IMG/VR virus record: IMGVR_UViG_3300036715_003254
Location: 74,482 to 138,481 of that record
DNA length: 64,000 nucleotides
Strand: one strand, 5' to 3'
Source: a virus
A program made the translations under genes and the position numbers. Within the stretch, counting starts at the first letter, position 1. Each line of letters opens with the position of its first letter. The notes under the pieces are model-generated. The model was not told the origin of the DNA. It searched no databases and saw nothing but the letters and a program-made list of their open reading frames with translations. Shown piece by piece: positions 1 to 64,000 of the stretch.

Positions 1-3000
1 GAGAAGCAAGAATAGCTTGAGAATATTGACCAACACCATCCATAGAACCAGTGTTACCGGTTCCAACAATAGTTGAAAGAGCGTAACCTGAAGTTGAAAC
101 TCTTCTGATTTTATTTGATTTTGTATCAGCAACATAGATATAATCAGCAGTTGGAGATACACAAAGACCTAGAGGACCATTAAGAGTACCATTAGTACCT
201 GTACTGTTATCAGTAGAACCAGCAGAACCAGAACCAGCAATTGTATAAACAGCACCAGTTTGAGTCATAATTTTTCTGATTTTATTATTACCTGTATCAG
301 TAACATATAGTATATTACCAGATTTATCACAAGTAATATCTGTAGGTGAATAGAAGCTAGCATTTAGACCTGTACCGTCAGTACCACCTATTGCACCAGA
401 AGGAGAACCAGCAAGAGTTGTAGTAGCACCATTTAGTGGATTTACTTTTCTAATTCTTTGGTTACCTGTATCAGCAACATATAGATATTGGTCGTCACAA
501 GTAATGCCTGTTGGTTGGAAGAATGAAACAGCGCTTCCAGTGTTACCATCAACATTATATTGAGGTCTGTTTATACCTGCATTATCTTGATTTAATTGAG
601 AAACAGCATTTAGACCAGTACCAGCTACAGTAGCAACCACCCATTGTGAAAGAGTAGAGTTATAAGTTAGACTTCTAATTTTGTTTGAGTTAGTATCTGC
701 AACATATAGAACGCCGTTTAGTTGAGTAATACCTTGAGGATAGTTAAATGTAGCAGAAAGACCATTTCCATCAAGAGAAGAATTATCTCCAGAACCAGCG
801 ATTGTAGTAACAGTATTATTACTCAAATCTATTTGTCTAATCATATTATTACCAGTATCAGCAACAAATAGTTTTGTATTAGTTTGGTCTAGACAAATAC
901 CTTTAGGAAGGTTAAATGTTGCGCTTGTACCAGCTCCGTTTAGAGAACCGAATTGTCCTGTACCAGCAATAGTAGAAACCACACCAGTAGCAATATCGTA
1001 TTTTCTTATTTTGTTGTTTTTAGTATCAGTAAAGTATACTGTAGTACCATCAGAACATACGCCTCTAGGTTCATTAACTTCTGAAGCCATAAAGTAACCA
1101 GCACCATCAGAGTAAGAAGCATTTCCATCTCCAGCCATAGTAGAAATGAAGAAGTTATTATTTAGCTCAAGTCTTCTTATTGCGTGGTTTGTTGTATCTG
1201 AGAAATATAGACAGTTTGAAGTTGCATCATATTCCATATGTGAAATGACACCAAAACTTGCTGCCATACCAAAGCCGTCAGTAAGATTTGAGTTTCCGTT
1301 TCCGGCTATCAACATAATAGTATTTGTTATTGGGTCATATCTTTTGATTTTATATGTGTTAGCATCAGCTATATAGTAATATCTACCATCATAAGCCGTA
1401 GCAGATACTAGACCAAAAGAAGCAGAATAAGGAATAGAAATACCATCTCCATAAGAAACTATACCAGCACCAGCAAGAAGATTTACTTCTTTTGTTAGAG
1501 TATTAATAGCTCTTATTTTTGAGTTTCCTGTATCAGCAACAAATGCAGTTTTACTGTCTTGAGATACAAAAATATCAAAAGGATTGAAGAATGTTGCTAG
1601 AACACCTATACCATCAGTAGAACCAGCAGTACCTGAACCATAAACTGAGAAAACAGTATTACTTCTAAGGTCTATTACTCTTATTTTGTTGTTATTGACA
1701 TCAGCAACATAAAGTTGTTCAAATCCGTCAAAAGCTATTCCTGAAGGATAGTTAAATGTAGCAGCATTTACTGGACCATCATAAGAACCAGCAGAACCTG
1801 TACCAGCAACAGTAGTTACGCCGAAATTTGCTGATTTTAGATCTATCTTTCTAATTTTGTTAGCAGAAGCATCAGCAACAAAAAGGAATTGATTTGTTTC
1901 GTCTAATGCTAGAGAAGTCAATTGACTGAATGTAGCATTTAGACCTTTTTCAGAGTCTGTAGATCCGAATGTTCCAACAACACCAGCTATAGTAGAAACA
2001 ACATTATTAGTAAGATCTATTCTTCTTACAACATTGTTATTTTGGTCAGCAACATAAGCCATATTTGTTGTTTTATCTATACAGATATCAACAGGACTAG
2101 CAAATTGAGCTGAAGCAATATCTCCGTCAAGATAACCAGCAGAAGAAATACCTGCTACAGTAGTAGCTGAGCCATCAGCAACACTTACTTTTCTTATACA
2201 GTTATTACCCATATCAGCAACATAAATGAAACCTGAATAGTAGAATAGTCCTCTAGGTTGATTGAATTTAACCTTTGAAGCGATTCCATCAACATATCCT
2301 GGAGTTCCACCAATACCGCAAAGAGTAATAGTTTTATTATTTGTTTGGTCTATTTTTCTTATACAGTGATTAGCTGTATCAGCAACATAAACATAAGTAC
2401 CATCGTATGTTACACCTTTCGGAGTATTAAACATAGCTATTTTTTGATCACCTATATCAGTGTCACAGAAAATAGATGTTTGTGAAATATTTCCAGAGAA
2501 TGGTCTTACTTCTCCTGTAGCAACAATATATTTTACTATTGTTCCGACTTGAGTTATATAAAGATCTGTACCATCAGTAGTAACATATCTTGGAGAGTTA
2601 AGTTGAGCATTAGTACCAAATCCAGGTTTAAAACCAGCATTTCCAGAACCAGCAAGAGTTAAAACTTCAAGAGTAGTAAGGTCAAGAACTCTTAGTTTAT
2701 GTTGTGCTTGTTGAACAAAGTAAAGTTTTCCATTCAAATAAGTTATACTTACACCAGATTGAATAGTAGCTGATATTCCTATACCATCTTGAGAACTAGA
2801 AGAACCAGAACCAGCAAGAGTAATTACCTCTCTACTATTTAAATCAATTTGTCTGATTCTACAACCAGCATTTTCTATAACATACAGTTTGTCTGTACCG
2901 TTTGTTGTTATACCATAAGGGTTGTTGAATGAAGCATTTATTCCGAAACCGTCTATTGAAGCATTAGAACCAGAGCCGAAATATGTTTCAGTCATTCCAG

Positions 3001-3196
3001 TATCCATATCAACAGTTCTAATTCTGTGGTTATTAGAATCCGCAATGTACAATTTATTACCAACAATTACTTGAGCTGTTGGAGTATTAAAAAGTGCAGT
3101 TGCAAAAGAACCATCTTTATTAGTGTTAGCTGAATAAAGATTGTTTACTGTTGATTTTGGAACTGAAGGAAAAATTGGAGCAGTGTTTGCACTCAT
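1..3196 (-). CDS. Large NHL-repeat (beta-propeller) protein, probable receptor-binding/structural protein; runs off the window's left edge
   Basis: ATG at 3196 with GGAGA RBS; reads MSANTAPIFPSVPK...LFNTPTAQVIVGNKLYIADSNNHRIRTVD, with many 'FNxPxGI...YVADTGNNxIRKI...VxTxAG' repeats; no stop seen before base 1, so it is absent from the ORF track. Confidence 0.85.
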   Translation of the reverse strand, partial: MSANTAPIFPSVPKSTVNNLYSANTNKDGSFATALFNTPTAQVIVGNKLYIADSNNHRIRTVDMDTGMTETYFGSGSNASIDGFGINASFNNPYGITTNGTDKLYVIENAGCRIRQIDLNSREVITLAGSGSSSSQDGIGISATIQSGVSITYLNGKLYFVQQAQHKLRVLDLTTLEVLTLAGSGNAGFKPGFGTNAQLNSPRYVTTDGTDLYITQVGTIVKYIVATGEVRPFSGNISQTSIFCDTDIGDQKIAMFNTPKGVTYDGTYVYVADTANHCIRKIDQTNNKTITLCGIGGTPGYVDGIASKVKFNQPRGLFYYSGFIYVADMGNNCIRKVSVADGSATTVAGISSAGYLDGDIASAQFASPVDICIDKTTNMAYVADQNNNVVRRIDLTNNVVSTIAGVVGTFGSTDSEKGLNATFSQLTSLALDETNQFLFVADASANKIRKIDLKSANFGVTTVAGTGSAGSYDGPVNAATFNYPSGIAFDGFEQLYVADVNNNKIRVIDLRSNTVFSVYGSGTAGSTDGIGVLATFFNPFDIFVSQDSKTAFVADTGNSKIRAINTLTKEVNLLAGAGIVSYGDGISIPYSASFGLVSATAYDGRYYYIADANTYKIKRYDPITNTIMLIAGNGNSNLTDGFGMAASFGVISHMEYDATSNCLYFSDTTNHAIRRLELNNNFFISTMAGDGNASYSDGAGYFMASEVNEPRGVCSDGTTVYFTDTKNNKIRKYDIATGVVSTIAGTGQFGSLNGAGTSATFNLPKGICLDQTNTKLFVADTGNNMIRQIDLSNNTVTTIAGSGDNSSLDGNGLSATFNYPQGITQLNGVLYVADTNSNKIRSLTYNSTLSQWVVATVAGTGLNAVSQLNQDNAGINRPQYNVDGNTGSAVSFFQPTGITCDDQYLYVADTGNQRIRKVNPLNGATTTLAGSPSGAIGGTDGTGLNASFYSPTDITCDKSGNILYVTDTGNNKIRKIMTQTGAVYTIAGSGSAGSTDNSTGTNGTLNGPLGLCVSPTADYIYVADTKSNKIRRVSTSGYALSTIVGTGNTGSMDGVGQYSQAILAS

Positions 3197-3222
3197 ATAT
3201 ATTTTTCTCCTATAAAGTTAAG

Positions 3223-3633
3223 TTAAAAACCACCATAATTGGTAGCAAGAAGTTTGTTTACCGTCATTGAACTGTTTACAACATTTTGATACTCTTCTCC
3301 AAGACCTATTTTCTCCCATTCGTTTTTATTCAATACATTTAGTGTAGTATTAGTAGAATTGATTTTTTTATAAATCGCTCCATCAAAGACTACTAGAGTA
3401 TTTACTCTATAAAATGTATTTGGTTTAAAAAATGGGATAGAAGTTTGAATAAAAGAAGTACCAGCATCAATTGCGTCGCCTAAAGTAGTGTCACCATTTA
3501 GACCAGCGTTTGAAATTTTTTGATAAGTACAGCCTGACGATACAACAAATATCAACTTACCATTAGGAATTTTATTAATTCCTGTTTCAGTATGATCTTT
3601 GAGATACCAAATTGGTTCTACATTGTATGTCAT
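3223..3633 (-). CDS. Tail-fibre-associated protein with shared N-terminal anchor domain
   Basis: N-terminus (YNxxPIW...TGINKIP) homologous to the ORFs at 4181-5293 and 7852-9276. Confidence 0.6.
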   Translation of the reverse strand: MTYNVEPIWYLKDHTETGINKIPNGKLIFVVSSGCTYQKISNAGLNGDTTLGDAIDAGTSFIQTSIPFFKPNTFYRVNTLVVFDGAIYKKINSTNTTLNVLNKNEWEKIGLGEEYQNVVNSSMTVNKLLATNYGGF

Positions 3634-3656
3634 TTATTTACCTACCCTAGAGTTTT

Positions 3657-3710
3657 TTGCGTTACTTGGTATGTCACATTCCGTAAGGAGTTTAACGCAA
3701 TATATTTATT
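3657..3710 (-). promoter_or_regulatory. Late promoter (AATAAATA) plus conserved structured 5' leader, copy A
   Basis: 21-nt core identical to 9311-9331; closing stem TTGCGTTA/TAACGCAA. Confidence 0.6.
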
Positions 3711-3787
3711 TTGTAGGTTTGATTACACTAAAATTTTTAATAAATAAAAGACACAAACTTTGTTTGTTCGTGTCAATCTTTTAATTT

Positions 3788-4081
3788 TTATACGCCCCAA
3801 ATACCATAAGCTCTAAATACAACTCCGGCAGCAGAAGCACTTACTATAACACTCTCTCCAGAAACTACTATAAGATCTGTTCTTTCTAAAGTATCGTTTG
3901 CCGATATTGTTGTTCCTGATTCTATTTTATCTCCGCCTATAGTTATATTAATAGTAACAGAATCAGAAGTCGTATTACAAACATTTATAGCCATAGTAGC
4001 AGTTTTACCTACAGGCACTTTACACAAAACTGTATCTGTATTCGCCGCAGGTATTACACTTCCAAATTTTATTCCAGCCAT
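3788..4081 (-). CDS. Small beta-rich virion protein
   Basis: Strong RBS (AGGAGG), TATAAATA late promoter at ~4109-4116, lies in the fibre cluster. Confidence 0.55.
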   Translation of the reverse strand: MAGIKFGSVIPAANTDTVLCKVPVGKTATMAINVCNTTSDSVTINITIGGDKIESGTTISANDTLERTDLIVVSGESVIVSASAAGVVFRAYGIWGV

Positions 4082-4180
4082 TTTTATTTCCTCCTTTAGT
4101 TTTAATATTATTTATAAAATATGACCTTCAAACCTACTACTGTAAAAGTAGTAGGCTTTGAGCTTATATTTTAAACTCTA

Positions 4181-5293
4181 TTAAAATATACTTTCTATTG
4201 CTATTTCATCACCTTTAGATAGAGCATCATTGAATGTTAAAGTAGTTCCATCTACAGACCAGTTTGAAGAAGCAAATCTAATACCGTTTTTATACACTAC
4301 AAAATAAGAACCTTTTGGTCCATTTAGAGTGACTTTAGTTTGTCCATCGTCGGCTACTAATTCTTGAATATACGTAGGTATTGTACCGCCTGCAGTTATT
4401 AGACCTTTGCTGTTGACTGTAACTGAAGTATAAGTACCGGCTGTAACCACATTAGGTAGTGTAGCTGTAGCGCTAATATCACTTGAACCGTCAAAGGCCG
4501 GTGTAGTAAAGGAAATATCGCCAGTAACAGTTAAAACTCTACCAGTAGCCAATTTAGTCGCAGGAGTACTAGAAATAGCGCTAGTAACAAATTTTGTGGT
4601 GGCAATTTGATCTGTATTTGTTCCCGAATCGGCAGTTGGTGCAGTTGGTGTTCCTGTTAGAGCAGGAGACGCCAATGGAGCTTTAGTACCAACAACAGCA
4701 GTTAAAGCAGCGGCAGCTGACTCATCATTTGCTAGTTGGTCGGCTATTTCTTTTAGTGTATCTAGTGTTGCCGGTGCGGAATTTACTAGATTAGCAATTG
4801 CTGTATCTGTATAAGACTTAGATGATGCTAATGTAGAAGTATCTTTACCATCTACTTCAGTTTTAGTATAAGCATCAGTAATACCGTAACCAGCAATAGT
4901 TGTAGGTTTATTTAGTATTTGAGCCGCACCACTAGATGCAGTCCAATCAGAGCTTACTTGCGGTCTAGCATTATAGAAAGGTTGAGAACTTATCCAAGTT
5001 TTTGTGTCAGCGATAGCACCAGTAACGAAAGCTGTAGTAGCGATTTGGTCTGTATTTGTTCCAGCTGGAGCAGTTGGAGCGGTAGGAGTGTCGCCGCCAG
5101 CAATACATTTAAAAACGCTTGAGTTATTTATAACATCAGATATTTTAGTATCAGCTGTTATATTATCGTTACTTATTTTTGTAAAGAATTGTTTAGTACT
5201 CTGAATGTATATTAGTTTAAGCAGAGGTACTTTGTTTATACCTGTTTGATTTACATCATTAAAATACCAAACTGGCGATAAATTGTAAGACAT
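4181..5293 (-). CDS. Tail fibre protein
   Basis: Two TPTAPTAxxGTNTDQIATTxFV repeats, SAPATLDTLKEIADQL, GTYTSVTVNSKGLITAG: typical tail-fibre motifs. Confidence 0.85.
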   Translation of the reverse strand: MSYNLSPVWYFNDVNQTGINKVPLLKLIYIQSTKQFFTKISNDNITADTKISDVINNSSVFKCIAGGDTPTAPTAPAGTNTDQIATTAFVTGAIADTKTWISSQPFYNARPQVSSDWTASSGAAQILNKPTTIAGYGITDAYTKTEVDGKDTSTLASSKSYTDTAIANLVNSAPATLDTLKEIADQLANDESAAAALTAVVGTKAPLASPALTGTPTAPTADSGTNTDQIATTKFVTSAISSTPATKLATGRVLTVTGDISFTTPAFDGSSDISATATLPNVVTAGTYTSVTVNSKGLITAGGTIPTYIQELVADDGQTKVTLNGPKGSYFVVYKNGIRFASSNWSVDGTTLTFNDALSKGDEIAIESIF

Positions 5294-5482
5294 TGTTATT
5301 CTCCTTTTTAAATATAACTTAAAACCTATTAAATATTAGGATTCTAGTTTATATATTTATTGTTCTGATGTCTTCAGTTAACGAGAGTTTTATTAAAGTA
5401 AGACAAAGTGTTTTGATTTTATTGTCTATAATTAGAAGAAAGAATATATAAACCAGTCAACTCCGTTTTATGGAGTGATAGT

Positions 5483-5755
5483 TTACTTATCTTCAACAAG
5501 CAATACTGTATCTTTACTGTATGGAACAATAGGTTTGAAATAAGGTTTTAAGTAAAAGTTTACTACTTTTCCTTTGTGTTCACCATAACAAAGCTTTGCT
5601 GTACCTATATACGCACCATCTTTTATTTCACAAGACTGTACTACAGCATAATGTGTTCCTACTCTATCGTTTTTCCAGTCAACCCAATTTTGGTAATTAG
5701 TTGAGCAACCTGTTAATCCTAAAAGTACAAAAAAACCGATTATTAACTTTTTCAT
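5483..5755 (-). CDS. Lipoprotein
   Basis: Signal peptide with lipobox LTGC. Confidence 0.7.
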   Translation of the reverse strand: MKKLIIGFFVLLGLTGCSTNYQNWVDWKNDRVGTHYAVVQSCEIKDGAYIGTAKLCYGEHKGKVVNFYLKPYFKPIVPYSKDTVLLVEDK

Positions 5756-5771
5756 TGTTTAATCCTTTTTA

Positions 5772-6119
5772 TTAAAATTTCCAACTAAACTGCGCAGTAA
5801 TAGCGCTTCCTAATACAGAACCAACTGTGTCAGCATAAACATCGTGAATATCTTCTGTTCCGTGACCTGCTGCATCCCATTTCTCTTTAGCAATTCCCAC
5901 CAAAAGCCCAGAAGCGACACCGATAGCAAAAGCTTCAAACTTATTAGCTCCATAGTATCGAGCTAATGCAGTAGCAGTTCCGCTAATAGCAGCAGTGGCA
6001 GCGATATGTTTTTGCTTATCTTTTTGCTGAAAAAATGGTTCATCAGCGAAAAGCGAAGAAGAAAAAAATATTATCATTATTATTGTTTTTGATAAATTTC
6101 TCAACACAGTTTTAATCAT
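5772..6119 (-). CDS. YfiM/DUF2279-like membrane protein
   Basis: Signal peptide, DKxxH motif, GxAKExWD and DxxADxxG motifs. Confidence 0.6.
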   Translation of the reverse strand: MIKTVLRNLSKTIIMIIFFSSSLFADEPFFQQKDKQKHIAATAAISGTATALARYYGANKFEAFAIGVASGLLVGIAKEKWDAAGHGTEDIHDVYADTVGSVLGSAITAQFSWKF

Positions 6120-6314
6120 AGCTAAATTCTCCTATTTTTGAAATATGAAGCGCTTTTTAGTATTTTAATCGCATTTTTATAAACTTTTTTCGAATTCTAT
6201 TTTTCATATAACTATAAGAATTAGTTCAACTAAACTTCTATATAAAATTTTTAATATAGTTTAAAATATTTATATCTATTCATTTGATATTATTTAGCGA
6301 TATTTTCTCTTTTA

Positions 6315-6423
6315 TTATAATTAGTCAATAGTCAAAACAGAAAATTATCAAATAATTATTGATAATTTAATGTGCTTATATCACCGTCCTAAAGGACGGT
6401 GTTTTACGCACAAAATGGATAAA
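6315..6423 (-). mobile_element. Isolated IS200/IS605-type left end preceded by TTTAT
   Basis: Minus strand TTTAT-CCATTTTGTGCGTAAAACACCGTCCTTTAGGACGGTGATATAAGCAC (subterminal hairpin); the adjoining sequence matches 27260-27345 and 23420-23449. Confidence 0.6.
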
Positions 6424-6480
6424 TAATCTCACACTCTGCTTTCTTTTTCTATAAGTCCAAGATCACTATGTCCGTAGGTA

Positions 6481-6792
6481 TTAGACGTTCGTACCACCAA
6501 ACTTTTTTTGTAGTGACTTATAGACACTTACATAGCCTCTTTCATCTGCTGAGTAAGGAACTTGATAATTGAACTCTTCTATCTTATTGAATACCTGTCT
6601 AGTAGTGGCTTCCTGAGCTGGTATGTTAAGCTCAGCATTTGCCGGCACTGCAGGTACAGCTTCTGTAGTAATGTTATAAACACCAACTAAACTATTCCAC
6701 CCTTCTCGTTTGCTTCCAAACAGTCTATCGATTCTGATATAAGCATCTTTTACTTCTATGCCATTGAAGTTGTAATTTGTTTGTATTGCCAT
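6481..6792 (-). CDS. Tail-fibre-associated small protein
   Basis: ORF with RBS directly after the fibre genes; GIEVKDAYIRID motif. Confidence 0.5.
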   Translation of the reverse strand: MAIQTNYNFNGIEVKDAYIRIDRLFGSKREGWNSLVGVYNITTEAVPAVPANAELNIPAQEATTRQVFNKIEEFNYQVPYSADERGYVSVYKSLQKKFGGTNV

Positions 6793-6805
6793 TTTATTTT
6801 CCTTT

Positions 6806-7459
6806 TTATAGTATTTTTTGTACTGTACAAGTGCAACTTACTTTATCACTTGATGATGATTGAACTGATAATCTTTTTTGATTCCCGAAGTAAAATGTGT
6901 AACTAGGTTCATTATTCTCCGTCTTATATGTAGACTTATTTACACCAACTATTTGAATATCCTCTGAAGAAGAGGCATCAAAATGAACCGCAAAAACAAA
7001 TGAAAAAACTTGCTCATAAGCAACATTATAAATGTCAAACCCGCGAACATTGGCGATATACGTTCCTCCTGATAAAGCTGGGGAAATAAATTGTTTTGAA
7101 CTACAATCAGCATCGGATAATGTAGAAATTATTGGAGTAAATAAATTGCTAGCGCTTATACTTCCATTAACCTGTAACTTATCAACACCATTATCTGTTG
7201 TTGTTCCTACTAATAAATTAACACCAGTGTCATATACAACACTATTTGAATTAATAGTTACTATGTGTTTTCCATTACAAGCAATACCGATATTGCCTTC
7301 TGCAATATGGTAGAAACCTGTATCATTTGAACTATCATTTTGAAATACTAGTCCTGGGGCGATATTCGTACCTTCCGGAATAAAAACCTGACCAGTAAAT
7401 ACTGGCGAGTTGATGTTTGCTTTTACATCATTAAGCTTATCTAGTGAATACTTAATCAT
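6806..7459 (-). CDS. Tail fibre-like protein
   Basis: SPVFTG, APGLVFxND-DTGFYH, LLVGTTTDNGVDKLQVNGSI fibre motifs. Confidence 0.7.
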   Translation of the reverse strand: MIKYSLDKLNDVKANINSPVFTGQVFIPEGTNIAPGLVFQNDSSNDTGFYHIAEGNIGIACNGKHIVTINSNSVVYDTGVNLLVGTTTDNGVDKLQVNGSISASNLFTPIISTLSDADCSSKQFISPALSGGTYIANVRGFDIYNVAYEQVFSFVFAVHFDASSSEDIQIVGVNKSTYKTENNEPSYTFYFGNQKRLSVQSSSSDKVSCTCTVQKIL

Positions 7460-7818
7460 AGTGCGAATTCTCCTATTTTTTGGGGTCTAAAGTATTGTTT
7501 GGTATTCCCATCCATATCTTTATAGCTTATTGGCACATCATATGGGTACACAGATTTATATATAGCAAGAGCTTTATCGTTAGCAAACAGCTCTTCATAT
7601 GTTCCAAGCACCTGTATTGACTTCATAGTCTTTACAAAAGCTAATTCCTCATCTGTAAGAATTGATAGAGCCAAGCTCCCATTTTCGTTTTTAATGACTG
7701 GTGTGGTTTGGACATTCCACCCAGTTACATTCCCTTCTCCATCTTTAACTTTATAGCTATCTGGAAGTTCATCCATAAAAGCTTTAGTATCTTTACAATA
7801 CGTTATTACGTAATTCAT
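7456..7818 (-). CDS. Hypothetical protein, possibly fibre assembly partner
   Basis: ORF coupled to fibre genes. Confidence 0.5.
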   Translation of the reverse strand: MNYVITYCKDTKAFMDELPDSYKVKDGEGNVTGWNVQTTPVIKNENGSLALSILTDEELAFVKTMKSIQVLGTYEELFANDKALAIYKSVYPYDVPISYKDMDGNTKQYFRPQKIGEFAL

Positions 7819-7851
7819 TTGTTTCTCCTAAGGGTTTTATTGTTTATCAAA

Positions 7852-9276
7852 CTATGCAAGCGATACTTCGTATGCAGTTAATGCTCTATCATAAATTCGC
7901 AAATTTGTAATATGACCATACCAAAGTCTTCCTATCATAATACTAGAAGCAGTATCGCCTAAGTCGTTATATTGTTGTAATCTAGATTCTTTAGCCAATA
8001 ATACTCCATTTTTGTAAATACTAGTTTGATTGTTTTTACTATCAGAAATTGCACAAATCCTTTTAGTAACAGTATCAAATGGAATATATGTATAAGCCAG
8101 CATATTAGTATTTTTACCACCGTGACAATGAAAATCAGTACCATCTCCGTAGCCAAATATCAACGCGCCGTCGCCATTACTATTAATTGCGATTATAGAG
8201 CTCCAATCGCCGTCTTTTTTTCCTTTTATATCAAAGTCAGCAATAACGGTTCTCGAATCATATACGGACGGAAAGTTACCTTCTAGAGTGGCACTCAACA
8301 TATCAGCTGCTCTAGTAACAGTGCTAGAAGTTGTAGAAATATAGGATGTAGTAAATGGCAACGCTTCTAATTGTGCTCCATAGATGTTTACACCATTTCC
8401 TGTTTTATCTGTCGAAGAGTAGCTGTATATAACATTAACATATTTACGGTCAGAGGTAGTGACAGTGAAAGTCATACTAAGTCTTACCCACCCATTAGCT
8501 AATATTTGTACATTTTTATCTTGTAGGTTATTGTTTTGATCTGTTAAAACTCCTGTGTCGAAGTTATAACTCAAATCACGTGAAGTACCGTCTGAGAAGA
8601 AAAATGACGGATACATTATTCTTATTATAGAGTCTTCTGCTTTTTGAGCAAATATAGAAGCAGTATATGTTGTCCCAGCAGTTAACGAAAAATATGAAAT
8701 ATATATATTTTCCTCTGACCCAGTTGTAGTTTTATAAAAATGATAAGCAGAGTTTGCTACACCGTCAGGACCAGTAACATTTTGAGTAATAGCAGAATTT
8801 TGAGTACTCCATTGTTCGAATTGGTTTGAATAAGAAAATAGATTCGTACTATTACCTTCGTTCAAATAACCTTCTTTTTCAAATCTAGGTACATCTATAC
8901 CAGCTGTTTTTAGAACACCATATCTATCTATATAAGTAGCAGTTGAAGCTCTTGAGAATGTAACACTACCTGTACCAGACCTCATAGCCAAAGAGTTTTT
9001 TAGTGGAAGATCTAGCAAAGGATTATGGATATTACCAATAGCCATTTGAAGATCAGAATTGTTAGCTTTTAGGTCAACTTCTGCTGCATTCTTAAAATTA
9101 CTCGGATTTCTTAAAAGGTCAGTTACAGTAGAAGTACTTGTTAAACCGTCATTACTTAACTTTTTAAACATTTTTCCAGTACTTTGGATATGTATTAACC
9201 TGTTTAGAGGCACTTTGTCAATGCCAGTTTGATTTACATCAGAAAATTCCCAAATGGGAGATTTGTTATATGCCAT
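7852..9276 (-). CDS. Fibre/spike protein with carbohydrate-binding/LamG-like C-terminus
   Basis: True start likely MAYNKS at 9276 (GGAAGG RBS); FSRASTATYID...PRFE, GAQLE..TSYI.T...VTRAAD, GHITNLRIYDRALT motifs. Confidence 0.75.
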   Translation of the reverse strand: MAYNKSPIWEFSDVNQTGIDKVPLNRLIHIQSTGKMFKKLSNDGLTSTSTVTDLLRNPSNFKNAAEVDLKANNSDLQMAIGNIHNPLLDLPLKNSLAMRSGTGSVTFSRASTATYIDRYGVLKTAGIDVPRFEKEGYLNEGNSTNLFSYSNQFEQWSTQNSAITQNVTGPDGVANSAYHFYKTTTGSEENIYISYFSLTAGTTYTASIFAQKAEDSIIRIMYPSFFFSDGTSRDLSYNFDTGVLTDQNNNLQDKNVQILANGWVRLSMTFTVTTSDRKYVNVIYSYSSTDKTGNGVNIYGAQLEALPFTTSYISTTSSTVTRAADMLSATLEGNFPSVYDSRTVIADFDIKGKKDGDWSSIIAINSNGDGALIFGYGDGTDFHCHGGKNTNMLAYTYIPFDTVTKRICAISDSKNNQTSIYKNGVLLAKESRLQQYNDLGDTASSIMIGRLWYGHITNLRIYDRALTAYEVSLA

Positions 9277-9300
9277 TTTATTTCCTTCCTCAAAAATTTT

Positions 9301-9357
9301 TCGCGTCGCGACTTGGTATGTCACATTCCGTGAGGAATTTTACGCGATATATTTATT
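9301..9357 (-). promoter_or_regulatory. Late promoter plus conserved structured 5' leader, copy B
   Basis: TCGCGT/ACGCGA closing stem, ATTCC/GGAAT and GTGAC/GTCGC inner helices; core shared with copy A. Confidence 0.6.
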
Positions 9358-9484
9358 ATACTATAATTGAGTTTAAAGATTTATCAATAAATAAATTCGG
9401 CAAAGACCCCAACTAAGACTTGGGCGCAGAACTTGTCATTCTGCTTAAAACTTTGACCCTTGACAATTATAAGGAAATATAAAA

Positions 9485-10960
9485 ATGGCTACTATGCTTT
9501 CTCCTGGTGTTTATACACACGAAATTGATATGAGCATAATTGTACCGTCAGTATCTTCTGCTACTGGTGCATTTGCTGGGTTATTTAAAAGAGGTCAAGT
9601 TGGTGTATACAAACTTGTTTCTTCTGTTGACGATTTGATATCTAATTACGGTGAACCTACAGATTCAAATTATAATGACTGGTTCCAATGCTATTCGTTC
9701 CTTCTTTACGGAAGCTCTCTTCTTGTTTCTAGAGCAATCGATAGTAATGGATCACTAGTTTCAACCACTTCAACAGTAACAGATGCTGCTGCTTCTGGTT
9801 CAAAAACTGTTTCAATAGACCATATTACTAATTTTTCTGAAGGTGATAAAATTGTTTTTAACGGCGATAGAACTCACATCTATACAATAGACAAAGTAAA
9901 TTCTTCAAGTGTTGATCTTGTAGAAACTCTTGCTACTGCTGTTGATAAGAATTCTCTTGTAGAAAAATTTGTTAAAGCTACAAACGCAGCTGTTGAAGCC
10001 AAAAAAGTAGGTGGCACTGCTCCGTATGCGCTAGCTCTTAAAAAACTTGGAATATTTGTTCCAAATTCTCAATACTTTGAAGATTTTAACGCTAGTTTTG
10101 GTGTTACCGATGCTAATAATGTTGCTCTTCAATTTATAGCGAAAGATCCAGGCGAATTTGGTAACAATATCACTATCTCTATCGGTAATACAGCTGATTT
10201 CACTAATGGTTCTACTTCTCAAGCTCTTCCTGGAGTTCTTTTCAGTCAACTATTTGACAGATATCCTACAACTACTGAAATAGCTATCGTTATTTCTGTT
10301 GGTGGCGTTATGGTAGAGAAATTTATTGTTTCTCTTGTTCCAGGAACAAAAGACTATACAAATAGATCTACTTACATCGAAGATGTACTAAACAGACAGT
10401 CTAACTATGTGTATGTGGTTCACAACAAATTAACAACTACTGTTGCTTCTGCGCTAGCTAACGATTCTACAACTCTTAAACTTGCTTATGGTAATTCTGG
10501 TCTTCCAAATACTGATGACATAGAAGTAGCATATGATGTATTCTCTAATAAAGAAGAAGTTGATGTAGATATAGTTATAGCTAATGAACAAGCGCATCTT
10601 GCGGCGGCTACTCTTGCTATGAATAGAGCTGACTGTATATGCTATGTAGGCGCAAAATATGAGAATGTAATCGGTCTTAAATCTTCAGACATTGTTGCTA
10701 AACAAATAGCATATATAAACGATTCAAATTCGCCAATGAACCTAAACACTTCATTTGTTGCGTTCTATGATAATTACACACAATTCTATGATAAATGGAA
10801 TGATAAGTTAAGATGGTGTAATGTTGCTGGTCTTATTGCTGGCGCAAGAGCTAAAACTTCTTATAACTTATCAGAGTCTGAGGCTTCTGCAGGTCTTATT
10901 AATGGCGTGCTAAAAGGTATAACAAAGCTTTACTACAGTCCAAACTCGGGGCAAAGAGAT
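9485..10960 (+). CDS. gp18: Tail sheath protein (T4 gp18-like), exon 1
   Basis: MLSPGVYTHEIDMS N-terminus; 492 codons ending ...GQRD. Confidence 0.93.
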
Positions 10961-11080
10961 TGGTGTGCCCGTTTAAAAAGAATAATAAATAACTGAAAGG
11001 TTATATAAAACACACAGACCTAAAACTTCGGAACTTTTAGGTCTATTTCATAACCTTTAATTAAAATTAAAGGCACTTCA

Positions 11081-12241
11081 ATGAAACAACTTCAACAAGA
11101 CATCCAAAACTATCTAAACAAATTCGGAAACGATGCTCTTACCTCAAACGCTCTCGTTATAAAAAGAAGAAAAGACGACATTATAAATTTCACTAGTTTT
11201 CTTCCGGAAGATACAAAAATGATGGAAAGAGTTTATATCATTTTCCACGAAATTAAATTAGAAGACCTAGCATGTAAAATATGTGGAAAGAAAAGAAAAT
11301 TTCGTTCATTCGTGAAAGGCTTTAACAAAACTTGTGGAAATGGTTCTTGTAACTCAGCTTATGGTTCATTATACTCTACAGATCAAACTAAAAGAGTAGC
11401 AAAAATGAATGAAACAAAAAGTCTTCATACAGAAGAACGAAGAAAAGAAATAAGACAAAAATGTGATCAAACAAAAAGAGAAAGATACGGTGAAGATTAT
11501 CGTAGATTAGAAGGATTAAAGGGTTATAAAAATGCTTTAGAAAGAGGAACTTTCTATTCTCCATTCCAAGAATGGTCTAATACAAATAATAAAGAAAAAA
11601 TCAAAGAAACACATTTAAAAGCTGCAAAAACACTTAAAAGTAAAATTGATGAAAATGGATTAGATCATTATGATAGAATTCATCAGAGGAAACTAAATGA
11701 TATAGATAAAAATGGATTAGATCATTACAACAGAATTCATCAGAGGAAACTGAATGATATAGATGAAAATGGACTAAATTACTATCAAAGACTACATATA
11801 AAAAGATTGAACGATATAGACGAAAACGGACTAAATTACTATCAAAGACTACATATAAAAAGATTGAACGATATAGACGAAAACGGATTAAATTTCTACC
11901 AAAGACAAACTGAAGCACAATATAATTCTGGAAGATTTACTAGACCAGAAGATAAAGACGATTTTCAACATTACAGATACAAAGTTTATAAATGTATGAA
12001 AAAATTCGATGAGCAGATAAAGAAGCTTCCGGATTATGATTTAAGAGGACATGCAAATAAAGCAGGTTCATACCATCTAGACCATAAATTTTCAATACAC
12101 GAAGGCTTTAAAAACTGTGTTCCGCCATACATCATAGGTAATATAGCTAATCTTGAAATGATTTCTGCTAGAAACAATCTATCTAAAAATAGAGCTTGTT
12201 CGATTGATCTTGATACTTTAATAAACAACCTAGTCTGGTAA
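11081..12241 (+). CDS. Intron-encoded putative homing endonuclease (Zn finger, 19-aa repeats, C-terminal HNH)
   Basis: CKICG..C..SC; YHLDH...NLEMISARNNLSK HNH-like motif; late promoter AATAAATA at 10984. Confidence 0.75.
   Translation: MKQLQQDIQNYLNKFGNDALTSNALVIKRRKDDIINFTSFLPEDTKMMERVYIIFHEIKLEDLACKICGKKRKFRSFVKGFNKTCGNGSCNSAYGSLYSTDQTKRVAKMNETKSLHTEERRKEIRQKCDQTKRERYGEDYRRLEGLKGYKNALERGTFYSPFQEWSNTNNKEKIKETHLKAAKTLKSKIDENGLDHYDRIHQRKLNDIDKNGLDHYNRIHQRKLNDIDENGLNYYQRLHIKRLNDIDENGLNYYQRLHIKRLNDIDENGLNFYQRQTEAQYNSGRFTRPEDKDDFQHYRYKVYKCMKKFDEQIKKLPDYDLRGHANKAGSYHLDHKFSIHEGFKNCVPPYIIGNIANLEMISARNNLSKNRACSIDLDTLINNLVW
11641..11905 (+). repeat. 57-nt (19-aa) tandem repeat x~5 within the intron ORF
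   Basis: IDENGL(D/N)(H/Y/F)Y(D/N/Q)R(I/L)H..(K/R)LND repeated. Confidence 0.95.
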
Positions 12242-12727
12242 AAACAGACTAGGCTTCCTAAATAGTTACATCTAATGAAACTGAAAACTAAAAGCAAATA
12301 TATTCTCTTAAACCTATATCACAAAAACAACCAAAATAAATAATCTGTGTGTTTTTATATTAAACACTTACTGTTCCGAAGGCAGTAATGTTCTTATTCT
12401 TTTTATTGTTATAAAAAGGTCTCGCCATATAGTGATATATGGAAAAATTAATCTATCTAATTGCTGGAAAATCCTTAGAGTCTATTCAACTACAAAGTAA
12501 GATGAAAATCTAAGCTTGAATGTTTAAAAATGAATAGAATTGGACAATCAGCAGCCAAGCTACTTTAAAATGTAGAAGGTTCAACGACTAGAACGAAAGT
12601 TCGTACACTCGAGTGAGTGGAAATGGTAGACATCTAGAAATAGATGAAGATATAGTCTAATCTTATAGGAAACTATAAGCAGCAGTAAATGCGGTATTTG
12701 TGTAACGAACAAATGCGAATATAAAAG

Positions 12728-13144
12728 CTTTTATACAAAAGTAGGGTAAACCCTGTAGTAAATTTTGTCGGACAAGGTAAAGTTATCTGGGGACAAAAAA
12801 CTCTTAATGGTTATGCTAGTGCGTTTGACAGAGTTAATGTTAGATGCCTATTCAATAAACTTGAAAGAGTTATCTCTAAAATGGCTAATGCGTTCTGTTT
12901 CGCAAAAAACAACGAATTTACAAGAGAAAGATTCAAATCAACTATTACTCCGGTTCTTGCTCAAGATCCTGGTGTAGATCAGTTCTATATCGACTTAAGT
13001 AAGAATACTCCTGAAGTAATAGCTAGAGGCGAATTTATTGTTAATATACTTATAAAACCAGTATATACAATGGAATTCATATCTCTTGGGTTTACAGCGG
13101 TAGGAAATTCGCTCAAGTTCGAACAGGTGGTACAATCCATCTAA
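12728..13144 (+). CDS. gp18: Tail sheath protein, exon 2
   Basis: LLYKSRVNPVV...WGQKTL...FDRVNVRCLF...NTPEVIARGEF..IKP; continues QRD|LLY as in T4 gp18; spliced product 630 aa. Confidence 0.93.
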   Translation, partial: LLYKSRVNPVVNFVGQGKVIWGQKTLNGYASAFDRVNVRCLFNKLERVISKMANAFCFAKNNEFTRERFKSTITPVLAQDPGVDQFYIDLSKNTPEVIARGEFIVNILIKPVYTMEFISLGFTAVGNSLKFEQVVQSI

Positions 13145-13164
13145 CTATAAAAGCTATAAGTCAA

Positions 13165-14253
13165 TTAAGACTTATAGCTTTTTCTTCCTTTTACCCAACC
13201 TTTAGTTACTTCTTCTGGTAATAATGTTTTACATATTTTAAGCTTATCATTATGATACCAACTTTTTCCTAGATTGGTTTTCATTTTTTCGGGATCCATA
13301 TTCACAATCCTGCCTCTTCTAAACCCTTTATTCAAAAATTCTTCTATTCTGTCTTTCTCTACCTGAAAACTATCTACACCATTTGTCATCCAAACAGTAC
13401 CTAAATTATTTTGTGTCTTCCCTTTAACCCAGCCATCATTTAAATACTCTTCTAACTCTTCTTGCTTAATGGATATACTTTCTCTACCCTTCTTTATCCA
13501 AATACGCCCAAAAGCACCACTATTTTCTCCTCTTCTTTTCTCAGCATATTTTTCTCTTTCTTCAGGAGTTAAACTTTGATAATATTTCTTTACTGCAGCT
13601 GCTCTCTTTTCTATGGTTTCTTTAGAAGGTTTATAACCTTTCAAACTTTCTGAAGTTTTTCTACCTTTTCTCTGATAACCAGTTAAACCGTCTTCGCCTA
13701 CTTCAGACAGCTTTTCTTTTGTTTTTTGGATTATGAGTTCTTGAACAGACATTCCATTTTCTAAAATAGTTTCCTTCCTAGTTTTATAACCACGTCTACC
13801 ACTATCCTGAGCATTAGTCAATCCATTCTCTAGAACTGTTTCCTTTCTAGTTTTCGCCGCCTTTAAAGCCGCCTTTTTATATTCACTCAAACCATTTTCA
13901 TCAACAGTTTTAAATTTTTCGAAAATCTCTCTGTTAACTTTCTCAAAAAGTCTCGAATTAGTAATCTCTCCCCATCCTCTTTTTTCTGATGTGTGTTTTA
14001 GCTGCCAAAGAGCATAAACCATTTTTCCACCAAAAATTCTAGCTAGCATTATATGAGCTATAAAATGAGCTCTGTAAGATAGATTAACACCATTCCAAGG
14101 ATATAAATTAAGATTTTCATATTCAGGAAATAACGCTCTTAGTAGTATATGATGTTTATGAGTATGAGTTTTACTTAATGTATTAAACTTCTTACAAAAG
14201 TTTATATACCTTTTCGAAAGGTTAGTGTTTGGTAGGAAGCTTTCTATGTTCAT
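13165..14253 (-). CDS. Free-standing HNH homing endonuclease
   Basis: HKHHIL...NLSYRAHFIAH HNH domain, ENGL repeats, W(M/I)xNG...GWxKG C-terminal repeats. Confidence 0.8.
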   Translation of the reverse strand: MNIESFLPNTNLSKRYINFCKKFNTLSKTHTHKHHILLRALFPEYENLNLYPWNGVNLSYRAHFIAHIMLARIFGGKMVYALWQLKHTSEKRGWGEITNSRLFEKVNREIFEKFKTVDENGLSEYKKAALKAAKTRKETVLENGLTNAQDSGRRGYKTRKETILENGMSVQELIIQKTKEKLSEVGEDGLTGYQRKGRKTSESLKGYKPSKETIEKRAAAVKKYYQSLTPEEREKYAEKRRGENSGAFGRIWIKKGRESISIKQEELEEYLNDGWVKGKTQNNLGTVWMTNGVDSFQVEKDRIEEFLNKGFRRGRIVNMDPEKMKTNLGKSWYHNDKLKICKTLLPEEVTKGWVKGRKSYKS

Positions 14254-14339
14254 TATAATTCTCCATAAATTTTTTATAGATTATTTATTAGAGAACCAAC
14301 AGCAACAAACCTTTACTCTATGAATCTTATTCCTTAAAA

Positions 14340-14966
14340 TTACTCTACAAAACTAACTATCCTAAAGATTTCAATAATTTGAAATACCCAACGATTCATA
14401 TTAGATTCAGTTTGAAATTTTCCTTCTATCTGAAAGCTTCCTTCAAAGTCGCCTTTCGTAATTTTAAAAAATTTCATTCCTTCAAAAAAGAAATAATCTA
14501 TCTTTATTCCTTTCTCTTCTAAAAATTTCTCTTCTAAAAGAGAATATATTTCTACTCCACCGTAAATACTATCATCCGCATTATAATGAAATTTAAATAC
14601 AATTTTAAAAAGGTCTTCTTCCTCACCTCTAGATACAACAAAAGAATGTTTTTCTTCTTCCAAACACTTATTACTATTGCCTTCTTTCAAAGAGTAAAAC
14701 ATTTCAAGAACAACTTTTCTTAGTCCATTTATACTATTAGTAAAATCTGTAAGAGGCAAATCTTGTATTTTAGTATGGATAAAATCATATTCATCAGAAC
14801 CGCTAGAAGAAATGAATTTAAAGTCTTCTGTTTCTAAGTCTTTATGAATTGCGACTTGAAATAGAATATCAAAGCAGTTATAATCAGGAGATTCTATTTC
14901 CTCTATAGGAAAATAAGCGTAGTCGAAAAGAATTGACTCCTTTTCGTTTGAATGAAATTTAAACAA
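14340..14966 (-). CDS. Hypothetical protein
   Basis: 208-aa ORF with AAGGA RBS. Confidence 0.6.
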   Translation of the reverse strand: MFKFHSNEKESILFDYAYFPIEEIESPDYNCFDILFQVAIHKDLETEDFKFISSSGSDEYDFIHTKIQDLPLTDFTNSINGLRKVVLEMFYSLKEGNSNKCLEEEKHSFVVSRGEEEDLFKIVFKFHYNADDSIYGGVEIYSLLEEKFLEEKGIKIDYFFFEGMKFFKITKGDFEGSFQIEGKFQTESNMNRWVFQIIEIFRIVSFVE

Positions 14967-14982
14967 TATAATCCTTTAAATT

Positions 14983-16131
14983 TTAAAATGTCACAGTTCT
15001 GTAATATGAAAAAATCGAATCATTTAATCCTGAACCAGTATCTTGAGGATTTCTACATATAGATTTTCTATTTAAATAGAAAAGAGTTTCTTTTCCTGTT
15101 TCATAATCAGTAGCAAAGTAAAGCTTATCTTTATAATTTCCTAGTATAAGTGTTGAATCACCAAATTTCTCGCTATTATAGAAAATCATATAATAGTCTT
15201 CATCAGCAAAATTGTCAACATAGCAGTCATAACCAGAAAGAGTACCAATATATTTTTCATCTCTTCCTGTTCCGCTTTTATCTGATGTAATAGATGATTG
15301 AATTGATGATAATAGGTATCCAGCTACTTTAGGAGACATTATAATCTCAAAAGAAAGACCTCTATTAATTATAGAGTTAAGAGACATAATATCCAAATTA
15401 AGATTACTAAAAAGTGCGCTAGGTATATCTTGGTTAGGTGGAAGGTCATTAGAATCTAAAGCTAGTGTTGGTAAAATTGTAGAAATATCTTTTAGTGTAA
15501 AAATTATCTCTCTATCAATTTCATCTATAACTACTTGAGAAAGGTTTTGAGCTATTTTATCTTCAAAATCAGTAGGATAAAGAAATTTTATATCTTCTAG
15601 AACTTCTCTTGTAATTTGAGTTTTGATTTTTTTACTTATAGCTGTAGTTTTAATTCTTTTTACACTTAGGTCTATTGAGTTAGGAATAGTAATTTCATTA
15701 GACTCAAAAAATCTAGAAAAGGCAAAAATAATAGATGATATATTTTTAGTAATTCTTTTTATTTTAGCCGATGAATTGTCAGAAGTTTTAATATCTTGAC
15801 CTACAGACATTGAACCGTCATAAATGTCAATAAGTATATTAAGTTTTTCAAAATATCTTACTATACCTTTTCCTGTAGAAGTAGTAAGAGTATCTCCTAC
15901 TGAAATATTCAAAGATTTATCAATCATAATAAATGAAAAATTTTGAGAGTTATTTGTTCCTTCTGGATGATGAGATGTATAGAAAGAATAGACAAAGTCT
16001 GTTGGAGTTTTCATTCTCTGAACAGAACATACATTACTTGCTAAACTATTTGAATAAATTCTTTCAAATATCTTTTTCTCTAGTGACGCAAACTCGACTA
16101 AATCTGTTGAGAGTGTACTTTCATTTATCAT
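14983..16131 (-). CDS. Major-capsid-fold paralog (gp23/gp24-like)
   Basis: SVQRMKTPT, SKKIKTQITREVLEDI, EIDREII, YIGTLSG motifs. Confidence 0.75.
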   Translation of the reverse strand: MINESTLSTDLVEFASLEKKIFERIYSNSLASNVCSVQRMKTPTDFVYSFYTSHHPEGTNNSQNFSFIMIDKSLNISVGDTLTTSTGKGIVRYFEKLNILIDIYDGSMSVGQDIKTSDNSSAKIKRITKNISSIIFAFSRFFESNEITIPNSIDLSVKRIKTTAISKKIKTQITREVLEDIKFLYPTDFEDKIAQNLSQVVIDEIDREIIFTLKDISTILPTLALDSNDLPPNQDIPSALFSNLNLDIMSLNSIINRGLSFEIIMSPKVAGYLLSSIQSSITSDKSGTGRDEKYIGTLSGYDCYVDNFADEDYYMIFYNSEKFGDSTLILGNYKDKLYFATDYETGKETLFYLNRKSICRNPQDTGSGLNDSIFSYYRTVTF

Positions 16132-16132
16132 A

Positions 16133-17407
16133 TCATATTACCTGCTTAACTTGTGAGTAATCTACTGTAAATCTACAAAAGAAGTCAGAATCATTTAGAC
16201 CTGTTCCTTCGTCAAAAGGATTTCTTCCGAAAGCATATCTATAAAATACAACAAGGTTTTCTTCGCCTGTTTCAGGATTAGTTGCTGTAGTAATAGTAAG
16301 ATTATAAGGGGAGAAAATCAAACCTGAATCAGTTTTAAATTTACCAGCATTAAATCCAACAATAACTTCTTCATCATCTTGATAGTTACTTTTTATAATA
16401 TCGATATATCCGAGAGCTTTACCTATATAATCTGTGTCTGTAACTACATTTTCTTGTTCAGTTTTACCACCTTTTGATAGGTCAAGAGCACCAGAAGCTG
16501 AAAGAGCAGCAACAGTTCTATGTGAAGCAATAGCGAAGCCAACAATATTTCTTCCTGTTCTTTTAGAAATATCAGCAAGCTCTTTTACTATTTTGGTGTA
16601 TATAATCGTGTAAGCGTAAATCAAATCTGTAGAACCATCTCTATCACTTACAACAAGATCTCCGCCTTCTCTTGCTATTGCTCTAAGATAATCAAACAAC
16701 TCTTGCTCAACTTCGTTGTTTATTTCTTCTGCTAGAGTTTTAGCTATAATCTCTACAGCATTTTCCATTCCAAATTGAGCTTGAATATCTTTTATAACTT
16801 CTCTAGTTAAAACGGATTTAATCTTTCTAGTTTGAGTAGTAAGAGTAAGAGCTCTAATAGAATGATTAATTTCTCTAGGAACAAGTTTTTCACCATCAGA
16901 AGTAAGGAATGGACCAGAATAAGTATTGAATACCTTTTTAATAGCTATTCTTGAAGAGAAAACATCTTTTACTGTTTCTTTGTTATTTCCGTCAGTAATA
17001 CTATCTCCAACAGCAAATGTTTCTCCTGGAACATCAAACTCAAGAAGAACTTTATTCAACTCAACAAATCTTACTGTTGCTATTTCAGGATTATTACCAT
17101 CTTTTTTTATTCTAGCTCCAACAGTCCAAGGACAAGTAGAGGTCAATTTGATGACTTTAGTGTTATTCTCTTTAGCAGTTTTAGAATTTCCTGCGTAGTT
17201 CGCCGTTTGAACATAAACTTTGCCTATTGGGCCATCAAGAGGAACTATTGATGAAATTTTGTCAAGTATAGAATTGTTATAGGTATATTGAATTACCTTA
17301 TCAAGTAGTTGTTCTTGAAAGGAAATATCTCCAACTGATGATTCGCTCAGCTGTATAGCCTTCTTTGAATTCTCTAAGACCTTACTGGCTGTTATTTCAT
17401 TATTCAT
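16133..17407 (-). CDS. Major-capsid-fold paralog (gp23/gp24-like)
   Basis: VPLDGPIG, TRKIKSVLTREVIKDIQAQFG, LAEEINNEVEQE, GLIFSPY, RYAFGRNPF. Confidence 0.8.
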   Translation of the reverse strand: MNNEITASKVLENSKKAIQLSESSVGDISFQEQLLDKVIQYTYNNSILDKISSIVPLDGPIGKVYVQTANYAGNSKTAKENNTKVIKLTSTCPWTVGARIKKDGNNPEIATVRFVELNKVLLEFDVPGETFAVGDSITDGNNKETVKDVFSSRIAIKKVFNTYSGPFLTSDGEKLVPREINHSIRALTLTTQTRKIKSVLTREVIKDIQAQFGMENAVEIIAKTLAEEINNEVEQELFDYLRAIAREGGDLVVSDRDGSTDLIYAYTIIYTKIVKELADISKRTGRNIVGFAIASHRTVAALSASGALDLSKGGKTEQENVVTDTDYIGKALGYIDIIKSNYQDDEEVIVGFNAGKFKTDSGLIFSPYNLTITTATNPETGEENLVVFYRYAFGRNPFDEGTGLNDSDFFCRFTVDYSQVKQVI

Positions 17408-17506
17408 TAAACAGAACCTCTTTTTTATTTTGTACAATTCAAATCTTTACTATTTATTTGTAAGATAATCATAAACAGATATAATTATCTATAGTCCAAA
17501 CTACTT

Positions 17507-20050
17507 TTAATTAGCTTCTATGACATCTCTATATTTTTTACCCAACTCGAGTCTCTTACTATTCTGTTTGAACCCTATTTGCTCCAAAAGAGTCCTTTCT
17601 TCTTCGGTTATTTCATTCAGAGTGTACCACTCCTTTAATTTCATACCGTTGAATTTAATGCAAAGATCGAGAAATTTCTTGTATTTATTCTCTTCGCTAC
17701 TCATAGAACTTTCAAGAAGAAGCTCAGTTCTCCTTTTCTTCAAGGTTTTCTTGTCATCTTTTAAAAATATAAAGAGGCGCTTTAGAGTAAAAATAAAATT
17801 TCTATCTCTTAAACTTTCCTTATATAGTTCTAAAGCATATTCCCTAGAAAAAGTTTTATATTTTGAAAACCTTATTCTAATCGACTCTAGTTCACTTAGA
17901 AGTTTTTCTTGTTCACTAAATGTTTTTTTACCTTCAAAAATTTCATCTATTTCTTTCAACCGATTAGTGATATATTCATCTTTAGAACTCTTCTTCAACC
18001 TTTTTACAAATTTCTTATCAGTTACTTCGGTTACTCTTTCAAACTGTTCAGAAAGAAGAAGCCTAAATGAAAAATAATGAGAGTTATCAAGAAGATTTGA
18101 AAACGCTCTAATCTTATTGACAAAATACTGCTCTTCTGAAGGAACAATATTTCCATACTCATCATACGATTCAAATTCTATGTTTTTAAAATCTTCTTCC
18201 ATAATCTTGTCAAGGATCTTGTGCTCAATCGGTAGATTCTTGAATTGCGATTTCTTCACATAGAGGAAAACCTTTTCTACATTCCTTACTCGCTTAATCA
18301 TTTGGAGGCTTGAAATAACATCGCAACTCGATGAACAATCATAATGATAGTGTCTCTTGTAATGGTTTAAAATATTAACGCCAACAGTAATTGTAGGCGA
18401 ATAAATTAAGACATCCCAAAGAATTTCTCTCTCTTTTTCTCCTATAATCTTAAGAATTTCTTTTTTGTGTTCAATCGAAAGGTCTCCAGAAACAAAAAGA
18501 ACTTTTTTACCTTTCAACTCTAACTGTTTCTTAAGCTCTATTGCAAAACTCTTTGATGTAGTCGAGACAGATATTTTGTCATTATCTTCTATTATAGTTT
18601 TGATAAGAGTTTGCTCGTCGGTATCAACAAACAAAGAACAATCTTGTTGGTCTTTCCTTTTATTTTCTATTTTCAAAATCGAATCATATTCGCTTAGAAA
18701 ATTATTTTCAAAACCTAGAAGAAAGGCGTCAGCTAATAAAATCGGCATCTTGTTAGTAAATATACTCATAAACTTTTTAATAGTCTGTCTCTGTTTTGTC
18801 GAAAGCGTTGATAGGTTCTGAAATAGAACAGAACAAAATTCATCTATAATGACTATGTCGAAGTTTCTAAGGTCGTATTTCCAAAGAGACTCAATTTGTA
18901 CAATAAGAGAATCTCCTATTACATAATCATCATCCAAATATGTTTTTATATTATAGCGCTCAGAGTAGTCTATTGTCGAATTTATTCTATTACTTAAGAA
19001 AAGTATTCTTCTATTTTTTCTTTTCAAGACCTCTTCTATAATATTTGACTTCCCAGAACCCATAAATGATTTAATTTTTAGAGCAACAGAATGTTTTTTT
19101 GAAAGGAACGCCTCTATAAATTCGATAGTCTTCTCGTCAACCGACAAGTACTGTTTATCTACTTTATGGATTGTTTCAAAGGCGAATTTAGAATATAACT
19201 TATCTCTTAATCTCTGTTCTTGTTGTTCTTTTAGAAACTTTTTCCCTGTAAGAGTGTTAGCAAATTCTTTAAAAATGTTTACTGATTTATTCTTATCGTG
19301 ATGATGCATTATAAATGGCGAATTTTCAAACCAAAAATAACCGTTCTTAGTTTTCTTTTCGCTATAATGCGAGAATTGAAAAGAGCCGTTATTGTTTTTA
19401 TAATCTCGAACTCTTCTAAATCCCATTTCGGTAAACTTTTGAAGCGCCCAGTCTTTTTCAATATCTGAAGACGAAGGAATAACAAAATCGATTTGTTTTT
19501 CTTCAAATACTTCTAATGTGAGTTTACCATTACCGTTTAAGTTGTCTAAAATTATTTTAGAATTTTTAGTAGGCGCTTGATATGATGAAGCGTTCAATAC
19601 GTGTTCATCTATACTACATATATTTTTTAGATGTTTATTGATTGTTTTAACATAAGATTTGATGATATCCCTTGAAAGAAAATCTTTTAAATAAAAAATT
19701 CCTTTCATATTAAAACAGTCAGTGTTGTTAAAGGAACGAGATGTAATTAGAAATACAGGAAAATCATTAAAGAGAAAATAATTTACAACCTTTTTAAATT
19801 GTGCTAATGTATCTACGTGGTCAATATCAAGAATAAAATAGTTTGATGTTTCCTTATATCTAAGAAATTCTTTTTTCCTCTCGCAAGTAATTATATCATC
19901 CGCTAGAGGATGATTCAAATAAAATGATGATGAAAGAAAGTCTGCTAGATTTTCCTTAGACACATTGTATGAAACGAATTGAAACTTATTATCTTTTGAA
20001 AATGGAACTTTCTTATTTGAATCAGTAATTAGTTGAGTAAATCTAAACAC
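17507..20050 (-). CDS. Origin-binding-protein (UL9-like) SF2 helicase
   Basis: KSFMGSGKS Walker A, IVQIESLWK, IIDEF, YSPTITVGVN, QMIKRVR. Confidence 0.8.
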   Translation of the reverse strand: MFRFTQLITDSNKKVPFSKDNKFQFVSYNVSKENLADFLSSSFYLNHPLADDIITCERKKEFLRYKETSNYFILDIDHVDTLAQFKKVVNYFLFNDFPVFLITSRSFNNTDCFNMKGIFYLKDFLSRDIIKSYVKTINKHLKNICSIDEHVLNASSYQAPTKNSKIILDNLNGNGKLTLEVFEEKQIDFVIPSSSDIEKDWALQKFTEMGFRRVRDYKNNNGSFQFSHYSEKKTKNGYFWFENSPFIMHHHDKNKSVNIFKEFANTLTGKKFLKEQQEQRLRDKLYSKFAFETIHKVDKQYLSVDEKTIEFIEAFLSKKHSVALKIKSFMGSGKSNIIEEVLKRKNRRILFLSNRINSTIDYSERYNIKTYLDDDYVIGDSLIVQIESLWKYDLRNFDIVIIDEFCSVLFQNLSTLSTKQRQTIKKFMSIFTNKMPILLADAFLLGFENNFLSEYDSILKIENKRKDQQDCSLFVDTDEQTLIKTIIEDNDKISVSTTSKSFAIELKKQLELKGKKVLFVSGDLSIEHKKEILKIIGEKEREILWDVLIYSPTITVGVNILNHYKRHYHYDCSSSCDVISSLQMIKRVRNVEKVFLYVKKSQFKNLPIEHKILDKIMEEDFKNIEFESYDEYGNIVPSEEQYFVNKIRAFSNLLDNSHYFSFRLLLSEQFERVTEVTDKKFVKRLKKSSKDEYITNRLKEIDEIFEGKKTFSEQEKLLSELESIRIRFSKYKTFSREYALELYKESLRDRNFIFTLKRLFIFLKDDKKTLKKRRTELLLESSMSSEENKYKKFLDLCIKFNGMKLKEWYTLNEITEEERTLLEQIGFKQNSKRLELGKKYRDVIEAN

Positions 20051-20053
20051 CTT

Positions 20054-21034
20054 CTAGAACCTTAGTGTTACTTGAGCAGGAAGACCTTCTTCTATGTTTT
20101 CATTGATTAGTATTTTAATCTGTTCCGGTTTAAAATTTCCATTAACCAACATCTCATTAAAATCTTTGTATTCTATTTCTTTTGGCCACATAAAGGCTTT
20201 AAATCCTTCATCCACATATTTCCTATAAGACTGTTTCGCTTTCATATCGAAATTATAATTGTCGAGACAAATAACATAGTCTCTCTTGTACTTAGAAAGA
20301 ATTTCTGAAGAAGAGCCTAGAACAGCCATACTATTATCTTGACCTGTAGAAAGAGCGTCGAATATTGACTCACAAACAAAAACTTCCTTTGTTTTGTCAG
20401 TTTGAAATATATTCCAAGCCTTCGGCAGGCTTTCGTCAAATAATTTGGTAATAAATTGTTTTCCTACTAAACTCCTACCTTGAAACCCAAACCAAGTACC
20501 GTCTTCTCTTAAAAGAGGAAAAATGATAAAGTTGTCAAGATACATATCAAACACATTTAAATTTTTCGCTTGATATACTTGAATATTTCTTCGCTTTATT
20601 TCAGACAAGACTTTTCTTTTTTCAAGGTATTCTATCGCTTCACTATCAATTTCTTGAAATGGATTTTCAAAATCATCAATAACTTCTTCTTCAGGCTCTT
20701 TTTCTATTATAGGCGGCAAATCTTCAAAAACTAAATCATCAAGACTTTCTCCAGTCAATGATTTAAAACTGTTTTGTCTTAACTCATTTCTATAAGAGTC
20801 AAAAAATTCTGGACAATTTTCCTTGAAGAACTTATAAAAGCTTGAACTATAATCACAGTTAAAACAGTGTACATAGTCCTTTTTGTTGTTTTCTATAAAC
20901 CAAAATCTTCTTTTTCTTTTATTCTTCTTAGAATCGCCGCAAATAGGACATCTTATATTATATTTGTCACCAACTTTCTTAGCGTCTAGATAAGCGTATT
21001 TTATGAATTTTTCTGCTAATGGAGTCATAGTCAT
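20054..21034 (-). CDS. gp61: DNA primase (gp61-like)
   Basis: RCPICGDS..HCFNC zinc finger; FQGR; ESIFDALS TOPRIM; KDFNEM. Confidence 0.93.
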   Translation of the reverse strand: MTMTPLAEKFIKYAYLDAKKVGDKYNIRCPICGDSKKNKRKRRFWFIENNKKDYVHCFNCDYSSSFYKFFKENCPEFFDSYRNELRQNSFKSLTGESLDDLVFEDLPPIIEKEPEEEVIDDFENPFQEIDSEAIEYLEKRKVLSEIKRRNIQVYQAKNLNVFDMYLDNFIIFPLLREDGTWFGFQGRSLVGKQFITKLFDESLPKAWNIFQTDKTKEVFVCESIFDALSTGQDNSMAVLGSSSEILSKYKRDYVICLDNYNFDMKAKQSYRKYVDEGFKAFMWPKEIEYKDFNEMLVNGNFKPEQIKILINENIEEGLPAQVTLRF

Positions 21035-21099
21035 AAATCCTTTAAGAGGAATTATACCTAAAATAAGTTTAAAAGGAGAAAGGAGAGTTTAAACTCTCC

Positions 21100-22158
21100 T
21101 TAAAAATCGTCTAGAGTAGTATCCTCTTTTTCGACAGGTTTAACGTAGAATGTGCTCAAATTCTCGAACATTTCGTTCAAGTTATGGGCTAGGAAGTAAT
21201 CCATCATACCTTTTGAGTCGTAGTGTGCTTCTGCTTTAGAATATTCTTCGAGTATGGCTTTCTGAATATCTTCAGGAATATAATCAAAGTCTATGAGGAC
21301 TTTGTTCCTTTCAAAATTCGATTTACAAATTTCCGGAAGTTTCTCAAAGTTTTCTTCAAAATTTTCGAGAAACTTATTTACTCCTACTTCACCAAACATA
21401 GCTTTCTTATAGATAGGCTTGTCGAGAAATTCAGTTTGATATTTCTCAATCAACATACCTGAGATTTGAAGCTTAAAGAACTTGTCTACTTCGGTGACGA
21501 AAATATTTTCTCGTCTAAGAAAAGAAATGAAATCCTTATGGAATTCTGATTCGGCTTTTATACTAGGAACATTATCGCCAGAATCGCCAAGAAGAATGTG
21601 GAATAGTTTAAAATTCCTTACTTCTGGCTTAGTCATTTTAACGAATTCTTTCTTTATCGGATCGAAAAGACTTACATTATCGTATTCAAGCACTTGTTTA
21701 TAGTCTTTATCAGAAGACACGACTAGCACTTTCCTTTTCTTAGAAAGATTCTTAGCCAAAACTCCACAAACATCATCAGCTTCAGCTCTATCGACATAAA
21801 CAACCTTTACTGGAAAACTTGTTTTTAAAGCTTCCAGAACATCGTTTACTACAGCGAAAAATTCGTTGAAGTCTATATCAGAATTTTCTCTTCCGGCGGC
21901 TCTATGTGCTTTATATTCTTTATAAAAATCTTTTCGCCAATTATTTTTAGCGTCGCAAGCTATTACTATTTCGTCATTCCACTCGTTAAATTTGTTCGAG
22001 AAAATATATTTCAAGTTGTTGAACAAAAGATGTCTGAAGAAGTCTTCATAGTCTTTTGTTCTAAACTTTTTAGTAGTTTTATCGACTTTTAGTTTGAGTT
22101 GAAATATGGAAACATAAAGCAATCTATGAGCTAAATGGCTAAAGTCCATTAAGACCAT
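21100..22158 (-). CDS. rnh: RNase H / 5'-3' exonuclease
   Basis: WRKDFYKEYKAHR, EADD, SSDKDYKQ, GDSGDNVP. Confidence 0.93.
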   Translation of the reverse strand: MVLMDFSHLAHRLLYVSIFQLKLKVDKTTKKFRTKDYEDFFRHLLFNNLKYIFSNKFNEWNDEIVIACDAKNNWRKDFYKEYKAHRAAGRENSDIDFNEFFAVVNDVLEALKTSFPVKVVYVDRAEADDVCGVLAKNLSKKRKVLVVSSDKDYKQVLEYDNVSLFDPIKKEFVKMTKPEVRNFKLFHILLGDSGDNVPSIKAESEFHKDFISFLRRENIFVTEVDKFFKLQISGMLIEKYQTEFLDKPIYKKAMFGEVGVNKFLENFEENFEKLPEICKSNFERNKVLIDFDYIPEDIQKAILEEYSKAEAHYDSKGMMDYFLAHNLNEMFENLSTFYVKPVEKEDTTLDDF

Positions 22159-22162
22159 TATA

Positions 22163-22333
22163 TTATTGTGCCTTTCTTAGCTTTTCTATTTTCTCTTTAA
22201 ACTCATCTTCTATAAATGGAAGAAGTATAGCGAGGAGCTTCGCATTTTTTGCGTCGCTCTCAGGTCCATACATTTTTGCTATTTCAAATTCTGAAAGAAT
22301 TTTGTTATATTTTTCTAGTTTTTCTTTTGACAT
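22163..22333 (-). CDS. Small hypothetical protein (56 aa), not in ORF track
   Basis: MSKEKLEKYNKILSEF...KAQ*, fills the gap between gp32 and rnh. Confidence 0.6.
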   Translation of the reverse strand: MSKEKLEKYNKILSEFEIAKMYGPESDAKNAKLLAILLPFIEDEFKEKIEKLRKAQ

Positions 22334-22344
22334 TTTTCCGCCTT

Positions 22345-23271
22345 TTAACCTATTAGATCGTCAAGAAAATCTAAATCGTCATTGACGCTTTTTGTTTCCG
22401 GAGCTTCCTCGACTTTCTTTTTTGTAGGTTTTTCTATAGTAGCTTGTTTTTTAACTCCAATCTCTTTAGGTTTTTCATCTTCATCAAAAGGTACATCATT
22501 ATTTTTAATCTCAGCTCCCTTTACAGTTTTTTGACCTGTTTCAGCAAAAGTCAAAAGGGCTTTCAACTCATTATATGGTTTAAAGTGAGCTGGAGAAATA
22601 AACTCATCCAGTTTGTAACAATTTTTGTTTATAAATTCTACCGCAGCTTCAGTAGATTTGAAAACAGCACTTGCATCAAGAATTGTTGTATCATCATAAT
22701 TAAAGAAGTTATTAGCTTTCTTAATTTGAAGACTAATTGAAGATCCATTCGCTGTAGGATCGAAAAGTTGTTTTGGTTTTACGCCTACTTCTCTCATAGC
22801 TTCTGTTGGATTCATAGCTGCTATGAATTTGTCCATAAGTTTGGTGCCGAATTCCCAGAGGAACACTTTACCGTTGTTTTCCGGACAGCCTGGATCTTTT
22901 ACAACAAGTATGTTAGCTATATACTTGATTTTTCTTGAGTATAGTTTCGCTTTTTCTTGATTACCACTGTTCCATAGTTCTTGCCATTTTTCAGAAGCTG
23001 GACACGGAAGACCTATTGTTTCAGGACTGTCTTGAATGTAGTAAAAGTCTTTACCGTTTCTTGTAAATTTTATTGAGTGATGGAATATTTTGACAAAAGG
23101 TTTAGCGTCTGGACCTGCTGAGTCTGGTAGTAATCTAATTACAGCTGCTCCTGTACCACTTTCATCTTTAGAAAGCTTCCAAAACCTTGAGTCTTTGAAG
23201 TCTTTTTTCTCTCCTGGAAGAGCGTCTTTTTGTAGATTTTGTTGAAGTGTTTCCCACGAAAATTCAAACAT
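22345..23271 (-). CDS. gp32: Single-stranded DNA-binding protein
   Basis: DSRFWKL..D..G.GAAVIRLLP, ANILVVKDP..PENNGKVF, acidic tail; start MFEF at 23271. Confidence 0.95.
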   Translation of the reverse strand: MFEFSWETLQQNLQKDALPGEKKDFKDSRFWKLSKDESGTGAAVIRLLPDSAGPDAKPFVKIFHHSIKFTRNGKDFYYIQDSPETIGLPCPASEKWQELWNSGNQEKAKLYSRKIKYIANILVVKDPGCPENNGKVFLWEFGTKLMDKFIAAMNPTEAMREVGVKPKQLFDPTANGSSISLQIKKANNFFNYDDTTILDASAVFKSTEAAVEFINKNCYKLDEFISPAHFKPYNELKALLTFAETGQKTVKGAEIKNNDVPFDEDEKPKEIGVKKQATIEKPTKKKVEEAPETKSVNDDLDFLDDLIG

Positions 23272-23295
23272 TTTTAATTCCTTTTTAAACGATTT

Positions 23296-23449
23296 GTGAA
23301 CCGCTCCTTCGTAAAAGAAGAGCTTCCTAACTAACAACTTCCAACGAAGTTGAGCACGAAAGGCTTTGTGTTTATAGTCCACAAGGCTAGTTCCTAGCCC
23401 AAACGACTATGATTATATTATATAATCAGTCGATAGCAAAAACAGATAG
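23296..23449 (-). ncRNA. Stand-alone TnpB omega-RNA mini-element #1 in the gp32 leader
   Basis: Closely similar to the 3' end and right end of both tnpB copies, ends TTCAC; own promoter TTGCTA-16-TATAAT; preceded by TTTAT (23450-23454). Confidence 0.8.
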
Positions 23450-23488
23450 ATAAAAACGAACGCCAAATTCTTTAGACTGATTTATTTA

Positions 23489-24190
23489 TCAGTTTTGTTT
23501 TGGTTTCTCAGCTACCAGAACTTCAAAAGTTTCTAGAGTATTTGAAACAAATTTAAAAATCACTTTACCTGACGCATTTCTATGTATAGAAACTCTGTAT
23601 GTTCCTAGAGGAATTTTTTTAAAGTTATCATTGCTCAAAGAAAGCATAACATCTTCTTTCGACTCGCCGTCACATTTAATAGAAAAAGTATTTCCGAGAG
23701 TTTCTGAATCAAGAGAAATTGTTATTTCATCATCAGACGATGAGATTGTGATATTTTCTAGATCTTTAAGAACGCTTGACGCCTTTCTTAGTTTACCCAT
23801 ATCTTCGTCGCTAAGAGTAAACGAAATAATCGGTTCAATAGAATCAACCTTGTCAAATATACTAAAGTTTAGTCTATATTTGTCTAGTAGGTCTAGGTCT
23901 GATGTGTAATATGTGATTTGTGTTGACCTATCAGAAAGAATAAGTTTTGAATCTTCTTGTTTAATTTCCGGATCTTCAAGAAGTTTCACTACTGATAGAA
24001 ATTCGGAAAGTTTTCCGAGCAAACCGAATTCTTCAAACTCTTCAGAGTCGTATCTAGAAAGATCGATTTTGGCCATAATGGTTGAATCTATATCTTTAAT
24101 CCCGAGTATAGGATAAGAAACAACTAGGCTTGAAGAAATATCTTGTAATTTTGACAGGATTGTCAACGAGTTTTTGTTAAGCATTTTCAT
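23489..24190 (-). CDS. gp45: Sliding clamp
   Basis: Size, EFGL..LSEFLSVVKL and KIPLGTYRVSI motifs, replication context. Confidence 0.8.
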   Translation of the reverse strand: MKMLNKNSLTILSKLQDISSSLVVSYPILGIKDIDSTIMAKIDLSRYDSEEFEEFGLLGKLSEFLSVVKLLEDPEIKQEDSKLILSDRSTQITYYTSDLDLLDKYRLNFSIFDKVDSIEPIISFTLSDEDMGKLRKASSVLKDLENITISSSDDEITISLDSETLGNTFSIKCDGESKEDVMLSLSNDNFKKIPLGTYRVSIHRNASGKVIFKFVSNTLETFEVLVAEKPKQN

Positions 24191-24290
24191 CCTTCAAACG
24201 AAATTAAAGTTTTTCGGTCTTACGACAAAATGTATTTTGAAAGCCGAAAACTTTTAACTTCGGTTATTATAGCCGAGAAAAGTTTAACAA

Positions 24291-24794
24291 TTAATACCAA
24301 ACGAAGTATTTTCCTTTTGTAAGCTCTATATAACCGATGAGTTCTTCCTTCATATCAAGAAAGTCTTCTTTGTCTAAAACATAGATAGTCTTTTTGAAAA
24401 TCTTTTTCGCTTCTTCGTCTAGTGTAATGAACTCTTTTTTACCGACTTGAATTTTTGTTTTAAAGATTTTCTCTTTCAAAATTTTCATATCATCATCAGT
24501 CAATTCAGGAAAATCATTTTTGATTTTTGTGAAGTCAACAACGCTTGAGTAGTCTGTTTTTACTGAAGAGATTTTCTCTCTGAATTTTCTCGGCCATTTG
24601 ACACAGTGTGTATCTATAAAAAGAGTTTTCTTCATTCCTTTACCCTTAGAGACATCATAGATTCTTTTGAAATCTACATCTTCTTCTAGCTTATATTTTT
24701 TAGCTAGAACAGTAAAGGTAGCTAAATGAATTCCAAGCTTTTCGCTTAATTCTGATGTAGAAACAAAGTTTTTTCCTAAAGTGTATTGTGTCAT
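24291..24794 (-). CDS. Hypothetical, possible DNA-binding protein
   Basis: ELSEKLGIH HTH-like N-terminus. Confidence 0.5.
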   Translation of the reverse strand: MTQYTLGKNFVSTSELSEKLGIHLATFTVLAKKYKLEEDVDFKRIYDVSKGKGMKKTLFIDTHCVKWPRKFREKISSVKTDYSSVVDFTKIKNDFPELTDDDMKILKEKIFKTKIQVGKKEFITLDEEAKKIFKKTIYVLDKEDFLDMKEELIGYIELTKGKYFVWY

Positions 24795-25036
24795 ATTCTT
24801 CCTTCCTGTTTAAGTTGTAGGATTTTTATGATGTCATTCTTAGTTACATTCAAATCTTTTTCGAAAGACATTTCAAGTTTCCACCCGTATTTTGTTTGAG
24901 AGTATACATAGACAAAACGAGAATGGCGAACTATTTTTAATGTGGTATTATTCGCTGTAAAATAATCATCTTGTTTTTCATCATAACAGCCAGAAAATAG
25001 GAACAATACAATAATAAGAAAGAGTATCCTTTTCAT
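24791..25036 (-). CDS. Lipoprotein
   Basis: Lipobox FSGC. Confidence 0.65.
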   Translation of the reverse strand: MKRILFLIIVLFLFSGCYDEKQDDYFTANNTTLKIVRHSRFVYVYSQTKYGWKLEMSFEKDLNVTKNDIIKILQLKQEGRI

Positions 25037-25488
25037 TCGAATAGTCCTTCTACTCTTCTTCTAGACTCATCTTCAAGTTGTTTTTGAAGTTTTTCACATT
25101 TTTCTTTGTAGAATTTTAATTGATTCTTAGTAGTTTGTAGCTCAAAATCATTAGCAAGAAGTTCGCCTTTATGTTGTTTTTTGATTCTCTCTAAGTCGTA
25201 GAGAGCTTTTTCTACGCTTTCTATAACAGTTTGTCTTCCTTGATTTTTAAGTGAAAGAGATTTATTTTGAGAAGACAAAACTCTAACTTGTTCTTCAAGG
25301 TCTTTTATTCTTTTTTGAGTTTCAAAGTCCACACCAAATAGAGCGTCAATATCAACACCTTTTAGGCTTTCTGAATATTCGAGAATTTTATCTATAAAAA
25401 GGTCCGCATTTCTTTTTATATCAGCTTTTGAAGCTGAAAGTCCTTTAAGAGTTTTTAGGACTTTGTATGCTGTTTTTACATCGTTCAT
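25033..25488 (-). CDS. Coiled-coil hypothetical protein
   Basis: ORF with GGAG RBS and upstream TATAAT promoter. Confidence 0.6.
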   Translation of the reverse strand: MNDVKTAYKVLKTLKGLSASKADIKRNADLFIDKILEYSESLKGVDIDALFGVDFETQKRIKDLEEQVRVLSSQNKSLSLKNQGRQTVIESVEKALYDLERIKKQHKGELLANDFELQTTKNQLKFYKEKCEKLQKQLEDESRRRVEGLFE

Positions 25489-25552
25489 AACGAACTCCTA
25501 AAAAAGATAAAGAATTATACCTTGTCTTTTCTTTAAATAAGCTTAAAGAAAA

Positions 25553-25669
25553 TTATTTTTGATGCGTTTTGAAGTAAGCGGACGCCTCTTCGGAAGTTGA
25601 GAATTTTTTTCCTGACAAATTCAAAACATACGGAGAAGTATCACCAAAATAAGAAAGAGTCAATATAGA
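25553..25669 (-). pseudogene. 3' fragment of an 'EKYLG' family gene disrupted by tnpB insertion
   Basis: SILTLSYFGDTSPYVLNLSGKKFSTSEEASAYFKTHQK* aligns with the family C-terminus (SIRVLKRF...KFPSSAKAIAYYK). Confidence 0.75.
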
Positions 25670-25790
25670 GTGAACTGCCTACTCCTTAAAGGAGTCGGCT
25701 TCCTAACTAACAGCTTCCAGCGAAGCTGAAACACGAAAGGCTTTGCGTTTATATAAGTCCGCAAGGTTGGTTCCCAACCCAAACGACTTC
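25670..25790 (-). ncRNA. omega-RNA scaffold / right end of tnpB copy 1
   Basis: Hairpin series overlapping the tnpB 3' end, ending GGCAGTTCAC. Confidence 0.75.
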
Positions 25791-27112
25791 ATACCTCTAT
25801 ACAATATATGTACTGAAGCTTGATGGTCAGGATTAGTCTGATGACCACAAGCTGTACATATAAATTTGTCTTGTTTAGGTCTATTGTTCTTATCAATATT
25901 ACCACAGTTTAAACAAGTCATAGAAGTATAGGAAGGATCTACTTTTACAAACAATTTGCCATTAAGCGACTGCTTGTATTCAAGCATAGATATAAACTGA
26001 TAGAATGAAGCTCTTAAAATTGATTTATTTAAACCTGCTTTTTGTCTTACATTTTTTCCGTGCTCGACTTCATTTCCTTTAGCAGATTTAGTCATTTGCT
26101 TTAGTTTAAGGTCTTCAACTACTATCAAATCAAATTTGTTTGTTAATCTGGAGGAGATTTGATGATATAGATCCGTTCTTTTATTGATAATTCTTTTTTG
26201 TAGTTTATTTAATTGTTGTTGTGTTTTATTATAGTTTCTCCCTAGTTTGGTTTTTGATTTTTTGTTTTTTAGAATTCTTCTAGACTGCTTTCGCAAAAGA
26301 AGTTTGATTCTTTTGTTATTCAGCATTGCTTTACGATTAGCAGAACCGTTGTTTATTAGATGTCCTGATTCAACCGATACTAAGTTTGGTATCGATTCAA
26401 AGAGAAAATCTACATCGTTTGAAACTGCAAAGTTATAAACATTCATATCTATACCTATACAATTTTCTTCATTCAAATTGTCGATAGATACAGGTTCTAT
26501 TTCTTTTTCAAAAGAAATTCCTATGCTAGCGTAATAACCAGTCGCATCTCTAGATATAACAACAGAAGTTAACTTATATTCTTTTGGAAGTTCTCTATGA
26601 TATCTTAGTTTTATGTTTTGCTTCATCAATTTCAAAATAGCAGTTCTTTTATCTGTTTCTTTAATAGATACTGCTTGATTGTTCCACACAAATGATTGTC
26701 TTACATCTTTACTTGATTTAAACTTTGGAAATCCGATTGATAGCGCTTTTGCTTTTTCTTTTGGAGTTTTTGCGTTTTGTAAAGCTTTATTTCTTTCATT
26801 AACAACATTTTTTGAGAAAGCTCGTTTAGTCGCCTTAAGAAAATTTATTCTAGCTTGTTGAATAACAACGGAAGAAAAAGGAATATTTCTAAGTTTTAAA
26901 GCTCTTTTTATAACTCTGTCGTAAGACGAATCCTTCCTGTATTTTCTATCTGCTTTCTCTAGCTTTCTATTTCTTTCTTGTTCTTTTTGCCATAGATTAA
27001 GACAGATGTTGTAGGCTTGATTATAAACGAACATTTGATGGTCGAGAAGCTTCTTTTGTTCTTCTGTAGGATAGATCTGATATTTATAACCTAGATTTAC
27101 AGTTTTGTTCAT
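25703..27112 (-). CDS. tnpB: RNA-guided endonuclease TnpB (IS200/IS605 family), no tnpA
   Basis: KYQIYPTEEQ HTH, GIDMN (RuvC I), VVEDL (RuvC II), YTSMTCLNCG..CTACG zinc ribbon, NPDHQA (RuvC III). Confidence 0.95.
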   Translation of the reverse strand: MNKTVNLGYKYQIYPTEEQKKLLDHQMFVYNQAYNICLNLWQKEQERNRKLEKADRKYRKDSSYDRVIKRALKLRNIPFSSVVIQQARINFLKATKRAFSKNVVNERNKALQNAKTPKEKAKALSIGFPKFKSSKDVRQSFVWNNQAVSIKETDKRTAILKLMKQNIKLRYHRELPKEYKLTSVVISRDATGYYASIGISFEKEIEPVSIDNLNEENCIGIDMNVYNFAVSNDVDFLFESIPNLVSVESGHLINNGSANRKAMLNNKRIKLLLRKQSRRILKNKKSKTKLGRNYNKTQQQLNKLQKRIINKRTDLYHQISSRLTNKFDLIVVEDLKLKQMTKSAKGNEVEHGKNVRQKAGLNKSILRASFYQFISMLEYKQSLNGKLFVKVDPSYTSMTCLNCGNIDKNNRPKQDKFICTACGHQTNPDHQASVHILYRGMKSFGLGTNLADLYKRKAFRVSASLEAVS

Positions 27113-27254
27113 ACGAGATTAATATTGTTCCTTAATAAGATTAATTATTTATTTGTAATCGAATTTTGTTTGAAATAGGTTCACTAAAGAAAATTTTTAA
27201 TTTAGTTATTATACTATAAAAAAATTTAAATTAAACGAAAATAAAAGAAGACGA

Positions 27255-27480
27255 GATAACTCCACCATCACCTGTAGGACGGCGATATAAACACATTAAA
27301 TTAACATTTAACAATTTTCTGCTTTTGCTATCGACTAACTATAACAAATATGATATAATAATCATAGTCGTTTGGGCTGGGAACCAGCCTTGTGGACTAT
27401 AAACACAAAGCCTTTCGTGCTCAGCTTCATTAGAGAAGCTGTTAGTTAGGAAGTACCGCCGTTACGGCGGTACGGTTTAT
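27255..27480 (+). ncRNA. Stand-alone omega-RNA mini-element #2 (degenerate left end, promoter, scaffold)
   Basis: TGATATAAT extended -10 at 27351-27359, then AGTCGTTTGGGCTGGGAACCAGCC...GGAAGTACCGCCGTTACGGCGGTACGGTTTAT, homologous to the tnpB 3' ends. Confidence 0.8.
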
Positions 27481-27529
27481 ATTCAGAAGTGAGTTTAGAA
27501 ACGCCTAGATATTTTTCGATGTTTTTCAT
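27481..27529 (-). pseudogene. 5' fragment of an 'EKYLG' family gene
   Basis: MKNIEKYLGVSKLTSE with intact family promoter/RBS at 27530-27590. Confidence 0.85.
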
Positions 27530-27698
27530 TTTGAAATCCTTTTTTAATTTCAAAAATTATAGCTAAACTTTTCTTTAAGAAAGCTTAATTCCCGAAAGAT
27601 TTAAATATTTCGGTGTAATCTTTAAGCAAATTTTTAACCGATTTATTGTGGAAGAAAACAATCCGTTATCAATAGAAAGGTCGTCAGAGGAATGACGA

Positions 27699-28601
27699 CT
27701 ATTTTTCGTAATTTTCGATAATCCATTCAAGAGATTTGTATTTGAAACCTGAAGGAACAGTGTCAAAATATCCAGTATAAATTTTGTTAATTATTTCGCC
27801 TTCAGCGATCTCGCTATAAATCGGATCTTTTACAGAGACGCCTTTAGCTTCGAAATGCGCTCTTAACATCTTATAGAGTCTTTCTATCGTCACAATATTT
27901 TCCGGAGCAATAATATCGTATGTTTGCCCCCAATACTCGTGTCGGAAATCATCTTCGACATCTTTAATAGCATATTCGATGCCGAAGATGAAATCTTCAA
28001 CAGAAGTGAACGATCTAAGAGGAGAGAAATTTTGAGACGAAATATGAATTTCACAAACATCATTATTCATCATCTTGTTGTAGAAGTTTGCAAATACGCC
28101 GCTTTCTGGATTTTGATATTTTCCAACTATATTGAAGAGTCTGAACACTATCGCAGGACTGTAAAATGTGTTAAAAATAACAGACTCGGTATATAGTTTA
28201 TTTAGAGCGTAAAAATCTCTTTCGCTAGTAGAAAGAGGTCTTGTATCGTCAAAATGAAGCCCGTCGTAAACTTCAGATGTGCTCGTGAATATGACAGGAA
28301 CTTTAAGTTCTCTTAACTCTGGAATAAGAATTTCTATTAAAAGAGCATTGTTTTTTATGAATGATTCTGGATTATTTTGAATGTATTTCACGCCGACAGA
28401 ACTTGCGAGATTAATAACCATCTCAGCGCCGAATGTTTTGAGATCTATCGGTTTTGTTAAATCATATTTAAAAAATCTGTCTTTATGAGATTCTAAAATA
28501 GGCTCTTCTCTATCAATTAGAACCAACTCGTGTTTGTCTTCTAACGCTTCAACAAGATGTGTTCCTAAAAATCCGCTACTTCCTAAAATCATTATTCGCA
28601 T
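27699..28601 (-). CDS. NAD-dependent epimerase/dehydratase
   Basis: GSSGFLG Rossmann motif, STSEVY, YxxxK, RLFNIVG. Confidence 0.9.
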   Translation of the reverse strand: MRIMILGSSGFLGTHLVEALEDKHELVLIDREEPILESHKDRFFKYDLTKPIDLKTFGAEMVINLASSVGVKYIQNNPESFIKNNALLIEILIPELRELKVPVIFTSTSEVYDGLHFDDTRPLSTSERDFYALNKLYTESVIFNTFYSPAIVFRLFNIVGKYQNPESGVFANFYNKMMNNDVCEIHISSQNFSPLRSFTSVEDFIFGIEYAIKDVEDDFRHEYWGQTYDIIAPENIVTIERLYKMLRAHFEAKGVSVKDPIYSEIAEGEIINKIYTGYFDTVPSGFKYKSLEWIIENYEK

Positions 28602-28742
28602 ATAATTTCCTTTTATTCTTTTGATTAATAGATATTTATACAAATATTTCTATAACGAATATTATTACTGATTTTAGTTTAAAACTACTTTAATTGAATT
28701 CTGTTACACAAAAATTCTAGATTTCAATCCGTATTCTTCAAT

Positions 28743-30365
28743 TTACTGTATATTCACTTCTTTCTCAAAAAGGTCGAATTCTTGTTCTTGATATTCGGCT
28801 AGTCTTTCAAAAAAGTGTTTCAAACAATAATTTTGTTTCTTACCGTAACCACAGTCATCGACAATATCCCAAACTCCGACTTTGTCTTTACTATCGTGTA
28901 GCCTTAGCATACGTCCTATACTTTGAAGAAGTCTTATAGAAGATTTTGTACTTTCTCCTAGTATCAGGTGTCTTAGCTTTTTTATATTTACGCCTGTACT
29001 CATAGTAGCGTAAGAAGCGAATAGTATCGCATTATCGTACTGTTCAAGAATTCTTCTGATATACTCTCTCTGTTTTTCGTCAACAGCACCGGTTACAACG
29101 AAAATTTGAAGTTCTTCAAGAGATTTAACTTTTCCATATACTTCTTTGTATTGGCTTGCGTATTCAGTTCCTGATAGAAGTCTTTTAATTTTAGCCTCAT
29201 CTACTTGATCATTTACATAAATCAGGTCTTTCTTCGATATTATAGCCGAAAGAAGCTCATTCTTAGTCAATTTAAAAATGAATTCAGCAGACTCTCCGAC
29301 TCTTTGTTTAATCGTTTCCTTTACAAGAGGAACTCCGTGATTTTCTACTTTAGAAAAAAGACAAAGAGTATTTCCCTGTTTAGAAATTTTATCAGCAAGC
29401 TTAACTATAAATTTCTTTCGGTTTGAGTATTCATTCAAAAATTGATTTTCTTTTTGATATTCCATTTTTAAAACGGCTTTACAAACATCGTCAGGATATT
29501 TCAAAAATAGAGCATAAATTTCTACAGGAGTAGCAAGACCCATCTCAATCAGTTTCTTAGTAGTCAAATACCTCTTACTTTGTCCTAAAGCGCCCTCAAG
29601 ATACATTTTGCTTATATACTCTTCCGGAAGTGTTCCTGTCAAACCTATTCTGTAAGGTGTATTACTAGCAGATATTACTACGTCTTTCAAACTTTGGGCA
29701 GCACAACCGTGAGCTTCATCTACTAAAATACAATGAATGTCTTCAAACAGCTCTTTTGATTTATAGATTGACTGCCAAGTTGTTATAGTGATAGGCTTCT
29801 CGAAATGTTTTTCTTTTCCAGCACAAATTTGGTGAACATAATTTTCCAAATCTTTAAAGCCGTAATCTCTAAAATCAGAATACATTTGATTCACAAGCAT
29901 AACATTTGGAACAATAAGAACTGTCTTCTTATTCCAAGCCATCATAAACCTACTAATAATGTAGATTACCAAAGATTTACCTGAGCCTGTTGGTAGAAGA
30001 ACGGTCTTTCTTCTCTCATTTAAAGTTTCAAGAACGGCGTCGATTTGATAATCGAACGGTGTCATAGGTATATTAAGAGTCTCTATAAATGAAAGCAATT
30101 TTTCTCTAGTAATAATCGGCTCTGGAAGTGAAATTTTTAGATCGAATTTTTCCGCTAGCCTCTGTTCTAAACCTTTAGGGAATATGATATTTTGATTTTC
30201 ATCTACCATATAGAGTTTTTCTCTACCATCCCATAGTCTTGCTCTAACTCTAGGATGAAACCTGTAATTAGGTATATATGGAGAAAGAAAGTCCATTATG
30301 GCTACTTTCTTGTCCATATCATCTATTACTACACGGCTATAACTTTCATTTACATATTCTATCAA
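28743..30365 (-). CDS. uvsW: DNA helicase UvsW
   Basis: PTGSGKS, TTWQS, DEAH, GLTGT, QSIGRMLR. Confidence 0.95.
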   Translation of the reverse strand: MIEYVNESYSRVVIDDMDKKVAIMDFLSPYIPNYRFHPRVRARLWDGREKLYMVDENQNIIFPKGLEQRLAEKFDLKISLPEPIITREKLLSFIETLNIPMTPFDYQIDAVLETLNERRKTVLLPTGSGKSLVIYIISRFMMAWNKKTVLIVPNVMLVNQMYSDFRDYGFKDLENYVHQICAGKEKHFEKPITITTWQSIYKSKELFEDIHCILVDEAHGCAAQSLKDVVISASNTPYRIGLTGTLPEEYISKMYLEGALGQSKRYLTTKKLIEMGLATPVEIYALFLKYPDDVCKAVLKMEYQKENQFLNEYSNRKKFIVKLADKISKQGNTLCLFSKVENHGVPLVKETIKQRVGESAEFIFKLTKNELLSAIISKKDLIYVNDQVDEAKIKRLLSGTEYASQYKEVYGKVKSLEELQIFVVTGAVDEKQREYIRRILEQYDNAILFASYATMSTGVNIKKLRHLILGESTKSSIRLLQSIGRMLRLHDSKDKVGVWDIVDDCGYGKKQNYCLKHFFERLAEYQEQEFDLFEKEVNIQ

Positions 30366-30811
30366 AACTGCCCCAATTCAATAGCTAATTTTTTTAGTTC
30401 TATCCAATTCTTAATATCAAACCTTGTAGATTCAAGATTCTTTTTCATATCAATAAGCATCTCAATATAGGAAGACAATTCTTTCATCGAAGATTGAATA
30501 GATAAAAGAGAGGAGTCTCTTTCTAGGAATTCCTTCACTTCAGAATTGTTGAGCTTTATATTAAATTCGAATTTATAATAAGAATACCTTAAAGCTTCAG
30601 TCTCCTTATAGTATGTTTCCAATAAGTATAATCTTCTTTTTAGTCTTCCTATAAAGTCAATTATTTTAGCTACAAAAAGAGGAGCTGATTCAACAAATTC
30701 GTCGAATTTCTTTTGTTCAAGAAGAGAGCAAATTTCTTTATTTTTATCTAGAAATTTTTGTACTTGTTCTGATACTATTTCTAGATTCAAAATTTTTTCA
30801 TTTAATGCCAT
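30362..30811 (-). CDS. uvsY: Recombination mediator UvsY-like
   Basis: Position next to uvsW; C-terminal FDIKNWIE motif. Confidence 0.7.
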   Translation of the reverse strand: MALNEKILNLEIVSEQVQKFLDKNKEICSLLEQKKFDEFVESAPLFVAKIIDFIGRLKRRLYLLETYYKETEALRYSYYKFEFNIKLNNSEVKEFLERDSSLLSIQSSMKELSSYIEMLIDMKKNLESTRFDIKNWIELKKLAIELGQF

Positions 30812-32132
30812 CTATCTCTTCTTTCCACATATCTTCTAGGGATTTATCTTTATACTCTTTATATTCTTCAGCAAGCTTCTTTAAGCTTTTTAGAAGCTCT
30901 TCTTGTTTTTCTGGTGTCAAAGACCAAATTGGCATAGAAAGAAGTATATCGGTTTTGTCGGAAGCAGAAGGAAGTAATTCTTCAATCTTATCCACAATAT
31001 ATTGTTTAGATTTTCCATTGACTTCAATTTTTCCTTTTATAATAAGTTCTATGAAACGATATTTAGCTTCTAGTAAATCGACTTCCCTTTTTATTTTTCC
31101 TATTATAGCTTCTTTTCGTTTAAACATATATTCTAGTTTTATAGATATATATCTCTCTAGAATGTCTTCTACACTTTCGAATGTTTCAACTCTATTATGT
31201 TCGTTTAGACAAGTATAGTTTTCAGTTACCTTTTGAATTAGCTTCAAGTCATCAAGAATTTTTTCCTTAGTTTGTTGAGTGAATTTTCTATCACACTTAA
31301 TATGAAATTTGAATGTGTCTTTTTTAGAGTCGCTCAGGTCTGTATAAGACTTTATCACTCCTTTTTCTTCAAGAGTGTTTAGTACCTTCACATATTTTTC
31401 TAGGTCGTAGTTTAAAGGTATTTCTGTAATCATTAGCTCTGTTTGTGACAGAACATCAACCTTACCTATAATAGAGAAAGATTTTTCTCCAGTTTGAATA
31501 ATATCACCTTTAAATCCAGAATAATAAGGAATTAGAAGCGTAGAGTCTTTAGTTCCATCTTTAAGATACTTTTCAATCCATTTCTTCAAGTTTTCTGGGT
31601 TTCTAGGAAGAATTTTTTGAGCATAACCATTACCTATACCTTCAGAGCCGTTAATTAACAAAATTGGTAGTGTTGGAACGAAAAATCTAGGCTCAATTTT
31701 TTCGCCCTCGAATGTTTGTTGAATTAATACATCATTATCTTCCTTCAAGAACAACTTGTCCATAATAGGAGACTTACAGGTAAATATATACCTTGCTTCT
31801 GATGCTTCATTATTATGTCTAAATCCGAAAGAAGCCTCTGGAAGAATAAGATTGATGTTATTTGCTCCAACAAAATCTTGAGCTAAACCTACTATAACAT
31901 CATACATAGATTTTTCGCCGTGTAAATAGGAAGTTTCACCTATTACTTTACTACCTAGAGTCGAAACCTTAATTTTTTCTTTAATATTATTCTTTAACAT
32001 AGTATAAACAACTTTCCTACTTGACGGCTTTAAACCATCAACTACACTAGCGAGTTTCCTATAATTGTCGTAAACTGAAAAGAGTACATAATCATTATCA
32101 AAGAATTCTGTTATTTTTTGAGTTTTCATCAT
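30798..32132 (-). CDS. gp52: Type II topoisomerase, GyrA/ParC-like subunit
   Basis: DGLKPSSRK, YLHGE, ARYIF catalytic Tyr. Confidence 0.95.
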   Translation of the reverse strand: MMKTQKITEFFDNDYVLFSVYDNYRKLASVVDGLKPSSRKVVYTMLKNNIKEKIKVSTLGSKVIGETSYLHGEKSMYDVIVGLAQDFVGANNINLILPEASFGFRHNNEASEARYIFTCKSPIMDKLFLKEDNDVLIQQTFEGEKIEPRFFVPTLPILLINGSEGIGNGYAQKILPRNPENLKKWIEKYLKDGTKDSTLLIPYYSGFKGDIIQTGEKSFSIIGKVDVLSQTELMITEIPLNYDLEKYVKVLNTLEEKGVIKSYTDLSDSKKDTFKFHIKCDRKFTQQTKEKILDDLKLIQKVTENYTCLNEHNRVETFESVEDILERYISIKLEYMFKRKEAIIGKIKREVDLLEAKYRFIELIIKGKIEVNGKSKQYIVDKIEELLPSASDKTDILLSMPIWSLTPEKQEELLKSLKKLAEEYKEYKDKSLEDMWKEEIDGIK

Positions 32133-32144
32133 CTTCCTTAAATA

Positions 32145-33998
32145 TTACATTGCGTTGATATCGAATATTGTCTTATCTACTTCTGACTTTCTCAAATCTG
32201 AGTTCTTACTACCGAACCACAAATCCATTCTTTCCTTTGAGCCTTCATTATACTCTAGAGGGACAATAAACTTTTCAAATCCTCCAGCTTCGGAAAACAT
32301 AGCTTCAAGCTCATTAGGTTTGTTTGAACCAAGACCTTTTTTATAGTCAAAAGTAAGCCCGTGTTTTGGGTTGTTTCTGATAAAATCTACATAATCTTTC
32401 ATCTCTATAAAAAACTCTACAGGTTTATTGCCTTTAATACCAACTATAATAGGTGTTCTTAAATAGCAAATTTTACCATTCAGAAGCATATCAGGATAAA
32501 ACTTTTGACAGAAAACAAGTAGAAGCCCTCTAATTGATATTCCGTCCATATCAGCATCAGTAGCTATTACTATTGAGTCATATTTTTCAGAATTCTGAAT
32601 TGTCATAATATTTTGAAACTCGACATTTTCTCTTATTTTTTGCGCCGATTCTTCAAGAACATTTAATGGCTTTCCTTTAAGAGGGAAGAAACCAGACTTC
32701 TCTCTACCTATAACTTTCGCAATAAGGTTAGTCGCCGAGTCGCCTTCTCCCAAGAACAAATACCTTTTCTCTTTTTGAGCGGAAACATACTTGTTTACCT
32801 TAACTCTTTTAACAACCTTTTCAGTCATACTTTGAAGAGCTTTTCTTTCTTTTAGCTCTTCTTTAATTTTGTGTGTTTCTATAATAGGAAACATTATATC
32901 ATCATTTTTGAAAAGTTTTGTTACTATTTTGTCAAAATCTATTTCACCAAAATATTGTCTTAGCTCTGTTTTAGGATTGTCAAGCTTCTCTTTTGTTTGT
33001 CCGTCCCATTTCTTAGCTTTAAGGTCTTTCATAAGACAAACGATTTGAAGTTTGTTTTTAATATCTCCGTTTTTTATCTCTTTATATTTCTTAGAGACTT
33101 TCTCTCTTAATCCACTTACTATATTTTCCATCAGGTAATCAATATGAGTTCCACCAGAATTTAGTGTAAGACCATCTACTATGGAAAAATGTCTGAAGTC
33201 GTCGAATTCATTCGGAAAAATAGAGAACGAATACTTTCCAAAATTAAACAACTCAAAATTTTCACCGAAAGTTTTATAAAACTCTGTACCTTGAAGTTGA
33301 ATTTTCTTACCATTCAAGGTAAATTTAATTTTCGGGAAAAATAGTGATAGGTAATACAGTCTTTGTTCTATAAGATTAATATGAGTTTGATCAATATACT
33401 CTAGACCAAAGGCTTCTACATTCGGAACGAATGATACTGTTGTGCCTTTCTTAGTTGATTTTTTGACTTCTACTATCGGTTTTGAATCGCCTCCTGCGGA
33501 AGTAAGTGTTAACTGATTTTTTCCGTCAGCCGTTACGCCTATAAACTCTTTAGAAAACACTAGTGTAATAAAAGAGCCTACGCCGTTTGTTCCTCTTAGA
33601 ACGCTATCATCGTCATTATCGAAGTTGCTTCCTGCTCTTGCGTGACTCCAACAAAGTTCTGGAATGTAATATTTTCTTCCGTACTCATCTTCGCCGTATT
33701 CTACTGGAATACCATTTCCATTATCACTTACAATTACTCTTTTTTCATCTATTGTAATATCAATTTTATTTCCAACTATGAAATTATTTCTTTCGGCTTC
33801 GTCTACTGAATTGTCGATTATCTCATTGATGATTTTCAGAAGTCCAGGAACAAAAGAGACTTCTCTCATTGTATGTTTTCCGCCTTCTAGTACATACATC
33901 TCTTTTGTTTCAAGAGTTTTCGAGCCTAGATACATTCCTGAGCGTTGAAATATGTGTTGAGCTTCGGATAGTTTTCTGTGAGTAGGTTTTTTATTCAA
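32145..33998 (-). CDS. gp39: Type II topoisomerase ATPase/TOPRIM subunit (gp39+gp60 uninterrupted)
   Basis: EIIDNSVDE, DNGNGIP, EGDSA, PLKGK, TDADMDG, KGLGS. Confidence 0.95.
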   Translation of the reverse strand: MNKKPTHRKLSEAQHIFQRSGMYLGSKTLETKEMYVLEGGKHTMREVSFVPGLLKIINEIIDNSVDEAERNNFIVGNKIDITIDEKRVIVSDNGNGIPVEYGEDEYGRKYYIPELCWSHARAGSNFDNDDDSVLRGTNGVGSFITLVFSKEFIGVTADGKNQLTLTSAGGDSKPIVEVKKSTKKGTTVSFVPNVEAFGLEYIDQTHINLIEQRLYYLSLFFPKIKFTLNGKKIQLQGTEFYKTFGENFELFNFGKYSFSIFPNEFDDFRHFSIVDGLTLNSGGTHIDYLMENIVSGLREKVSKKYKEIKNGDIKNKLQIVCLMKDLKAKKWDGQTKEKLDNPKTELRQYFGEIDFDKIVTKLFKNDDIMFPIIETHKIKEELKERKALQSMTEKVVKRVKVNKYVSAQKEKRYLFLGEGDSATNLIAKVIGREKSGFFPLKGKPLNVLEESAQKIRENVEFQNIMTIQNSEKYDSIVIATDADMDGISIRGLLLVFCQKFYPDMLLNGKICYLRTPIIVGIKGNKPVEFFIEMKDYVDFIRNNPKHGLTFDYKKGLGSNKPNELEAMFSEAGGFEKFIVPLEYNEGSKERMDLWFGSKNSDLRKSEVDKTIFDINAM

Positions 33999-34107
33999 AC
34001 GACATCCTTTTTGCTTTTTTCCTGTTGTAAACTTTCTTTGATTTAACCGTAGTCTGATTCATCTTAATCTGTCTCTGATGAGAAAGAAGAATATTTAGAT
34101 CTCTCAT
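33991..34107 (-). CDS. Small basic protein (38 aa), not in ORF track
   Basis: MRDLNILLSHQRQIKMNQTTVKSKKVYNRKKAKRMSFE*, with AAGGA RBS and TATAAT promoter. Confidence 0.55.
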   Translation of the reverse strand: MRDLNILLSHQRQIKMNQTTVKSKKVYNRKKAKRMSFE

Positions 34108-34169
34108 TTCAAATTCCTTTTTGAATTTAACTATGAGAGAATTATATCTAAATAAACTTAAAAATTTCT

Positions 34170-35006
34170 TTAAAACATTCTAGAGGCTTTCATAATTTCT
34201 TTTGCGTAATCAAAATTCGGAGTTTTGCAGTATGTGTTTTGTAGTCCTCTAGCTATGGCAAAAAGGTTTGTACCACCGGAATATAATCTAGCATTTCTAG
34301 CAGCTTCTAACACTCTAGATGAGTTGTGAACTTCAAAATACCTAGCAACAGCAGCTTCTATACTAGGAAACCTTTGGACTTTATTAGGGTGTTTAACATC
34401 CATTATTCCCCACCAGTTATTAGCAGCCTTTCCAACCTTGTCAGAACCTAAACCTGTTTCAACTACAGCTTGAGCTAAAGCAAGTTTTACTGGAATTGGA
34501 TGTGCCTTTTTGATTATTTCTTCTTTGTCATCTAGAGAATTAAGACCATATTTCTTCATAAGAGGCTTTACTTCTTCTGGAGACTTAGCAGTTAGTAGCT
34601 TTCTTGAATCTTGTACTGTTTTCAAATTTTCTCTTTTTACTGCCTCTGAAAGTTGTATTACCTTCTTCGCTTGTTCAGGTTTCATTTGATTTAATTTGGA
34701 TTGCGGCGGCGTAGAATAATATATCGGCAAGACTTGTTTTAGCTCATTAATTTTTTTGTCTTTTTCTTGTATAACTTTTTCTTTTTCTTTGATGGTCATT
34801 TCTTTAGCCGATATAACAGCGTTCTTTTCCAAAATGATAGCGGCGCTTTTTGCGTTAAGCGATATAAGACCTACAATAAATGCAGTTAAAACAGAAGCAA
34901 TTAATCCTGAAACTAAGATTATGTTTCTTAATGTTTTCATTGGGTTTGTGTGTAAAGAATATAAAAGAGACTCTTTAGCTCTTTTGATTTTTTTCTTGAA
35001 TGACAT
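34170..35006 (-). CDS. Membrane-anchored GH73/Bax-like glucosaminidase
   Basis: TM helix, coiled coil, LALAQAVVETGLG..NNWWGI, C-terminal Y..(N/D)..Y. Confidence 0.75.
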   Translation of the reverse strand: MSFKKKIKRAKESLLYSLHTNPMKTLRNIILVSGLIASVLTAFIVGLISLNAKSAAIILEKNAVISAKEMTIKEKEKVIQEKDKKINELKQVLPIYYSTPPQSKLNQMKPEQAKKVIQLSEAVKRENLKTVQDSRKLLTAKSPEEVKPLMKKYGLNSLDDKEEIIKKAHPIPVKLALAQAVVETGLGSDKVGKAANNWWGIMDVKHPNKVQRFPSIEAAVARYFEVHNSSRVLEAARNARLYSGGTNLFAIARGLQNTYCKTPNFDYAKEIMKASRMF

Positions 35007-35261
35007 TTCGGCTCTCCTTTCTTTATACAACCAGAAATCTTGAGACTTAACTACAATAAATTTGTCTCGACTGGTTCTTATGTGTTAGGGTGTTCTTCCT
35101 TTTACTCCTTTAAGCAATTATACACATATTTTTATAAGGTAGTATTCTACCAACCACTTTGACGCATTTCCAATTCCTTTAATTTAGATAGATAATCTTA
35201 TCTAATTTTAAATTAAAGAAATCTTAAAAGAAAATCGGCTCATTTAAGAGCCGAGATCCTA

Positions 35262-35681
35262 TCACTTAATTTCTATTTTAGTGATTTCAGGTTTTTTAGG
35301 CTGTTTTGAAACTATTTTCAATCTCAAAACACCGTCGTCCATCTCTGCAGAAATGTTTTCTACTTCTTCAAGAAGCGTTAAAACTCTCTTGAAAGATTTA
35401 CTTGAAGATTGTTTCAAGAAGTATACATAGTCTTCAGAAACCTCTTCTTTTTTAGATTCTCCAGATATAATAATCTTACCTTCTTTCAGCTCGATATTAA
35501 TATCTTCTTTTTTGTAGCCCGCAATAAACAGCTCTACAATAGTTTCTTTCGTTTCTTTGTTTACTTTGATGTCAATAGCCGGAAATTCTTTTTTCGGCAT
35601 TTCTTTTACCGGAAATAGTCTACTTCCATCAAACATAGAATCGAAAAGTTTAAACGGATCTTCAAATCTTTTTTGTAGCAT
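35262..35681 (-). CDS. Small heat-shock protein Hsp20, copy 1
   Basis: FPAIDI, AGYKKEDINI, FKRVLTL, AEMDDGVLRL. Confidence 0.92.
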   Translation of the reverse strand: MLQKRFEDPFKLFDSMFDGSRLFPVKEMPKKEFPAIDIKVNKETKETIVELFIAGYKKEDINIELKEGKIIISGESKKEEVSEDYVYFLKQSSSKSFKRVLTLLEEVENISAEMDDGVLRLKIVSKQPKKPEITKIEIK

Positions 35682-35760
35682 AGTGTTTCTCCTTAAAAAG
35701 CGAGTATTTTTGGACTTACATCAACAACAAAGACCTGACTGTTGAATGCCAAAAATTATT
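35682..35760 (-). promoter_or_regulatory. ROSE-like RNA thermometer upstream of hsp20 copy 1
   Basis: CUCGCU-UUUUA-AGGAG pairing over the SD with a bulged G, preceded by a longer hairpin. Confidence 0.6.
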
Positions 35761-35804
35761 TTATCTATATTTAGTTTAACTATTTACACCAACTTTAGTA
35801 ATAG

Positions 35805-36245
35805 TTATTTATATGATGAATTTTGTTGTTTTTCTAACTGAAGCAATAGTGCTTTTAGTTTTGAAAATTTTGGAAATATTACCAATCTCAAAATATCACC
35901 ATCTAATTTCGCAGAAACCTCTTCAACTTTTTCATTGATCGTCAACACTCTTTTGAAAGTTTTACTTGCAGACTGTTTTAAAATACAAGCACAAGATTCC
36001 GGAAACTTTTCTTTCGCTTTACCTTTTATTATGATTTTATTTCTTTTCACTTTGACTTTAAGTTCTTCTTTTTTAAAGCCTTCAACTTTCAGTTCTACAA
36101 TAGTTTCTTCAGTTTCTTCGTTTACCTTTATATCAATAGGAGGGAATGCTTCCTTCGGTATATCTTTCATTGCGGCGACCTTTTGATATTCGTCAAGCCA
36201 AGAATCAAAAGGAGTAAATGGCTTTTTAGGGTTTTTTTGAGACAT
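35805..36245 (-). CDS. Hsp20, copy 2
   Basis: Paralog of copy 1. Confidence 0.9.
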   Translation of the reverse strand: MSQKNPKKPFTPFDSWLDEYQKVAAMKDIPKEAFPPIDIKVNEETEETIVELKVEGFKKEELKVKVKRNKIIIKGKAKEKFPESCACILKQSASKTFKRVLTINEKVEEVSAKLDGDILRLVIFPKFSKLKALLLQLEKQQNSSYK

Positions 36246-36298
36246 AATTTTCCTTTAAATGAAGTATTTCGGCGCTTAAATGAACCAATTTACTTTGT

Positions 36299-36643
36299 TC
36301 ACTTTAGATTAGATATTTTTGAAACTATTCTCATTTTCAAAACATCGCCTTTTAACTCAGCGAACACTCTTTCTACTTCTTCATAAAGCGTTAGAACTCT
36401 TTTAAAAGTTTTACTTGAAGTTTGTTTGTAGAAGTAAGCATAATCTTCAGGAAGCTCTTTTTCTATTTTTCCAGTTACAATTATTGACTTCCCTTCCACT
36501 CTGATGTCAATATCTTCTCTTCTAAATCCTGTAACAGACAACTCTACGACCGCTTCTCTCTTATCTCCGTATTCTAAAATACTCACAACTGAATATTTCT
36601 TTTCTTGACAATCGATATTTTCCAAACCAACAATTTGAAACAT
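36299..36643 (-). CDS. Hsp20, copy 3
   Basis: TGFRREDIDI..FKRVLTL..GDVLKM. Confidence 0.88.
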   Translation of the reverse strand: MFQIVGLENIDCQEKKYSVVSILEYGDKREAVVELSVTGFRREDIDIRVEGKSIIVTGKIEKELPEDYAYFYKQTSSKTFKRVLTLYEEVERVFAELKGDVLKMRIVSKISNLK

Positions 36644-36659
36644 AAATTCTCCTTTTTAA

Positions 36660-36995
36660 TTAGTAAATTTCTATTTTAGTCATTTTAGGTTTTTTCGCTA
36701 TTCTTGTAAATATTCTCATTTTCAGAATATCATCTTCCAAGTCGGCATAAACCTTTTCTACTTCTTCGTGAAGTGTAAGAACTCTTTTGAAATATTTGAT
36801 TGAAGACTGTTTTAGGAAATACATATTATCGTCTGGAATTTCTTTTTTCACTTCACCTATTATGGTTATTATATTTCCGTATATTTTGATACTAATATCT
36901 TCTCTTTTAAAACCTGTGACAACCATTTCTGCTGCTACTTCTCTAATTCTTCCGTCTTCCAAAATATTACAAAAAATGTATTCATTAGCACTCAT
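36660..36995 (-). CDS. Hsp20, copy 4
   Basis: TGFKREDISI..FKRVLTL..KIEI; start likely MSANEY. Confidence 0.85.
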   Translation of the reverse strand: MSANEYIFCNILEDGRIREVAAEMVVTGFKREDISIKIYGNIITIIGEVKKEIPDDNMYFLKQSSIKYFKRVLTLHEEVEKVYADLEDDILKMRIFTRIAKKPKMTKIEIY

Positions 36996-37059
36996 TTTTA
37001 ATCCTTTCTTGTGGTATAAAATTTTAATATAGTTTAATGTATTTAATACATCAACACCT

Positions 37060-37914
37060 TTACAGCAATGAACCTTGTACATATTTCTTAGTATTGTTCT
37101 TTTTATTTTCTGCTTGTAATTTCAGTTGTAATTTTTCTATTTCTGCTTCAAGTTTAGCTACAGTCTGTTCTTCATCATATACATATTCTGAAAATAGATA
37201 CTTATGGTCTTCTGGTAATACATTATACATAGCAGTTGCTAATTCTCTTATTTCCCACAAAGCAGAAGGACTAGTTCTTAGTTGTAGAAAATTTTGAAGT
37301 GCTCTAGCATTTATAGTATACACTAATTCTGTTTTATATGACTCTATAAGAGCATATTTTGATTTATCGTTTGATATTCCTTCTACTACAAGTTTTCTAA
37401 CTTCTTCTAGACCTCTAATACTAGCCAAATCTACTTCAGCAACACCTGTAATAACAATGTATTTTGATGCTCTCTTAATATGTTCTTCAGATCCATCTAC
37501 AGCTAAGAATGGTTTTTCATTTCTTAACTCTTTCAGAGTATATCTTGTCGATTTTACTGACATTGAAGCTATTCTGTGTCTAGCTAGTTCTTGTAGTAAT
37601 GCTCTACTAACACCAACAATATCAAAGCTATAAACAAGATGTTCTAGTGTAGATGAATGTTTGTTTTTATTTCCAACTCTATCTATTAAAAGTCTATCAT
37701 TTGGACCACATTCAGTAGTGCTTATATACATTTCACTATCACAGTCATCACAATAACCATAACCACTAGGAAAGCTAGATACTATATTAGTACTTCCACA
37801 TTTTACACATGTGTGTGTAGTTACAGTATCAGATTTATCTTGACTTTGCCAACATTTACGTATAGCATAAGAAGCTACCCAAAGTGGTGTATAGTGTAAT
37901 AGAGTAACTTTCAA
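37060..37914 (-). CDS. thyX: FAD-dependent thymidylate synthase with Cys4 insertion
   Basis: HSSTLEH, SRALLQELARHRIASMSVKSTRY, NARALQNFLQLR, ALWEIR. Confidence 0.95.
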   Translation of the reverse strand: MKVTLLHYTPLWVASYAIRKCWQSQDKSDTVTTHTCVKCGSTNIVSSFPSGYGYCDDCDSEMYISTTECGPNDRLLIDRVGNKNKHSSTLEHLVYSFDIVGVSRALLQELARHRIASMSVKSTRYTLKELRNEKPFLAVDGSEEHIKRASKYIVITGVAEVDLASIRGLEEVRKLVVEGISNDKSKYALIESYKTELVYTINARALQNFLQLRTSPSALWEIRELATAMYNVLPEDHKYLFSEYVYDEEQTVAKLEAEIEKLQLKLQAENKKNNTKKYVQGSLL

Positions 37915-38004
37915 AATTTATCCTTTTTATTTTTATTATAACTTTCTTTTGTTTAAATTTATAGTGGTCATTATTATCTTTACACTAGACCAAAGTTTAT
38001 TCTA

Positions 38005-38376
38005 CTATGAAAAATCGCCATAAATGAATGAATAACCTTCATTGTCAAGGAAACAGTTTTCTGCTTGTAGTCTTGCACCTATCTCACCTGCTTCAGCCTC
38101 ACTTTTTATATACTCACAATAGTTCATTTTATTTTTCTGATGTGATGTTACTAGAGATATAAACTCTGTTAGTTTTATTCTTCTTCTATACTCATCAAGT
38201 ATCATAGAATTAGATTTTTGAATATATTTTAGCCAATCCATAAATGATTTAATATCTACATTATCACCTCTAGCTCTTGAGTATCCTTGAAAAGTAAAAG
38301 TCCAACCTTTTGCTGTTTTACCTATATGTAATTCTTCACCTGTTCTTATTGATTTAGCATAATAATTATTACCCAT
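38005..38376 (-). CDS. Hypothetical phage protein
   Basis: MGNNYY..LHIGK..GW.F.F..I.DEY pattern seen in phage proteins. Confidence 0.6.
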   Translation of the reverse strand: MGNNYYAKSIRTGEELHIGKTAKGWTFTFQGYSRARGDNVDIKSFMDWLKYIQKSNSMILDEYRRRIKLTEFISLVTSHQKNKMNYCEYIKSEAEAGEIGARLQAENCFLDNEGYSFIYGDFS

Positions 38377-38391
38377 CTTTGTTCCTTCTTT

Positions 38392-38715
38392 TTAGTTTGA
38401 TATCTTTCTAGATACTTCTACATTTCGTTTTAATTCTTTTTCTATTAAAAGATCTCTTTTTTTATTATATCTTTCTCTTAGAGTAGCTAACTTTTTTGTT
38501 TCTCTTTCAACAAATTTTTCAAGTTTATTTCTTGTAATTATTTTCTCATCAAGTCTTATACCTTTTATACCATCTTCTATTTCTTTTATTTCCTTAGCTA
38601 TGGTATCGTTCCATTGAAGAAGTTCTTTTTGTTTTTTTCTTAATTCCTCTTCTCTTTCTTCTAATTCCTCAAGAATTTTAAGAATTGAATCTATTGTTGA
38701 AGTTCTTTTATTCAT
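38392..38715 (-). CDS. Coiled-coil hypothetical protein
   Basis: ORF with RBS. Confidence 0.55.
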   Translation of the reverse strand: MNKRTSTIDSILKILEELEEREEELRKKQKELLQWNDTIAKEIKEIEDGIKGIRLDEKIITRNKLEKFVERETKKLATLRERYNKKRDLLIEKELKRNVEVSRKISN

Positions 38716-38860
38716 TTGATATTCCTTTAATAGAGTTTTTTGTAGTAACTTTTTTCTTATTTTTATTATCAGACAAAGGATTTACATCAGAACGACCCAT
38801 AATGTAATCCATAAGAGCAGATTTGTTGTCTCTAATAGCTTGCTTGTAACTTTTAGTCAT
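38708..38860 (-). CDS. Small hypothetical protein (50 aa), not in ORF track
   Basis: MTKSYKQAIRDNK..., AAGGA RBS, promoter at ~38888-38920. Confidence 0.55.
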   Translation of the reverse strand: MTKSYKQAIRDNKSALMDYIMGRSDVNPLSDNKNKKKVTTKNSIKGISNE

Positions 38861-38918
38861 TTTATTCCTTTCAAACTTTTATTATAAAAATTATATCTAA
38901 TTAAACCTTAAAGAAACC

Positions 38919-39167
38919 TTAATTTTTATCTTTTCTTTTTCTTGTAGAGGAAGGCTCAAACGCTTTACAAAAATATTGATCTTTTATACTTTTGTAGAAT
39001 TTACTTCTTTCAAATAGATAGCTTAAATTATAAAAAGTTTCGAATGCTTTACTTGCACTGTACTCGGTGTCAAGAATGATTACAGGAGGATATGTTGCAT
39101 CTAACATTTCGTTAAACATTTTTGTGAGTTCTGGAAGAGAAATTTCTATTCTTTCTTTTTTCTTCAT
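38919..39167 (-). CDS. Hypothetical protein
   Basis: AGGAG RBS; FNEMLD..YP motif. Confidence 0.6.
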   Translation of the reverse strand: MKKKERIEISLPELTKMFNEMLDATYPPVIILDTEYSASKAFETFYNLSYLFERSKFYKSIKDQYFCKAFEPSSTRKRKDKN

Positions 39168-39318
39168 TTTTAAATCTCCTTTATAAAGAAGAATTTTAAT
39201 AGAAAAATACTTAAATATTCCTTAATTTATTTTGTTTGAAGAAACAAATATGGAGTTTATAATATAGGAGAGTAGGAGTAAGAGAGAATATTGTATTCTC
39301 TCTTTTAAAGAAAAAAAC

Positions 39319-39585
39319 TTAATTTAAATTTTTCAATTCGAAAATCGGAGTTTCTTCATTCAATTTTTCAAACACATAGACACTGTTCATAGTTCTGAAA
39401 GTCATTTTGCTGTCTTCATAGCTTATGTCTTTCACAATAGAACTTTTAAGCCAGTACCTCAAAGTGTCAAAATAGAAACAACCATCCGGAAGCATTTTTA
39501 GGTATCCTGATAAGTTAATATAGCTCAAAAACTTACTATTAGTAGTATATTTTAAAATTGCATGACATTCTTCAAAAATTTTCAT
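39319..39585 (-). CDS. Hypothetical protein
   Basis: SSIV..I...F.T.NSVY motif common in phage proteins. Confidence 0.6.
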   Translation of the reverse strand: MKIFEECHAILKYTTNSKFLSYINLSGYLKMLPDGCFYFDTLRYWLKSSIVKDISYEDSKMTFRTMNSVYVFEKLNEETPIFELKNLN

Positions 39586-39588
39586 ATT

Positions 39589-40299
39589 TCAATCCTTTTT
39601 ACATATTTCAGCTTTTCTAAAGTCACAATACTCACAAAGTCTGCTTTCACATTTTGGAAATTCTTCAGAAGTTTCTACGCCTCTTACCTTTTCTGCGAGT
39701 CCTTTCGCCATTTCTGAAAGACCACTTCTCTCGAAACAAATTTCGTTTTCGTTATCAGACTCTGGGTAGACATATGTACAGTGTATTCGGTTTACCTCTG
39801 GATACATTCTAAACAACCAAATAGCGTATAGTTTAACTTGCTCAAATGATTGGTATTGAAGATCTTTATACTTACCTGTTTTCCAATCCACAACCCAAAA
39901 CTCGCCATCTTTTTTGAGAATTTTATCGATGAAACCTCTAAATACAGCACTTTTAGAATAGTAATTACAAGGATTAAATTTCTCATCCAAGCCAAAAGCT
40001 ACTTCTGTTCCAACAGTAACAAATTCGTCAGAGTTAAGGTATTTTCCTACAAGACCACCTAAAGACCTTTCGAAAAGATCTTCTATGTCCTTTCTTAAGT
40101 CATCTGGAATTTTGTAATCAGGATTCGGTTTTTGTTCAACAGAGTATTGCTCGGTAAGATGGTGAAAATAGCTTCCTCTCAACAAAGCAATAGATGTTTC
40201 TACTTTTGGTCGAATTTTGTCTATATATGTCAGTTTGAATTTAAAAGGACAAGAATAGAATGTTTCTAACTTTGAATGCGAAAAAGGAGCGTATTTCAT
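39589..40299 (-). CDS. Cas4-like PD-(D/E)XK exonuclease
   Basis: SHSKL..CP, GFIDK, VDWKTG, QVKLY, CEYCDF...C. Confidence 0.9.
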   Translation of the reverse strand: MKYAPFSHSKLETFYSCPFKFKLTYIDKIRPKVETSIALLRGSYFHHLTEQYSVEQKPNPDYKIPDDLRKDIEDLFERSLGGLVGKYLNSDEFVTVGTEVAFGLDEKFNPCNYYSKSAVFRGFIDKILKKDGEFWVVDWKTGKYKDLQYQSFEQVKLYAIWLFRMYPEVNRIHCTYVYPESDNENEICFERSGLSEMAKGLAEKVRGVETSEEFPKCESRLCEYCDFRKAEICKKD

Positions 40300-40586
40300 T
40301 TTGTCGCCGCTTTATAATATCTGATTGCTTTAGCGGAATTTGGAAATATTTTGTCTGTCCAGTCGAAAACGTGTGACATACCATCAAATTTTCTTAATAC
40401 ATTAATAATGTAGATTCTTGAGTCAAGATTTTTCTCTGATGTTATAAACACAATCTCTTCTTCAGTATGTTTAAGAATTTTTCCTATTCTTCTTTTAAAT
40501 GATATTCTTTCGATATCACTAAAAAAGAAGCCTTTATAGTCAGAAGTAAGTTTAGATTCTCCAAGATATTTTTCGGCGTTATTCAT
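40296..40586 (-). CDS. 'EKYLG' paralog family member
   Basis: MNNAEKYLGxSKLT..Y.G.FF..KILK....I.FITSE. Confidence 0.85.
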   Translation of the reverse strand: MNNAEKYLGESKLTSDYKGFFFSDIERISFKRRIGKILKHTEEEIVFITSEKNLDSRIYIINVLRKFDGMSHVFDWTDKIFPNSAKAIRYYKAATK

Positions 40587-40662
40587 ATTTGAATCTCCCT
40601 TTTTAATTTCGTATATTTTATCTAAAATTTTCTTAGAGAAAGCTTAAAGAGAAAAGAAAAAA

Positions 40663-40965
40663 TTATTTAAACACCTTTTTGTAGTAAGCAATCGCTTTAG
40701 CGGAAGATGGGAATTTTTCATCCGTCAAATCTCTAATATCAGGTCTTCCTTCGAATCTCTTAAGAACTCTGATGGAATAAAGTCTCAAACCAAAATCTTT
40801 ATCTTCATATTTTTCCGATGTTATGAATATTATCTCTTCATCAGTAGATTTAAGAATTTTTCCTACTCTGCTTTTGAAAATTTTCATATTGATATCACTA
40901 AAGAAAAAACCTTCATATTCGGAAGTGAGTTTAGAGTAACCTAGATATTTTTCGGCGTTATTCAT
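40663..40965 (-). CDS. 'EKYLG' paralog family member
   Basis: Same motifs, own promoter cassette. Confidence 0.85.
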   Translation of the reverse strand: MNNAEKYLGYSKLTSEYEGFFFSDINMKIFKSRVGKILKSTDEEIIFITSEKYEDKDFGLRLYSIRVLKRFEGRPDIRDLTDEKFPSSAKAIAYYKKVFK

Positions 40966-41057
40966 ATTTAAATCTCCCTTTTTGATTTAGAAAATCATAC
41001 CTAAAAAATTCTTAGAGAAAGCTTAAAGGAAAGATTCTATTTGAACATCATTTCATA

Positions 41058-41178
41058 GTGAACCGCTCTGCCGTAAACGGCGGTGCTTCCTAACTAGCAG
41101 CTTCCAACGAAGCTGAAACACGAAAGGCTTTGTGTTTATATAAGTCCACAAGGTTAGTTCCTAGCCCAAACGACTTCA
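41058..41178 (-). ncRNA. omega-RNA scaffold / right end of tnpB copy 2
   Basis: Homologous hairpins ending GCGGTTCAC. Confidence 0.75.
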
Positions 41179-42499
41179 TACCTCTATATAGTATATGTAC
41201 TGAAGCTTGATGATCAGGATTTGTTTCGTGTCCGCAAGCTGTACATTTAAATTTGTCTTGTTTTGGTCTGTTGTTCTTATCAATATTACCACAGTTTAAA
41301 CAAGTCATAGAAGTATATGCAGGATCTACTTTCACAAACAATTTGCCATTAAGCGATTGCTTATATTCAAGCATAGAAGTAAACTGATAGAATGAAGCAC
41401 CTAAAATAGCTTTGTTTAAACCTGCTTTTTGTCTAACATTTTTTCCGTGTTTGACTTCATTTCCTTTAGCAGATTTAGTCATATTTTTCAATTTAAGGTC
41501 TTCAACTACTATCAAATCAAATTTGTTTGTTAATCTTGAAGAGATTTGGTGGTATAGATCCATTTTCTTATTAGTTATTTTCTTATGTAGTTTATTTAAT
41601 TGTTGTTGTGTTTTATTATAGTTTCTCCCTAATTTGGATTTTGTCTTTTTGCTTTTTAGGATTCTTCTTGATTGCTTTCGTTTAAGACGTCTAATTATGT
41701 CTTTTTCCGTCAGTATTTTACGATTAGAAGAACCATTGTTAATGAAATTTCCTGATTCAACCGATACAAGATTAGATATCGGTTCAAAGAGAAAATCTAT
41801 TTCACTTGATACTGCAAAGTTATATACATTCATATCTATACCTATACAATTGTCTTCTTTTAAACTGTTAATAGATATCTGTTCCATTTCCTTTTCAAAA
41901 GAAATTCCTACACTAGCGTAATAGCCTGTTGCATCTCTAGAAATTACAACAGAAGTAAGTTTATATTCTTTCGGCAGTTCTCTATGATATCTTAGTTTGA
42001 TATTTTGCTTCATCAATTTCAAAATAGCATTTCTTTTATCTGTTTCTTTAATGCTCACATTTTGATTACTCCATACAGATGATTGTCTTACATCTTTACT
42101 TGATTTAAACTTTGGAAAACCTATCGATAACGCTTTTGCTTTTTCTTTTGGAGTTATTGCTTTAGAAAGAGCTTTATTTCTTTCATCCACAACATATTTC
42201 GAAAATGCTCTTTTGACAGCTTTAAGGAAATTTATTCTAGCTTGTTGAATGACAACAGAAGAAAATGGTATTTTTCTAAGTTTTAAAGCTCTTTTTATAA
42301 CTCTGTCGTAAGACGAATCTTTCCTGTATTTTCTTTGGTCTTTATCAAGCTTTTTGTTTCTTTCTTGTTCTTTTTGCCATAGATTAAGACAGATGTTATA
42401 AGATTGGTTATAAACGAACATTTGGTGATCAAGAACTTTCTTTTGTTCTTCAGTAGGATACAACCGATATTTATAACCTAGAAATACAGTTTTGTTCAT
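41090..42499 (-). CDS. tnpB: RNA-guided endonuclease TnpB, copy 2, no tnpA
   Basis: Same length (469 aa) and motifs as copy 1; D/E/D RuvC residues present. Confidence 0.95.
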   Translation of the reverse strand: MNKTVFLGYKYRLYPTEEQKKVLDHQMFVYNQSYNICLNLWQKEQERNKKLDKDQRKYRKDSSYDRVIKRALKLRKIPFSSVVIQQARINFLKAVKRAFSKYVVDERNKALSKAITPKEKAKALSIGFPKFKSSKDVRQSSVWSNQNVSIKETDKRNAILKLMKQNIKLRYHRELPKEYKLTSVVISRDATGYYASVGISFEKEMEQISINSLKEDNCIGIDMNVYNFAVSSEIDFLFEPISNLVSVESGNFINNGSSNRKILTEKDIIRRLKRKQSRRILKSKKTKSKLGRNYNKTQQQLNKLHKKITNKKMDLYHQISSRLTNKFDLIVVEDLKLKNMTKSAKGNEVKHGKNVRQKAGLNKAILGASFYQFTSMLEYKQSLNGKLFVKVDPAYTSMTCLNCGNIDKNNRPKQDKFKCTACGHETNPDHQASVHILYRGMKSFGLGTNLVDLYKHKAFRVSASLEAAS

Positions 42500-42666
42500 A
42501 TAATTTAGCTTTAATCCATTTTATAATTAGATTATTTATCTCTTTTCGCTTAAAAAATTATAACTGAAAAAAAGTTTAAAATAACTTAAAATCATCTTCT
42601 AACAAATTTCTACGAATATTTTAGTGAACTACTCCTTCGTAAACAGCGGAGTGGTTCGTTTGATTA

Positions 42667-42948
42667 TCATTTCTCATAATAAGCAATCGCATCGGCAAGA
42701 GCCGGAAAGCTTACATTTTCCCATTTAACAACTTGTGGATTTTCGTCTAATCTTCTAAGGGTTCTGATTACAAAAACTCTTTTGTAGTATTTTTCTGATG
42801 TCACGAAAATTATTTCGTCGTTACTAGATTTAAGAATTTTTTTGACTTTGAGCTTTAAATATTTCACATTTTCTTCGTCAAAGAAATCGCCTTTATAATC
42901 GGCTGTCAGTTTAGAGCGACCTAGATATTTTTCGACGTTTGTTGTCAT
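42667..42948 (-). CDS. 'EKYLG' paralog family member
   Basis: Family motifs. Confidence 0.85.
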   Translation of the reverse strand: MTTNVEKYLGRSKLTADYKGDFFDEENVKYLKLKVKKILKSSNDEIIFVTSEKYYKRVFVIRTLRRLDENPQVVKWENVSFPALADAIAYYEK

Positions 42949-43024
42949 TTCAAAATCCTTTTTTAATTTCGAAAATTATATCTAAACTTACCTTAAAGGA
43001 AGCTTAAAAAGAAAAGATGGAAAT

Positions 43025-43315
43025 TTATTTAGACTCCTTTTTGTAGTAAGCAATTGCTTTAGCGGAAGATGAGAATTTTTTATCTGTCCAATGCGTAACA
43101 CTTGTCTTTCCTTCAAGTCTTTTAAGAACCCTGACAGAATAAAGTCTTGTAACATAATATTTTTCTGATGTTATGAATATAATTTCATCTTCAGAATTTT
43201 TAAGAATTTTTCCTATTCTACTTTTGAAAGATTTCATAGTGCTTTCATCGAAATAATACCCTTCACATTCAGCAGTAAGTTTAGAGTAACCTAGATATTT
43301 TTCTACATTTGTCAT
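43025..43315 (-). CDS. 'EKYLG' paralog family member
   Basis: Family motifs; start MTNVEK. Confidence 0.85.
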   Translation of the reverse strand: MTNVEKYLGYSKLTAECEGYYFDESTMKSFKSRIGKILKNSEDEIIFITSEKYYVTRLYSVRVLKRLEGKTSVTHWTDKKFSSSAKAIAYYKKESK

Positions 43316-43370
43316 TTCGAAATCCTTTTTTAATTTCAAAAATTATATCTAGATTTTTCTTAAAGGAAGC

Positions 43371-43976
43371 TTAAATTTCAAGTTTCCTGTTATCTTCTTG
43401 ACCATTTTCATCAATTTTTTGATAATTACCTTCTGTGTAACCACCTTCTATTCGACTATGATTCAACTTATTCTTTTGATAATAACCATTCTCAAGTTCT
43501 TCCCAAGTCATATCAGATTCTTTCAACAAATATTTTAACATTCTTACACCAGATGAAACTGACATTCTTATATCTCTTAGATAAGTATAATAGATAAATC
43601 CTTGAAAGCCATTAAGAATATTCATAAGATTTGAATCATTACTTATAATATCTAGACCACTTTTTTCTAAATGAAGTTTTATAATATCTATATCAGATAT
43701 TAATAGCCAACTTGTTAACATAAAATGAAGAATATCAACAATCTCAACTTTTTTATTTTGAGCGTCATCTTCTAGATTTTTCCTCCACCACTTCTAACCT
43801 TTAGTATTATTTGTAGCTACTCCTCCAGATCTAGGTGAAGATTCAAGCCATTCAGCAAGTTCAGTTAATGCGGCAGCAAGAACCTGTTCCTGAGAAATAG
43901 ACTCTCTCCAGTTTGGAACATATTTTGTATTTAGTATTTGTTGAGCTTCTAGAAGCCCTTTCGGGTCTTTAAACCT
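43371..43976 (-). pseudogene. dut: Dimeric (all-alpha) dUTPase with in-frame TAG and apparent start-codon lesion
   Basis: ELAEWLES...G*KWWRK...VEIVDILHF...YYQKNKLNHSR..GY in one frame; TAG at 43794-43796; AGG at 43974-43976 after an AAGGA RBS. Confidence 0.8.
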
Positions 43977-43986
43977 TTTTATTCCT

Positions 43987-44529
43987 TTAAAAGTTTTCTT
44001 TTGACAATATTTCTTCAACGAACTTCTCAAACTCAGTTGTTCCATTCATACGATTTTCGAATGTATAACTAGCTTTAAAACTATCTTGTTGTTTATCAAA
44101 GTCATTCTTTTTATGAATAGGATTTTTATTTTCGATTTTAATAATTGTAAATCCATTCTTAATTGCCCAATTATATTCATTTGGTGTTCTTACATCTGAA
44201 ATTACTATATTTTCTACACCTTGAAGTAGTTCTAGATTTTCTTGAACCATTCTTATGAATATATTATCTTCTATTTGTCTGATTGAATTAAGACTTAACC
44301 AAATCTCTCTAGGAGTTTTATCTATAAGTTCACCAGTAGATGTTCTTATATTAAGAGGCTTTTCTTTTTTTTCTGGAGGATAGTCTTGTTCGATCCAAGA
44401 AAAAATTTTCTTAGCACACTTTTTTAATTGATCAGAAAAGCTTAATCTAACAAATCCTTTTGGTATAAGAACATTTTCTATAAGATAATCTTTTCCAGAA
44501 CCAGAGTAACCATAAAGAGCTAATCTCAT
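43987..44529 (-). CDS. Deoxynucleoside monophosphate kinase
   Basis: GYSGSGKD, FSDQLK, TPREIW, ISDVRTPNE. Confidence 0.88.
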   Translation of the reverse strand: MRLALYGYSGSGKDYLIENVLIPKGFVRLSFSDQLKKCAKKIFSWIEQDYPPEKKEKPLNIRTSTGELIDKTPREIWLSLNSIRQIEDNIFIRMVQENLELLQGVENIVISDVRTPNEYNWAIKNGFTIIKIENKNPIHKKNDFDKQQDSFKASYTFENRMNGTTEFEKFVEEILSKENF

Positions 44530-44642
44530 AAATATCCTTTATTTTATGAAAATTATAATCTAATTAAGTTTAATTATTAGAACTCTTAAGACTGAAAAGA
44601 CTTCCGCATTTTATACAAATATAACAAATTATTGAAAAATTT

Positions 44643-45179
44643 CTAAGACTTTTCATTTTCTATGATATCCAAAATCTTTTTAACTACACCTTTTCCATTT
44701 TTAAGTGAAATAAAAGGAATATTATTTTTAGTTAATAATTCTTTTATCTGTATCTCTTTTTGAATACTTTCTTCAAAATTATAATTTCTTCCATAATCTT
44801 CAAATTCAAACTCTAAATTTCTTTCAAGAAATATGTTTATATTTTCATATGAATTAAACATAGCTAAAACAAAATCATTAAACTCTTTTCTTGGAAGATG
44901 TTTATGATCAATTAAGTAAACTAAACTTAAAAGAAATGGACTATCGTGTACAATATAGTCGACTTGATTATCAAGCTTAAATTGTGGAAAACTTTGTTCA
45001 GCAAAAACATGCGGTTGATAGCTAAGAAGAATCCAATCTTTTCTATATACAAGACTCTTGGCATATTCATAAACATACTCTACAGAGTATCCCTTTCTCT
45101 TCATTTTACTAAAGAGCTGTGTAGTAACAGTTGATTTTCCACAAGATGGTCCGCCAAAAAGATTTATATTCACTGCCAT
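44643..45179 (-). CDS. NadR/Ttd14-like P-loop kinase
   Basis: INLFGGPSCGKST, EYAK, DSPFLL. Confidence 0.8.
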   Translation of the reverse strand: MAVNINLFGGPSCGKSTVTTQLFSKMKRKGYSVEYVYEYAKSLVYRKDWILLSYQPHVFAEQSFPQFKLDNQVDYIVHDSPFLLSLVYLIDHKHLPRKEFNDFVLAMFNSYENINIFLERNLEFEFEDYGRNYNFEESIQKEIQIKELLTKNNIPFISLKNGKGVVKKILDIIENEKS

Positions 45180-45302
45180 AGGAAAGTCTATATCCTTTCT
45201 TGAATTTGAAAGTTAATTATATTTTATCTGAAAAGGGTTTAAAAATATTTTACCAGATTTATTAAATCTTTTAATATGTTTTTCTGATATAAAGAATATA
45301 TT

Positions 45303-45845
45303 TTAATTATTATAATCCTTTAAAAGAAACTCTTCATTAATATCTTCCCAAGAGTCTACTGTTAAGAAACGATTATCATTTCCAGAACAAAACATATTTT
45401 TAAATCTTATTATTTTTGTATCTGGTTGATATTTTTTAACTAATTCAAGATTTTCTGTATGATCATCAATAAAAATGTCCATTTTAATATATTGTTTTTC
45501 TTTAGTTGAAATAAAACCTGAAGCAAAAGGAAAATATCTGTTCAAAAATCTTTGTTTACTATTGATATGTTCTGGAAAACAAGCCGAAACGAAAACAATA
45601 TCATAGCTTTCTGAAAGTTTTTTCAAGACATCAACCGAATGTTCAAATGGAAAAAGGTCATCATATAAAGTATCTATTTTCCAAAAGTCTGATGGACTCG
45701 GATGGTTTACCATAAGCTCATCAATAAAATAATGATTTTTCTTTGGAACAAACTTAGAATTTGTTTCGTCTTCGTACCATTTTATCCATTTTGTGACAGG
45801 ATCCACAACGGTAAGATCCACATCAACGCCGAGTACCTTTCTCAT
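45303..45845 (-). CDS. 5'(3')-deoxyribonucleotidase (HAD)
   Basis: DVDLTV, FVSA, K..FL..YFPF, FIDD. Confidence 0.85.
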   Translation of the reverse strand: MRKVLGVDVDLTVVDPVTKWIKWYEDETNSKFVPKKNHYFIDELMVNHPSPSDFWKIDTLYDDLFPFEHSVDVLKKLSESYDIVFVSACFPEHINSKQRFLNRYFPFASGFISTKEKQYIKMDIFIDDHTENLELVKKYQPDTKIIRFKNMFCSGNDNRFLTVDSWEDINEEFLLKDYNN

Positions 45846-45903
45846 ATTTTTCCTTTATCTTTTTTATTTGATAAATTATATCTAGATTTTCCTTAAAGAA
45901 GAC

Positions 45904-46206
45904 TTAAAGAAAAAATTCATTTAACGATTTTTTGTAGTATTCGATAGCATCATCGAGAGTCGAAAAAAATTTATCTTTCCTCCAAAAAATATGAGGTTTT
46001 TCGCTTAATCTGGTAAGAAACTTGACGAAAAAAAATCTTTCGCCATCGCATTCTTCTGATGTTATAAACGCTATTTCCTCATCAGTATCTTCAAGAATTT
46101 TTTCGACTCGGATTTTTAAAGAATTCATATTCTCATCACTAAAGAAAGAACCTTTATAATCGGCGGCAAGTTTAGATTCGCCAAGATATTTTTCGGCGTT
46201 TGTCAT
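45904..46206 (-). CDS. 'EKYLG' paralog family member
   Basis: Start MTNAEKYLG. Confidence 0.85.
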   Translation of the reverse strand: MTNAEKYLGESKLAADYKGSFFSDENMNSLKIRVEKILEDTDEEIAFITSEECDGERFFFVKFLTRLSEKPHIFWRKDKFFSTLDDAIEYYKKSLNEFFL

Positions 46207-46228
46207 ATAAATCCTTTTAAAAGAAAAT

Positions 46229-46516
46229 TCATTTAGCCGCCTCTTCGTAAAAGGCGACGGCATCAACTAAAGTTGGAAAATATTCGTTTGTCCATTCAAC
46301 GACTCGAGGGATATCATCAAATCTTTTGAGAACTCTAATAACAAAAACTCTCTTTTTGTGTTTTTCTCTTGTTATGAAAATTATTTCTTCGTCGCTAGAT
46401 TTAAGAATTTTTATGAATTTTCTTTTGAAGATTTTCATTTTATTTATGTCAAAGAAAGAGCCTCTATAATCGGCTGTAAGCCGAGAAACTCCGAGACAAT
46501 TTTCGATATTTGTCAT
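46229..46516 (-). CDS. 'EKYLG' paralog family member
   Basis: MTNIENCLGVSRLTADY. Confidence 0.85.
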   Translation of the reverse strand: MTNIENCLGVSRLTADYRGSFFDINKMKIFKRKFIKILKSSDEEIIFITREKHKKRVFVIRVLKRFDDIPRVVEWTNEYFPTLVDAVAFYEEAAK

Positions 46517-46816
46517 TTAAACGCCTAAATTATTTTGTTTTTCAAAATATTCGATCGCTTCTTCAGCAGTCGAAAAAACAGGATCTAACAAAATGAAAAT
46601 ACGAGGTTTTTTACGAAATTTTTTAAGAGTTCTGATGATGTATATCCTTTTATCAAGAATTTTTTCTGATGTTAAAAACATAATTTTATTTGAAGTGTAT
46701 TTAAGTATTTTCTCTATTTGTAAATCACGAGATTCAATAAATTCTTCATCAAAGAAATTGTCTTCGTATTCGGTGGTAAGTTTAGAAGTCCCGAGATATT
46801 TTTCGATGTTTTTCAT
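46517..46816 (-). CDS. 'EKYLG' paralog family member
   Basis: Family motifs. Confidence 0.85.
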   Translation of the reverse strand: MKNIEKYLGTSKLTTEYEDNFFDEEFIESRDLQIEKILKYTSNKIMFLTSEKILDKRIYIIRTLKKFRKKPRIFILLDPVFSTAEEAIEYFEKQNNLGV

Positions 46817-46882
46817 TTTGAAACCCTTTTTAATTTCGAAAATTATAACTAAACTTACCTTAAATTACACTTAATGAGAATT

Positions 46883-47176
46883 TTATTTTGCGAGGCTTTC
46901 GTAATATTTTATAGCTTTAAACGGAGTTTCAAATTCCATATTTACAAAGTCATAAACGCCAGGAACATCATCATCTACTCTTTTTAGAATGTTTATTCTA
47001 TAAATTCTTTTATTGACTCCTTTTTTAGATACCAGAAAAATCGCTTCTTCGTCGTCATTTTTTAGAACTTTTCCGATTCTGATGTCCAATTTTCTTAAAA
47101 ATTTACTGTCAAAATAGTTACCTCTAAAATCAGAAGTGAGTTTAGTATTACCTAGATATTTTTCGATGTTTTTCAT
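46883..47176 (-). CDS. 'EKYLG' paralog family member
   Basis: Family motifs. Confidence 0.85.
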   Translation of the reverse strand: MKNIEKYLGNTKLTSDFRGNYFDSKFLRKLDIRIGKVLKNDDEEAIFLVSKKGVNKRIYRINILKRVDDDVPGVYDFVNMEFETPFKAIKYYESLAK

Positions 47177-47240
47177 TTTGGAATCCTTCTTTTTTAATTT
47201 AGAAAATTATAACTAAACTTTTCTTAAAGAAAGCTTAAAT
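47177..47240 (-). promoter_or_regulatory. Representative repeated early promoter/RBS cassette
   Basis: TTTAAGCTTTCTTTAAGAAAAGTTTAGTTATAAT...AAGGATT..AAATG; similar copies near 25515, 27555, 38890, 40615, 40995, 42975, 43340, 45875, 46840. Confidence 0.8.
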
Positions 47241-47268
47241 AGAGAAATTATTTCATAAATTTTCGTTT

Positions 47269-48408
47269 TCAAAAATCTTCTAAACTTTCTACTTTTTCTA
47301 ATTTCCAATTCAAAGGCTTCGCAAGAATTTCTATATTTGGAAGAAAACTTTGTACCCAATTCTTTTCATAGTCTATTATATTCGGCGGCAAATAATCAAA
47401 AATTCTCTCGTCGAGAAAGCCCATAACTGGATAGCCTAGTTTGTTCGGCTCTTTCAAATAAAGGAAATGAAGTCTATCCTCTAATGTTATTTTTCTAAAT
47501 TCTTTTAAAAGGTTATTTTTCTCTATATACTCATTGTGTGACATCGCTGCTCTTGAGTTTATAGGTATAGGAAGCTTAGCACCATTTTTATTTGTTCTTT
47601 CGGAATATCCTGTTGCTAGGTCATAGTCAAAACTGTTTACACCTAGAATTTTAGAAATTTCTTTAGGAGACGCTTTCATAAACTCTTTTTTAATTCCTTT
47701 TAACCAATCTAGTAATTGGTCGTTATTTCCATAAAGGAATATGTCAAGAGATTTAACAACCTCTTTTCTGACAAATAATGGTGTAGAGGATTTTACTAGT
47801 GTAATTCCCTTCATTACTCTTTCAGGTTTTGCGTATCTAACACCTTCATTATCGAGAACATCACATATATAGGTTTTCTTACCCATAATTAAGAAAACAG
47901 AACAAATCTTTTCTCTCTCGCAAACCAACACTTCAGGCTTTTGAATATTAAATCTACTAGAAAACTCTTTTATTGAGTCATCAATTATAGGTTGGATTTT
48001 TACTTTTACAAATTTGTCTAGGAATGTTGCTATTTCGTCGTCAGTTTTTTCACCGACTTTTTCGATCCAAGAATCGACTATTGGTTCGAGAGTAAACATA
48101 GCCGAGTCTGTATCACCATAAACTAAAAACTCTTTATTCTTATAAGTTGGACTTAGAGCTTTAAGTTTTTTATTAACTTCACTAGACATAAATCTGTTAA
48201 GGTATCTACCATTAGAAGTTATCGACGCTGCTATTTCATTATCAAACAAAACGAAATATTCATTAGCGAAAGCTCCATAACCGGAGTTAAGTGAAATTTT
48301 CAAGGCTTGCTCAATTAAGTAATATCTCTCATATTCGGTTTTACAATATTCTTTAAGCTTTTCTAATTCTTCTAGACTCAATGAGGATAGATCTTCAGGT
48401 ATTTCCAT
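47269..48408 (-). CDS. gp43: Family B DNA polymerase, C-terminal subunit
   Basis: KISLNSGYG, YGDTDS, KKTY, KSSTP. Confidence 0.95.
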   Translation of the reverse strand: MEIPEDLSSLSLEELEKLKEYCKTEYERYYLIEQALKISLNSGYGAFANEYFVLFDNEIAASITSNGRYLNRFMSSEVNKKLKALSPTYKNKEFLVYGDTDSAMFTLEPIVDSWIEKVGEKTDDEIATFLDKFVKVKIQPIIDDSIKEFSSRFNIQKPEVLVCEREKICSVFLIMGKKTYICDVLDNEGVRYAKPERVMKGITLVKSSTPLFVRKEVVKSLDIFLYGNNDQLLDWLKGIKKEFMKASPKEISKILGVNSFDYDLATGYSERTNKNGAKLPIPINSRAAMSHNEYIEKNNLLKEFRKITLEDRLHFLYLKEPNKLGYPVMGFLDERIFDYLPPNIIDYEKNWVQSFLPNIEILAKPLNWKLEKVESLEDF

Positions 48409-48530
48409 AGAAAGCCTTTTTATTTTTATTATACTGAATTTAGGTTTAAAATTTGGGAGGAATAAATAAGAAGTATCGTTCGCGAGATGGCAGTCTCCAA
48501 CGACTCTATGATAAAAGGAGTATCACAGCA

Positions 48531-49250
48531 ATGAACTATTTATTACACTACAACAAATTAATCGAAAGAGCTAAAACAAGAAAGCTCGAAACCTACAAAG
48601 AAAAACACCATATTATCCCTAGATGTATCGGCGGAACTGACGCAAAAGAAAATCTAGTTGAACTGACGGCAAGAGAACATTTTGTCGCACATCAGCTTCT
48701 TATAAAAATTTATCCAGAAGAAGCTTCTCTTGTATATGCAGCAAGAATGATATGTGTTGACAGATACGGAAATAGAGTTTCGAATAGGCTCTACTCTTGG
48801 TTAAAAGAAAAATATTCTGAAAAGGTATCGGAACAACACAAAGGAAATAGCTATACAAAAGGGAGAAAACTTTCAAAAGAACACTGTGAAAAACTTTCCA
48901 TCATAGCCAAAGAAAGATTGTCTGTAAAGGAAAATCATCCTATGTTCGGTAAAAAACATAGTGAAGAAACTAAAGAAAAGATTAGACAAAAACATTTAGG
49001 CGTCGGTATTGGAAGAAAACATACAGAAGAGACCAAACAAAAAATAAGAGATTCTCTAGGCGATATATCTGGCGAAAATCATCCTTGTTTCGGTAAAAAA
49101 CATAGCGATGAAACTAAGAAAAAGATTGGTCAACAAATTTCAGGTAGAAAATATATGAATAACGGTATTGAGACAAAAGCAGTCAAACCAGAAGACATCG
49201 AAACATATCTACAAAATGGCTTTAGTTTTGGTGTATTGAGAAAGAACTAA
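48531..49250 (+). CDS. HNH homing endonuclease with NUMOD3 repeats
   Basis: EKHHIIPRCIGG..NLVELTAREHFVAH; HPMFGKKHSEETKEKI repeats; late promoter at 48461. Confidence 0.92.
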   Translation: MNYLLHYNKLIERAKTRKLETYKEKHHIIPRCIGGTDAKENLVELTAREHFVAHQLLIKIYPEEASLVYAARMICVDRYGNRVSNRLYSWLKEKYSEKVSEQHKGNSYTKGRKLSKEHCEKLSIIAKERLSVKENHPMFGKKHSEETKEKIRQKHLGVGIGRKHTEETKQKIRDSLGDISGENHPCFGKKHSDETKKKIGQQISGRKYMNNGIETKAVKPEDIETYLQNGFSFGVLRKN

Positions 49251-50809
49251 GTAGTTCTTCTCTCAATTTCTTTCCTCAATCTCTCATACTCTCTTTTGAA
49301 GTTTTGACTCTTTTTCTTTTCATTTTTTCTTTTATGATACATATTTTCCATCAATTCAGAAAGAAGACCTTGTTTTTCATTACTGAAAGGAATACCAAGA
49401 GTACTGAAAGAGATGTTTTCGGCTAGACATATTTTTTTGATATAAGCTAGAACATCTTCTGGTATAGATAAAACTTGTTCTTCATCTTCTGAAAAGTATT
49501 GTCTTATGATTTTTTGTATATCAGGATATTTCTTACTTAATTCTACTAAAGGAACTTTTACATCAGGAGATAGGTTTGCTGAAACAATAGTATTTGGATA
49601 AAGCGAGTTCCAGTCAATCGTCGCAACCCAACGATATTTTCCTGGTACAGGATTCATTACCCAGCCACCTTTAATAGATCCAAAAGAATCATTAACAGAA
49701 TCATTAGGTAATACAAGACCTCTTTGTAAAGCCTTATTGTAAACATACATTCCCCAAGGTCTAACTGTTCCTAGAGCGTCGTCAAGAGTAATACCCATCA
49801 TATCTGCGATAGTTTTTTGTATAGCGATAATAGATTTTTTCGCTTCTATGTCAACTATCAACTGTACATCTTTAATACCATACTCTACAAACTTTGTAAA
49901 GTCTCTGTAGTAAAGGTCTGTCAGGTTTTCGAATTCGTCATATTCTACCTTCGAGTCTCCTAGTTCTACCCTCGCTATATTGTTAAGCGAATAGCTGTCT
50001 CTTGGAACAAGAACAAACTTTTTATAGGTATCCAACATATCAACTATTACAAAACCAGAAATATCACATTCAAAAGCTGTTTGACCTTGATACTCTTTCA
50101 TAGTTAGTTTATAAGTTCCAAACTCTGACAGATTTCCAGGATCCATACCTAGCTTTTTAAAACGATTAATGATATAAGGGATGTCGAAACCTTTTATATT
50201 CCAACCAGCTATAATTAACGGATTTAGAATTCTGATTGTTTTGGCAAAACCCAAAAGCATATTTTCTTCGCTTGAAAACTTTTTGAATTTTACTTCTTCT
50301 TTAAATTTACTTTGAATGTATTCTTTATCTAGATTAGCGTCCGAAGTATAGAAACAAAAATATTTTTTCTCGAACGAATCATAAAACTGAAATAGAGAAA
50401 TAGGAAATTCCGCTTTCTCTGGATAAGGAAACCCAGCATCAGAAGTAACTTCTATATCTAGGAATAAAATTTTCGGCGTAGAGTATTCTGCTTTTTCAAA
50501 AAAGTTTTCAAATATGTACGAATACATACCGTTTCTTTTTCCATAGGTTTTAAAATTTGAAAGTCCGCCATAATTCTTTTCAAATTCTTGAAACTCTTTA
50601 TTATTTTTGAATGTTAGTTTCTTTAGATTGATTGATTTGTTAAGAAAATATTTGTATCCAGTTTCTTCTTTAGATTCAACAAATAATTCATAAGGAATGT
50701 TTACTTCTTCGAAATGGGAGTTATTCAAATTATCTTGATAGCGAAGTATGGTCTTATAGCCGGATTTGAAAATATGTTCAAACTTTCTTTTCAAAACAAT
50801 CCTTTTCAA
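49247..50809 (-). CDS. gp43: Family B DNA polymerase, N-terminal subunit (exonuclease + motif A)
   Basis: LDIEV, GWNIKGFDIPY, YGIKDV, DWNSLYP. Confidence 0.95.
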   Translation of the reverse strand: MKRIVLKRKFEHIFKSGYKTILRYQDNLNNSHFEEVNIPYELFVESKEETGYKYFLNKSINLKKLTFKNNKEFQEFEKNYGGLSNFKTYGKRNGMYSYIFENFFEKAEYSTPKILFLDIEVTSDAGFPYPEKAEFPISLFQFYDSFEKKYFCFYTSDANLDKEYIQSKFKEEVKFKKFSSEENMLLGFAKTIRILNPLIIAGWNIKGFDIPYIINRFKKLGMDPGNLSEFGTYKLTMKEYQGQTAFECDISGFVIVDMLDTYKKFVLVPRDSYSLNNIARVELGDSKVEYDEFENLTDLYYRDFTKFVEYGIKDVQLIVDIEAKKSIIAIQKTIADMMGITLDDALGTVRPWGMYVYNKALQRGLVLPNDSVNDSFGSIKGGWVMNPVPGKYRWVATIDWNSLYPNTIVSANLSPDVKVPLVELSKKYPDIQKIIRQYFSEDEEQVLSIPEDVLAYIKKICLAENISFSTLGIPFSNEKQGLLSELMENMYHKRKNEKKKSQNFKREYERLRKEIERRTT

Positions 50810-50839
50810 AGTTTTGAAAGAATTATATCGTAAGAAAGT

Positions 50840-51424
50840 TTAAAAAGAAGGTATAGATTGAGTTACCTTAATACTTGTAGGTTTTATTTTTTTCATAAAC
50901 ACATCTGCCGCTCTTTTTAATCTAGGTGAATGAGAGAATGCTGTTCTGAAAAAATTATCAAAGGTAGCTTTAAAAAACTCTATAGAGTCAATATATGTGA
51001 CAATCTCAAAAGCTGAATCAAACTTAATTTTCACAGAGTCTTTGTCTTCTGATACAACAGTTCCTTTAAGTTTTAATTGTTCAAGACTTTTGAATACAAT
51101 CATAACGCCTACTTCTGGACCAGCTTTTACTTCTCCTGTTTTCTTAGCTTGATCCATTTCACTATTATGTTGTACTTTTATACCGTTCTTAATAAAAAGA
51201 ATTGGTTCATTTACAGGTAGAGAGTTGTAAATGACCATCGCACAGAAAGAGGGAAGCGTAAGAATAGTAGCAACCTTTCCTGTGTCATTAAATTCAGGCT
51301 CTTTCTTCGGCTCAGCCTTTGGTTCTACTTTAGGTTCTTCCGCTTTAGGAGCAATAACTGCCTTAGCTATATCATAGAATTTCTTTAGCTTAATTCCAGT
51401 TGCTATTGCTCCAGTTACATTCAT
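50840..51424 (-). CDS. Hypothetical protein
   Basis: 194-aa ORF overlapping the upstream stop codon. Confidence 0.6.
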   Translation of the reverse strand: MNVTGAIATGIKLKKFYDIAKAVIAPKAEEPKVEPKAEPKKEPEFNDTGKVATILTLPSFCAMVIYNSLPVNEPILFIKNGIKVQHNSEMDQAKKTGEVKAGPEVGVMIVFKSLEQLKLKGTVVSEDKDSVKIKFDSAFEIVTYIDSIEFFKATFDNFFRTAFSHSPRLKRAADVFMKKIKPTSIKVTQSIPSF

Positions 51425-52422
51425 ATTACTTTAATTCCTTTTGGTAGAATAACACAGTTTGTTTTTCTATTTTTTTCTATAAGTTTTTCAAAATCTACTT
51501 TTTCAAATGTACATTCAAACGGTCTTACAAAAATTGTATTACCTATATGTACATATATAGCAGTAGTATATATATCAATCATATCTTTATCTTTTTTAAG
51601 GTCAGGATTTTTTCCTTTTAGCCTTACAGGACAATAGAACGGATCTTTATCGGCTTTTTGTAAGCTTGAAAGAACTTCTATAAGGTCAAATGGATGAGTT
51701 ACCTTTGGAAGAGCTTCTATTGTGTGTTCTCTTCTTTTGACTGATGAAATATAGCCTCTACCGTCTTCTTCAGTATAACCTGCGTCACCTAGCAAAACGC
51801 CGTTATTTGTTCTTACAAACCAAGCGTCTTCTTCTGGTTCAAAAACCTTAACATCATAGTCTTCAGGTTTAATTAGTCTAGTAACGACTTTTTTAACATC
51901 TTCTGCATCTTCTATTTCATTATAGTTGTCACCATAATATTTGTCTATTACTTCTTGAGAGTATTTTTCTCTTGTTTCTGGTGGAAGGAATATTTCAACT
52001 ATTTTTAAGTTTTTCTCGTCTGCCACTAGAGTACAACCTTCAAATCTACAGTCAACAAGGTATTGTACAGCTTCATCTACAGTTTTTCTTTTTAGAGCTT
52101 GTCTGATAATAACACCGTTTCTTGATACATTTTGAGGTTCGTCTTTTGCTTTTTTAGTTCCTTCTTTCTTATCATCGTGATTTTGAAGAGCTGATGATAC
52201 TATAGAAATACCGAAAGAATTGAGACCTTCAGACCAGTCAGTATCAGAGTCTACAACGAATAGAGCTTCTCCTTCATCAGGAGTACCAACATTAAATCTT
52301 CTTCTTTTTATAACCATATGAGAGTCATATGCTCTGTCTCTAATTTTAGCTAGATATACTTTTGAATCTTTTGTTCTTTTTCCATCTTTATTTGGCCAAA
52401 AATATCCAATAGTAACGCACAA
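51421..52422 (-). CDS. Ntn-hydrolase-like protein
   Basis: Cys at position 2, AKIRDR, SEGLNSFGI, VRTN. Confidence 0.65.
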   Translation of the reverse strand: MCVTIGYFWPNKDGKRTKDSKVYLAKIRDRAYDSHMVIKRRRFNVGTPDEGEALFVVDSDTDWSEGLNSFGISIVSSALQNHDDKKEGTKKAKDEPQNVSRNGVIIRQALKRKTVDEAVQYLVDCRFEGCTLVADEKNLKIVEIFLPPETREKYSQEVIDKYYGDNYNEIEDAEDVKKVVTRLIKPEDYDVKVFEPEEDAWFVRTNNGVLLGDAGYTEEDGRGYISSVKRREHTIEALPKVTHPFDLIEVLSSLQKADKDPFYCPVRLKGKNPDLKKDKDMIDIYTTAIYVHIGNTIFVRPFECTFEKVDFEKLIEKNRKTNCVILPKGIKVI

Positions 52423-52468
52423 AATACACCATCCTCGAGAGTTTGCGAAGCTCTCTTTTTTCCTCTAT

Positions 52469-52717
52469 TTATTGTTTTGTTTGGTTGTTATCTAGCTTTC
52501 GACATACATCAAGAGCTTGTTCCAATTTTTTAGAGTATTCAACTACATTAATGAAAGTCTCTGTATTATTTTCACCCATTTCCGGTTTTGAAGGTTGAGG
52601 CGCTTGACAAGCAACAGGAACATCTACATATACTATATTATCTTTGTAAGTCGGACAAGTTGTTTTACAAGCACAACCTAAAAAAAGAAGCGGTGCTAAG
52701 AAAAGTAAATATCTCAT
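52469..52717 (-). CDS. o-spanin (Rz1-like lipoprotein)
   Basis: Lipobox FLGC, VDVPVAC, Y...LE.AL..C. Confidence 0.75.
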   Translation of the reverse strand: MRYLLFLAPLLFLGCACKTTCPTYKDNIVYVDVPVACQAPQPSKPEMGENNTETFINVVEYSKKLEQALDVCRKLDNNQTKQ

Positions 52718-53112
52718 TTGAAAAATCCTTCTTTTTTCAGATTTTGAATATAGTCGTTAAGAACAGTATTATTACAGTCTTTTCCACTTGTTCTTGCTTT
52801 AGCTTTCCAATCAGCAGACTCTTTTGATATTCTTTCAACTTGAGTAGAATAAGTCATAAGATTTTTTTGATTATCGATTCTTATTTTTTCAATAGCGTCG
52901 TTTGATGTTTTCAAAGCTTGCTTGAGATAAAACTCGTTTGTTTGAGAAACATTAAGATCGGTTTCTAGCTTTCCAATAGTTTGTTCATACGCTTTACAAT
53001 TTTCTTGAAGAGAGCGTATTCTAAAATGTTGAAAGCCAATAGCAATCAACAGAAGACCAACTAAAACAAAACCTTTATTTTCTGAAAAAAATTCTGATAT
53101 CAAACTAAACAT
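52714..53112 (-). CDS. i-spanin (Rz-like)
   Basis: N-terminal TM plus coiled coil, coupled to the lipoprotein gene. Confidence 0.75.
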   Translation of the reverse strand: MFSLISEFFSENKGFVLVGLLLIAIGFQHFRIRSLQENCKAYEQTIGKLETDLNVSQTNEFYLKQALKTSNDAIEKIRIDNQKNLMTYSTQVERISKESADWKAKARTSGKDCNNTVLNDYIQNLKKEGFFK

Positions 53113-53359
53113 TTAAAAGTTCCTTTAGCACTATTAGTTTTTGCTGTTTCTCATCACAAATTGATGATATTCCTCTATTTTGTAGTCTTTTTATTTTATG
53201 ATTAGAAAAGGATTCTGTGTTAGTAAAAAATTCTACAATTAAACTTTCTGAAACAGGCGTGAGAGCTACTTCCTTTCCTGTTTCATCAAATGCCTTATAT
53301 CTTTGAGCCTCTAGAAGAAAATCCGATACAGAAATTGACGGACAATTACCGCTCATCAT
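53105..53359 (-). CDS. Hypothetical protein
   Basis: GGAG RBS, 84 aa. Confidence 0.55.
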   Translation of the reverse strand: MMSGNCPSISVSDFLLEAQRYKAFDETGKEVALTPVSESLIVEFFTNTESFSNHKIKRLQNRGISSICDEKQQKLIVLKELLNV

Positions 53360-53390
53360 TGATAAATACTCTCCAATTTTTGGAATTGAG

Positions 53391-55172
53391 TTATTTATTT
53401 CCTAGAATTCCTTTCAGCTCTTCAAACATTCCCCAGACTTGTTTAGGTGTCATAGACTTAAATGCTTCAAAGTCATTATCTCTTATAGCTTGTACAACTT
53501 TTGTAGCCGAAATATCGTCATCAGTTCTTTTTATTTCAATTATTTTGATATGTTGTTTTTCAGCAACAGGTCTATAATCATTCACTCTGTCTGTTCCACA
53601 GTATAGCTGAGTAATCTGCCAAGGAAGAAGTTTCGCTATATTTTGTATATTGCCTGTAGGAACTTCAATTATTGTTATATTTGGAAAACATTTTCTCAAC
53701 ATAGAAAGTCTTGTTATTTGCGGAATTTCTGAGTTTCTTCCGGATACAAGACATACAGCAGCATTATCAGATTCTTGAATCATATTTTCTATAATTCTGT
53801 AGTGCGCCAAAGTAAGAATTCTCATTTTACCTATAAAGACTGAGTTCTTCATATTTGATGTCATATCAGAAAGAAGAATTTTTCCTGTAGTGAAAAGGTC
53901 ATCTTGTTTTTGTTGTACGGTTTTATTTTCGTTTTGACCATCGAACTCTGTAGTCTTGTAAACTATTTTAGAGTATTCTTTTATTTTTTGTTGTGGACTT
54001 TCAGCCTTTATGTTATTGATAATTTTAAGGGCTTGTTGTTTTACTTTTTCCCAGTAAAGGTTTTCAGCATCTCTATCCAGAGCGCCGTATTTCTTTTTAA
54101 TCTCAAGTCTAGTCGCTTTATCGTGTTGGTCTGATTGAAGAATTTTGTAGTAATCGTCGCCAATCTTAATTACTACACCTTCAGTTTTTCCGCCTAGCTC
54201 TGAATCAATAGAAAGCAGAATATCACAAATTTGATCGAATATCTCATCTTTATGTTCAAAATGAAGCTCTTTTTGTTTTCTAACAAAATAAGATGCAACT
54301 GCTTGAGAAGTACAACCAGATATTAGATTGGAGTAAGAGTCAAGCGTTCCTCTAAATAACACTGGCGGCAAATTGAATCTAAATATTTTCGCATAATATT
54401 CATTGTCTTCATTTTCTAGAGGTCCAACTGATGTAGTTACCTTTAGTCCAGAAACTCTTATAGAATTTATTTTAGCATATCCAATTAGATATAAGGTATG
54501 TTTAAACTTCTCATATTGTCTCGTTAGAGTAGCTTTCTTCATAATGAATTCACAGAAGAATTCTGTATTTCTTTTTACTCTCGATAGGTTTGGATGTGCC
54601 AATCTCAATTGGTCCCAAACAAACTTATATTGCGCAAAACCTGATGATTTTTGTACTTGTTCGTCAGATATACCTTCTATCTCGCCAGGAGTAATAATAG
54701 AATTTTTATACGCTACTATCCAGTTCTTTTCAGGATGATCTTTATCATACGGAGTGTCGGTACGAATTATTGAAAGCTTTGTTCCGTCCAATTTTTCTTG
54801 AATTTCTACCTTTTTTGTCAGGAAGTCATTTTGAACAGATTTTGGAGCTTTTCTAATGTCTTTTATTGAAATGTCTAATCTTGTTGTAACAGGAGCGCCT
54901 TCATTAATACCTTTTTCTTGACTTACTTTTTTATCAATATATTCTTTCATCTTTTTAAAAAGGTCTGTATCTATATGTGCCAAATCATAAAATCTTGATA
55001 AGTTATTATTTTCAATATAAGCAGACAGTTTAGAGGCTACTTCTTCCATTTCTTCTTCAGAAAATATTTCCTCTCCAGAAACAATTCTGATTGTAGAACC
55101 GTCTATTTGCAGGTCATAGTTGTATCCCTCTGTTCCTTTAAAGGGATAAAGATTTTTTAATATATGCATCAC
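53391..55172 (-). CDS. Ligase-type nucleotidyltransferase fused to a cytidylyltransferase-like domain
   Basis: EKLDG (motif I), EGVVIK (IV), YYKI (V); C-terminal GKMRILTLAH, GTDR, ISATKV. Confidence 0.75.
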   Translation of the reverse strand: MMHILKNLYPFKGTEGYNYDLQIDGSTIRIVSGEEIFSEEEMEEVASKLSAYIENNNLSRFYDLAHIDTDLFKKMKEYIDKKVSQEKGINEGAPVTTRLDISIKDIRKAPKSVQNDFLTKKVEIQEKLDGTKLSIIRTDTPYDKDHPEKNWIVAYKNSIITPGEIEGISDEQVQKSSGFAQYKFVWDQLRLAHPNLSRVKRNTEFFCEFIMKKATLTRQYEKFKHTLYLIGYAKINSIRVSGLKVTTSVGPLENEDNEYYAKIFRFNLPPVLFRGTLDSYSNLISGCTSQAVASYFVRKQKELHFEHKDEIFDQICDILLSIDSELGGKTEGVVIKIGDDYYKILQSDQHDKATRLEIKKKYGALDRDAENLYWEKVKQQALKIINNIKAESPQQKIKEYSKIVYKTTEFDGQNENKTVQQKQDDLFTTGKILLSDMTSNMKNSVFIGKMRILTLAHYRIIENMIQESDNAAVCLVSGRNSEIPQITRLSMLRKCFPNITIIEVPTGNIQNIAKLLPWQITQLYCGTDRVNDYRPVAEKQHIKIIEIKRTDDDISATKVVQAIRDNDFEAFKSMTPKQVWGMFEELKGILGNK

Positions 55173-55648
55173 TCTATCTCCAGATAATCAAATGAAATTG
55201 TTATTCCTACGCTTAATTGGTCATCATTTTCGGTTGAAGAAAACGAAACAGACTCTATACTCTTTATTTTGCATCCATAAAGAACAACTCTCATTATAAC
55301 ATCTTCGCTGTCAGGAGACATAACAAGGAGAGTAGAATTTTTATTATCGTTTTGTAGTTCGCCGTTATTCGGATCGTTTCTATAAAATTGAATCTTCTTG
55401 ACTATTTGTTTCCAAATTGAGAAATTTTCATCGATTAACATCTTTATAGAAAGATCTTCGTAATTTATTACGCCGCCTTGAATTTGGGCAGCATATCTTC
55501 CCTTTAAAGGTTTAGAGTGTTCGATTGATAGTCCAGGAAGATTAACCTCCTGGATGTAATACTCTATTTCTTCATTGTCACTAAACATAGTTGTAACGAA
55601 CACAAGGCTCGATTTTATTCCAAGGGATCTTCTTGTATTCGTCGCCAT
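55169..55648 (-). CDS. Tail tube terminator (gp3/gp19-like)
   Basis: QEVNLPGLS, YEDLSIKMLIDENF, F...S.F pattern. Confidence 0.75.
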   Translation of the reverse strand: MATNTRRSLGIKSSLVFVTTMFSDNEEIEYYIQEVNLPGLSIEHSKPLKGRYAAQIQGGVINYEDLSIKMLIDENFSIWKQIVKKIQFYRNDPNNGELQNDNKNSTLLVMSPDSEDVIMRVVLYGCKIKSIESVSFSSTENDDQLSVGITISFDYLEIE

Positions 55649-55654
55649 CTATAA

Positions 55655-55918
55655 TTACCTACCGAAAGAAGAGCTTACTTTAGCTTTGATTTTTGTTTTT
55701 GCCGGAACTTTAACTTTTTCGCCAGTTTTTGGATTTCTTGCTTCTTTAGCAGACACCAAAACTTTTTCGAATTTTATAAAGCCTGTAAGGTTTACTTCTC
55801 CGTCTTCAGCAAGACCTTCTAGAACAGCTTCTTCAAAAATTTTAACTAGCTCACCAGCTTCTTTTTTAGTAAAACCGTTTTTCTCAGCAATAAGATCGAT
55901 AAATTCAGCTTTTTTCAT
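55655..55918 (-). CDS. hup: HU-like DNA-binding protein
   Basis: MKKAEFIDLIAE...GFIKF...ARNPKTGEKVKVPA. Confidence 0.93.
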   Translation of the reverse strand: MKKAEFIDLIAEKNGFTKKEAGELVKIFEEAVLEGLAEDGEVNLTGFIKFEKVLVSAKEARNPKTGEKVKVPAKTKIKAKVSSSFGR

Positions 55919-56006
55919 ACTTAACCTTTTGTAAATTTTTGACCAAAAAAATGTTTGGTCTATCGGAAAAATCAAAAATAATTTCTCTGATAGACCAAAA
56001 GTAGTT

Positions 56007-56195
56007 CTATCTTCTAGCGGCCATTTGTATAATTTGTTCTTGAAATGTGACAGGTTTCGCATTTTCTGAACTATCAGTTGCGCTCGCTTTTGAAACACTT
56101 TTGTTAGCTTCTGAAATATTTCCGTCGGCTTTTTTATCGCAGCCCGTAATAAAAACAGAGATAAAAACGGAAACAACAAGAAGTTTTTTAATCAT
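56007..56195 (-). CDS. Small lipoprotein with 2 N-glycosylation sequons
   Basis: Lipobox ITGC; DGNIS, EANKS. Confidence 0.8.
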   Translation of the reverse strand: MIKKLLVVSVFISVFITGCDKKADGNISEANKSVSKASATDSSENAKPVTFQEQIIQMAARR

Positions 56196-56336
56196 AGAAA
56201 CACCTCTTTTCAATGTAATTTAACTAAAATATTTATTGCTGTTGTATGAAAACTCCGCCCTAAAGGACGGAGATAAAAGCTCAAAGAAGAAAGGATTGAT
56301 TTGATTGACAAAAGAATCCCTTTTCTTTATCTTTAC

Positions 56337-56495
56337 TTACTTAGTAGAATTTGCTTCAGAAACATTTCCGTCAACAGTTTTATTTGCTTCAGAAACGCTT
56401 TTGTTAGCATCAGAAGCATTTTTATCTACAGTTTTACCGCAACCCGACATAAACGCAGCGATCAAAACGGAAACGACAAGAAATTTTTTCATCAT
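56337..56495 (-). CDS. Small lipoprotein (52 aa) with 5 N-glycosylation sequons, not in ORF track
   Basis: MMKKFLVVSVLIAAFMSGC-GKTVDKNASDANKSVSEANKTVDGNVSEANSTK*; TATAAATA at 56511-56518. Confidence 0.85.
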   Translation of the reverse strand: MMKKFLVVSVLIAAFMSGCGKTVDKNASDANKSVSEANKTVDGNVSEANSTK

Positions 56496-56540
56496 AGAAA
56501 CCCTTTATTGTATTTATAGGCATCAAGCCAAACATATTTA

Positions 56541-57617
56541 TCACTCATCAAAACTTAAATCTTCATCAACGATTTGTGAATGTTTAAATGAAAACTCTTC
56601 TTCAAGAAACTTTATAAAGCCTGGATACTCTTTAAAAATGGGCTTCCAAACTTCAGCGACATAAATATCTTTTTCTCTGTATTTCTTTTCACCTTCAGAT
56701 GTAGTAACAATATACCATCCAGGAGAGCCTTTTATAATCGGTTTTTTACCTTCAGTGATTGTTTCGGAATAATCCAAAGCGTGTTCAAGAAGACCATAAT
56801 ATGGGTCGAGACCACCATCGTATTTAATTCTGTATTTGAATTTACTGTTTTCCTTAGAAAATCTTGATTTTCTCACAACGCAGGATATTATAGCTCCTGT
56901 AAGTTCTTCAGACTCTTTGTCTTTAGCTTTTGACATACCCATAATAATTACAGAAGAAGCGAAATAAATCCCTCTACCTCCTGGAATTGAAAGAGGATCG
57001 CCGAAACCTCCAACATTGTCATAAACGTGATTTACTATAAACACAGTACATCTTAGAGACTGTAGAAGTCTAGCAAATGAATTTTTCTTTTTAGAAATTG
57101 TCATATCTGCGACATCTTTTCCGCTTGTAGCGTCTGCTACTGTTTTTGCTGTAATCAAACCTCCGAAAGAGTCTAATACAATTACAACATCTTTTCTTTC
57201 TTCTTTTGTGAGAGGCTCAAGCAAATTCATAATAAATTTTTGTATTTCTTCTATTGAAGACTCTTGACAGACAATAAGCTCGTCTATGTTTATACCCATT
57301 TTAGCCGCCGTTTCGGCATCGTAAGCGAATTCAGAGTCAATAAGAACGGCAACTTTACCTTTTCTTTGAGCATTTTTAAGTATTTTCATACCTATAATAG
57401 ACTTCCCTAGAGAAGAAGGAGCAGCAATTGTTGTTACTCTTCCGACAGGAATTCCTTTTGCTACACTACCGGAACAAGCTAGATTAAGAGAGACGCAATC
57501 GGTAGAAATAAAGTCTGTTACTACTGTTTCATCTTCTTCAATTAAGAATTCTTTAATTTTAGAATTCTTGGTCATTTTTTCAAATAGAGTGTTTTTGACG
57601 ATTTTTTCTTTAGCCAT
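56541..57617 (-). CDS. uvsX: RecA-like recombinase
   Basis: APSSLGKS, DSEFA, LDSFG, VNHVY, GGRG. Confidence 0.93.
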   Translation of the reverse strand: MAKEKIVKNTLFEKMTKNSKIKEFLIEEDETVVTDFISTDCVSLNLACSGSVAKGIPVGRVTTIAAPSSLGKSIIGMKILKNAQRKGKVAVLIDSEFAYDAETAAKMGINIDELIVCQESSIEEIQKFIMNLLEPLTKEERKDVVIVLDSFGGLITAKTVADATSGKDVADMTISKKKNSFARLLQSLRCTVFIVNHVYDNVGGFGDPLSIPGGRGIYFASSVIIMGMSKAKDKESEELTGAIISCVVRKSRFSKENSKFKYRIKYDGGLDPYYGLLEHALDYSETITEGKKPIIKGSPGWYIVTTSEGEKKYREKDIYVAEVWKPIFKEYPGFIKFLEEEFSFKHSQIVDEDLSFDE

Positions 57618-57628
57618 ATTTTACCTTT

Positions 57629-57946
57629 TTAAGCATTTAATCTGAAAAGAAGATCTTGAAACTCTTCTGATTGTTCTAGGAAAGAATAAATTCTATCATT
57701 GTCGACATTTTCTGTGACTTTTTCTTTCATAGCTCTTTTCATTTGAGCGATCACTTTGTTGACATTTTTAACTAGAACGCCTTTCTCTTTGGCGTCTTCT
57801 TTTATTACTTTCATATCTTCTTTTAGAGCCTTTATTTCAAGTTCTATTTGAAGAAGTCTACAAGCGAAGTCAACCGTAAGTTTTCTTTCTTCTTCATCCC
57901 TGCTTTGTAGGAACTCGTTTTGAAGCTCCCTATCAGTTTTTACCAT
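57629..57946 (-). CDS. dsDNA-binding protein (T4 DsbA/GapR-like)
   Basis: EIKALKEDMKVIKEDAKEKGV pattern. Confidence 0.6.
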   Translation of the reverse strand: MVKTDRELQNEFLQSRDEEERKLTVDFACRLLQIELEIKALKEDMKVIKEDAKEKGVLVKNVNKVIAQMKRAMKEKVTENVDNDRIYSFLEQSEEFQDLLFRLNA

Positions 57947-58009
57947 TCGCGCTCCTTAAATAAATAGGTTTAGAAATTATAATACGAAAAAGTTTAAAAG
58001 GAAACAAAG

Positions 58010-59194
58010 TTGGAATTTTTTCATTTTAAAACCTTAAGGAAGTACACTGCTTCTCTTCTTGATATGTTTTCTTCTATAGTTATCCAAAGAAGAGATGAAG
58101 ATGGCACTCCTTATGACACATTTTTTGTTCCAATAGAATTTGCTTCAAAGTCTAAAGCTTATATATTTTCGAATACTGATATAGAAAGACTAAAATCAGG
58201 TAATGTGAATATTTTACCTAGAATGAGTTTAACTATTTCAGGTCTGTCGGCGGCAAAGGAAAGAAATACATCTAAATTCCAAAAATTAAATTTTAAACCA
58301 ATCGATGACTCTTATGCTGAATATCAACAAAACTCTGTATCGTATGACTTTAAGTATATTCTTTCAATAGCGACCAAAAATCTTGAAGATATGAGTATAA
58401 TTCTGGAACAGATCTTACCACAGTTTACTCCTTCTAGAACAATGAGAATAAGAGAACTTGACGAGTTTGCTGATTTTACTTCTATTCCAGTTTTACTAGA
58501 AGATGTCACAATAGAAGTTCCTGAGACAATAGAAGAAGACTATGACATCAGAATAATAAAAGCTGACCTTCAATTAACAGTAAGAGGTAATATATATCCT
58601 CCATTTAAAGGAATTAGAAAGTCTAACAAAGTTACAATTGGTTTCGGTGTTGCTGGAGAATATTACCTTGACGATTTGCCTGATGGAGTATATAAATTCT
58701 TAAGCGCTGATGGATCTCTTATAACAATAGTCAAAAAAGGTGGTCTTTACTCTGTTTCTATAGAATATCCTGATAACTATACTCCTGCTATCTTTGCAGG
58801 TTTAAAGATATTTAAAGACTTTGACGGAAAAATATATCTAACTAAAAAGAATCTTCCTGATTTCTCTATTGTTATTGACGGAGATAGTTGTACTATAACT
58901 GATGGTTCAGCAACATATACTCTTTTACTTGGCCAAATGTATTTTGCGACAAAAAACGCTTCTAATTTTGTAGAAGGAAAACCTCTACAAGATACTGAAA
59001 CAGCTTCAGTAATTACTAAGATTTCACCGAACTTTATTTTTGAAACAAATATTAAAGTCGTTGTTCCAGTCATAACAATACAAAAAGTTTTCGATAATTT
59101 CGATTCTAGTCTTTTCACTGACTCAAATCCTATAAAGAAAATAAGTATGGGATTCGGTAGCTTAAATAGTAATGACTTCGCATCAAAATGTTAA
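58010..59194 (+). CDS. gp15: Tail sheath stabiliser/terminator with C-terminal extension
   Basis: FHFKTLRKY, VPIEFA, LPRMS, ILEQILPQFTP, G.IYPP. Confidence 0.88.
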   Translation: MEFFHFKTLRKYTASLLDMFSSIVIQRRDEDGTPYDTFFVPIEFASKSKAYIFSNTDIERLKSGNVNILPRMSLTISGLSAAKERNTSKFQKLNFKPIDDSYAEYQQNSVSYDFKYILSIATKNLEDMSIILEQILPQFTPSRTMRIRELDEFADFTSIPVLLEDVTIEVPETIEEDYDIRIIKADLQLTVRGNIYPPFKGIRKSNKVTIGFGVAGEYYLDDLPDGVYKFLSADGSLITIVKKGGLYSVSIEYPDNYTPAIFAGLKIFKDFDGKIYLTKKNLPDFSIVIDGDSCTITDGSATYTLLLGQMYFATKNASNFVEGKPLQDTETASVITKISPNFIFETNIKVVVPVITIQKVFDNFDSSLFTDSNPIKKISMGFGSLNSNDFASKC

Positions 59195-59206
59195 AAAGGA
59201 AAATAA

Positions 59207-59716
59207 ATGACTTTACCTAAACCAACTATTGAAGCTCCTTCTAAAAATCTCGCTAGGAGATTAGACGAGATTTCAAAATCGTTTGATATAGCAGTTTCGA
59301 CCGCAGATGAACTAACAGAAGCTATAGAAGAAGAATTTAAAGAAGAAATTGAAACATCAGAAACTCTGAAAACTCTGAAAGATGACTTTGACTTTTCAAG
59401 AAAGACATTAAAAGAAACAGTAAAAACAGCACAAAGAGTATTGGACTCTGTAGCAGGAGAGATTGACAACGGTTTAGATATAAAAGCTTCTATGATTACT
59501 TCCTACGCAGAACTTGTTGGAATAGTAAATAGTAGCCTAAAATTATTGTCCGATATATATAGGAATATGACTGATGTACAGTTAAAAATTAAGAAACAAG
59601 AAAGAGAAGAACGAGAAAGCTCTTCTCAAGAAGGAGTTACAGGAGTATCAGTAACTCATAATAATTTGATTGTTACTGATGTCAAATCCATACTGGAGGA
59701 AATGAAGAATGGCTAA
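59207..59716 (+). CDS. Terminase small subunit (putative)
   Basis: DDFDFSR..L helical core and THNNLIVT tail as in T4-like gp16 homologs. Confidence 0.65.
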   Translation: MTLPKPTIEAPSKNLARRLDEISKSFDIAVSTADELTEAIEEEFKEEIETSETLKTLKDDFDFSRKTLKETVKTAQRVLDSVAGEIDNGLDIKASMITSYAELVGIVNSSLKLLSDIYRNMTDVQLKIKKQEREERESSSQEGVTGVSVTHNNLIVTDVKSILEEMKNG

Positions 59717-60224
59717 ATTTGAACCAGCTTTAGAAAAGGTTTTAGGTTTTGAAGGTCGAGTACTAGAAAACGACCCTAGTGATCCAGGCGGTCAAACATA
59801 TTCAGGTATAGACAGAAGAGATAATTCTTCTTGGAATGGTTGGGCTATAATTGATGCAAACAAAGGGAAAAAATCTAGTGAGCTTCTAAAAATAGAAGAA
59901 CTCCAGAAATGTGTTTTCGACTATTATAAAGCTAAATGGGACACTATTTTAGGAGACGAAATAAATGACCAACACCTTGCTGAAGTGATTTTCGATTCTC
60001 TTATAAATCCTGGTCCAGCGGTAAAGAAAAAAGTTCAACAATTTGTTGGAGTTCCAGCAGATGGATCTTTCGGACCAAAAACAATAGAAGCTATAAATAA
60101 TCACAATGCTCAAGAGTTGATAACAGAAATTAAACAGTGGAGAACTGATTATTATAATTCTCTTCCAGAAAAACTAAAATCAAGATTTTTGGCAGGTTGG
60201 TTGAGCAGAACAAACGCTTGTTAA
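59709..60224 (+). CDS. Endolysin, GH108 family
   Basis: FEG...NDPSDPGGQTYSGI, DG.FGPKT, FLAGWLSR. Confidence 0.92.
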   Translation: MAKFEPALEKVLGFEGRVLENDPSDPGGQTYSGIDRRDNSSWNGWAIIDANKGKKSSELLKIEELQKCVFDYYKAKWDTILGDEINDQHLAEVIFDSLINPGPAVKKKVQQFVGVPADGSFGPKTIEAINNHNAQELITEIKQWRTDYYNSLPEKLKSRFLAGWLSRTNAC

Positions 60225-60241
60225 GTGAGAGGTAAAATTAT

Positions 60242-60487
60242 ATGGACGGTTTTAAAGATTTTTTAAAGAGCCTTCTAACTGAAATAGACGGCGAGTCATT
60301 TGATGTAGCGAAACTTCTTGCATCAATTTCTATATTAGCAGGAATAGCATTTGCCGGATATGACCTATATAAACATCCGGATTCAAAATTTGATATGCAG
60401 AATTATGGTACTGGAATAGGTCTACTATTCGCTGGTGTTGGTGTTGCTTTAAATATGAAAAAAGATGCTCCAGTAAACAATGGTTAA
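60242..60487 (+). CDS. Putative holin
   Basis: Two TM segments, follows the endolysin. Confidence 0.6.
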   Translation: MDGFKDFLKSLLTEIDGESFDVAKLLASISILAGIAFAGYDLYKHPDSKFDMQNYGTGIGLLFAGVGVALNMKKDAPVNNG

Positions 60488-61109
60488 TTTTAATTATTCG
60501 TCTAGAGACAAAGATTATCAACTTTTTAGAAGACAAACAGAAGAGTTAATTAACCTTTACGGCGTTATTTGTAAGTATTTGAAAGTTCAAAAGCTTAACA
60601 AAGATGCCGTATTCGGCGAATTCAATAAAATAAAAGCAGATAAAGATTCTGTCTTTAATATAGCGATTATGCCTGAACAATCAGAAGGTTGGGGTGGTCA
60701 AGATCTATTTGGTAAATTTGGTCTTCAAGTTTTGGACCAAATGAATTTCTTTATAGCAGCGAATACTTTCGAACTTCTTTATGAGAATGGAGATTTCAAT
60801 AACTGTGTTGGCGATATTTTAGTTTTTGAGAACGGAAAATATATGGAGATAACTAGTCTCGACACTGAAGTCGCTGGAGGTAATAATCTTTTCACTTCTT
60901 CCGCTCTTAAAAATGTTTATATGTTGAAGACTAGGTCTTTCAATTTCAATAGAGACTCTCAAATTAACATTCTAGAAGAAGATATGGATTTTGCTAAAAT
61001 AGATGCTATGTTCCTTGGCGAAACTCCTGTTGAAACTAAAAATGATTCAGCAAAAGTTATGTCTACTAGAAGAAAGAAAAAATCTGATCCTGTTTTTGGG
61101 GATCTGTGA
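60480..61109 (+). CDS. gp14: Neck protein
   Basis: E.INLYG..C.YL, D.VFGE, FGKFGL, GDILVF, PVFGDL. Confidence 0.85.
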   Translation: MVNFNYSSRDKDYQLFRRQTEELINLYGVICKYLKVQKLNKDAVFGEFNKIKADKDSVFNIAIMPEQSEGWGGQDLFGKFGLQVLDQMNFFIAANTFELLYENGDFNNCVGDILVFENGKYMEITSLDTEVAGGNNLFTSSALKNVYMLKTRSFNFNRDSQINILEEDMDFAKIDAMFLGETPVETKNDSAKVMSTRRKKKSDPVFGDL

Positions 61110-61119
61110 AAGGCAAAAT

Positions 61120-62850
61120 TTGTATTATAGTGGTCTAACTGTAGAACAAAAGAAACAAAAAGTTTTAGATCTTGACCTTCCTAGAAATAAGGATGGTCTA
61201 TATGAAGGCTCTAATGGAGAGCCTATACAATTCAACGGTATAAGGCATCTCAAACCAGCATATGTAAAACTTAATCTCAGACCAGAACATATACAAGAAA
61301 TAGTGAAATGTGCTAATTCTTGTCATTACTTTATTGATAACCACTGTCAAATTCTCACGCCAAACGGTTATACATTTCCTGTTATAAGAGACTATCAATG
61401 GGAACTAATTGACAGTCTATTAAGCAGTAAAAGAAATGTTCTTCTTCAACCTAGACAGTCTGCTAAATCAGTAACAACTGCTCTTTATATTATTTGGAGA
61501 CTACTATTCCATAATGACGCAAACTGGGGTATAGCAGCTAACCAACAAAAGATGTCGGTAGAGGTGCTTACTAAAATCAAACAAATCTTTTCTAGGCTTC
61601 CGATTTGGTTAAAACAAGGCGTTGTTACTTGGAATGCTATGTCTATTGAGCTAGAAAATGGGTCTAAAGTTTTAACATCAGCTACTTCAGGCGACTCTTT
61701 TAGAGGTTATACATTCTCGTCTCCAGGATCTGGTATATTCTGTGACGAGGTAGCATTCATTAGACCGAGTATTTGGGAAGACTTTTATGACTCAGTTTTT
61801 CCTACAGTATCATCATCCGAAGAATCTCAAATTATTCTAGCTTCAACACCGAACGGATTAAACCATTTCTATAATATAGTAGAAGACGCTAAAAATAAAA
61901 AATCAGAATTTTCATTCTTTACTATAAATTGGGACGCCGTTCCTGGAAGAACAGAAGAATGGCTACAAAAACAAATAGAAACTTTTGGTATAGTTTATTG
62001 TAGACAAAACTATTTAAATGAGTTTCTAGGCTCTTCTGAGACTTTGATTTCAGGCGACGCTCTCAAAAAGTTAAAATGGAAAGATCCTGAACATCAGGAC
62101 AGATTTATAAAAGGTTTTAAAGAATATGAAATTCCACAAGAAAAACACAAGTATATTTTAAGCTTAGATCCTGCTAAAGGAGGAATAGACTTTCACGCAT
62201 TCCAAATAGTAGATGTGACTACTCTTCCTTATAAACAAGTAGCATCATTAAAAACTAGAGAAGACTATCTAAAGCTACCAGAAACAATTAAAAAAATAGC
62301 CGAATACTATAATAATGCTTATGTCATTATAGAAAACAACACAGGTTCAGGACAAAGTATAGCTGATACACTATTCTTAACATACGAATACGATAATCTT
62401 CATTACGACAAGGACACCAAAGGAAAGAAAAAGAAATTTCCAGGTCATTTTACTAATGAGAAAACCAGAAATCTTAACCTCAATATGTTGAAGATTATGT
62501 TAGAAAACGGAAAACTTATTTTAGCGGATAAAGAAACTATTAATGAGTTTTATAGGTTTTCTTTAAGAGGTAAAAAATATCAAGCAGAAGAAGGATGCCA
62601 CGACGACCTTATTATGTCTTTAGCTATATTGTGTGCGCCATTTTCTGATATTCAAAACTTTGATGAGCATCAGAATTTTATCAACAGTCTATTTTCTGAA
62701 GAACTATCTAGCGAAGAAAATTATGATTTTGTAGCTTTTGGAAGTTTTGATTGCGGAGAAGAGGAAGACGATTATAACAAAAGAATGAGAGAGACTTGGG
62801 GAGATTTGTTAGTTTACGGCGAATTGTATGACCATTCTGGATTTAGCTGA
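61120..62850 (+). CDS. gp17: Terminase large subunit
   Basis: PRQSAKS, DEVAF, STPNGLNHFY, DPAKG, HDDLIM; probable TTG start at 61120. Confidence 0.95.
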   Translation: MYYSGLTVEQKKQKVLDLDLPRNKDGLYEGSNGEPIQFNGIRHLKPAYVKLNLRPEHIQEIVKCANSCHYFIDNHCQILTPNGYTFPVIRDYQWELIDSLLSSKRNVLLQPRQSAKSVTTALYIIWRLLFHNDANWGIAANQQKMSVEVLTKIKQIFSRLPIWLKQGVVTWNAMSIELENGSKVLTSATSGDSFRGYTFSSPGSGIFCDEVAFIRPSIWEDFYDSVFPTVSSSEESQIILASTPNGLNHFYNIVEDAKNKKSEFSFFTINWDAVPGRTEEWLQKQIETFGIVYCRQNYLNEFLGSSETLISGDALKKLKWKDPEHQDRFIKGFKEYEIPQEKHKYILSLDPAKGGIDFHAFQIVDVTTLPYKQVASLKTREDYLKLPETIKKIAEYYNNAYVIIENNTGSGQSIADTLFLTYEYDNLHYDKDTKGKKKKFPGHFTNEKTRNLNLNMLKIMLENGKLILADKETINEFYRFSLRGKKYQAEEGCHDDLIMSLAILCAPFSDIQNFDEHQNFINSLFSEELSSEENYDFVAFGSFDCGEEEDDYNKRMRETWGDLLVYGELYDHSGFS

Positions 62851-62913
62851 TTTTGTGCTCAATAATTTTTAAACTTATTAATAATAAAATTCTATTATTT
62901 GAAAGGCAATATA

Positions 62914-63273
62914 ATGGAAATAGAAATGGGTAAAAAATATACTTCCAATGGAAAACCAATTCGCATTCTGTGTGTCGATAGACCAGATCCTCTTTTCCCT
63001 GTTGTCGGTATGGATGACAATGGTGCTATCTTTCACTTTACGAAAGACGGAATACTAAGTCTTGCTAGACCAACTTTCAACCTAGTAGAAGCTTGGTCAC
63101 CAACAGAGGGAGAATGGTGTTGGTTCTTTGATTTAAAAGGACAAGAAGGCGCTGTTTTGGCTAGATTTCATAAAATATGTTCTAATAGAAGATATCAAAC
63201 TGAGAATGGTTCTAACTGGAAGTACTGTTCAAAATTTGTCGGCGAATTACCTGAACATCTTAAAGGGATTTAA
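62914..63273 (+). CDS. Hypothetical protein (tandem duplicate A)
   Basis: GKKYTSNGKPIRILCVDR...LPEHLK. Confidence 0.75.
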   Translation: MEIEMGKKYTSNGKPIRILCVDRPDPLFPVVGMDDNGAIFHFTKDGILSLARPTFNLVEAWSPTEGEWCWFFDLKGQEGAVLARFHKICSNRRYQTENGSNWKYCSKFVGELPEHLKGI

Positions 63274-63632
63274 ATGATAGTAGAAATGGGTAAAAAGTAC
63301 ACATCTAACGGTAAGCCAATTCGTATTCTGTGTGTTGATAGGCCAGATCCTATTTTTACTGTGGTTGGTATGAATGATAAAGGTATTATTTTTTACTTCA
63401 CGAAAGATGGTAGAGTGTGTCTATCTGGACCAACTTATGACCTTGTTGAAGTCTGGGAACCAAAAGAAGGCGAATTGTGCATATTTTTTGATAATAAACA
63501 TAAAAATACGGCAGTACATATTGGAAATATGCAGGAATGATAGATAAGTTTTTTGTATGCGCTGATAATCGCTTCTTCGAATGTTGTATGAAATTTGAAG
63601 GAAAATTGCCTGAGCATCTTAAAGACATATAA
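63274..63632 (+). pseudogene. Tandem duplicate B with a one-base frameshift
   Basis: The paralogous C-terminus KFEGKLPEHLKDI* is in another frame after ~63525. Confidence 0.7.
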
Positions 63633-63669
63633 ATAAGGTAATCTAATATAATGGAGAACCTTAAATTAA

Positions 63670-64000
63670 ATGTGGTCGTTTGGAACTTCATCTAAAGAGC
63701 TTCAAAGTGAGATTGAGAGGCTAAAAGATGAAATTAGAGAACTAAAATTTGAAAACGAAAGATTAAAAGGCGAAAAAATAGTGTTAGAAAACTCTCAAAA
63801 AGAGAGCGATAACACTAAAAAAGAGATTGAATTACATAACGATCTTACAAAGCTACTTTTAGGCGCTTGTGAACAAAATCTAAAGGTAATTCAATCAAAC
63901 TTTACAAGCTCAATTGAGCTTTTAACAGATACAACGAAAAAAGCACAAAAAAATAGCGAATTGTCAGGTAATGCTCAAAATGAGCTTCCAAAAATAACAT
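63670..64000 (+). CDS. Coiled-coil protein, partial; resembles the N-terminus of soluble chemoreceptors
   Basis: MWSFGTSSKELQSEIERLKDE...GACEQNLKVIQSNF..., open to the window end. Confidence 0.5.
   Translation, partial: MWSFGTSSKELQSEIERLKDEIRELKFENERLKGEKIVLENSQKESDNTKKEIELHNDLTKLLLGACEQNLKVIQSNFTSSIELLTDTTKKAQKNSELSGNAQNELPKIT

Follow-up and report, generated by a model that had tools for sequence, protein, structure and literature searches.

Introduction

Several described systems come close to the locus analysed here. The accessible part of the preprint by Meers et al. (PMC10055086) already contains the idea that the omegaRNAs of palindrome-associated transposable elements (PATEs) need TnpB in trans, as well as restorative TnpB-driven homing. 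The portions of a review available to us (PMC13565253) treat TnpA-independent 'non-restorative' homing into plasmids or co-infecting phages and, in section 3.2, the free-standing homing endonuclease genes of T-even phages (Seg, Mob); those portions contain no natural phage example of TnpA-independent TnpB homing.

The DNA analysed (the window) is a stretch of 64,000 nt from the 138,481-bp record of a T4-like phage. It holds two intact tnpB genes (tnpB1 and tnpB2) and two protein-less copies of the omegaRNA scaffold (mini1 and mini2); a third mini and the fragment of a third tnpB, cut at the contig start, lie elsewhere in the record (Table 1). The phage pieces almost certainly belong to a canonical IS200/IS605-family element of Campylobacterota, now in a T4-like phage without tnpA. 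We are nearly certain that the source element had a left end with a hairpin and tnpA promoter, a Y1 tnpA, a tnpB, and a right end doubling as omegaRNA, that it integrates on the 3' side of TTTAT, with TTCAC as its terminal sequence, and that its remaining pieces are three tnpB-right-end cassettes without a left end and three PATE-like minis.

Results

Table 1. Element-derived features, counted from the first base of the window except where prefixed C1.
Feature	Position	Strand	Basis or remark
Solo IS left end: TTTATC, GTAAAAC, hairpin ACCGTCC/GGACGGT, tnpA promoter TTATAAT	6315..6420	-	nhmmer E 0.091
Decayed scaffold relic: 3' end (TTAGGAAGC-hairpin-GTTGTTTAT) kept, stems A and C lost	12221..12333	-	20.2 bits, E 0.056
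mini1 predicted guide (AAATCGTTTAAAAAGGAATT), over ribosome-binding site of gp32-like SSB gene	23276..23295	-	beyond scaffold end
mini1, 157-nt block: left-end promoter part (TTGCTA-16-TATAAT) and scaffold 23296-23409	23296..23452	-	118.1 bits; promoter 10/12
Split small gene, other half	25553-25669	-	in silico insertion removal
tnpB1 omegaRNA predicted guide (TCTATATTGACTCTTTCTTA), also 3' part of split gene	25650..25669	-	first 20 nt past right-end boundary
Composite insertion, 1806 bp: tnpB1 and right end (-), central region, mini2 (+)	25670..27475	.	X4 contig joins 25669 to 27476
tnpB1 omegaRNA scaffold/right end, ends TTCAC at 25670	25670..25789	-	103.6 bits, model R1; 29/30 pairs formed
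tnpB1, 469 aa, intact	25703..27112	-	Pfam domains, invariant residues, dN/dS
mini2 5' part: degenerate IS left-end hairpin and tnpA-type promoter (TCGACT-17-TATAAT with TG)	27255..27366	+	promoter scan 10/12
mini2 scaffold, protein-less; final 5 nt TTTAT, not TTCAC	27365..27480	+	98.7 bits; 29/30 pairs
Split small gene, first 18 codons	27476..27529	-	in silico insertion removal
mini2 predicted guide (ATTCAGAAGTGAGTTTAGAA), antisense to split gene's conserved 5' codons	27481..27500	+	match search
tnpB2 predicted guide	41038-41057	-	beyond tnpB2 right end
tnpB2 omegaRNA scaffold/right end	41058..41176	-	98.5 bits, model R1
tnpB2, 469 aa, intact	41090..42499	-	Pfam domains, identity to tnpB1, invariant residues, dN/dS
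Right-end terminal remnant (TTTACGAAGGAG.AGTTCAC), ~125 nt upstream of tnpB2	42624..42652	-	read in upstream sequence
Second solo left-end-like remnant: TTTAT, 12 nt, GAAAAC, hairpin, ATAAAAGC	56230..56290	+	nhmmer E 0.076
tnpB3, third tnpB 3' fragment	C1:1-218		outside window, cut by contig start
mini3, third protein-less scaffold	C1:820-937	-	outside window

Both tnpB genes of the window are full length with all RuvC D/E/D residues, as a first-pass annotation had stated: the two ORFs match HTH_OrfB_IS605, OrfB_IS605, and Cas12f1-like_TNB above the Pfam cut-offs, and in an alignment of 25 proteins every sequence has D222, E333, D429, C400, C403, C419, and C422. From motif context, we take D222/E333/D429 to be the RuvC triad and the four cysteines to be zinc-finger residues. 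The TldR (nuclease-dead TnpB) class was rejected because the RuvC D/E/D columns are intact, and RNA-guided, TAM-dependent DNA cleavage is the predicted activity of TnpB1 and TnpB2. The two proteins are 86% identical, and tnpB is under purifying selection, with a dN/dS of 0.17 between the two genes at a dS of 0.47. The phage copies form one clade in a quick tree (SH-aLRT 100). In the related phages P0082 and P0110, tnpB carries one common frameshift past residue ~311; some lineages can thus do without the nuclease.

Homology upstream of tnpB1 and tnpB2 ends at the start codon, with the exception of a common ATAAATA at -40, a phage-wide type of motif behind which the tnpB cassettes stand; a left end therefore lies beside neither gene, in agreement with the annotation. 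The TATAAT boxes reported upstream of both genes are present (-101 and -63) and make weak evidence for promoters, because on each strand this hexamer turns up roughly every 900 nt. The annotation had also found no tnpA in the window and suggested looking for one elsewhere in the phage genome: no Y1 or serine tnpA (PF01797, PF00239) appears at E<=1 across the whole 138,481-bp record, which is estimated to be 94% complete, and a copy may lie beyond the contig start.

The phage TnpB proteins are 41-61% identical to Campylobacterota IS200/IS605 TnpB. Next to bacterial relatives of tnpB, each of 14 ORFs is a Y1_Tnp, and GGAAG-hairpin-TTCA(C/T) is present at 18 of 19 bacterial 3' ends. With elements of the IS605/IS606/ISHp608 type (L003-L025, L051, L052), the phage pieces have in common the scaffold, scoring 98-118 bits with the model of these elements, the TTCAC end, and left-end remnants with TTTATC, AAAAC-hairpin, and tnpA promoter; they differ in that the phage is without tnpA and without a left end at any tnpB. 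An autonomous IS200/IS605 element has a Y1 tnpA and a left end with a subterminal hairpin at the TAM, paired with the right end, and the phage has neither.

A structured omegaRNA shares sequence with the 3' end of tnpB and extends to the right-end boundary after TTCAC, as defined in bacterial pairs. Intact omegaRNA/right-end scaffolds number six in the 138-kb record, each of 117-120 nt, three at tnpB 3' ends and three protein-less; besides these, the record contains right-end relics that have decayed and left ends that stand alone. The annotation's 'four different guides for two nucleases' is thus too low a count, since mini3 and the tnpB3 fragment lie beyond the window. A covariance model of the scaffolds, proposed there as a check, was built from 16 bacterial tnpB-linked copies only (R1) and gives the three minis 118.1, 103.3, and 98.7 bits, against 108.8, 103.6, and 98.5 bits for the three tnpB-linked phage copies, mini1 scoring best of all phage copies. 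The claim that the hairpins vary and still pair is borne out: compensatory change with both sides altered is found at 24 of 30 base pairs, and 93% of cells in the scaffold alignment are paired (72.6% after shuffling, 31-50% with partners slid), the observed values being reached by none of 500 shuffles. Random decay of the scaffolds had been named as the mark of passive scars; the minis retain 28-29 of 30 pairs at a core sequence divergence of 8-14% between them, and 10 pairs vary among the three, 6 through double changes. Decay is seen in copies that are not maintained: one relic of this phage genome scores 20 bits, and solo copies in a bacterial contig 61 and 30 bits. The stem-D sequence differs in all six phage copies, whereas three copies of one bacterial contig have theirs in common; in stem D, mini1 is similar to tnpB3 and mini2 to tnpB2, and an A-U/G-C polymorphism in stem A is common to the mini and tnpB-linked classes. 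Curated Rfam covariance models find nothing at the gathering threshold in the window except one group I intron, and nothing at E<=1 within 23200-27700.

The two protein-less copies described in the first-pass annotation were recovered, their ends (23296 and 27480) falling exactly on the right-end boundary and their scaffolds starting a few bases past TATAAT: GTCGTTTGGG follows the end of the -10 box by 4 nt in mini1 and 7 nt in mini2. Their promoters had been called phage-type. They are, rather, the tnpA promoter from the left end of the IS, to which the omegaRNA scaffold is joined directly at its first base. A PATE of a Campylobacter genome (L059) is arranged in the same way, so the minis are PATE-like IS200/IS605 derivatives. 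The bacterial element, a full PATE example, has the same ATATGATATAAT-N8-AAGTCGTTTGGG junction in an intact layout of left end, promoter, scaffold, and right end, reaches 127 bits, and lies more than 1.5 kb from any tnpB. Among promoter-like sites in 23200-27700, those of mini1 and mini2 rank within the top three; such sites are common there (23 observed, 16.4 +/- 3.6 in shuffles).

The minis are like PATEs in having no protein, in the left-end promoter-scaffold junction, and in a right end that is intact in 3/3. They are unlike them in the left-end hairpin, which is degenerate and broken in mini2, as revealed by aligning it with the solo left end at 6315-6420 and nine from bacteria, and deleted in mini1 and mini3, which keep the promoter part only; TnpA could therefore not move them. 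The range first assigned to mini2 thus also holds a degenerate left end. Other differences are the setting, which is a T4-like phage of virulent type and not a bacterial chromosome, and the head-to-head arrangement of mini2 with tnpB in one insertion. Judged by sequence, the minis are intact promoter-fused omegaRNA modules without protein, so any guide they carry would be usable only by TnpB encoded elsewhere in the genome. mini1 is located between the clamp gene and gene 32, whose product is a gp32-like SSB (phrog_224, E 9e-68). Both mini1 and mini3 lie directly upstream of same-strand ORFs: the gp32 start lies 24 nt past the end of mini1, and the end of mini3 is followed after 22 nt by the ATG of a 28-codon ORF with a GAGGAG ribosome-binding site.

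A search for empty-site alleles, also suggested in the annotation, recovered several, with a TAM fit that is partial. Contigs without mini1 occur in three of four metagenome runs and skip exactly the 157-nt block; mini1 is also missing in a relative (L028). The joint without tnpB1 and mini2 is found in one of four runs, on a single contig with a shorter side of 30 nt, and an allele without tnpB2 was likewise found in metagenome contigs. Alleles without insertions co-occur with occupied alleles in the same metagenomes. The 1806-bp insertion carries two outward-facing scaffold arms, and its removal in silico gives an in-frame 56-codon ORF with a full-length match to paralogues.

TTTAT is present in 8 of 9 bacterial left-end flanks and is the putative TAM of the phage TnpB. 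Assuming this TAM, only the mini2 guide has TAM and target in an observed empty allele, in which TTTAT immediately precedes its match; the tnpB1 guide faces ATAAA there. In the mini1-less allele AAAAT precedes a perfect match, and 24 extra nt make this allele something other than a clean empty site; the 5' flank of mini1 ends in TTTATC, the canonical TAM plus the first left-end base. In the phage's own genome, the DNA adjoining each guide match is TTCAC, not a TAM. The TAM of mini2 is retained in the occupied allele too, which would lead to self-cleavage unless a stem D/U-tract terminator stops the RNA before the guide; stem D of mini2 plus GGTTTATATT has a terminator-like score. The mini2 guide matches exactly at a single place, its own site, and with 1-2 mismatches in 16 at four places in paralogues.

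Discussion

We give roughly an even chance to trans-guided, TnpA-independent homing by the phage TnpB and the minis. Each scaffold would be transcribed with ~16-20 nt of phage DNA just past TTCAC as its guide, and the mini RNAs would be loaded in trans by TnpB from the same phage. During mixed infection, the complex would cut a relative's cassette-less allele, where TTTAT and the guide match are contiguous, after which T4-type recombinational repair would copy the cassette in, or the rival genome would be lost. From the tnpB1 and mini2 block, both scaffolds would be read outward into the halves of the split gene. Transcription, trans loading, TAM, cleavage, and homing are all predictions from the DNA. 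If they are true, TnpB could copy guide-RNA cassettes into rival phages.

Such a process would resemble TnpB homing as set out in the available parts of PMC10055086 and PMC13565253, namely a cut at the element-less allele and repair from the element-bearing one, and occupied and empty alleles co-occur here; unlike there, the phage TAM fits part of the sites only. As with Seg and Mob, a nuclease gene stands between conserved replication genes of a T4-like phage and, if the proposal is true, would spread through marker exclusion or gene conversion in mixed infection. In contrast to Seg and Mob, to which there is no sequence relationship, recognition would be by an RNA guide set by flanking DNA, not by protein. 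A TnpB/Cas12-type RuvC nuclease with several guides, each predicted to be transcribed separately, also recalls CRISPR-Cas12 and phage-borne CRISPR arrays, but the phage system is without repeats, array, or adaptation genes, its guide is fixed by the insertion site, and it has a full omegaRNA scaffold.

It is possible, though we lean against it, that the pieces are passive debris: IS605/PATE leftovers of repeated invasions, mobilised by a host TnpA on replicating phage ssDNA and without a role. The phage genome shows every stage of decay (solo left ends, right-end terminal remnant, 20-bit relic), an equivalent PATE is found in a bacterium, tnpB is frameshifted in related phages, the TAM fit is poor at two of three empty alleles, and the mosaic stem-D likeness suggests exchange among copies. 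Under this account, the minis appear intact through youth or refreshing by recombination with other copies, and youth or gene conversion among the six copies could indeed explain scaffold intactness. Debris would, however, sit badly with minis that are 8-14% apart in the core and still form 28-29 of 30 pairs with six double changes, and with the constraint on tnpB, which has no transposase to serve. It would also have to accommodate the loss of left-end hairpins (missing beside the three tnpB, mini1, and mini3, broken in mini2) while all six right-end scaffolds stayed intact, and the spread of mini1, mini3, and all tnpB cassettes to separate loci without this TnpA-required hairpin.

Alternatively, exaptation may have turned the minis into a mobile promoter or leader, with the IS-derived promoter and the structured leader driving or tuning the downstream gene (the gp32-like SSB for mini1, the 28-codon ORF for mini3) and no guide role, which we consider improbable. 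No terminator intervenes between mini1 or mini3 and the genes that follow, and the mini1 insertion moves an older ATAAATAA-type motif ~200 nt from gene 32. A promoter would not need a folded 117-nt scaffold, though; mini2 faces no intact gene, reading antisense into what is left of the gene that it interrupts, and mini1-less alleles and relatives express gene 32 from a spacer of ~70-84 nt. Still harder to credit is a cis-acting role for mini2, whose inverted arm would supply a second hairpin and let a host Y1 transposase move the 1806-bp block whole. Two inverted scaffold arms form the limits of the block, which one contig lacks in its entirety, and a hairpin read on the opposite strand again gives a hairpin, its stem unchanged; but the two stem-D sequences differ (identity 0.39), the left arm is without the spacer, AGAAAAC box, and TTTAT placement of the nine bacterial left ends, and only one of three tnpB copies has such a partner. 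Least probable of all is a TldR-type RNA-guided regulator that binds DNA or the nascent leader uncut and controls, for example, gene 32: the mini1 and mini3 guides do cover ribosome-binding sites, and phage-borne TnpB-derived regulators are already in print in the part of the literature available to us, but the invariant D/E/D and zinc-finger columns are not those of nuclease-dead forms and guide matches in the phage's own genome are flanked by TTCAC instead of a TAM.

Returning to the remnants, the solo left ends were searched by nhmmer with a bacterial left-end profile, and the one at 6315..6420 has no scaffold after its tnpA promoter. By eye, the right-end terminal remnant upstream of tnpB2 is identical to the 3' arm of mini1 stem D at 12/12 positions.

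TnpB genes and omegaRNA scaffolds

The phage genome holds six copies of the omegaRNA scaffold, recovered by BLAST and alignment: three at tnpB 3' ends and three protein-less (mini1, mini2, and mini3). The first-pass annotation had counted four scaffolds and guides; those copies are real, but mini3 and the end of the fragmentary tnpB3 lie outside the window and raise the total to six. The two intact proteins, TnpB1 and TnpB2, are 86% identical, and D222, E333, D429, and four cysteines show no variation across a 25-protein alignment. The pair has a dN/dS of 0.17 at a dS of 0.47 and has therefore diverged over a long time under purifying selection. Because the contig opens inside tnpB3 (C1:1-218, in whole-record coordinates), the assembly probably broke at this repeat, and the remainder of the gene may lie within the missing ~6% of the genome. 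In a quick tree, the phage copies form one clade (SH-aLRT 100) with P0082 and P0110, 83-84% identical, frameshifted TnpB relatives from other large contigs. These two have an identical out-of-frame tail after about residue 311, which is a common frameshift or possibly a sequencing artefact in an A-run. Identity falls to 69% for the nearest other proteins and to 60-61% for named Aliarcobacter proteins. The absence of tnpA noted earlier for the window extends to the whole 138,481-bp record, in which neither a Y1 nor a serine transposase was detected.

Coordinates of features (window positions unless marked C1, whole-record, or L028, a related locus); bits are scores of scaffolds under the covariance model R1
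Feature	Position	Strand	Bits	Remarks
tnpB1	25703-27112	-	103.6	HTH_OrfB_IS605, OrfB_IS605, Cas12f1-like_TNB domains
tnpB2	41090-42499	-	98.5	HTH_OrfB_IS605, OrfB_IS605, Cas12f1-like_TNB domains
tnpB3 fragment	C1:1-183		108.8	residues 409-469; truncated by contig start; 97% identical to tnpB1
mini1 scaffold	23296-23409	-	118.1	protein-less
mini2 scaffold	27365-27480	+	98.7	protein-less
mini3 scaffold	C1:820-937	-	103.3	protein-less
Decayed seventh copy	12221-12333	-	20	stems A and C gone
Complete solo left end	~6315-6420	-		scaffold-less; TTTATC, GTAAAAC, intact hairpin, promoter
Second left-end-like remnant	56230-56290	+
Small-gene family	27476-27529, 40296-40586, 40663-40965, 42667-42948, 43025-43339, ~47100			further sites exist
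Sites touched by contig joins	27504-27588, 40659-40939, 42588-42900
(A)AATAAATAAT motif	upstream of 27112 and 42499; C1:64453; L028 ~9945-9960

For comparison, 25 tnpB loci were fetched from Campylobacterota genomes and their 3' ends read in 19, of which 18 share the layout ...GTTAGTTAGGAAG, a GC-rich hairpin, and then G.GGTTCA(C/T). Between independent insertions (loci L019/L021 and L006/L007), homology ends directly after TTCAC, so the right-end boundary lies there and the guide is the DNA beyond; these bacterial pairs confirm 23296 and 27480, the ends proposed in the first-pass annotation. Five helices are supported by RNAalifold and by a pair count over 22 aligned sequences: 93% of cells are paired, compared with 72.6% after column shuffling and 31-50% after sliding the partners. 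Two-sided changes occur at 24 of the 30 pairs, and the observed values were reached by none of 500 shuffles, so the earlier impression of hairpins that differ in sequence while keeping their pairing holds. No Rfam family matches the scaffold. Stem D, its last hairpin, is the right-end hairpin of the element and in one bacterial locus (L014) is identical to the left-end hairpin. Two other readings of this end were rejected. The variable hairpin after GTTAGGAAG does not serve as the guide, since both it and GGTTCAC lie within the element in each of the six phage copies as well as in bacterial relatives; and hairpin-CGGTTCAC as a phage-native target motif found only two extra CGGTTCAC sites, one within a 362-codon frame.

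Origin of the protein-less modules

Of the ORFs beside bacterial tnpB relatives, 14 were tested and all proved to be Y1_Tnp, 10 of them co-oriented with tnpB and 4 divergent. The bacterial left ends have in common TTTAT(C), 12-14 nt, AGAAAAC, a hairpin, ATGAATTG, and then the tnpA promoter, with TTTAT present in eight of nine. Judged by these sequences, the source family is canonical IS200/IS605 with the right end TTCAC, and TTTAT is its probable target-adjacent motif (TAM).

The promoter-like sites of mini1 (TTGCTA-16-TATAAT, ending 4 nt 5' of GTCGTTTGGG) and mini2 (TCGACT-17-TATAAT with TG, ending 7 nt 5' of GTCGTTTGGG) are among the best in 23200-27700. The minis had been credited with promoters of their own; the TATAAT site just 5' of the scaffold stands, but the block that bears it is not phage-type: it aligns to the inner part of bacterial left ends, where the tnpA promoter of the insertion sequence lies. 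Alignment with nine bacterial left ends also displaced a T4-type promoter/stem-loop (PeSL-like) cassette as an explanation of this block. The T4 late-promoter consensus, PeSL cassettes, and the targets and ends of IS608 and IS606 served as general background. Only the promoter part of the left end is left in mini1 and mini3, while mini2 keeps a broken hairpin; its degenerate left end gives no nhmmer match at E<=10 with the bacterial left-end profile and was recognised only via alignment with the complete solo left end of the phage. An intact counterpart of the minis is found in a Campylobacter genome (L059), a palindrome-associated transposable element (PATE) consisting of TTTATC, a left-end hairpin, ...ATATGATATAAT, 8 nt, and AAGTCGTTTGGG with the scaffold (127 bits), with no tnpB within 1.5 kb. 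The left-end alignment and this counterpart together indicate that the minis are PATE-like and arose by internal deletion, so that the tnpA promoter is predicted to drive their omegaRNA directly. Meers et al. (PMC10055086) describe omegaRNAs as often encoded by PATEs, with TnpB needed in trans. None of the papers listed by full-text literature searches deals with a virulent phage in which stand-alone omegaRNA genes are fused to promoters.

Intactness of the minis

The covariance model R1, trained on 16 bacterial tnpB-linked copies only, was used to search the whole phage genome and related loci. It scores the minis at 98.7-118.1 bits, compared with 98.5-108.8 bits for tnpB-linked phage copies. 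Each mini retains 28 or 29 of the 30 pairs; the minis differ from one another at ten pairs, six of these through double changes, and their two small indels coincide with variable places of the bacterial tnpB-linked scaffolds. Scores and pairs alike speak against the random scaffold decay by which the first-pass annotation would have recognised passive scars. Decay is visible elsewhere, in the seventh phage copy, in a remnant of the right-end tip upstream of tnpB2, and in two solo copies of one bacterial contig (61 and 30 bits); the relic and the low-scoring solo copies imply that unmaintained copies decay, whereas the three minis have not. However, recombination alone may be keeping copies intact: stem D is similar in mini1 and tnpB3, and again in mini2 and tnpB2, and one stem-A polymorphism is common to both classes. 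These mosaic likenesses suggest that copies have exchanged sequence, and compensated stems could be brought in by this route. Protein-less right-end copies in the bacterial contigs L052 (5838-5966 and 17449-17582) and L066 score 30-61 bits, and those of L052 share their stem D with the resident tnpB copy.

Insertion alleles

Contigs of four DNA metagenome runs (76-88% of the region's words) were compared with 23000-42900. Empty-site alleles, which the first-pass annotation had envisaged, occur for mini1, for tnpB1 with mini2, and for tnpB2. The first skips 23296-23452 exactly, with 24 other letters instead (one contig in each of three runs); in the nearest relative, L028 (gp32 66% identical), the spacer between the clamp gene and gene 32 is ~70 nt and has no mini. 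The second joins 25669 to 27476 in one contig of one run, with a shorter side of 30 nt. When 25670-27475 is deleted in silico, a 56-codon ORF is restored whose junction falls exactly behind codon 18, and this ORF matches its paralogues over residues 1-56 (37.5% identity, E 5e-7). The joint contig and the restored ORF thus identify tnpB1 and mini2 as one 1806-bp insertion, which splits a small multi-copy phage gene and has its two scaffold arms pointing outward. For tnpB2, another contig joins 42588 to 40939 with ~120 other nt.

The split gene belongs to a small-gene family with a conserved N-terminal ~18 residues, two members of which match phrog_4655; at least nine genome places match the restored ORF, and tnpB2 sits among other members. 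Further contigs join 42900 to 27504 (19 other letters, four of four runs) and 27588 to 40659 (13 other letters, two runs), which points to a co-occurring haplotype with another gene order or a 13-kb difference. One contig of a single run (X4) omits 3194 nt (25547-28742), removing tnpB1, mini2, and a nucleotide-sugar epimerase gene together.

Fit of the guides to homing

TnpB guides are usually 16-20 nt long, and their fit was evaluated taking TTTAT as the TAM. The 5' flank of mini1 ends in TTTATC, followed by TA and the promoter block; this resembles canonical insertion on the 3' side of the TAM, and the clean empty site predicted from it could be cut. In the mini1-less allele observed, AAAAT precedes a perfect guide match, and the target also has a near-duplicate. 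In the allele that lacks the 1806-bp block, TTTAT precedes the mini2 guide match and ATAAA precedes the match of tnpB1's own guide, so only the stand-alone guide could address this allele. That TTTAT is part of the split gene's codons and still lies beside mini2 in the occupied allele, and the phage would therefore also match itself. In addition, stem D of mini2 with GGTTTATATT has a terminator-like score and might yield an RNA without the guide. Paralogues of the split gene contain four near matches to the mini2 guide; for the other five guides, no convincing second target (<=3 mismatches per 16 nt) was found in the genome and fetched loci. For a homing model, these observations cut both ways.

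Interpretation

The identity of these sequences is secure: they are tnpB-right-end cassettes of the IS605 family together with PATE-like omegaRNA modules, and the T4-like phage in which they reside has neither a transposase nor usable left ends for them. Their role is less so. TnpA-independent, trans-guided homing or exclusion, a concept laid out in a review (PMC13565253), has in our view an even chance of being correct. It is favored because all right-end scaffolds are intact while left ends are lost or broken, because tnpB is under purifying selection, because the promoter-scaffold fusion is in common with a bacterial PATE, and because occupied and empty alleles coexist. Against it count the TAM misfits, the frameshifted tnpB genes in related phages, and the possibility that recombination alone preserves the copies. 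That the copies are passive debris is possible, though we consider it unlikely. Promoter exaptation, a cis end for mobilisation, and regulation share the little probability that these two leave.

A more specific form of the homing reading, which we put forward as doubtful, is that TnpB of this virulent T4-like phage acts as a transposase-free multi-guide drive with dispersed promoter-omegaRNA cassettes. Two or three paralogous TnpBs would load these cassettes, one of them within the gene 32 leader, in trans. Several phage loci would then be marked simultaneously and either copied into co-infecting relatives or employed to exclude them; the tnpB1-mini2 block would be a self-contained homing unit with two guides. 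If true, such a drive would represent a natural stage between a transposon nuclease with a fixed guide and a Cas12-like nuclease with separately encoded guides. TnpB is the ancestor of Cas12, and the natural role linked to it until now is the retention of IS200/IS605 elements at their sites once TnpA has excised them. In this lytic-type phage, which lacks a transposase and usable left ends, the nuclease persists together with six intact guide modules, and cassette-plus and cassette-minus alleles share the same environments. Should the guides prove to work in trans, the locus would offer a natural example of RNA-guided homing or exclusion among phages that needs no TnpA, with guide genes physically apart from the nuclease gene, a step needed for the TnpB-to-CRISPR transition. 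If they do not, the locus is still a clear record of IS605/PATE invasion and decay in phage genomes.

Phage and genome setting

The window covers bases 74482-138481 of a single IMG/VR virus record, which is listed as linear and 94% complete and has a GC content of 32%. Its topoisomerase II large subunit is 36% identical to T4-like phage versions, and the surroundings are a T4-type replication module (primase, exonuclease, gp32-like SSB, sliding clamp, and helicase). Megablast against INPHARED returned no close phage relatives, and the R1 search found the scaffold in none of 18 related T4-like loci located via gp32. In IMG/VR scans, from which the window's own record was possibly absent, a strict scaffold pattern had no match and a junction pattern a single chance match without scaffold; with a looser pattern, all five viral matches are tnpB-linked, on contigs of 34-38% GC with TnpB ~42% identical. 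A group I catalytic intron (12403-12679, plus strand; Rfam RF00028, 85 bits) adjoins the decayed seventh scaffold copy and the end of a 386-codon ORF (11081-12241). The motif (A)AATAAATAAT, which resembles a T4 late-type promoter, lies ~40 nt 5' of several starts, including those of both tnpB genes and of gene 32 in L028.

Follow-up and report, generated by a model that had tools for sequence, protein, structure and literature searches.

The locus and its two genes

In the window, the whole 64,000-nucleotide stretch of DNA that was analysed, taken from the 138-kb IMG/VR record of an uncultured T4-like phage, two small genes designated ORF A and ORF B lie in tandem downstream of a uvsX/RecA-like recombinase gene and are followed by genes for an HU-type DNA-binding protein and a tail-tube-like protein (Table 1). 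In L001, the nearest relative (UvsX 68%), uvsX is followed directly by the homologue of the tail-tube-like gene, with no gene in between, and the HU gene is absent at that place. ORF A and ORF B are accessory genes, absent from the nearest relative, and joints in some population variants show ORF B to be missing there as well.

Table 1. Features between and around uvsX and the tail-tube-like gene, in window coordinates
Feature	Position	Strand	Details
uvsX/RecA-like recombinase gene	56541..57617	-	conserved, upstream of insert
GATAAATA	56535..56542	-	39 nt before ORF A ATG; overlaps uvsX stop codon; aligns with ORF B motif
TATAAATA	56511..56518	-	15 nt before ORF A ATG
Ribosome-binding site AAAGGG of ORF A	56501..56506	-	
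ORF A prolipoprotein, 52 aa	56337..56495	-	ORF call, lipobox, public gene calls
ORF A sequon array, residues 24-51	56343..56426	-	DKNAS, DANKS, EANKT, DGNVS, EANST
Intrinsic terminator after ORF A	56253..56272	-	8-bp stem, 6 G-C pairs, then T run
AATAAATA	56230..56237	-	34 nt before ORF B ATG
ORF B prolipoprotein, 62 aa	56007..56195	-	tandem paralog of ORF A; ORF call, lipobox
ORF B sequons DGNIS, EANKS	56097..56126	-	aligned with first two sequons of ORF A
Terminator hairpin after ORF B, then U run	55954..55999	-	-23.5 kcal/mol, z = -6.67
HU-type DNA-binding protein gene	55655..55915	-	third gene of insert; PF00216, E = 2.9e-23
Tail-tube-like gene	55169..55648	-	conserved, downstream of insert; phrog_45, E = 2.1e-15

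An earlier note on this DNA had described a 52-aa minus-strand ORF with an MSGC lipobox and a tandem paralog bearing two sequons, and both were found as described. The ORF A product has a KK n-region, an 11-residue hydrophobic core and the lipobox M-S-G-C at residues 16-19, which places the lipobox Cys at residue 19 and leaves a mature part of 34 aa counting the Cys, or 33 residues after it, with Lys at the C-terminus. ORF B likewise has KK and a lipobox (I-T-G-C, residues 16-19), with Asp directly after the Cys. The two paralogs can be aligned from promoter to mid-gene, and the C-terminal half of ORF B is unrelated to ORF A. By a custom regular expression, as distinct from a trained predictor, both proteins carry the sequence features of bacterial lipoproteins (Lgt/LspA substrates); lipidation and cleavage are predicted, and on the evidence of the signal peptide the acceptors are predicted to reach the periplasm.

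Neither protein had a Pfam match at E <= 1, Entericidin, Lysis_col and LPP included, and PHROGs returned only weak N-terminal matches of unknown function, with no spanin PHROG among them. The ESM Atlas gave no match at or above 0.9; the nearest named clusters were entericidin (0.76) and colicin lysis protein (0.75), scores that lie under the tool's own lead threshold. In public gene calls a variant of ORF A is labelled "uncharacterized protein YceK". Another kind of small late phage outer-membrane lipoprotein is the o-spanin (Rz1, T4 PseT.3), which is Pro-rich, paired with an i-spanin gene and encoded in or near lysis cassettes. This identity was considered for ORF A and rejected, as its mature part contains no Pro (that of ORF B has one) and the genes around it, uvsX and HU among them, include neither an i-spanin nor an endolysin gene.

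The expression signals of the two genes were compared with those of the phage as a whole, where AAAGGA/AAGGAG-type words are 7-12 fold enriched upstream of genes. The enriched upstream promoter-like motif is ATAAATA, mostly with an A before it: it precedes 27 genes where 2.4 would be expected, an 11-fold enrichment, and 28 of its 65 copies are found in the 70 nt ahead of a gene start. The earlier note had proposed a T4-type late promoter before each ORF. Motifs do stand at both sites, and AATAAATA at ORF B has the form and the distance that are commonest for ATAAATA in this phage, but TATAAATA is not the phage's usual motif. Of the 18 copies of TATAAATA in the genome, only 4 are found in the 60 nt ahead of a gene start, and the copy before ORF A probably stands too near the start to serve as its main promoter; GATAAATA lies farther upstream. 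Motif ATAAATA precedes structural genes (baseplate wedge, gp15, scaffold, tail protein and a capsid paralog) and is also found before a homing endonuclease, two TnpB genes and an RNR piece, so that the label "late" is not certain; late timing of ORF A and ORF B is suggested by this promoter-like motif. Both genes are followed by terminators, and none of 200 shuffles folded as well as the one after ORF B.

Each ORF looks like a real gene, as it has a terminator of its own together with a ribosome-binding site and an ATAAATA motif of late type. Both are short and without a family assignment, as chance open frames in an unexpressed intergenic spacer would be. We find that explanation scarcely credible, given these signals, the alignment of the paralogs across promoter and coding sequence, and a natural haplotype (below) in which four silent changes accumulated while the frame and all sequons were kept. 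The gene callers of two sources also called both ORFs, and their proteins occur in public gene calls (JGI/IMG, Logan) on six contigs each.

The sequon arrays

The bacterial N-glycosylation sequon is given as D/E-X-N-X-S/T (PMC4879521), and the 33 residues that follow the Cys of ORF A hold five of them, exactly the five reported in the earlier note. Successive Asn residues of the array lie at intervals of 5, 7, 6 and 5 residues, and in the mature protein all five Asn and all five Asp/Glu occupy sequon positions. Pro is found at neither X position in the five sequons of ORF A or the two of ORF B, which are characterized by Lys-rich X positions and Ser at +2. Between the first two sequons of ORF A and those of ORF B, the D/E, N and S residues are kept and the X residues differ; the third sequon position has been lost from ORF B.

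Such density is far from the background of this phage, in which 135 ORFs of at least 100 aa contain 36 extended sequons in 41,254 residues (0.087 per 100 aa). Composition-keeping shuffles of ORF A yielded a mean of 0.18 sequons, and none of 200,000 reached five; for ORF B the mean was 0.07 (P = 0.0013). The ORF A array is partly an internal repeat (period 21 nt, 2.5 copies, 71% matches), and its five sites are for this reason not fully independent. The repeat is old: Ser at +2 is coded by both TCT and AGC, so that a fresh DNA duplication is not the source of the array. A natural variant of ORF A, P0002 (94% identical), differs by four silent and three amino-acid changes and keeps all five sequons; the changes include D29E, at a -2 site that remains acidic, and K39V, at an X site. 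The same haplotype was also present in runs X3-X6. Sequons just five residues apart may not all be occupied, and vent bacteria are said to have PglBs that recognise sequons differently (PMC6025236, citing Mills et al. 2016).

The mature part of ORF A could also be read as a short Lpp-like coiled coil in place of a flexible acceptor. Its heptad a/d positions are V, A, A, N and A, V, V, A, it ends in Lys, and AlphaFold2, run on a three-row alignment, draws a single helix. The confidence of that helix is low (pLDDT 52-58 in the mature part, values that short peptides receive by default), which makes the model uninformative, and no LPP family match was obtained. One Gly and five Asn within 33 residues also sit poorly with a coiled coil, and both the heptad and the C-terminal Lys are absent from ORF B and from the Sulfurovaceae proteins described below; altogether we consider this structure very improbable.

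A broader alternative is that these proteins act without sugar. Phages encode small moron lipoproteins with their own expression signals, among them T5 Llp, phi80/T1 Cor and lambda Bor, which are thought to work at the envelope, blocking receptors or protecting the cell through protein-protein contact; Llp and Cor mask receptors without sugar, and lipoproteins of this type are not known to carry glycans. ORF A and ORF B resemble them as small, phage-encoded accessory proteins with a lipobox, with no sequence similarity detected. The phage proteins might then serve in Llp/Cor-like masking or exclusion, or as lytic peptides of the size of entericidin or colicin lysis proteins, the sequons being a by-product of a hydrophilic repeat. 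Their size and lipobox fit this explanation, as do the internal 21-nt repeat of ORF A, the identity of the nearest Atlas clusters, the presence of just two sequons and an unrelated C-terminal half in ORF B, and the circumstance that the PglB of the host is deduced indirectly. We nevertheless judge it unlikely. The Atlas scores are sub-threshold, the Pfam families concerned gave no match and the PHROGs matches are weak; moreover, a hydrophilic repeat has no need to hold every Asn and acidic residue of mature ORF A in sequon register. Two further observations against it, from chromosomal proteins and from the distribution of STT3, are presented in the next section.

The likely host and a chromosomal look-alike family

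Several phage genes point to Campylobacterota. The best 15 tblastn matches listed were all Campylobacter phages both for the capsid protein (49-51% identity) and for the portal (42%), and Campylobacter phages were among the top matches for the terminase. The phage TnpB is 62% identical to copies in two Campylobacterota chromosomes; 27 of 53 plasmid records that matched it are from Campylobacter or Helicobacter, and the best 12 of the 53 are all Campylobacter. Phage DNA was present in microbial-mat and sediment metagenome runs, and vent metagenome runs contained related contigs about 90-95% alike to it. No tRNA genes that might have served as a host clue were found in the phage, and a search with the HU protein gave a 95% variant and one 57% match, from which no host clue could be drawn. 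Neither STT3 nor a GT2 glycosyltransferase was found when the phage genome was searched for them. Most likely the host is a PglB-bearing, Sulfurovum-like member of the Campylobacterota that lives in sulfidic mats, sediments or vents. Because the host is deduced in this way, its pglB is a prediction as well.

Among sampled Campylobacterota genomes, sequon arrays track the oligosaccharyltransferase. STT3 was detected in 217 of 301 and not in the other 84, a share that counts, like the lack of STT3 in the phage, against the acceptor idea. A triple-sequon DNA pattern occurred in 121 of the 301; by a hand cross-tabulation that was not corrected for phylogeny, arrays were present in 116 of the 217 genomes with STT3 and in 5 of the 84 without it. 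The pattern was present in 21 of 151 Moraxellaceae genomes. This association is one of the observations that weigh against a sugar-free role.

Direct relatives of the phage genes are scarce. The DNA of the region matched none of 50,697 phage records; tblastn of ORF A against phages touched 49 records, none better than E = 1; and a word-based protein search with ORF A matched only itself. Pattern scans gave 11 matches in IMG/VR with ORF A and 591 in JGI metagenomes with the ORF A/B alignment, and none of either set was confirmed. No relatives of ORF A were found in four Campylobacter phages, 60 uvsX-linked viral loci or five whole records of relatives. Among 401 sampled Campylobacterota genomes there was no close homologue; 94 had weak matches, and the weak-match loci examined were mainly signal-peptide matches. 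The earlier note had looked to homologues that keep their sequons while diverging elsewhere. As no other relatives were found, that comparison draws on one 94%-identical variant, P0002, which keeps five of five, and on one paralog, ORF B. The third sequon position lost from ORF B and the absence of this gene from some population variants weigh against the acceptor idea.

A profile built from ORF A, its variant and ORF B was run against 1.84 billion representatives (E <= 0.001) and gave 13 matches: the phage's own two proteins, one small lipoprotein and ten long proteins. Three of the ten long proteins were examined (P0124, P0130 and P0133); they are tail-fibre-like repeats with a common 10-residue word and were taken as chance matches. 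The small lipoprotein, P0128 (67 aa, six sequons), matched at E = 6.4e-5 over positions 2-50 and was the only other small protein resembling ORF A in the set.

Relatives of P0128 were found in six Campylobacterales/Sulfurovum/Sulfurovaceae genomes (loci L065-L070) as lipoproteins of 70-80 aa with 7-9 sequons. Their locus is chromosomal and syntenic in all six, in the order moaA-queE-queD, mini-lipoprotein, sequon-array cytochrome c, moeA. All six genomes encode STT3/PglB, which is absent from the Acinetobacter genome. In an alignment of eight proteins of the family, most of the columns of the mature part that never vary are D/E, N and T positions, so that the register seen in ORF A recurs here, again contrary to what a sugar-free hydrophilic repeat would need. 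The chromosomal proteins share with ORF A and ORF B the style of the signal peptide, a mature part that is nearly all back-to-back sequons, an adjoining tandem paralog and a terminator of their own. They differ in carrying 7-9 sequons of an Ala/Thr type, where the phage proteins have five and two of a Lys/Ser type, and in adjoining a lipoprotein cytochrome c that uses the same array as a tether, a neighbour that the phage genes lack; nor do the phage genes, sited between uvsX and HU, share the chromosomal synteny. A scan of IMG/VR with the Sulfurovaceae alignment gave two loci that matched in the signal peptide only and had no sequons, and thus no viral relative. The link between ORF A and this family is a weak profile match, based largely on the signal peptide and on a repetitive motif of low complexity, and the likeness may reflect convergence.

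These look-alikes suggest a further explanation, that ORF A and ORF B reproduce a housekeeping mini-lipoprotein of the host and sustain a periplasmic function during infection, for example glycan-tethered electron carriers or periplasmic hydration. They would then be auxiliary metabolic genes and not decoys, and glycosylation would still occur. In favour of this, the only detectable look-alike family is chromosomal and syntenic in six genomes, and the profile match to it has the E-value given above. We think it distinctly doubtful, and less likely than a sugar-free lipoprotein: no close homologue of ORF A turned up in the 401 sampled genomes, the Lys-rich X positions and Ser at +2 of the phage contrast with the Ala/Thr type of the host, no cytochrome partner adjoins the phage genes, and the Sulfurovaceae proteins are themselves without an assigned function.

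A proposed role for the phage lipopeptides

We consider it somewhat more probable than an even chance that ORF A and ORF B are accessory genes ("morons"), each transcribed on its own, and that their products are acceptor arrays for the PglB of a likely Campylobacterota host. That they are acceptor arrays is well supported but indirectly so, the glycosylation itself being a prediction from sequence. The earlier note had put forward the PglB acceptor idea; the capsid and portal matches, TnpB, the Sulfurovaceae look-alikes and the STT3 association all favour it, each indirectly, but the existence of a host with pglB remains a deduction. In the proposed mechanism, the two prolipoproteins would be exported by Sec, lipidated at Cys19 and relieved of their signal peptides, leaving short mature peptides that present arrays of five (ORF A) and two (ORF B) D/E-X-N-X-S/T acceptors. 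At the periplasmic face of the inner membrane the host PglB could then attach N-glycans to these sites, and the product would be a lipid-anchored, mucin-like glycopeptide. In this the phage version would copy, by descent or convergence, the design of the Sulfurovaceae mini-lipoproteins and cytochrome c tethers.

The most likely use of such products is to remodel the envelope at a late stage of infection. Receptors on infected cells and on debris could be hidden under a brush of glycans, and a drain on lipid-linked oligosaccharide would be either a side effect or an alternative purpose. Superinfection exclusion, which the earlier note proposed beside a glycan sink and a decoy or shield, would likewise be a conjectural role. 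The more specific proposal, a late five-site decoy lipopeptide that forms a mucin-like coat shielding receptors or that drains the undecaprenyl-linked glycan pool, is tentative; we regard it as possible, short of probable.

A natural tandem array of the same D/E-X-N-X-S/T kind is described in Cj1433c of C. jejuni, whose N-terminal repeat ("GlycoTag") consists of nine KIDLNNT units about seven residues apart and received up to nine N-glycans in E. coli with pgl (PMC4879521). As described in that source, the Cj1433c array is part of a larger chromosomal protein and its repeats are perfect copies, whereas ORF A is a stand-alone phage lipoprotein whose five units have diverged. The earlier note knew of no described phage system of this sort. 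Our search agrees on that point, as no phage with such sequon-array lipoproteins was found in the literature searched; natural sequon arrays, however, are known from Cj1433c, and the design itself is present in Sulfurovaceae chromosomes.

If glycosylated, ORF A and ORF B would be phage products with no evident feature other than being multi-site substrates of a host oligosaccharyltransferase, and would represent a route by which phages reshape the cell surface that we have not found in print. Should the decoy proposal be true, this would be the first bacterial virus to hijack protein N-glycosylation by means of a pure acceptor, and an unrecognised "sequon-only" class of glycolipopeptide would exist in Sulfurovum-like envelopes. 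Natural mini-arrays might also be of use as compact carriers in the engineering of glycoconjugates, a role that the Cj1433c repeat already fills (PMC4879521), and sequon arrays in a phage could mark the presence of PglB in its host from sequence alone. For the Campylobacterota themselves, glycosylation of these proteins would mean that PglB-bearing members build lipid-anchored peptides and protein tethers from back-to-back sequons, and tethers built in this way would bear on the purpose of general N-glycosylation in bacteria.

Two tandem lipoprotein genes with sequon arrays

ORF A and ORF B are accessory phage genes with lipoprotein signals, and their mature parts are arrays of the extended sequon D/E-X-N-X-S/T. 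These two short tandem genes lie on the minus strand within window positions 55950-56545, and re-reading of the DNA confirmed the coordinates, sequons and both promoter-like words given in the earlier note. The 33 residues past the predicted lipid-bearing Cys of ORF A contain DKNAS, DANKS, EANKT, DGNVS and EANST; past its own Cys, ORF B carries DGNIS and EANKS, then a tail unrelated to ORF A. The two regions can be aligned from the promoter word to the end of the first coding half, which identifies the genes as tandem paralogs. The residue directly after the Cys is Gly in ORF A and Asp in ORF B (window 56439-56441 and 56136-56141). In E. coli this residue, Asp or not, decides inner- versus outer-membrane sorting of lipoproteins, and the two products would go to different membranes if that rule held in this phylum.

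Coordinates of the two ORFs and of other features (window positions unless another record is named)
Feature	Position	Strand	Remarks
ORF A	56337-56495	minus	52 aa; N-terminal Lys-Lys, then hydrophobic core, lipobox M-S-G-C
ORF A terminator	56253-56272
ORF B	56007-56195	minus	62 aa; layout as in ORF A; lipobox I-T-G-C
ORF B terminator hairpin	55954-55999		-23.5 kcal/mol, z = -6.67
HU-type DNA-binding gene	55655-55915	minus
TnpB-type transposase gene	25703-27112	minus	phrog_506
TnpB-type transposase gene	41090-42499	minus	phrog_506
Second major-capsid-like gene	16133-17437	minus	phrog_138, E = 7e-41
Main capsid gene	G000 (whole record) 28038-29375
Homing endonuclease gene	13165-14253
Ribonucleotide reductase genes	L062 1443-2903, 4011-5078 (= G000 20443-21903, 23011-24078)	minus
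97-aa Gly-rich ORF	G000 13217-13510	minus	outside the window
DCNYCTC-repeat gene	G556 9261-9877
DCNYCTC-repeat gene, CP220	W02 161811-161929
DCNYCTC-repeat gene, CC_R7	W03 164358-164476

Each ORF is preceded by a purine-rich ribosome-binding site of a type enriched upstream of the phage's genes and by the word ATAAATA, and public gene calls include both proteins, on 6 contigs each. A natural variant of ORF A (P0002), whose haplotype occurs in contigs from four runs, has three substitutions, F5L within the signal peptide, D29E in a -2 site and K39V in an X site, plus four further silent changes, and keeps all five sequons.

Sequons are far denser here than in the rest of the phage genome, where 135 ORFs of at least 100 aa hold 36 extended sequons in 41,254 residues. 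Composition-keeping shuffles of mature ORF A averaged 0.18 sequons, and 0 of 200,000 reached 5; for the ORF B count, such shuffles gave P = 0.0013. The 5 Asn and the 5 acidic residues of mature ORF A all occupy the N and -2 positions of its five sequons. Some of the array is an old repeat with a 7-residue unit (period 21 nt, 2.5 copies, 71% matches), so the five sites are not independent events, and the use of both TCT and AGC for the +2 Ser favours motif retention and disfavours recent copying. When scanned for three sequons within 40 residues, the phage itself yielded ORF A as the sole case, phage NCTC12673 yielded none, and phage CP220 one match, an unrelated 224-aa protein. Elsewhere in the record, the 97-aa Gly-rich ORF repeats the unit DGNGS and lacks a signal peptide, and its sequon-like words sit in a protein that would remain cytoplasmic.

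The best explanation, in which we place slightly more confidence than doubt, is that these are acceptor arrays for the host oligosaccharyltransferase PglB. Contigs of two metagenome runs join 55999/56000 straight to 56328-56337, skipping 327-337 bases, indicating that part of the phage population carries ORF A without ORF B; that this paralog has lost sequons and is dispensable speaks against the acceptor-array reading.

A bacterial counterpart family and its link to PglB

A profile of ORF A, its variant and ORF B, searched against 1.84 billion representative proteins (E <= 0.001), gave 13 matches: the 2 own phage proteins, 10 long proteins, and P0128, a 67-aa bacterial lipoprotein with six sequons (E = 6.4e-5). 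The three long matches inspected among the 10 (P0124, P0130, P0133) are tail-fibre-like repeat proteins that have a 10-residue word in common with the first half of the ORF A array, probably a chance likeness. The P0128 cluster also contains a 72-aa form with seven sequons and a 36-aa form with two, and a search with the 72-aa form through species-representative genomes gave 12 loci, six of them true relatives from genomes with Campylobacterales, Sulfurovum or Sulfurovaceae in the title. Of the others, five were Pal/OmpA-type lipoproteins, matched by signal peptide only and with 0 sequons, and an Acinetobacter locus also matched through its signal peptide only.

In five of the six true loci the matched ORF is a lipoprotein of 70-80 aa with 7-9 extended sequons, in which every N-X-S/T has D/E at -2. 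The match in the remaining locus (L068) joins a five-sequon array and a cytochrome c domain in a single 146-aa protein, with 5 of 6 N-X-S/T extended, and a 76-aa mini-lipoprotein lies just upstream. Gene order is the same in all six (L065-L070, about 3500-8200): moaA, queE and queD, then the mini-lipoprotein with its own terminator, followed 3' by a lipoprotein cytochrome c with an N-terminal sequon-array tether, and then by moeA on the opposite strand. In the mature part of eight aligned mini-lipoproteins, the columns without variation are mostly D/E, N and T, and the X positions vary. Two sequons directly behind the Cys also occur in other lipoproteins of Campylobacterota, one of them thioredoxin-like with Lys-containing sequons as in the phage.

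All six genomes with the mini-lipoprotein family have an open frame of ~692-737 aa for STT3 (PF02516), the family of PglB; STT3 is absent from the Acinetobacter genome and present in 217 of 301 sampled Campylobacterota genomes. A DNA pattern of three sequons set no more than a few residues apart occurred in 121 of the 301, and its reversed control in about 50; in a hand tabulation that ignores kinship, frame and composition, the pattern was found in 116 of 217 STT3-positive versus 5 of 84 STT3-negative genomes. Among 151 Moraxellaceae genomes, which are larger, the pattern occurred in 21 and the control in about 35. The contrast between STT3-positive and STT3-negative genomes is large, and dense sequon arrays are thus a mark of Campylobacterota with PglB; for a phage with such an array, this supports a host that has the enzyme. 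Genes for STT3 and for a GT2 enzyme are both missing from the phage, a point against reading its arrays as acceptors.

One study gives D/E-X-N-X-S/T as the sequon of bacterial PglB and reports that C. jejuni Cj1433c begins with nine KIDLNNT repeats in tandem, to which as many as nine N-glycans were added when the repeats were fused to a carrier in pgl-bearing E. coli (PMC4879521); closely spaced natural arrays can therefore be filled. According to another (PMC6025236), the PglBs of Nitratiruptor, Sulfurovum lithotrophicum and Deferribacter have been characterised, and some differ in sequon recognition.

Genomic setting, promoter words and host

The source record is a 138,481-bp IMG/VR virus, 94% complete (CheckV), with 32% G+C, and the window makes up its final 64 kb. 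Neighbouring genes are uvsX, a GapR-like gene, gp15, terminase, an HU gene, a tail-tube-like gene and an RNA-ligase/nucleotidyltransferase fusion. In L001, the nearest viral relative found (UvsX 68%), the tail-tube-like gene directly follows uvsX, so HU, ORF B and ORF A are an accessory insert. For the HU protein, a 95% variant and one 57% protein were the only relatives found. None of 60 uvsX-linked viral loci had a gene like ORF A near uvsX, their only small lipoproteins being three with one sequon each, and arrays of the ORF A kind were absent from five whole records of relatives and four Campylobacter phages. That no other phage was found to carry a relative of ORF A also weighs against the acceptor-array reading.

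Elsewhere in the record, the second major-capsid-like gene is probably a vertex-protein paralog. The ribonucleotide reductase (RNR) genes look interrupted or chimeric, with a PhoH-like stretch inside the small subunit and a helicase-like tail on the large-subunit piece; the homing endonuclease gene lies apart from them.

The earlier note had proposed a T4-type late promoter for each gene. Promoter-like words are indeed present, but TATAAATA is rare in the phage genome, with 4 of its 18 copies in the 60 nt before a start. The enriched form is ATAAATA, found before 27 genes versus 2.4 expected; of its 65 copies, 28 fall in the 70 nt before a start, with A as the preceding base in 19. It precedes structural-type genes (baseplate wedge, gp15, scaffold, tail protein, capsid paralog) and also the homing endonuclease, both TnpB genes and an RNR piece. 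Before ORF B the motif stands in typical form at a typical distance (34 nt); before ORF A its aligned counterpart is GATAAATA, 39 nt upstream, and TATAAATA lies at 15 nt. Late transcription of both genes is plausible from these words.

The phage had no DNA match to known phages, and its UvsX is at best 33% identical to theirs. The top 15 matches were all Campylobacter phages for both capsid (49-51%) and portal (42%), and the top terminase matches included Campylobacter phages beside Vibrio phages. Best matches of the TnpB proteins among 401 sampled Campylobacterota genomes reach 62% identity, one in a genome with a Sulfurospirillum locus title; against 72,556 plasmids, 27 of 53 matching records came from Campylobacter or Helicobacter, with Campylobacter filling the 12 highest rows, at 45-46% identity to the Campylobacter copies. 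A gene full of near-identical DCNYCTC repeats is common to G556 (the record behind another relative, L003; UvsX 52%), CP220 and CC_R7, another tie of the phage clade to Campylobacter phages. Four microbial mat or sediment metagenome runs contain 0.92-1.00 of the phage DNA words, and two may be its source; hydrothermal vent runs contain 0.05-0.09, and in the two examined, contigs are ~90-95% alike, one covering part of ORF A and ORF B. A host within Campylobacterota is quite likely, and a Sulfurovum- or Sulfurimonas-like one is plausible.

Proposed role in infection

The earlier note knew of no described phage system like this, and a literature search of article main texts likewise turned up neither a phage-encoded N-glycan acceptor nor sequon-only lipoproteins; the lipoprotein design was found described for no phage, nor was the Sulfurovaceae-type bacterial family found described. 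Under the acceptor-array reading, the products of ORF A and ORF B would be exported, lipidated (at Cys19) and N-glycosylated at multiple sites by host PglB, giving a lipid-anchored glycopeptide, which for ORF A would mean five glycans along 33 residues. What such a product would be for is the least secure part of this reading. Alternatives are a drain on lipid-linked oligosaccharide and mimicry of the host's own mini-lipoprotein; we favour late-infection remodelling of the envelope, in which the glycopeptides would mask receptors on infected cells and debris.
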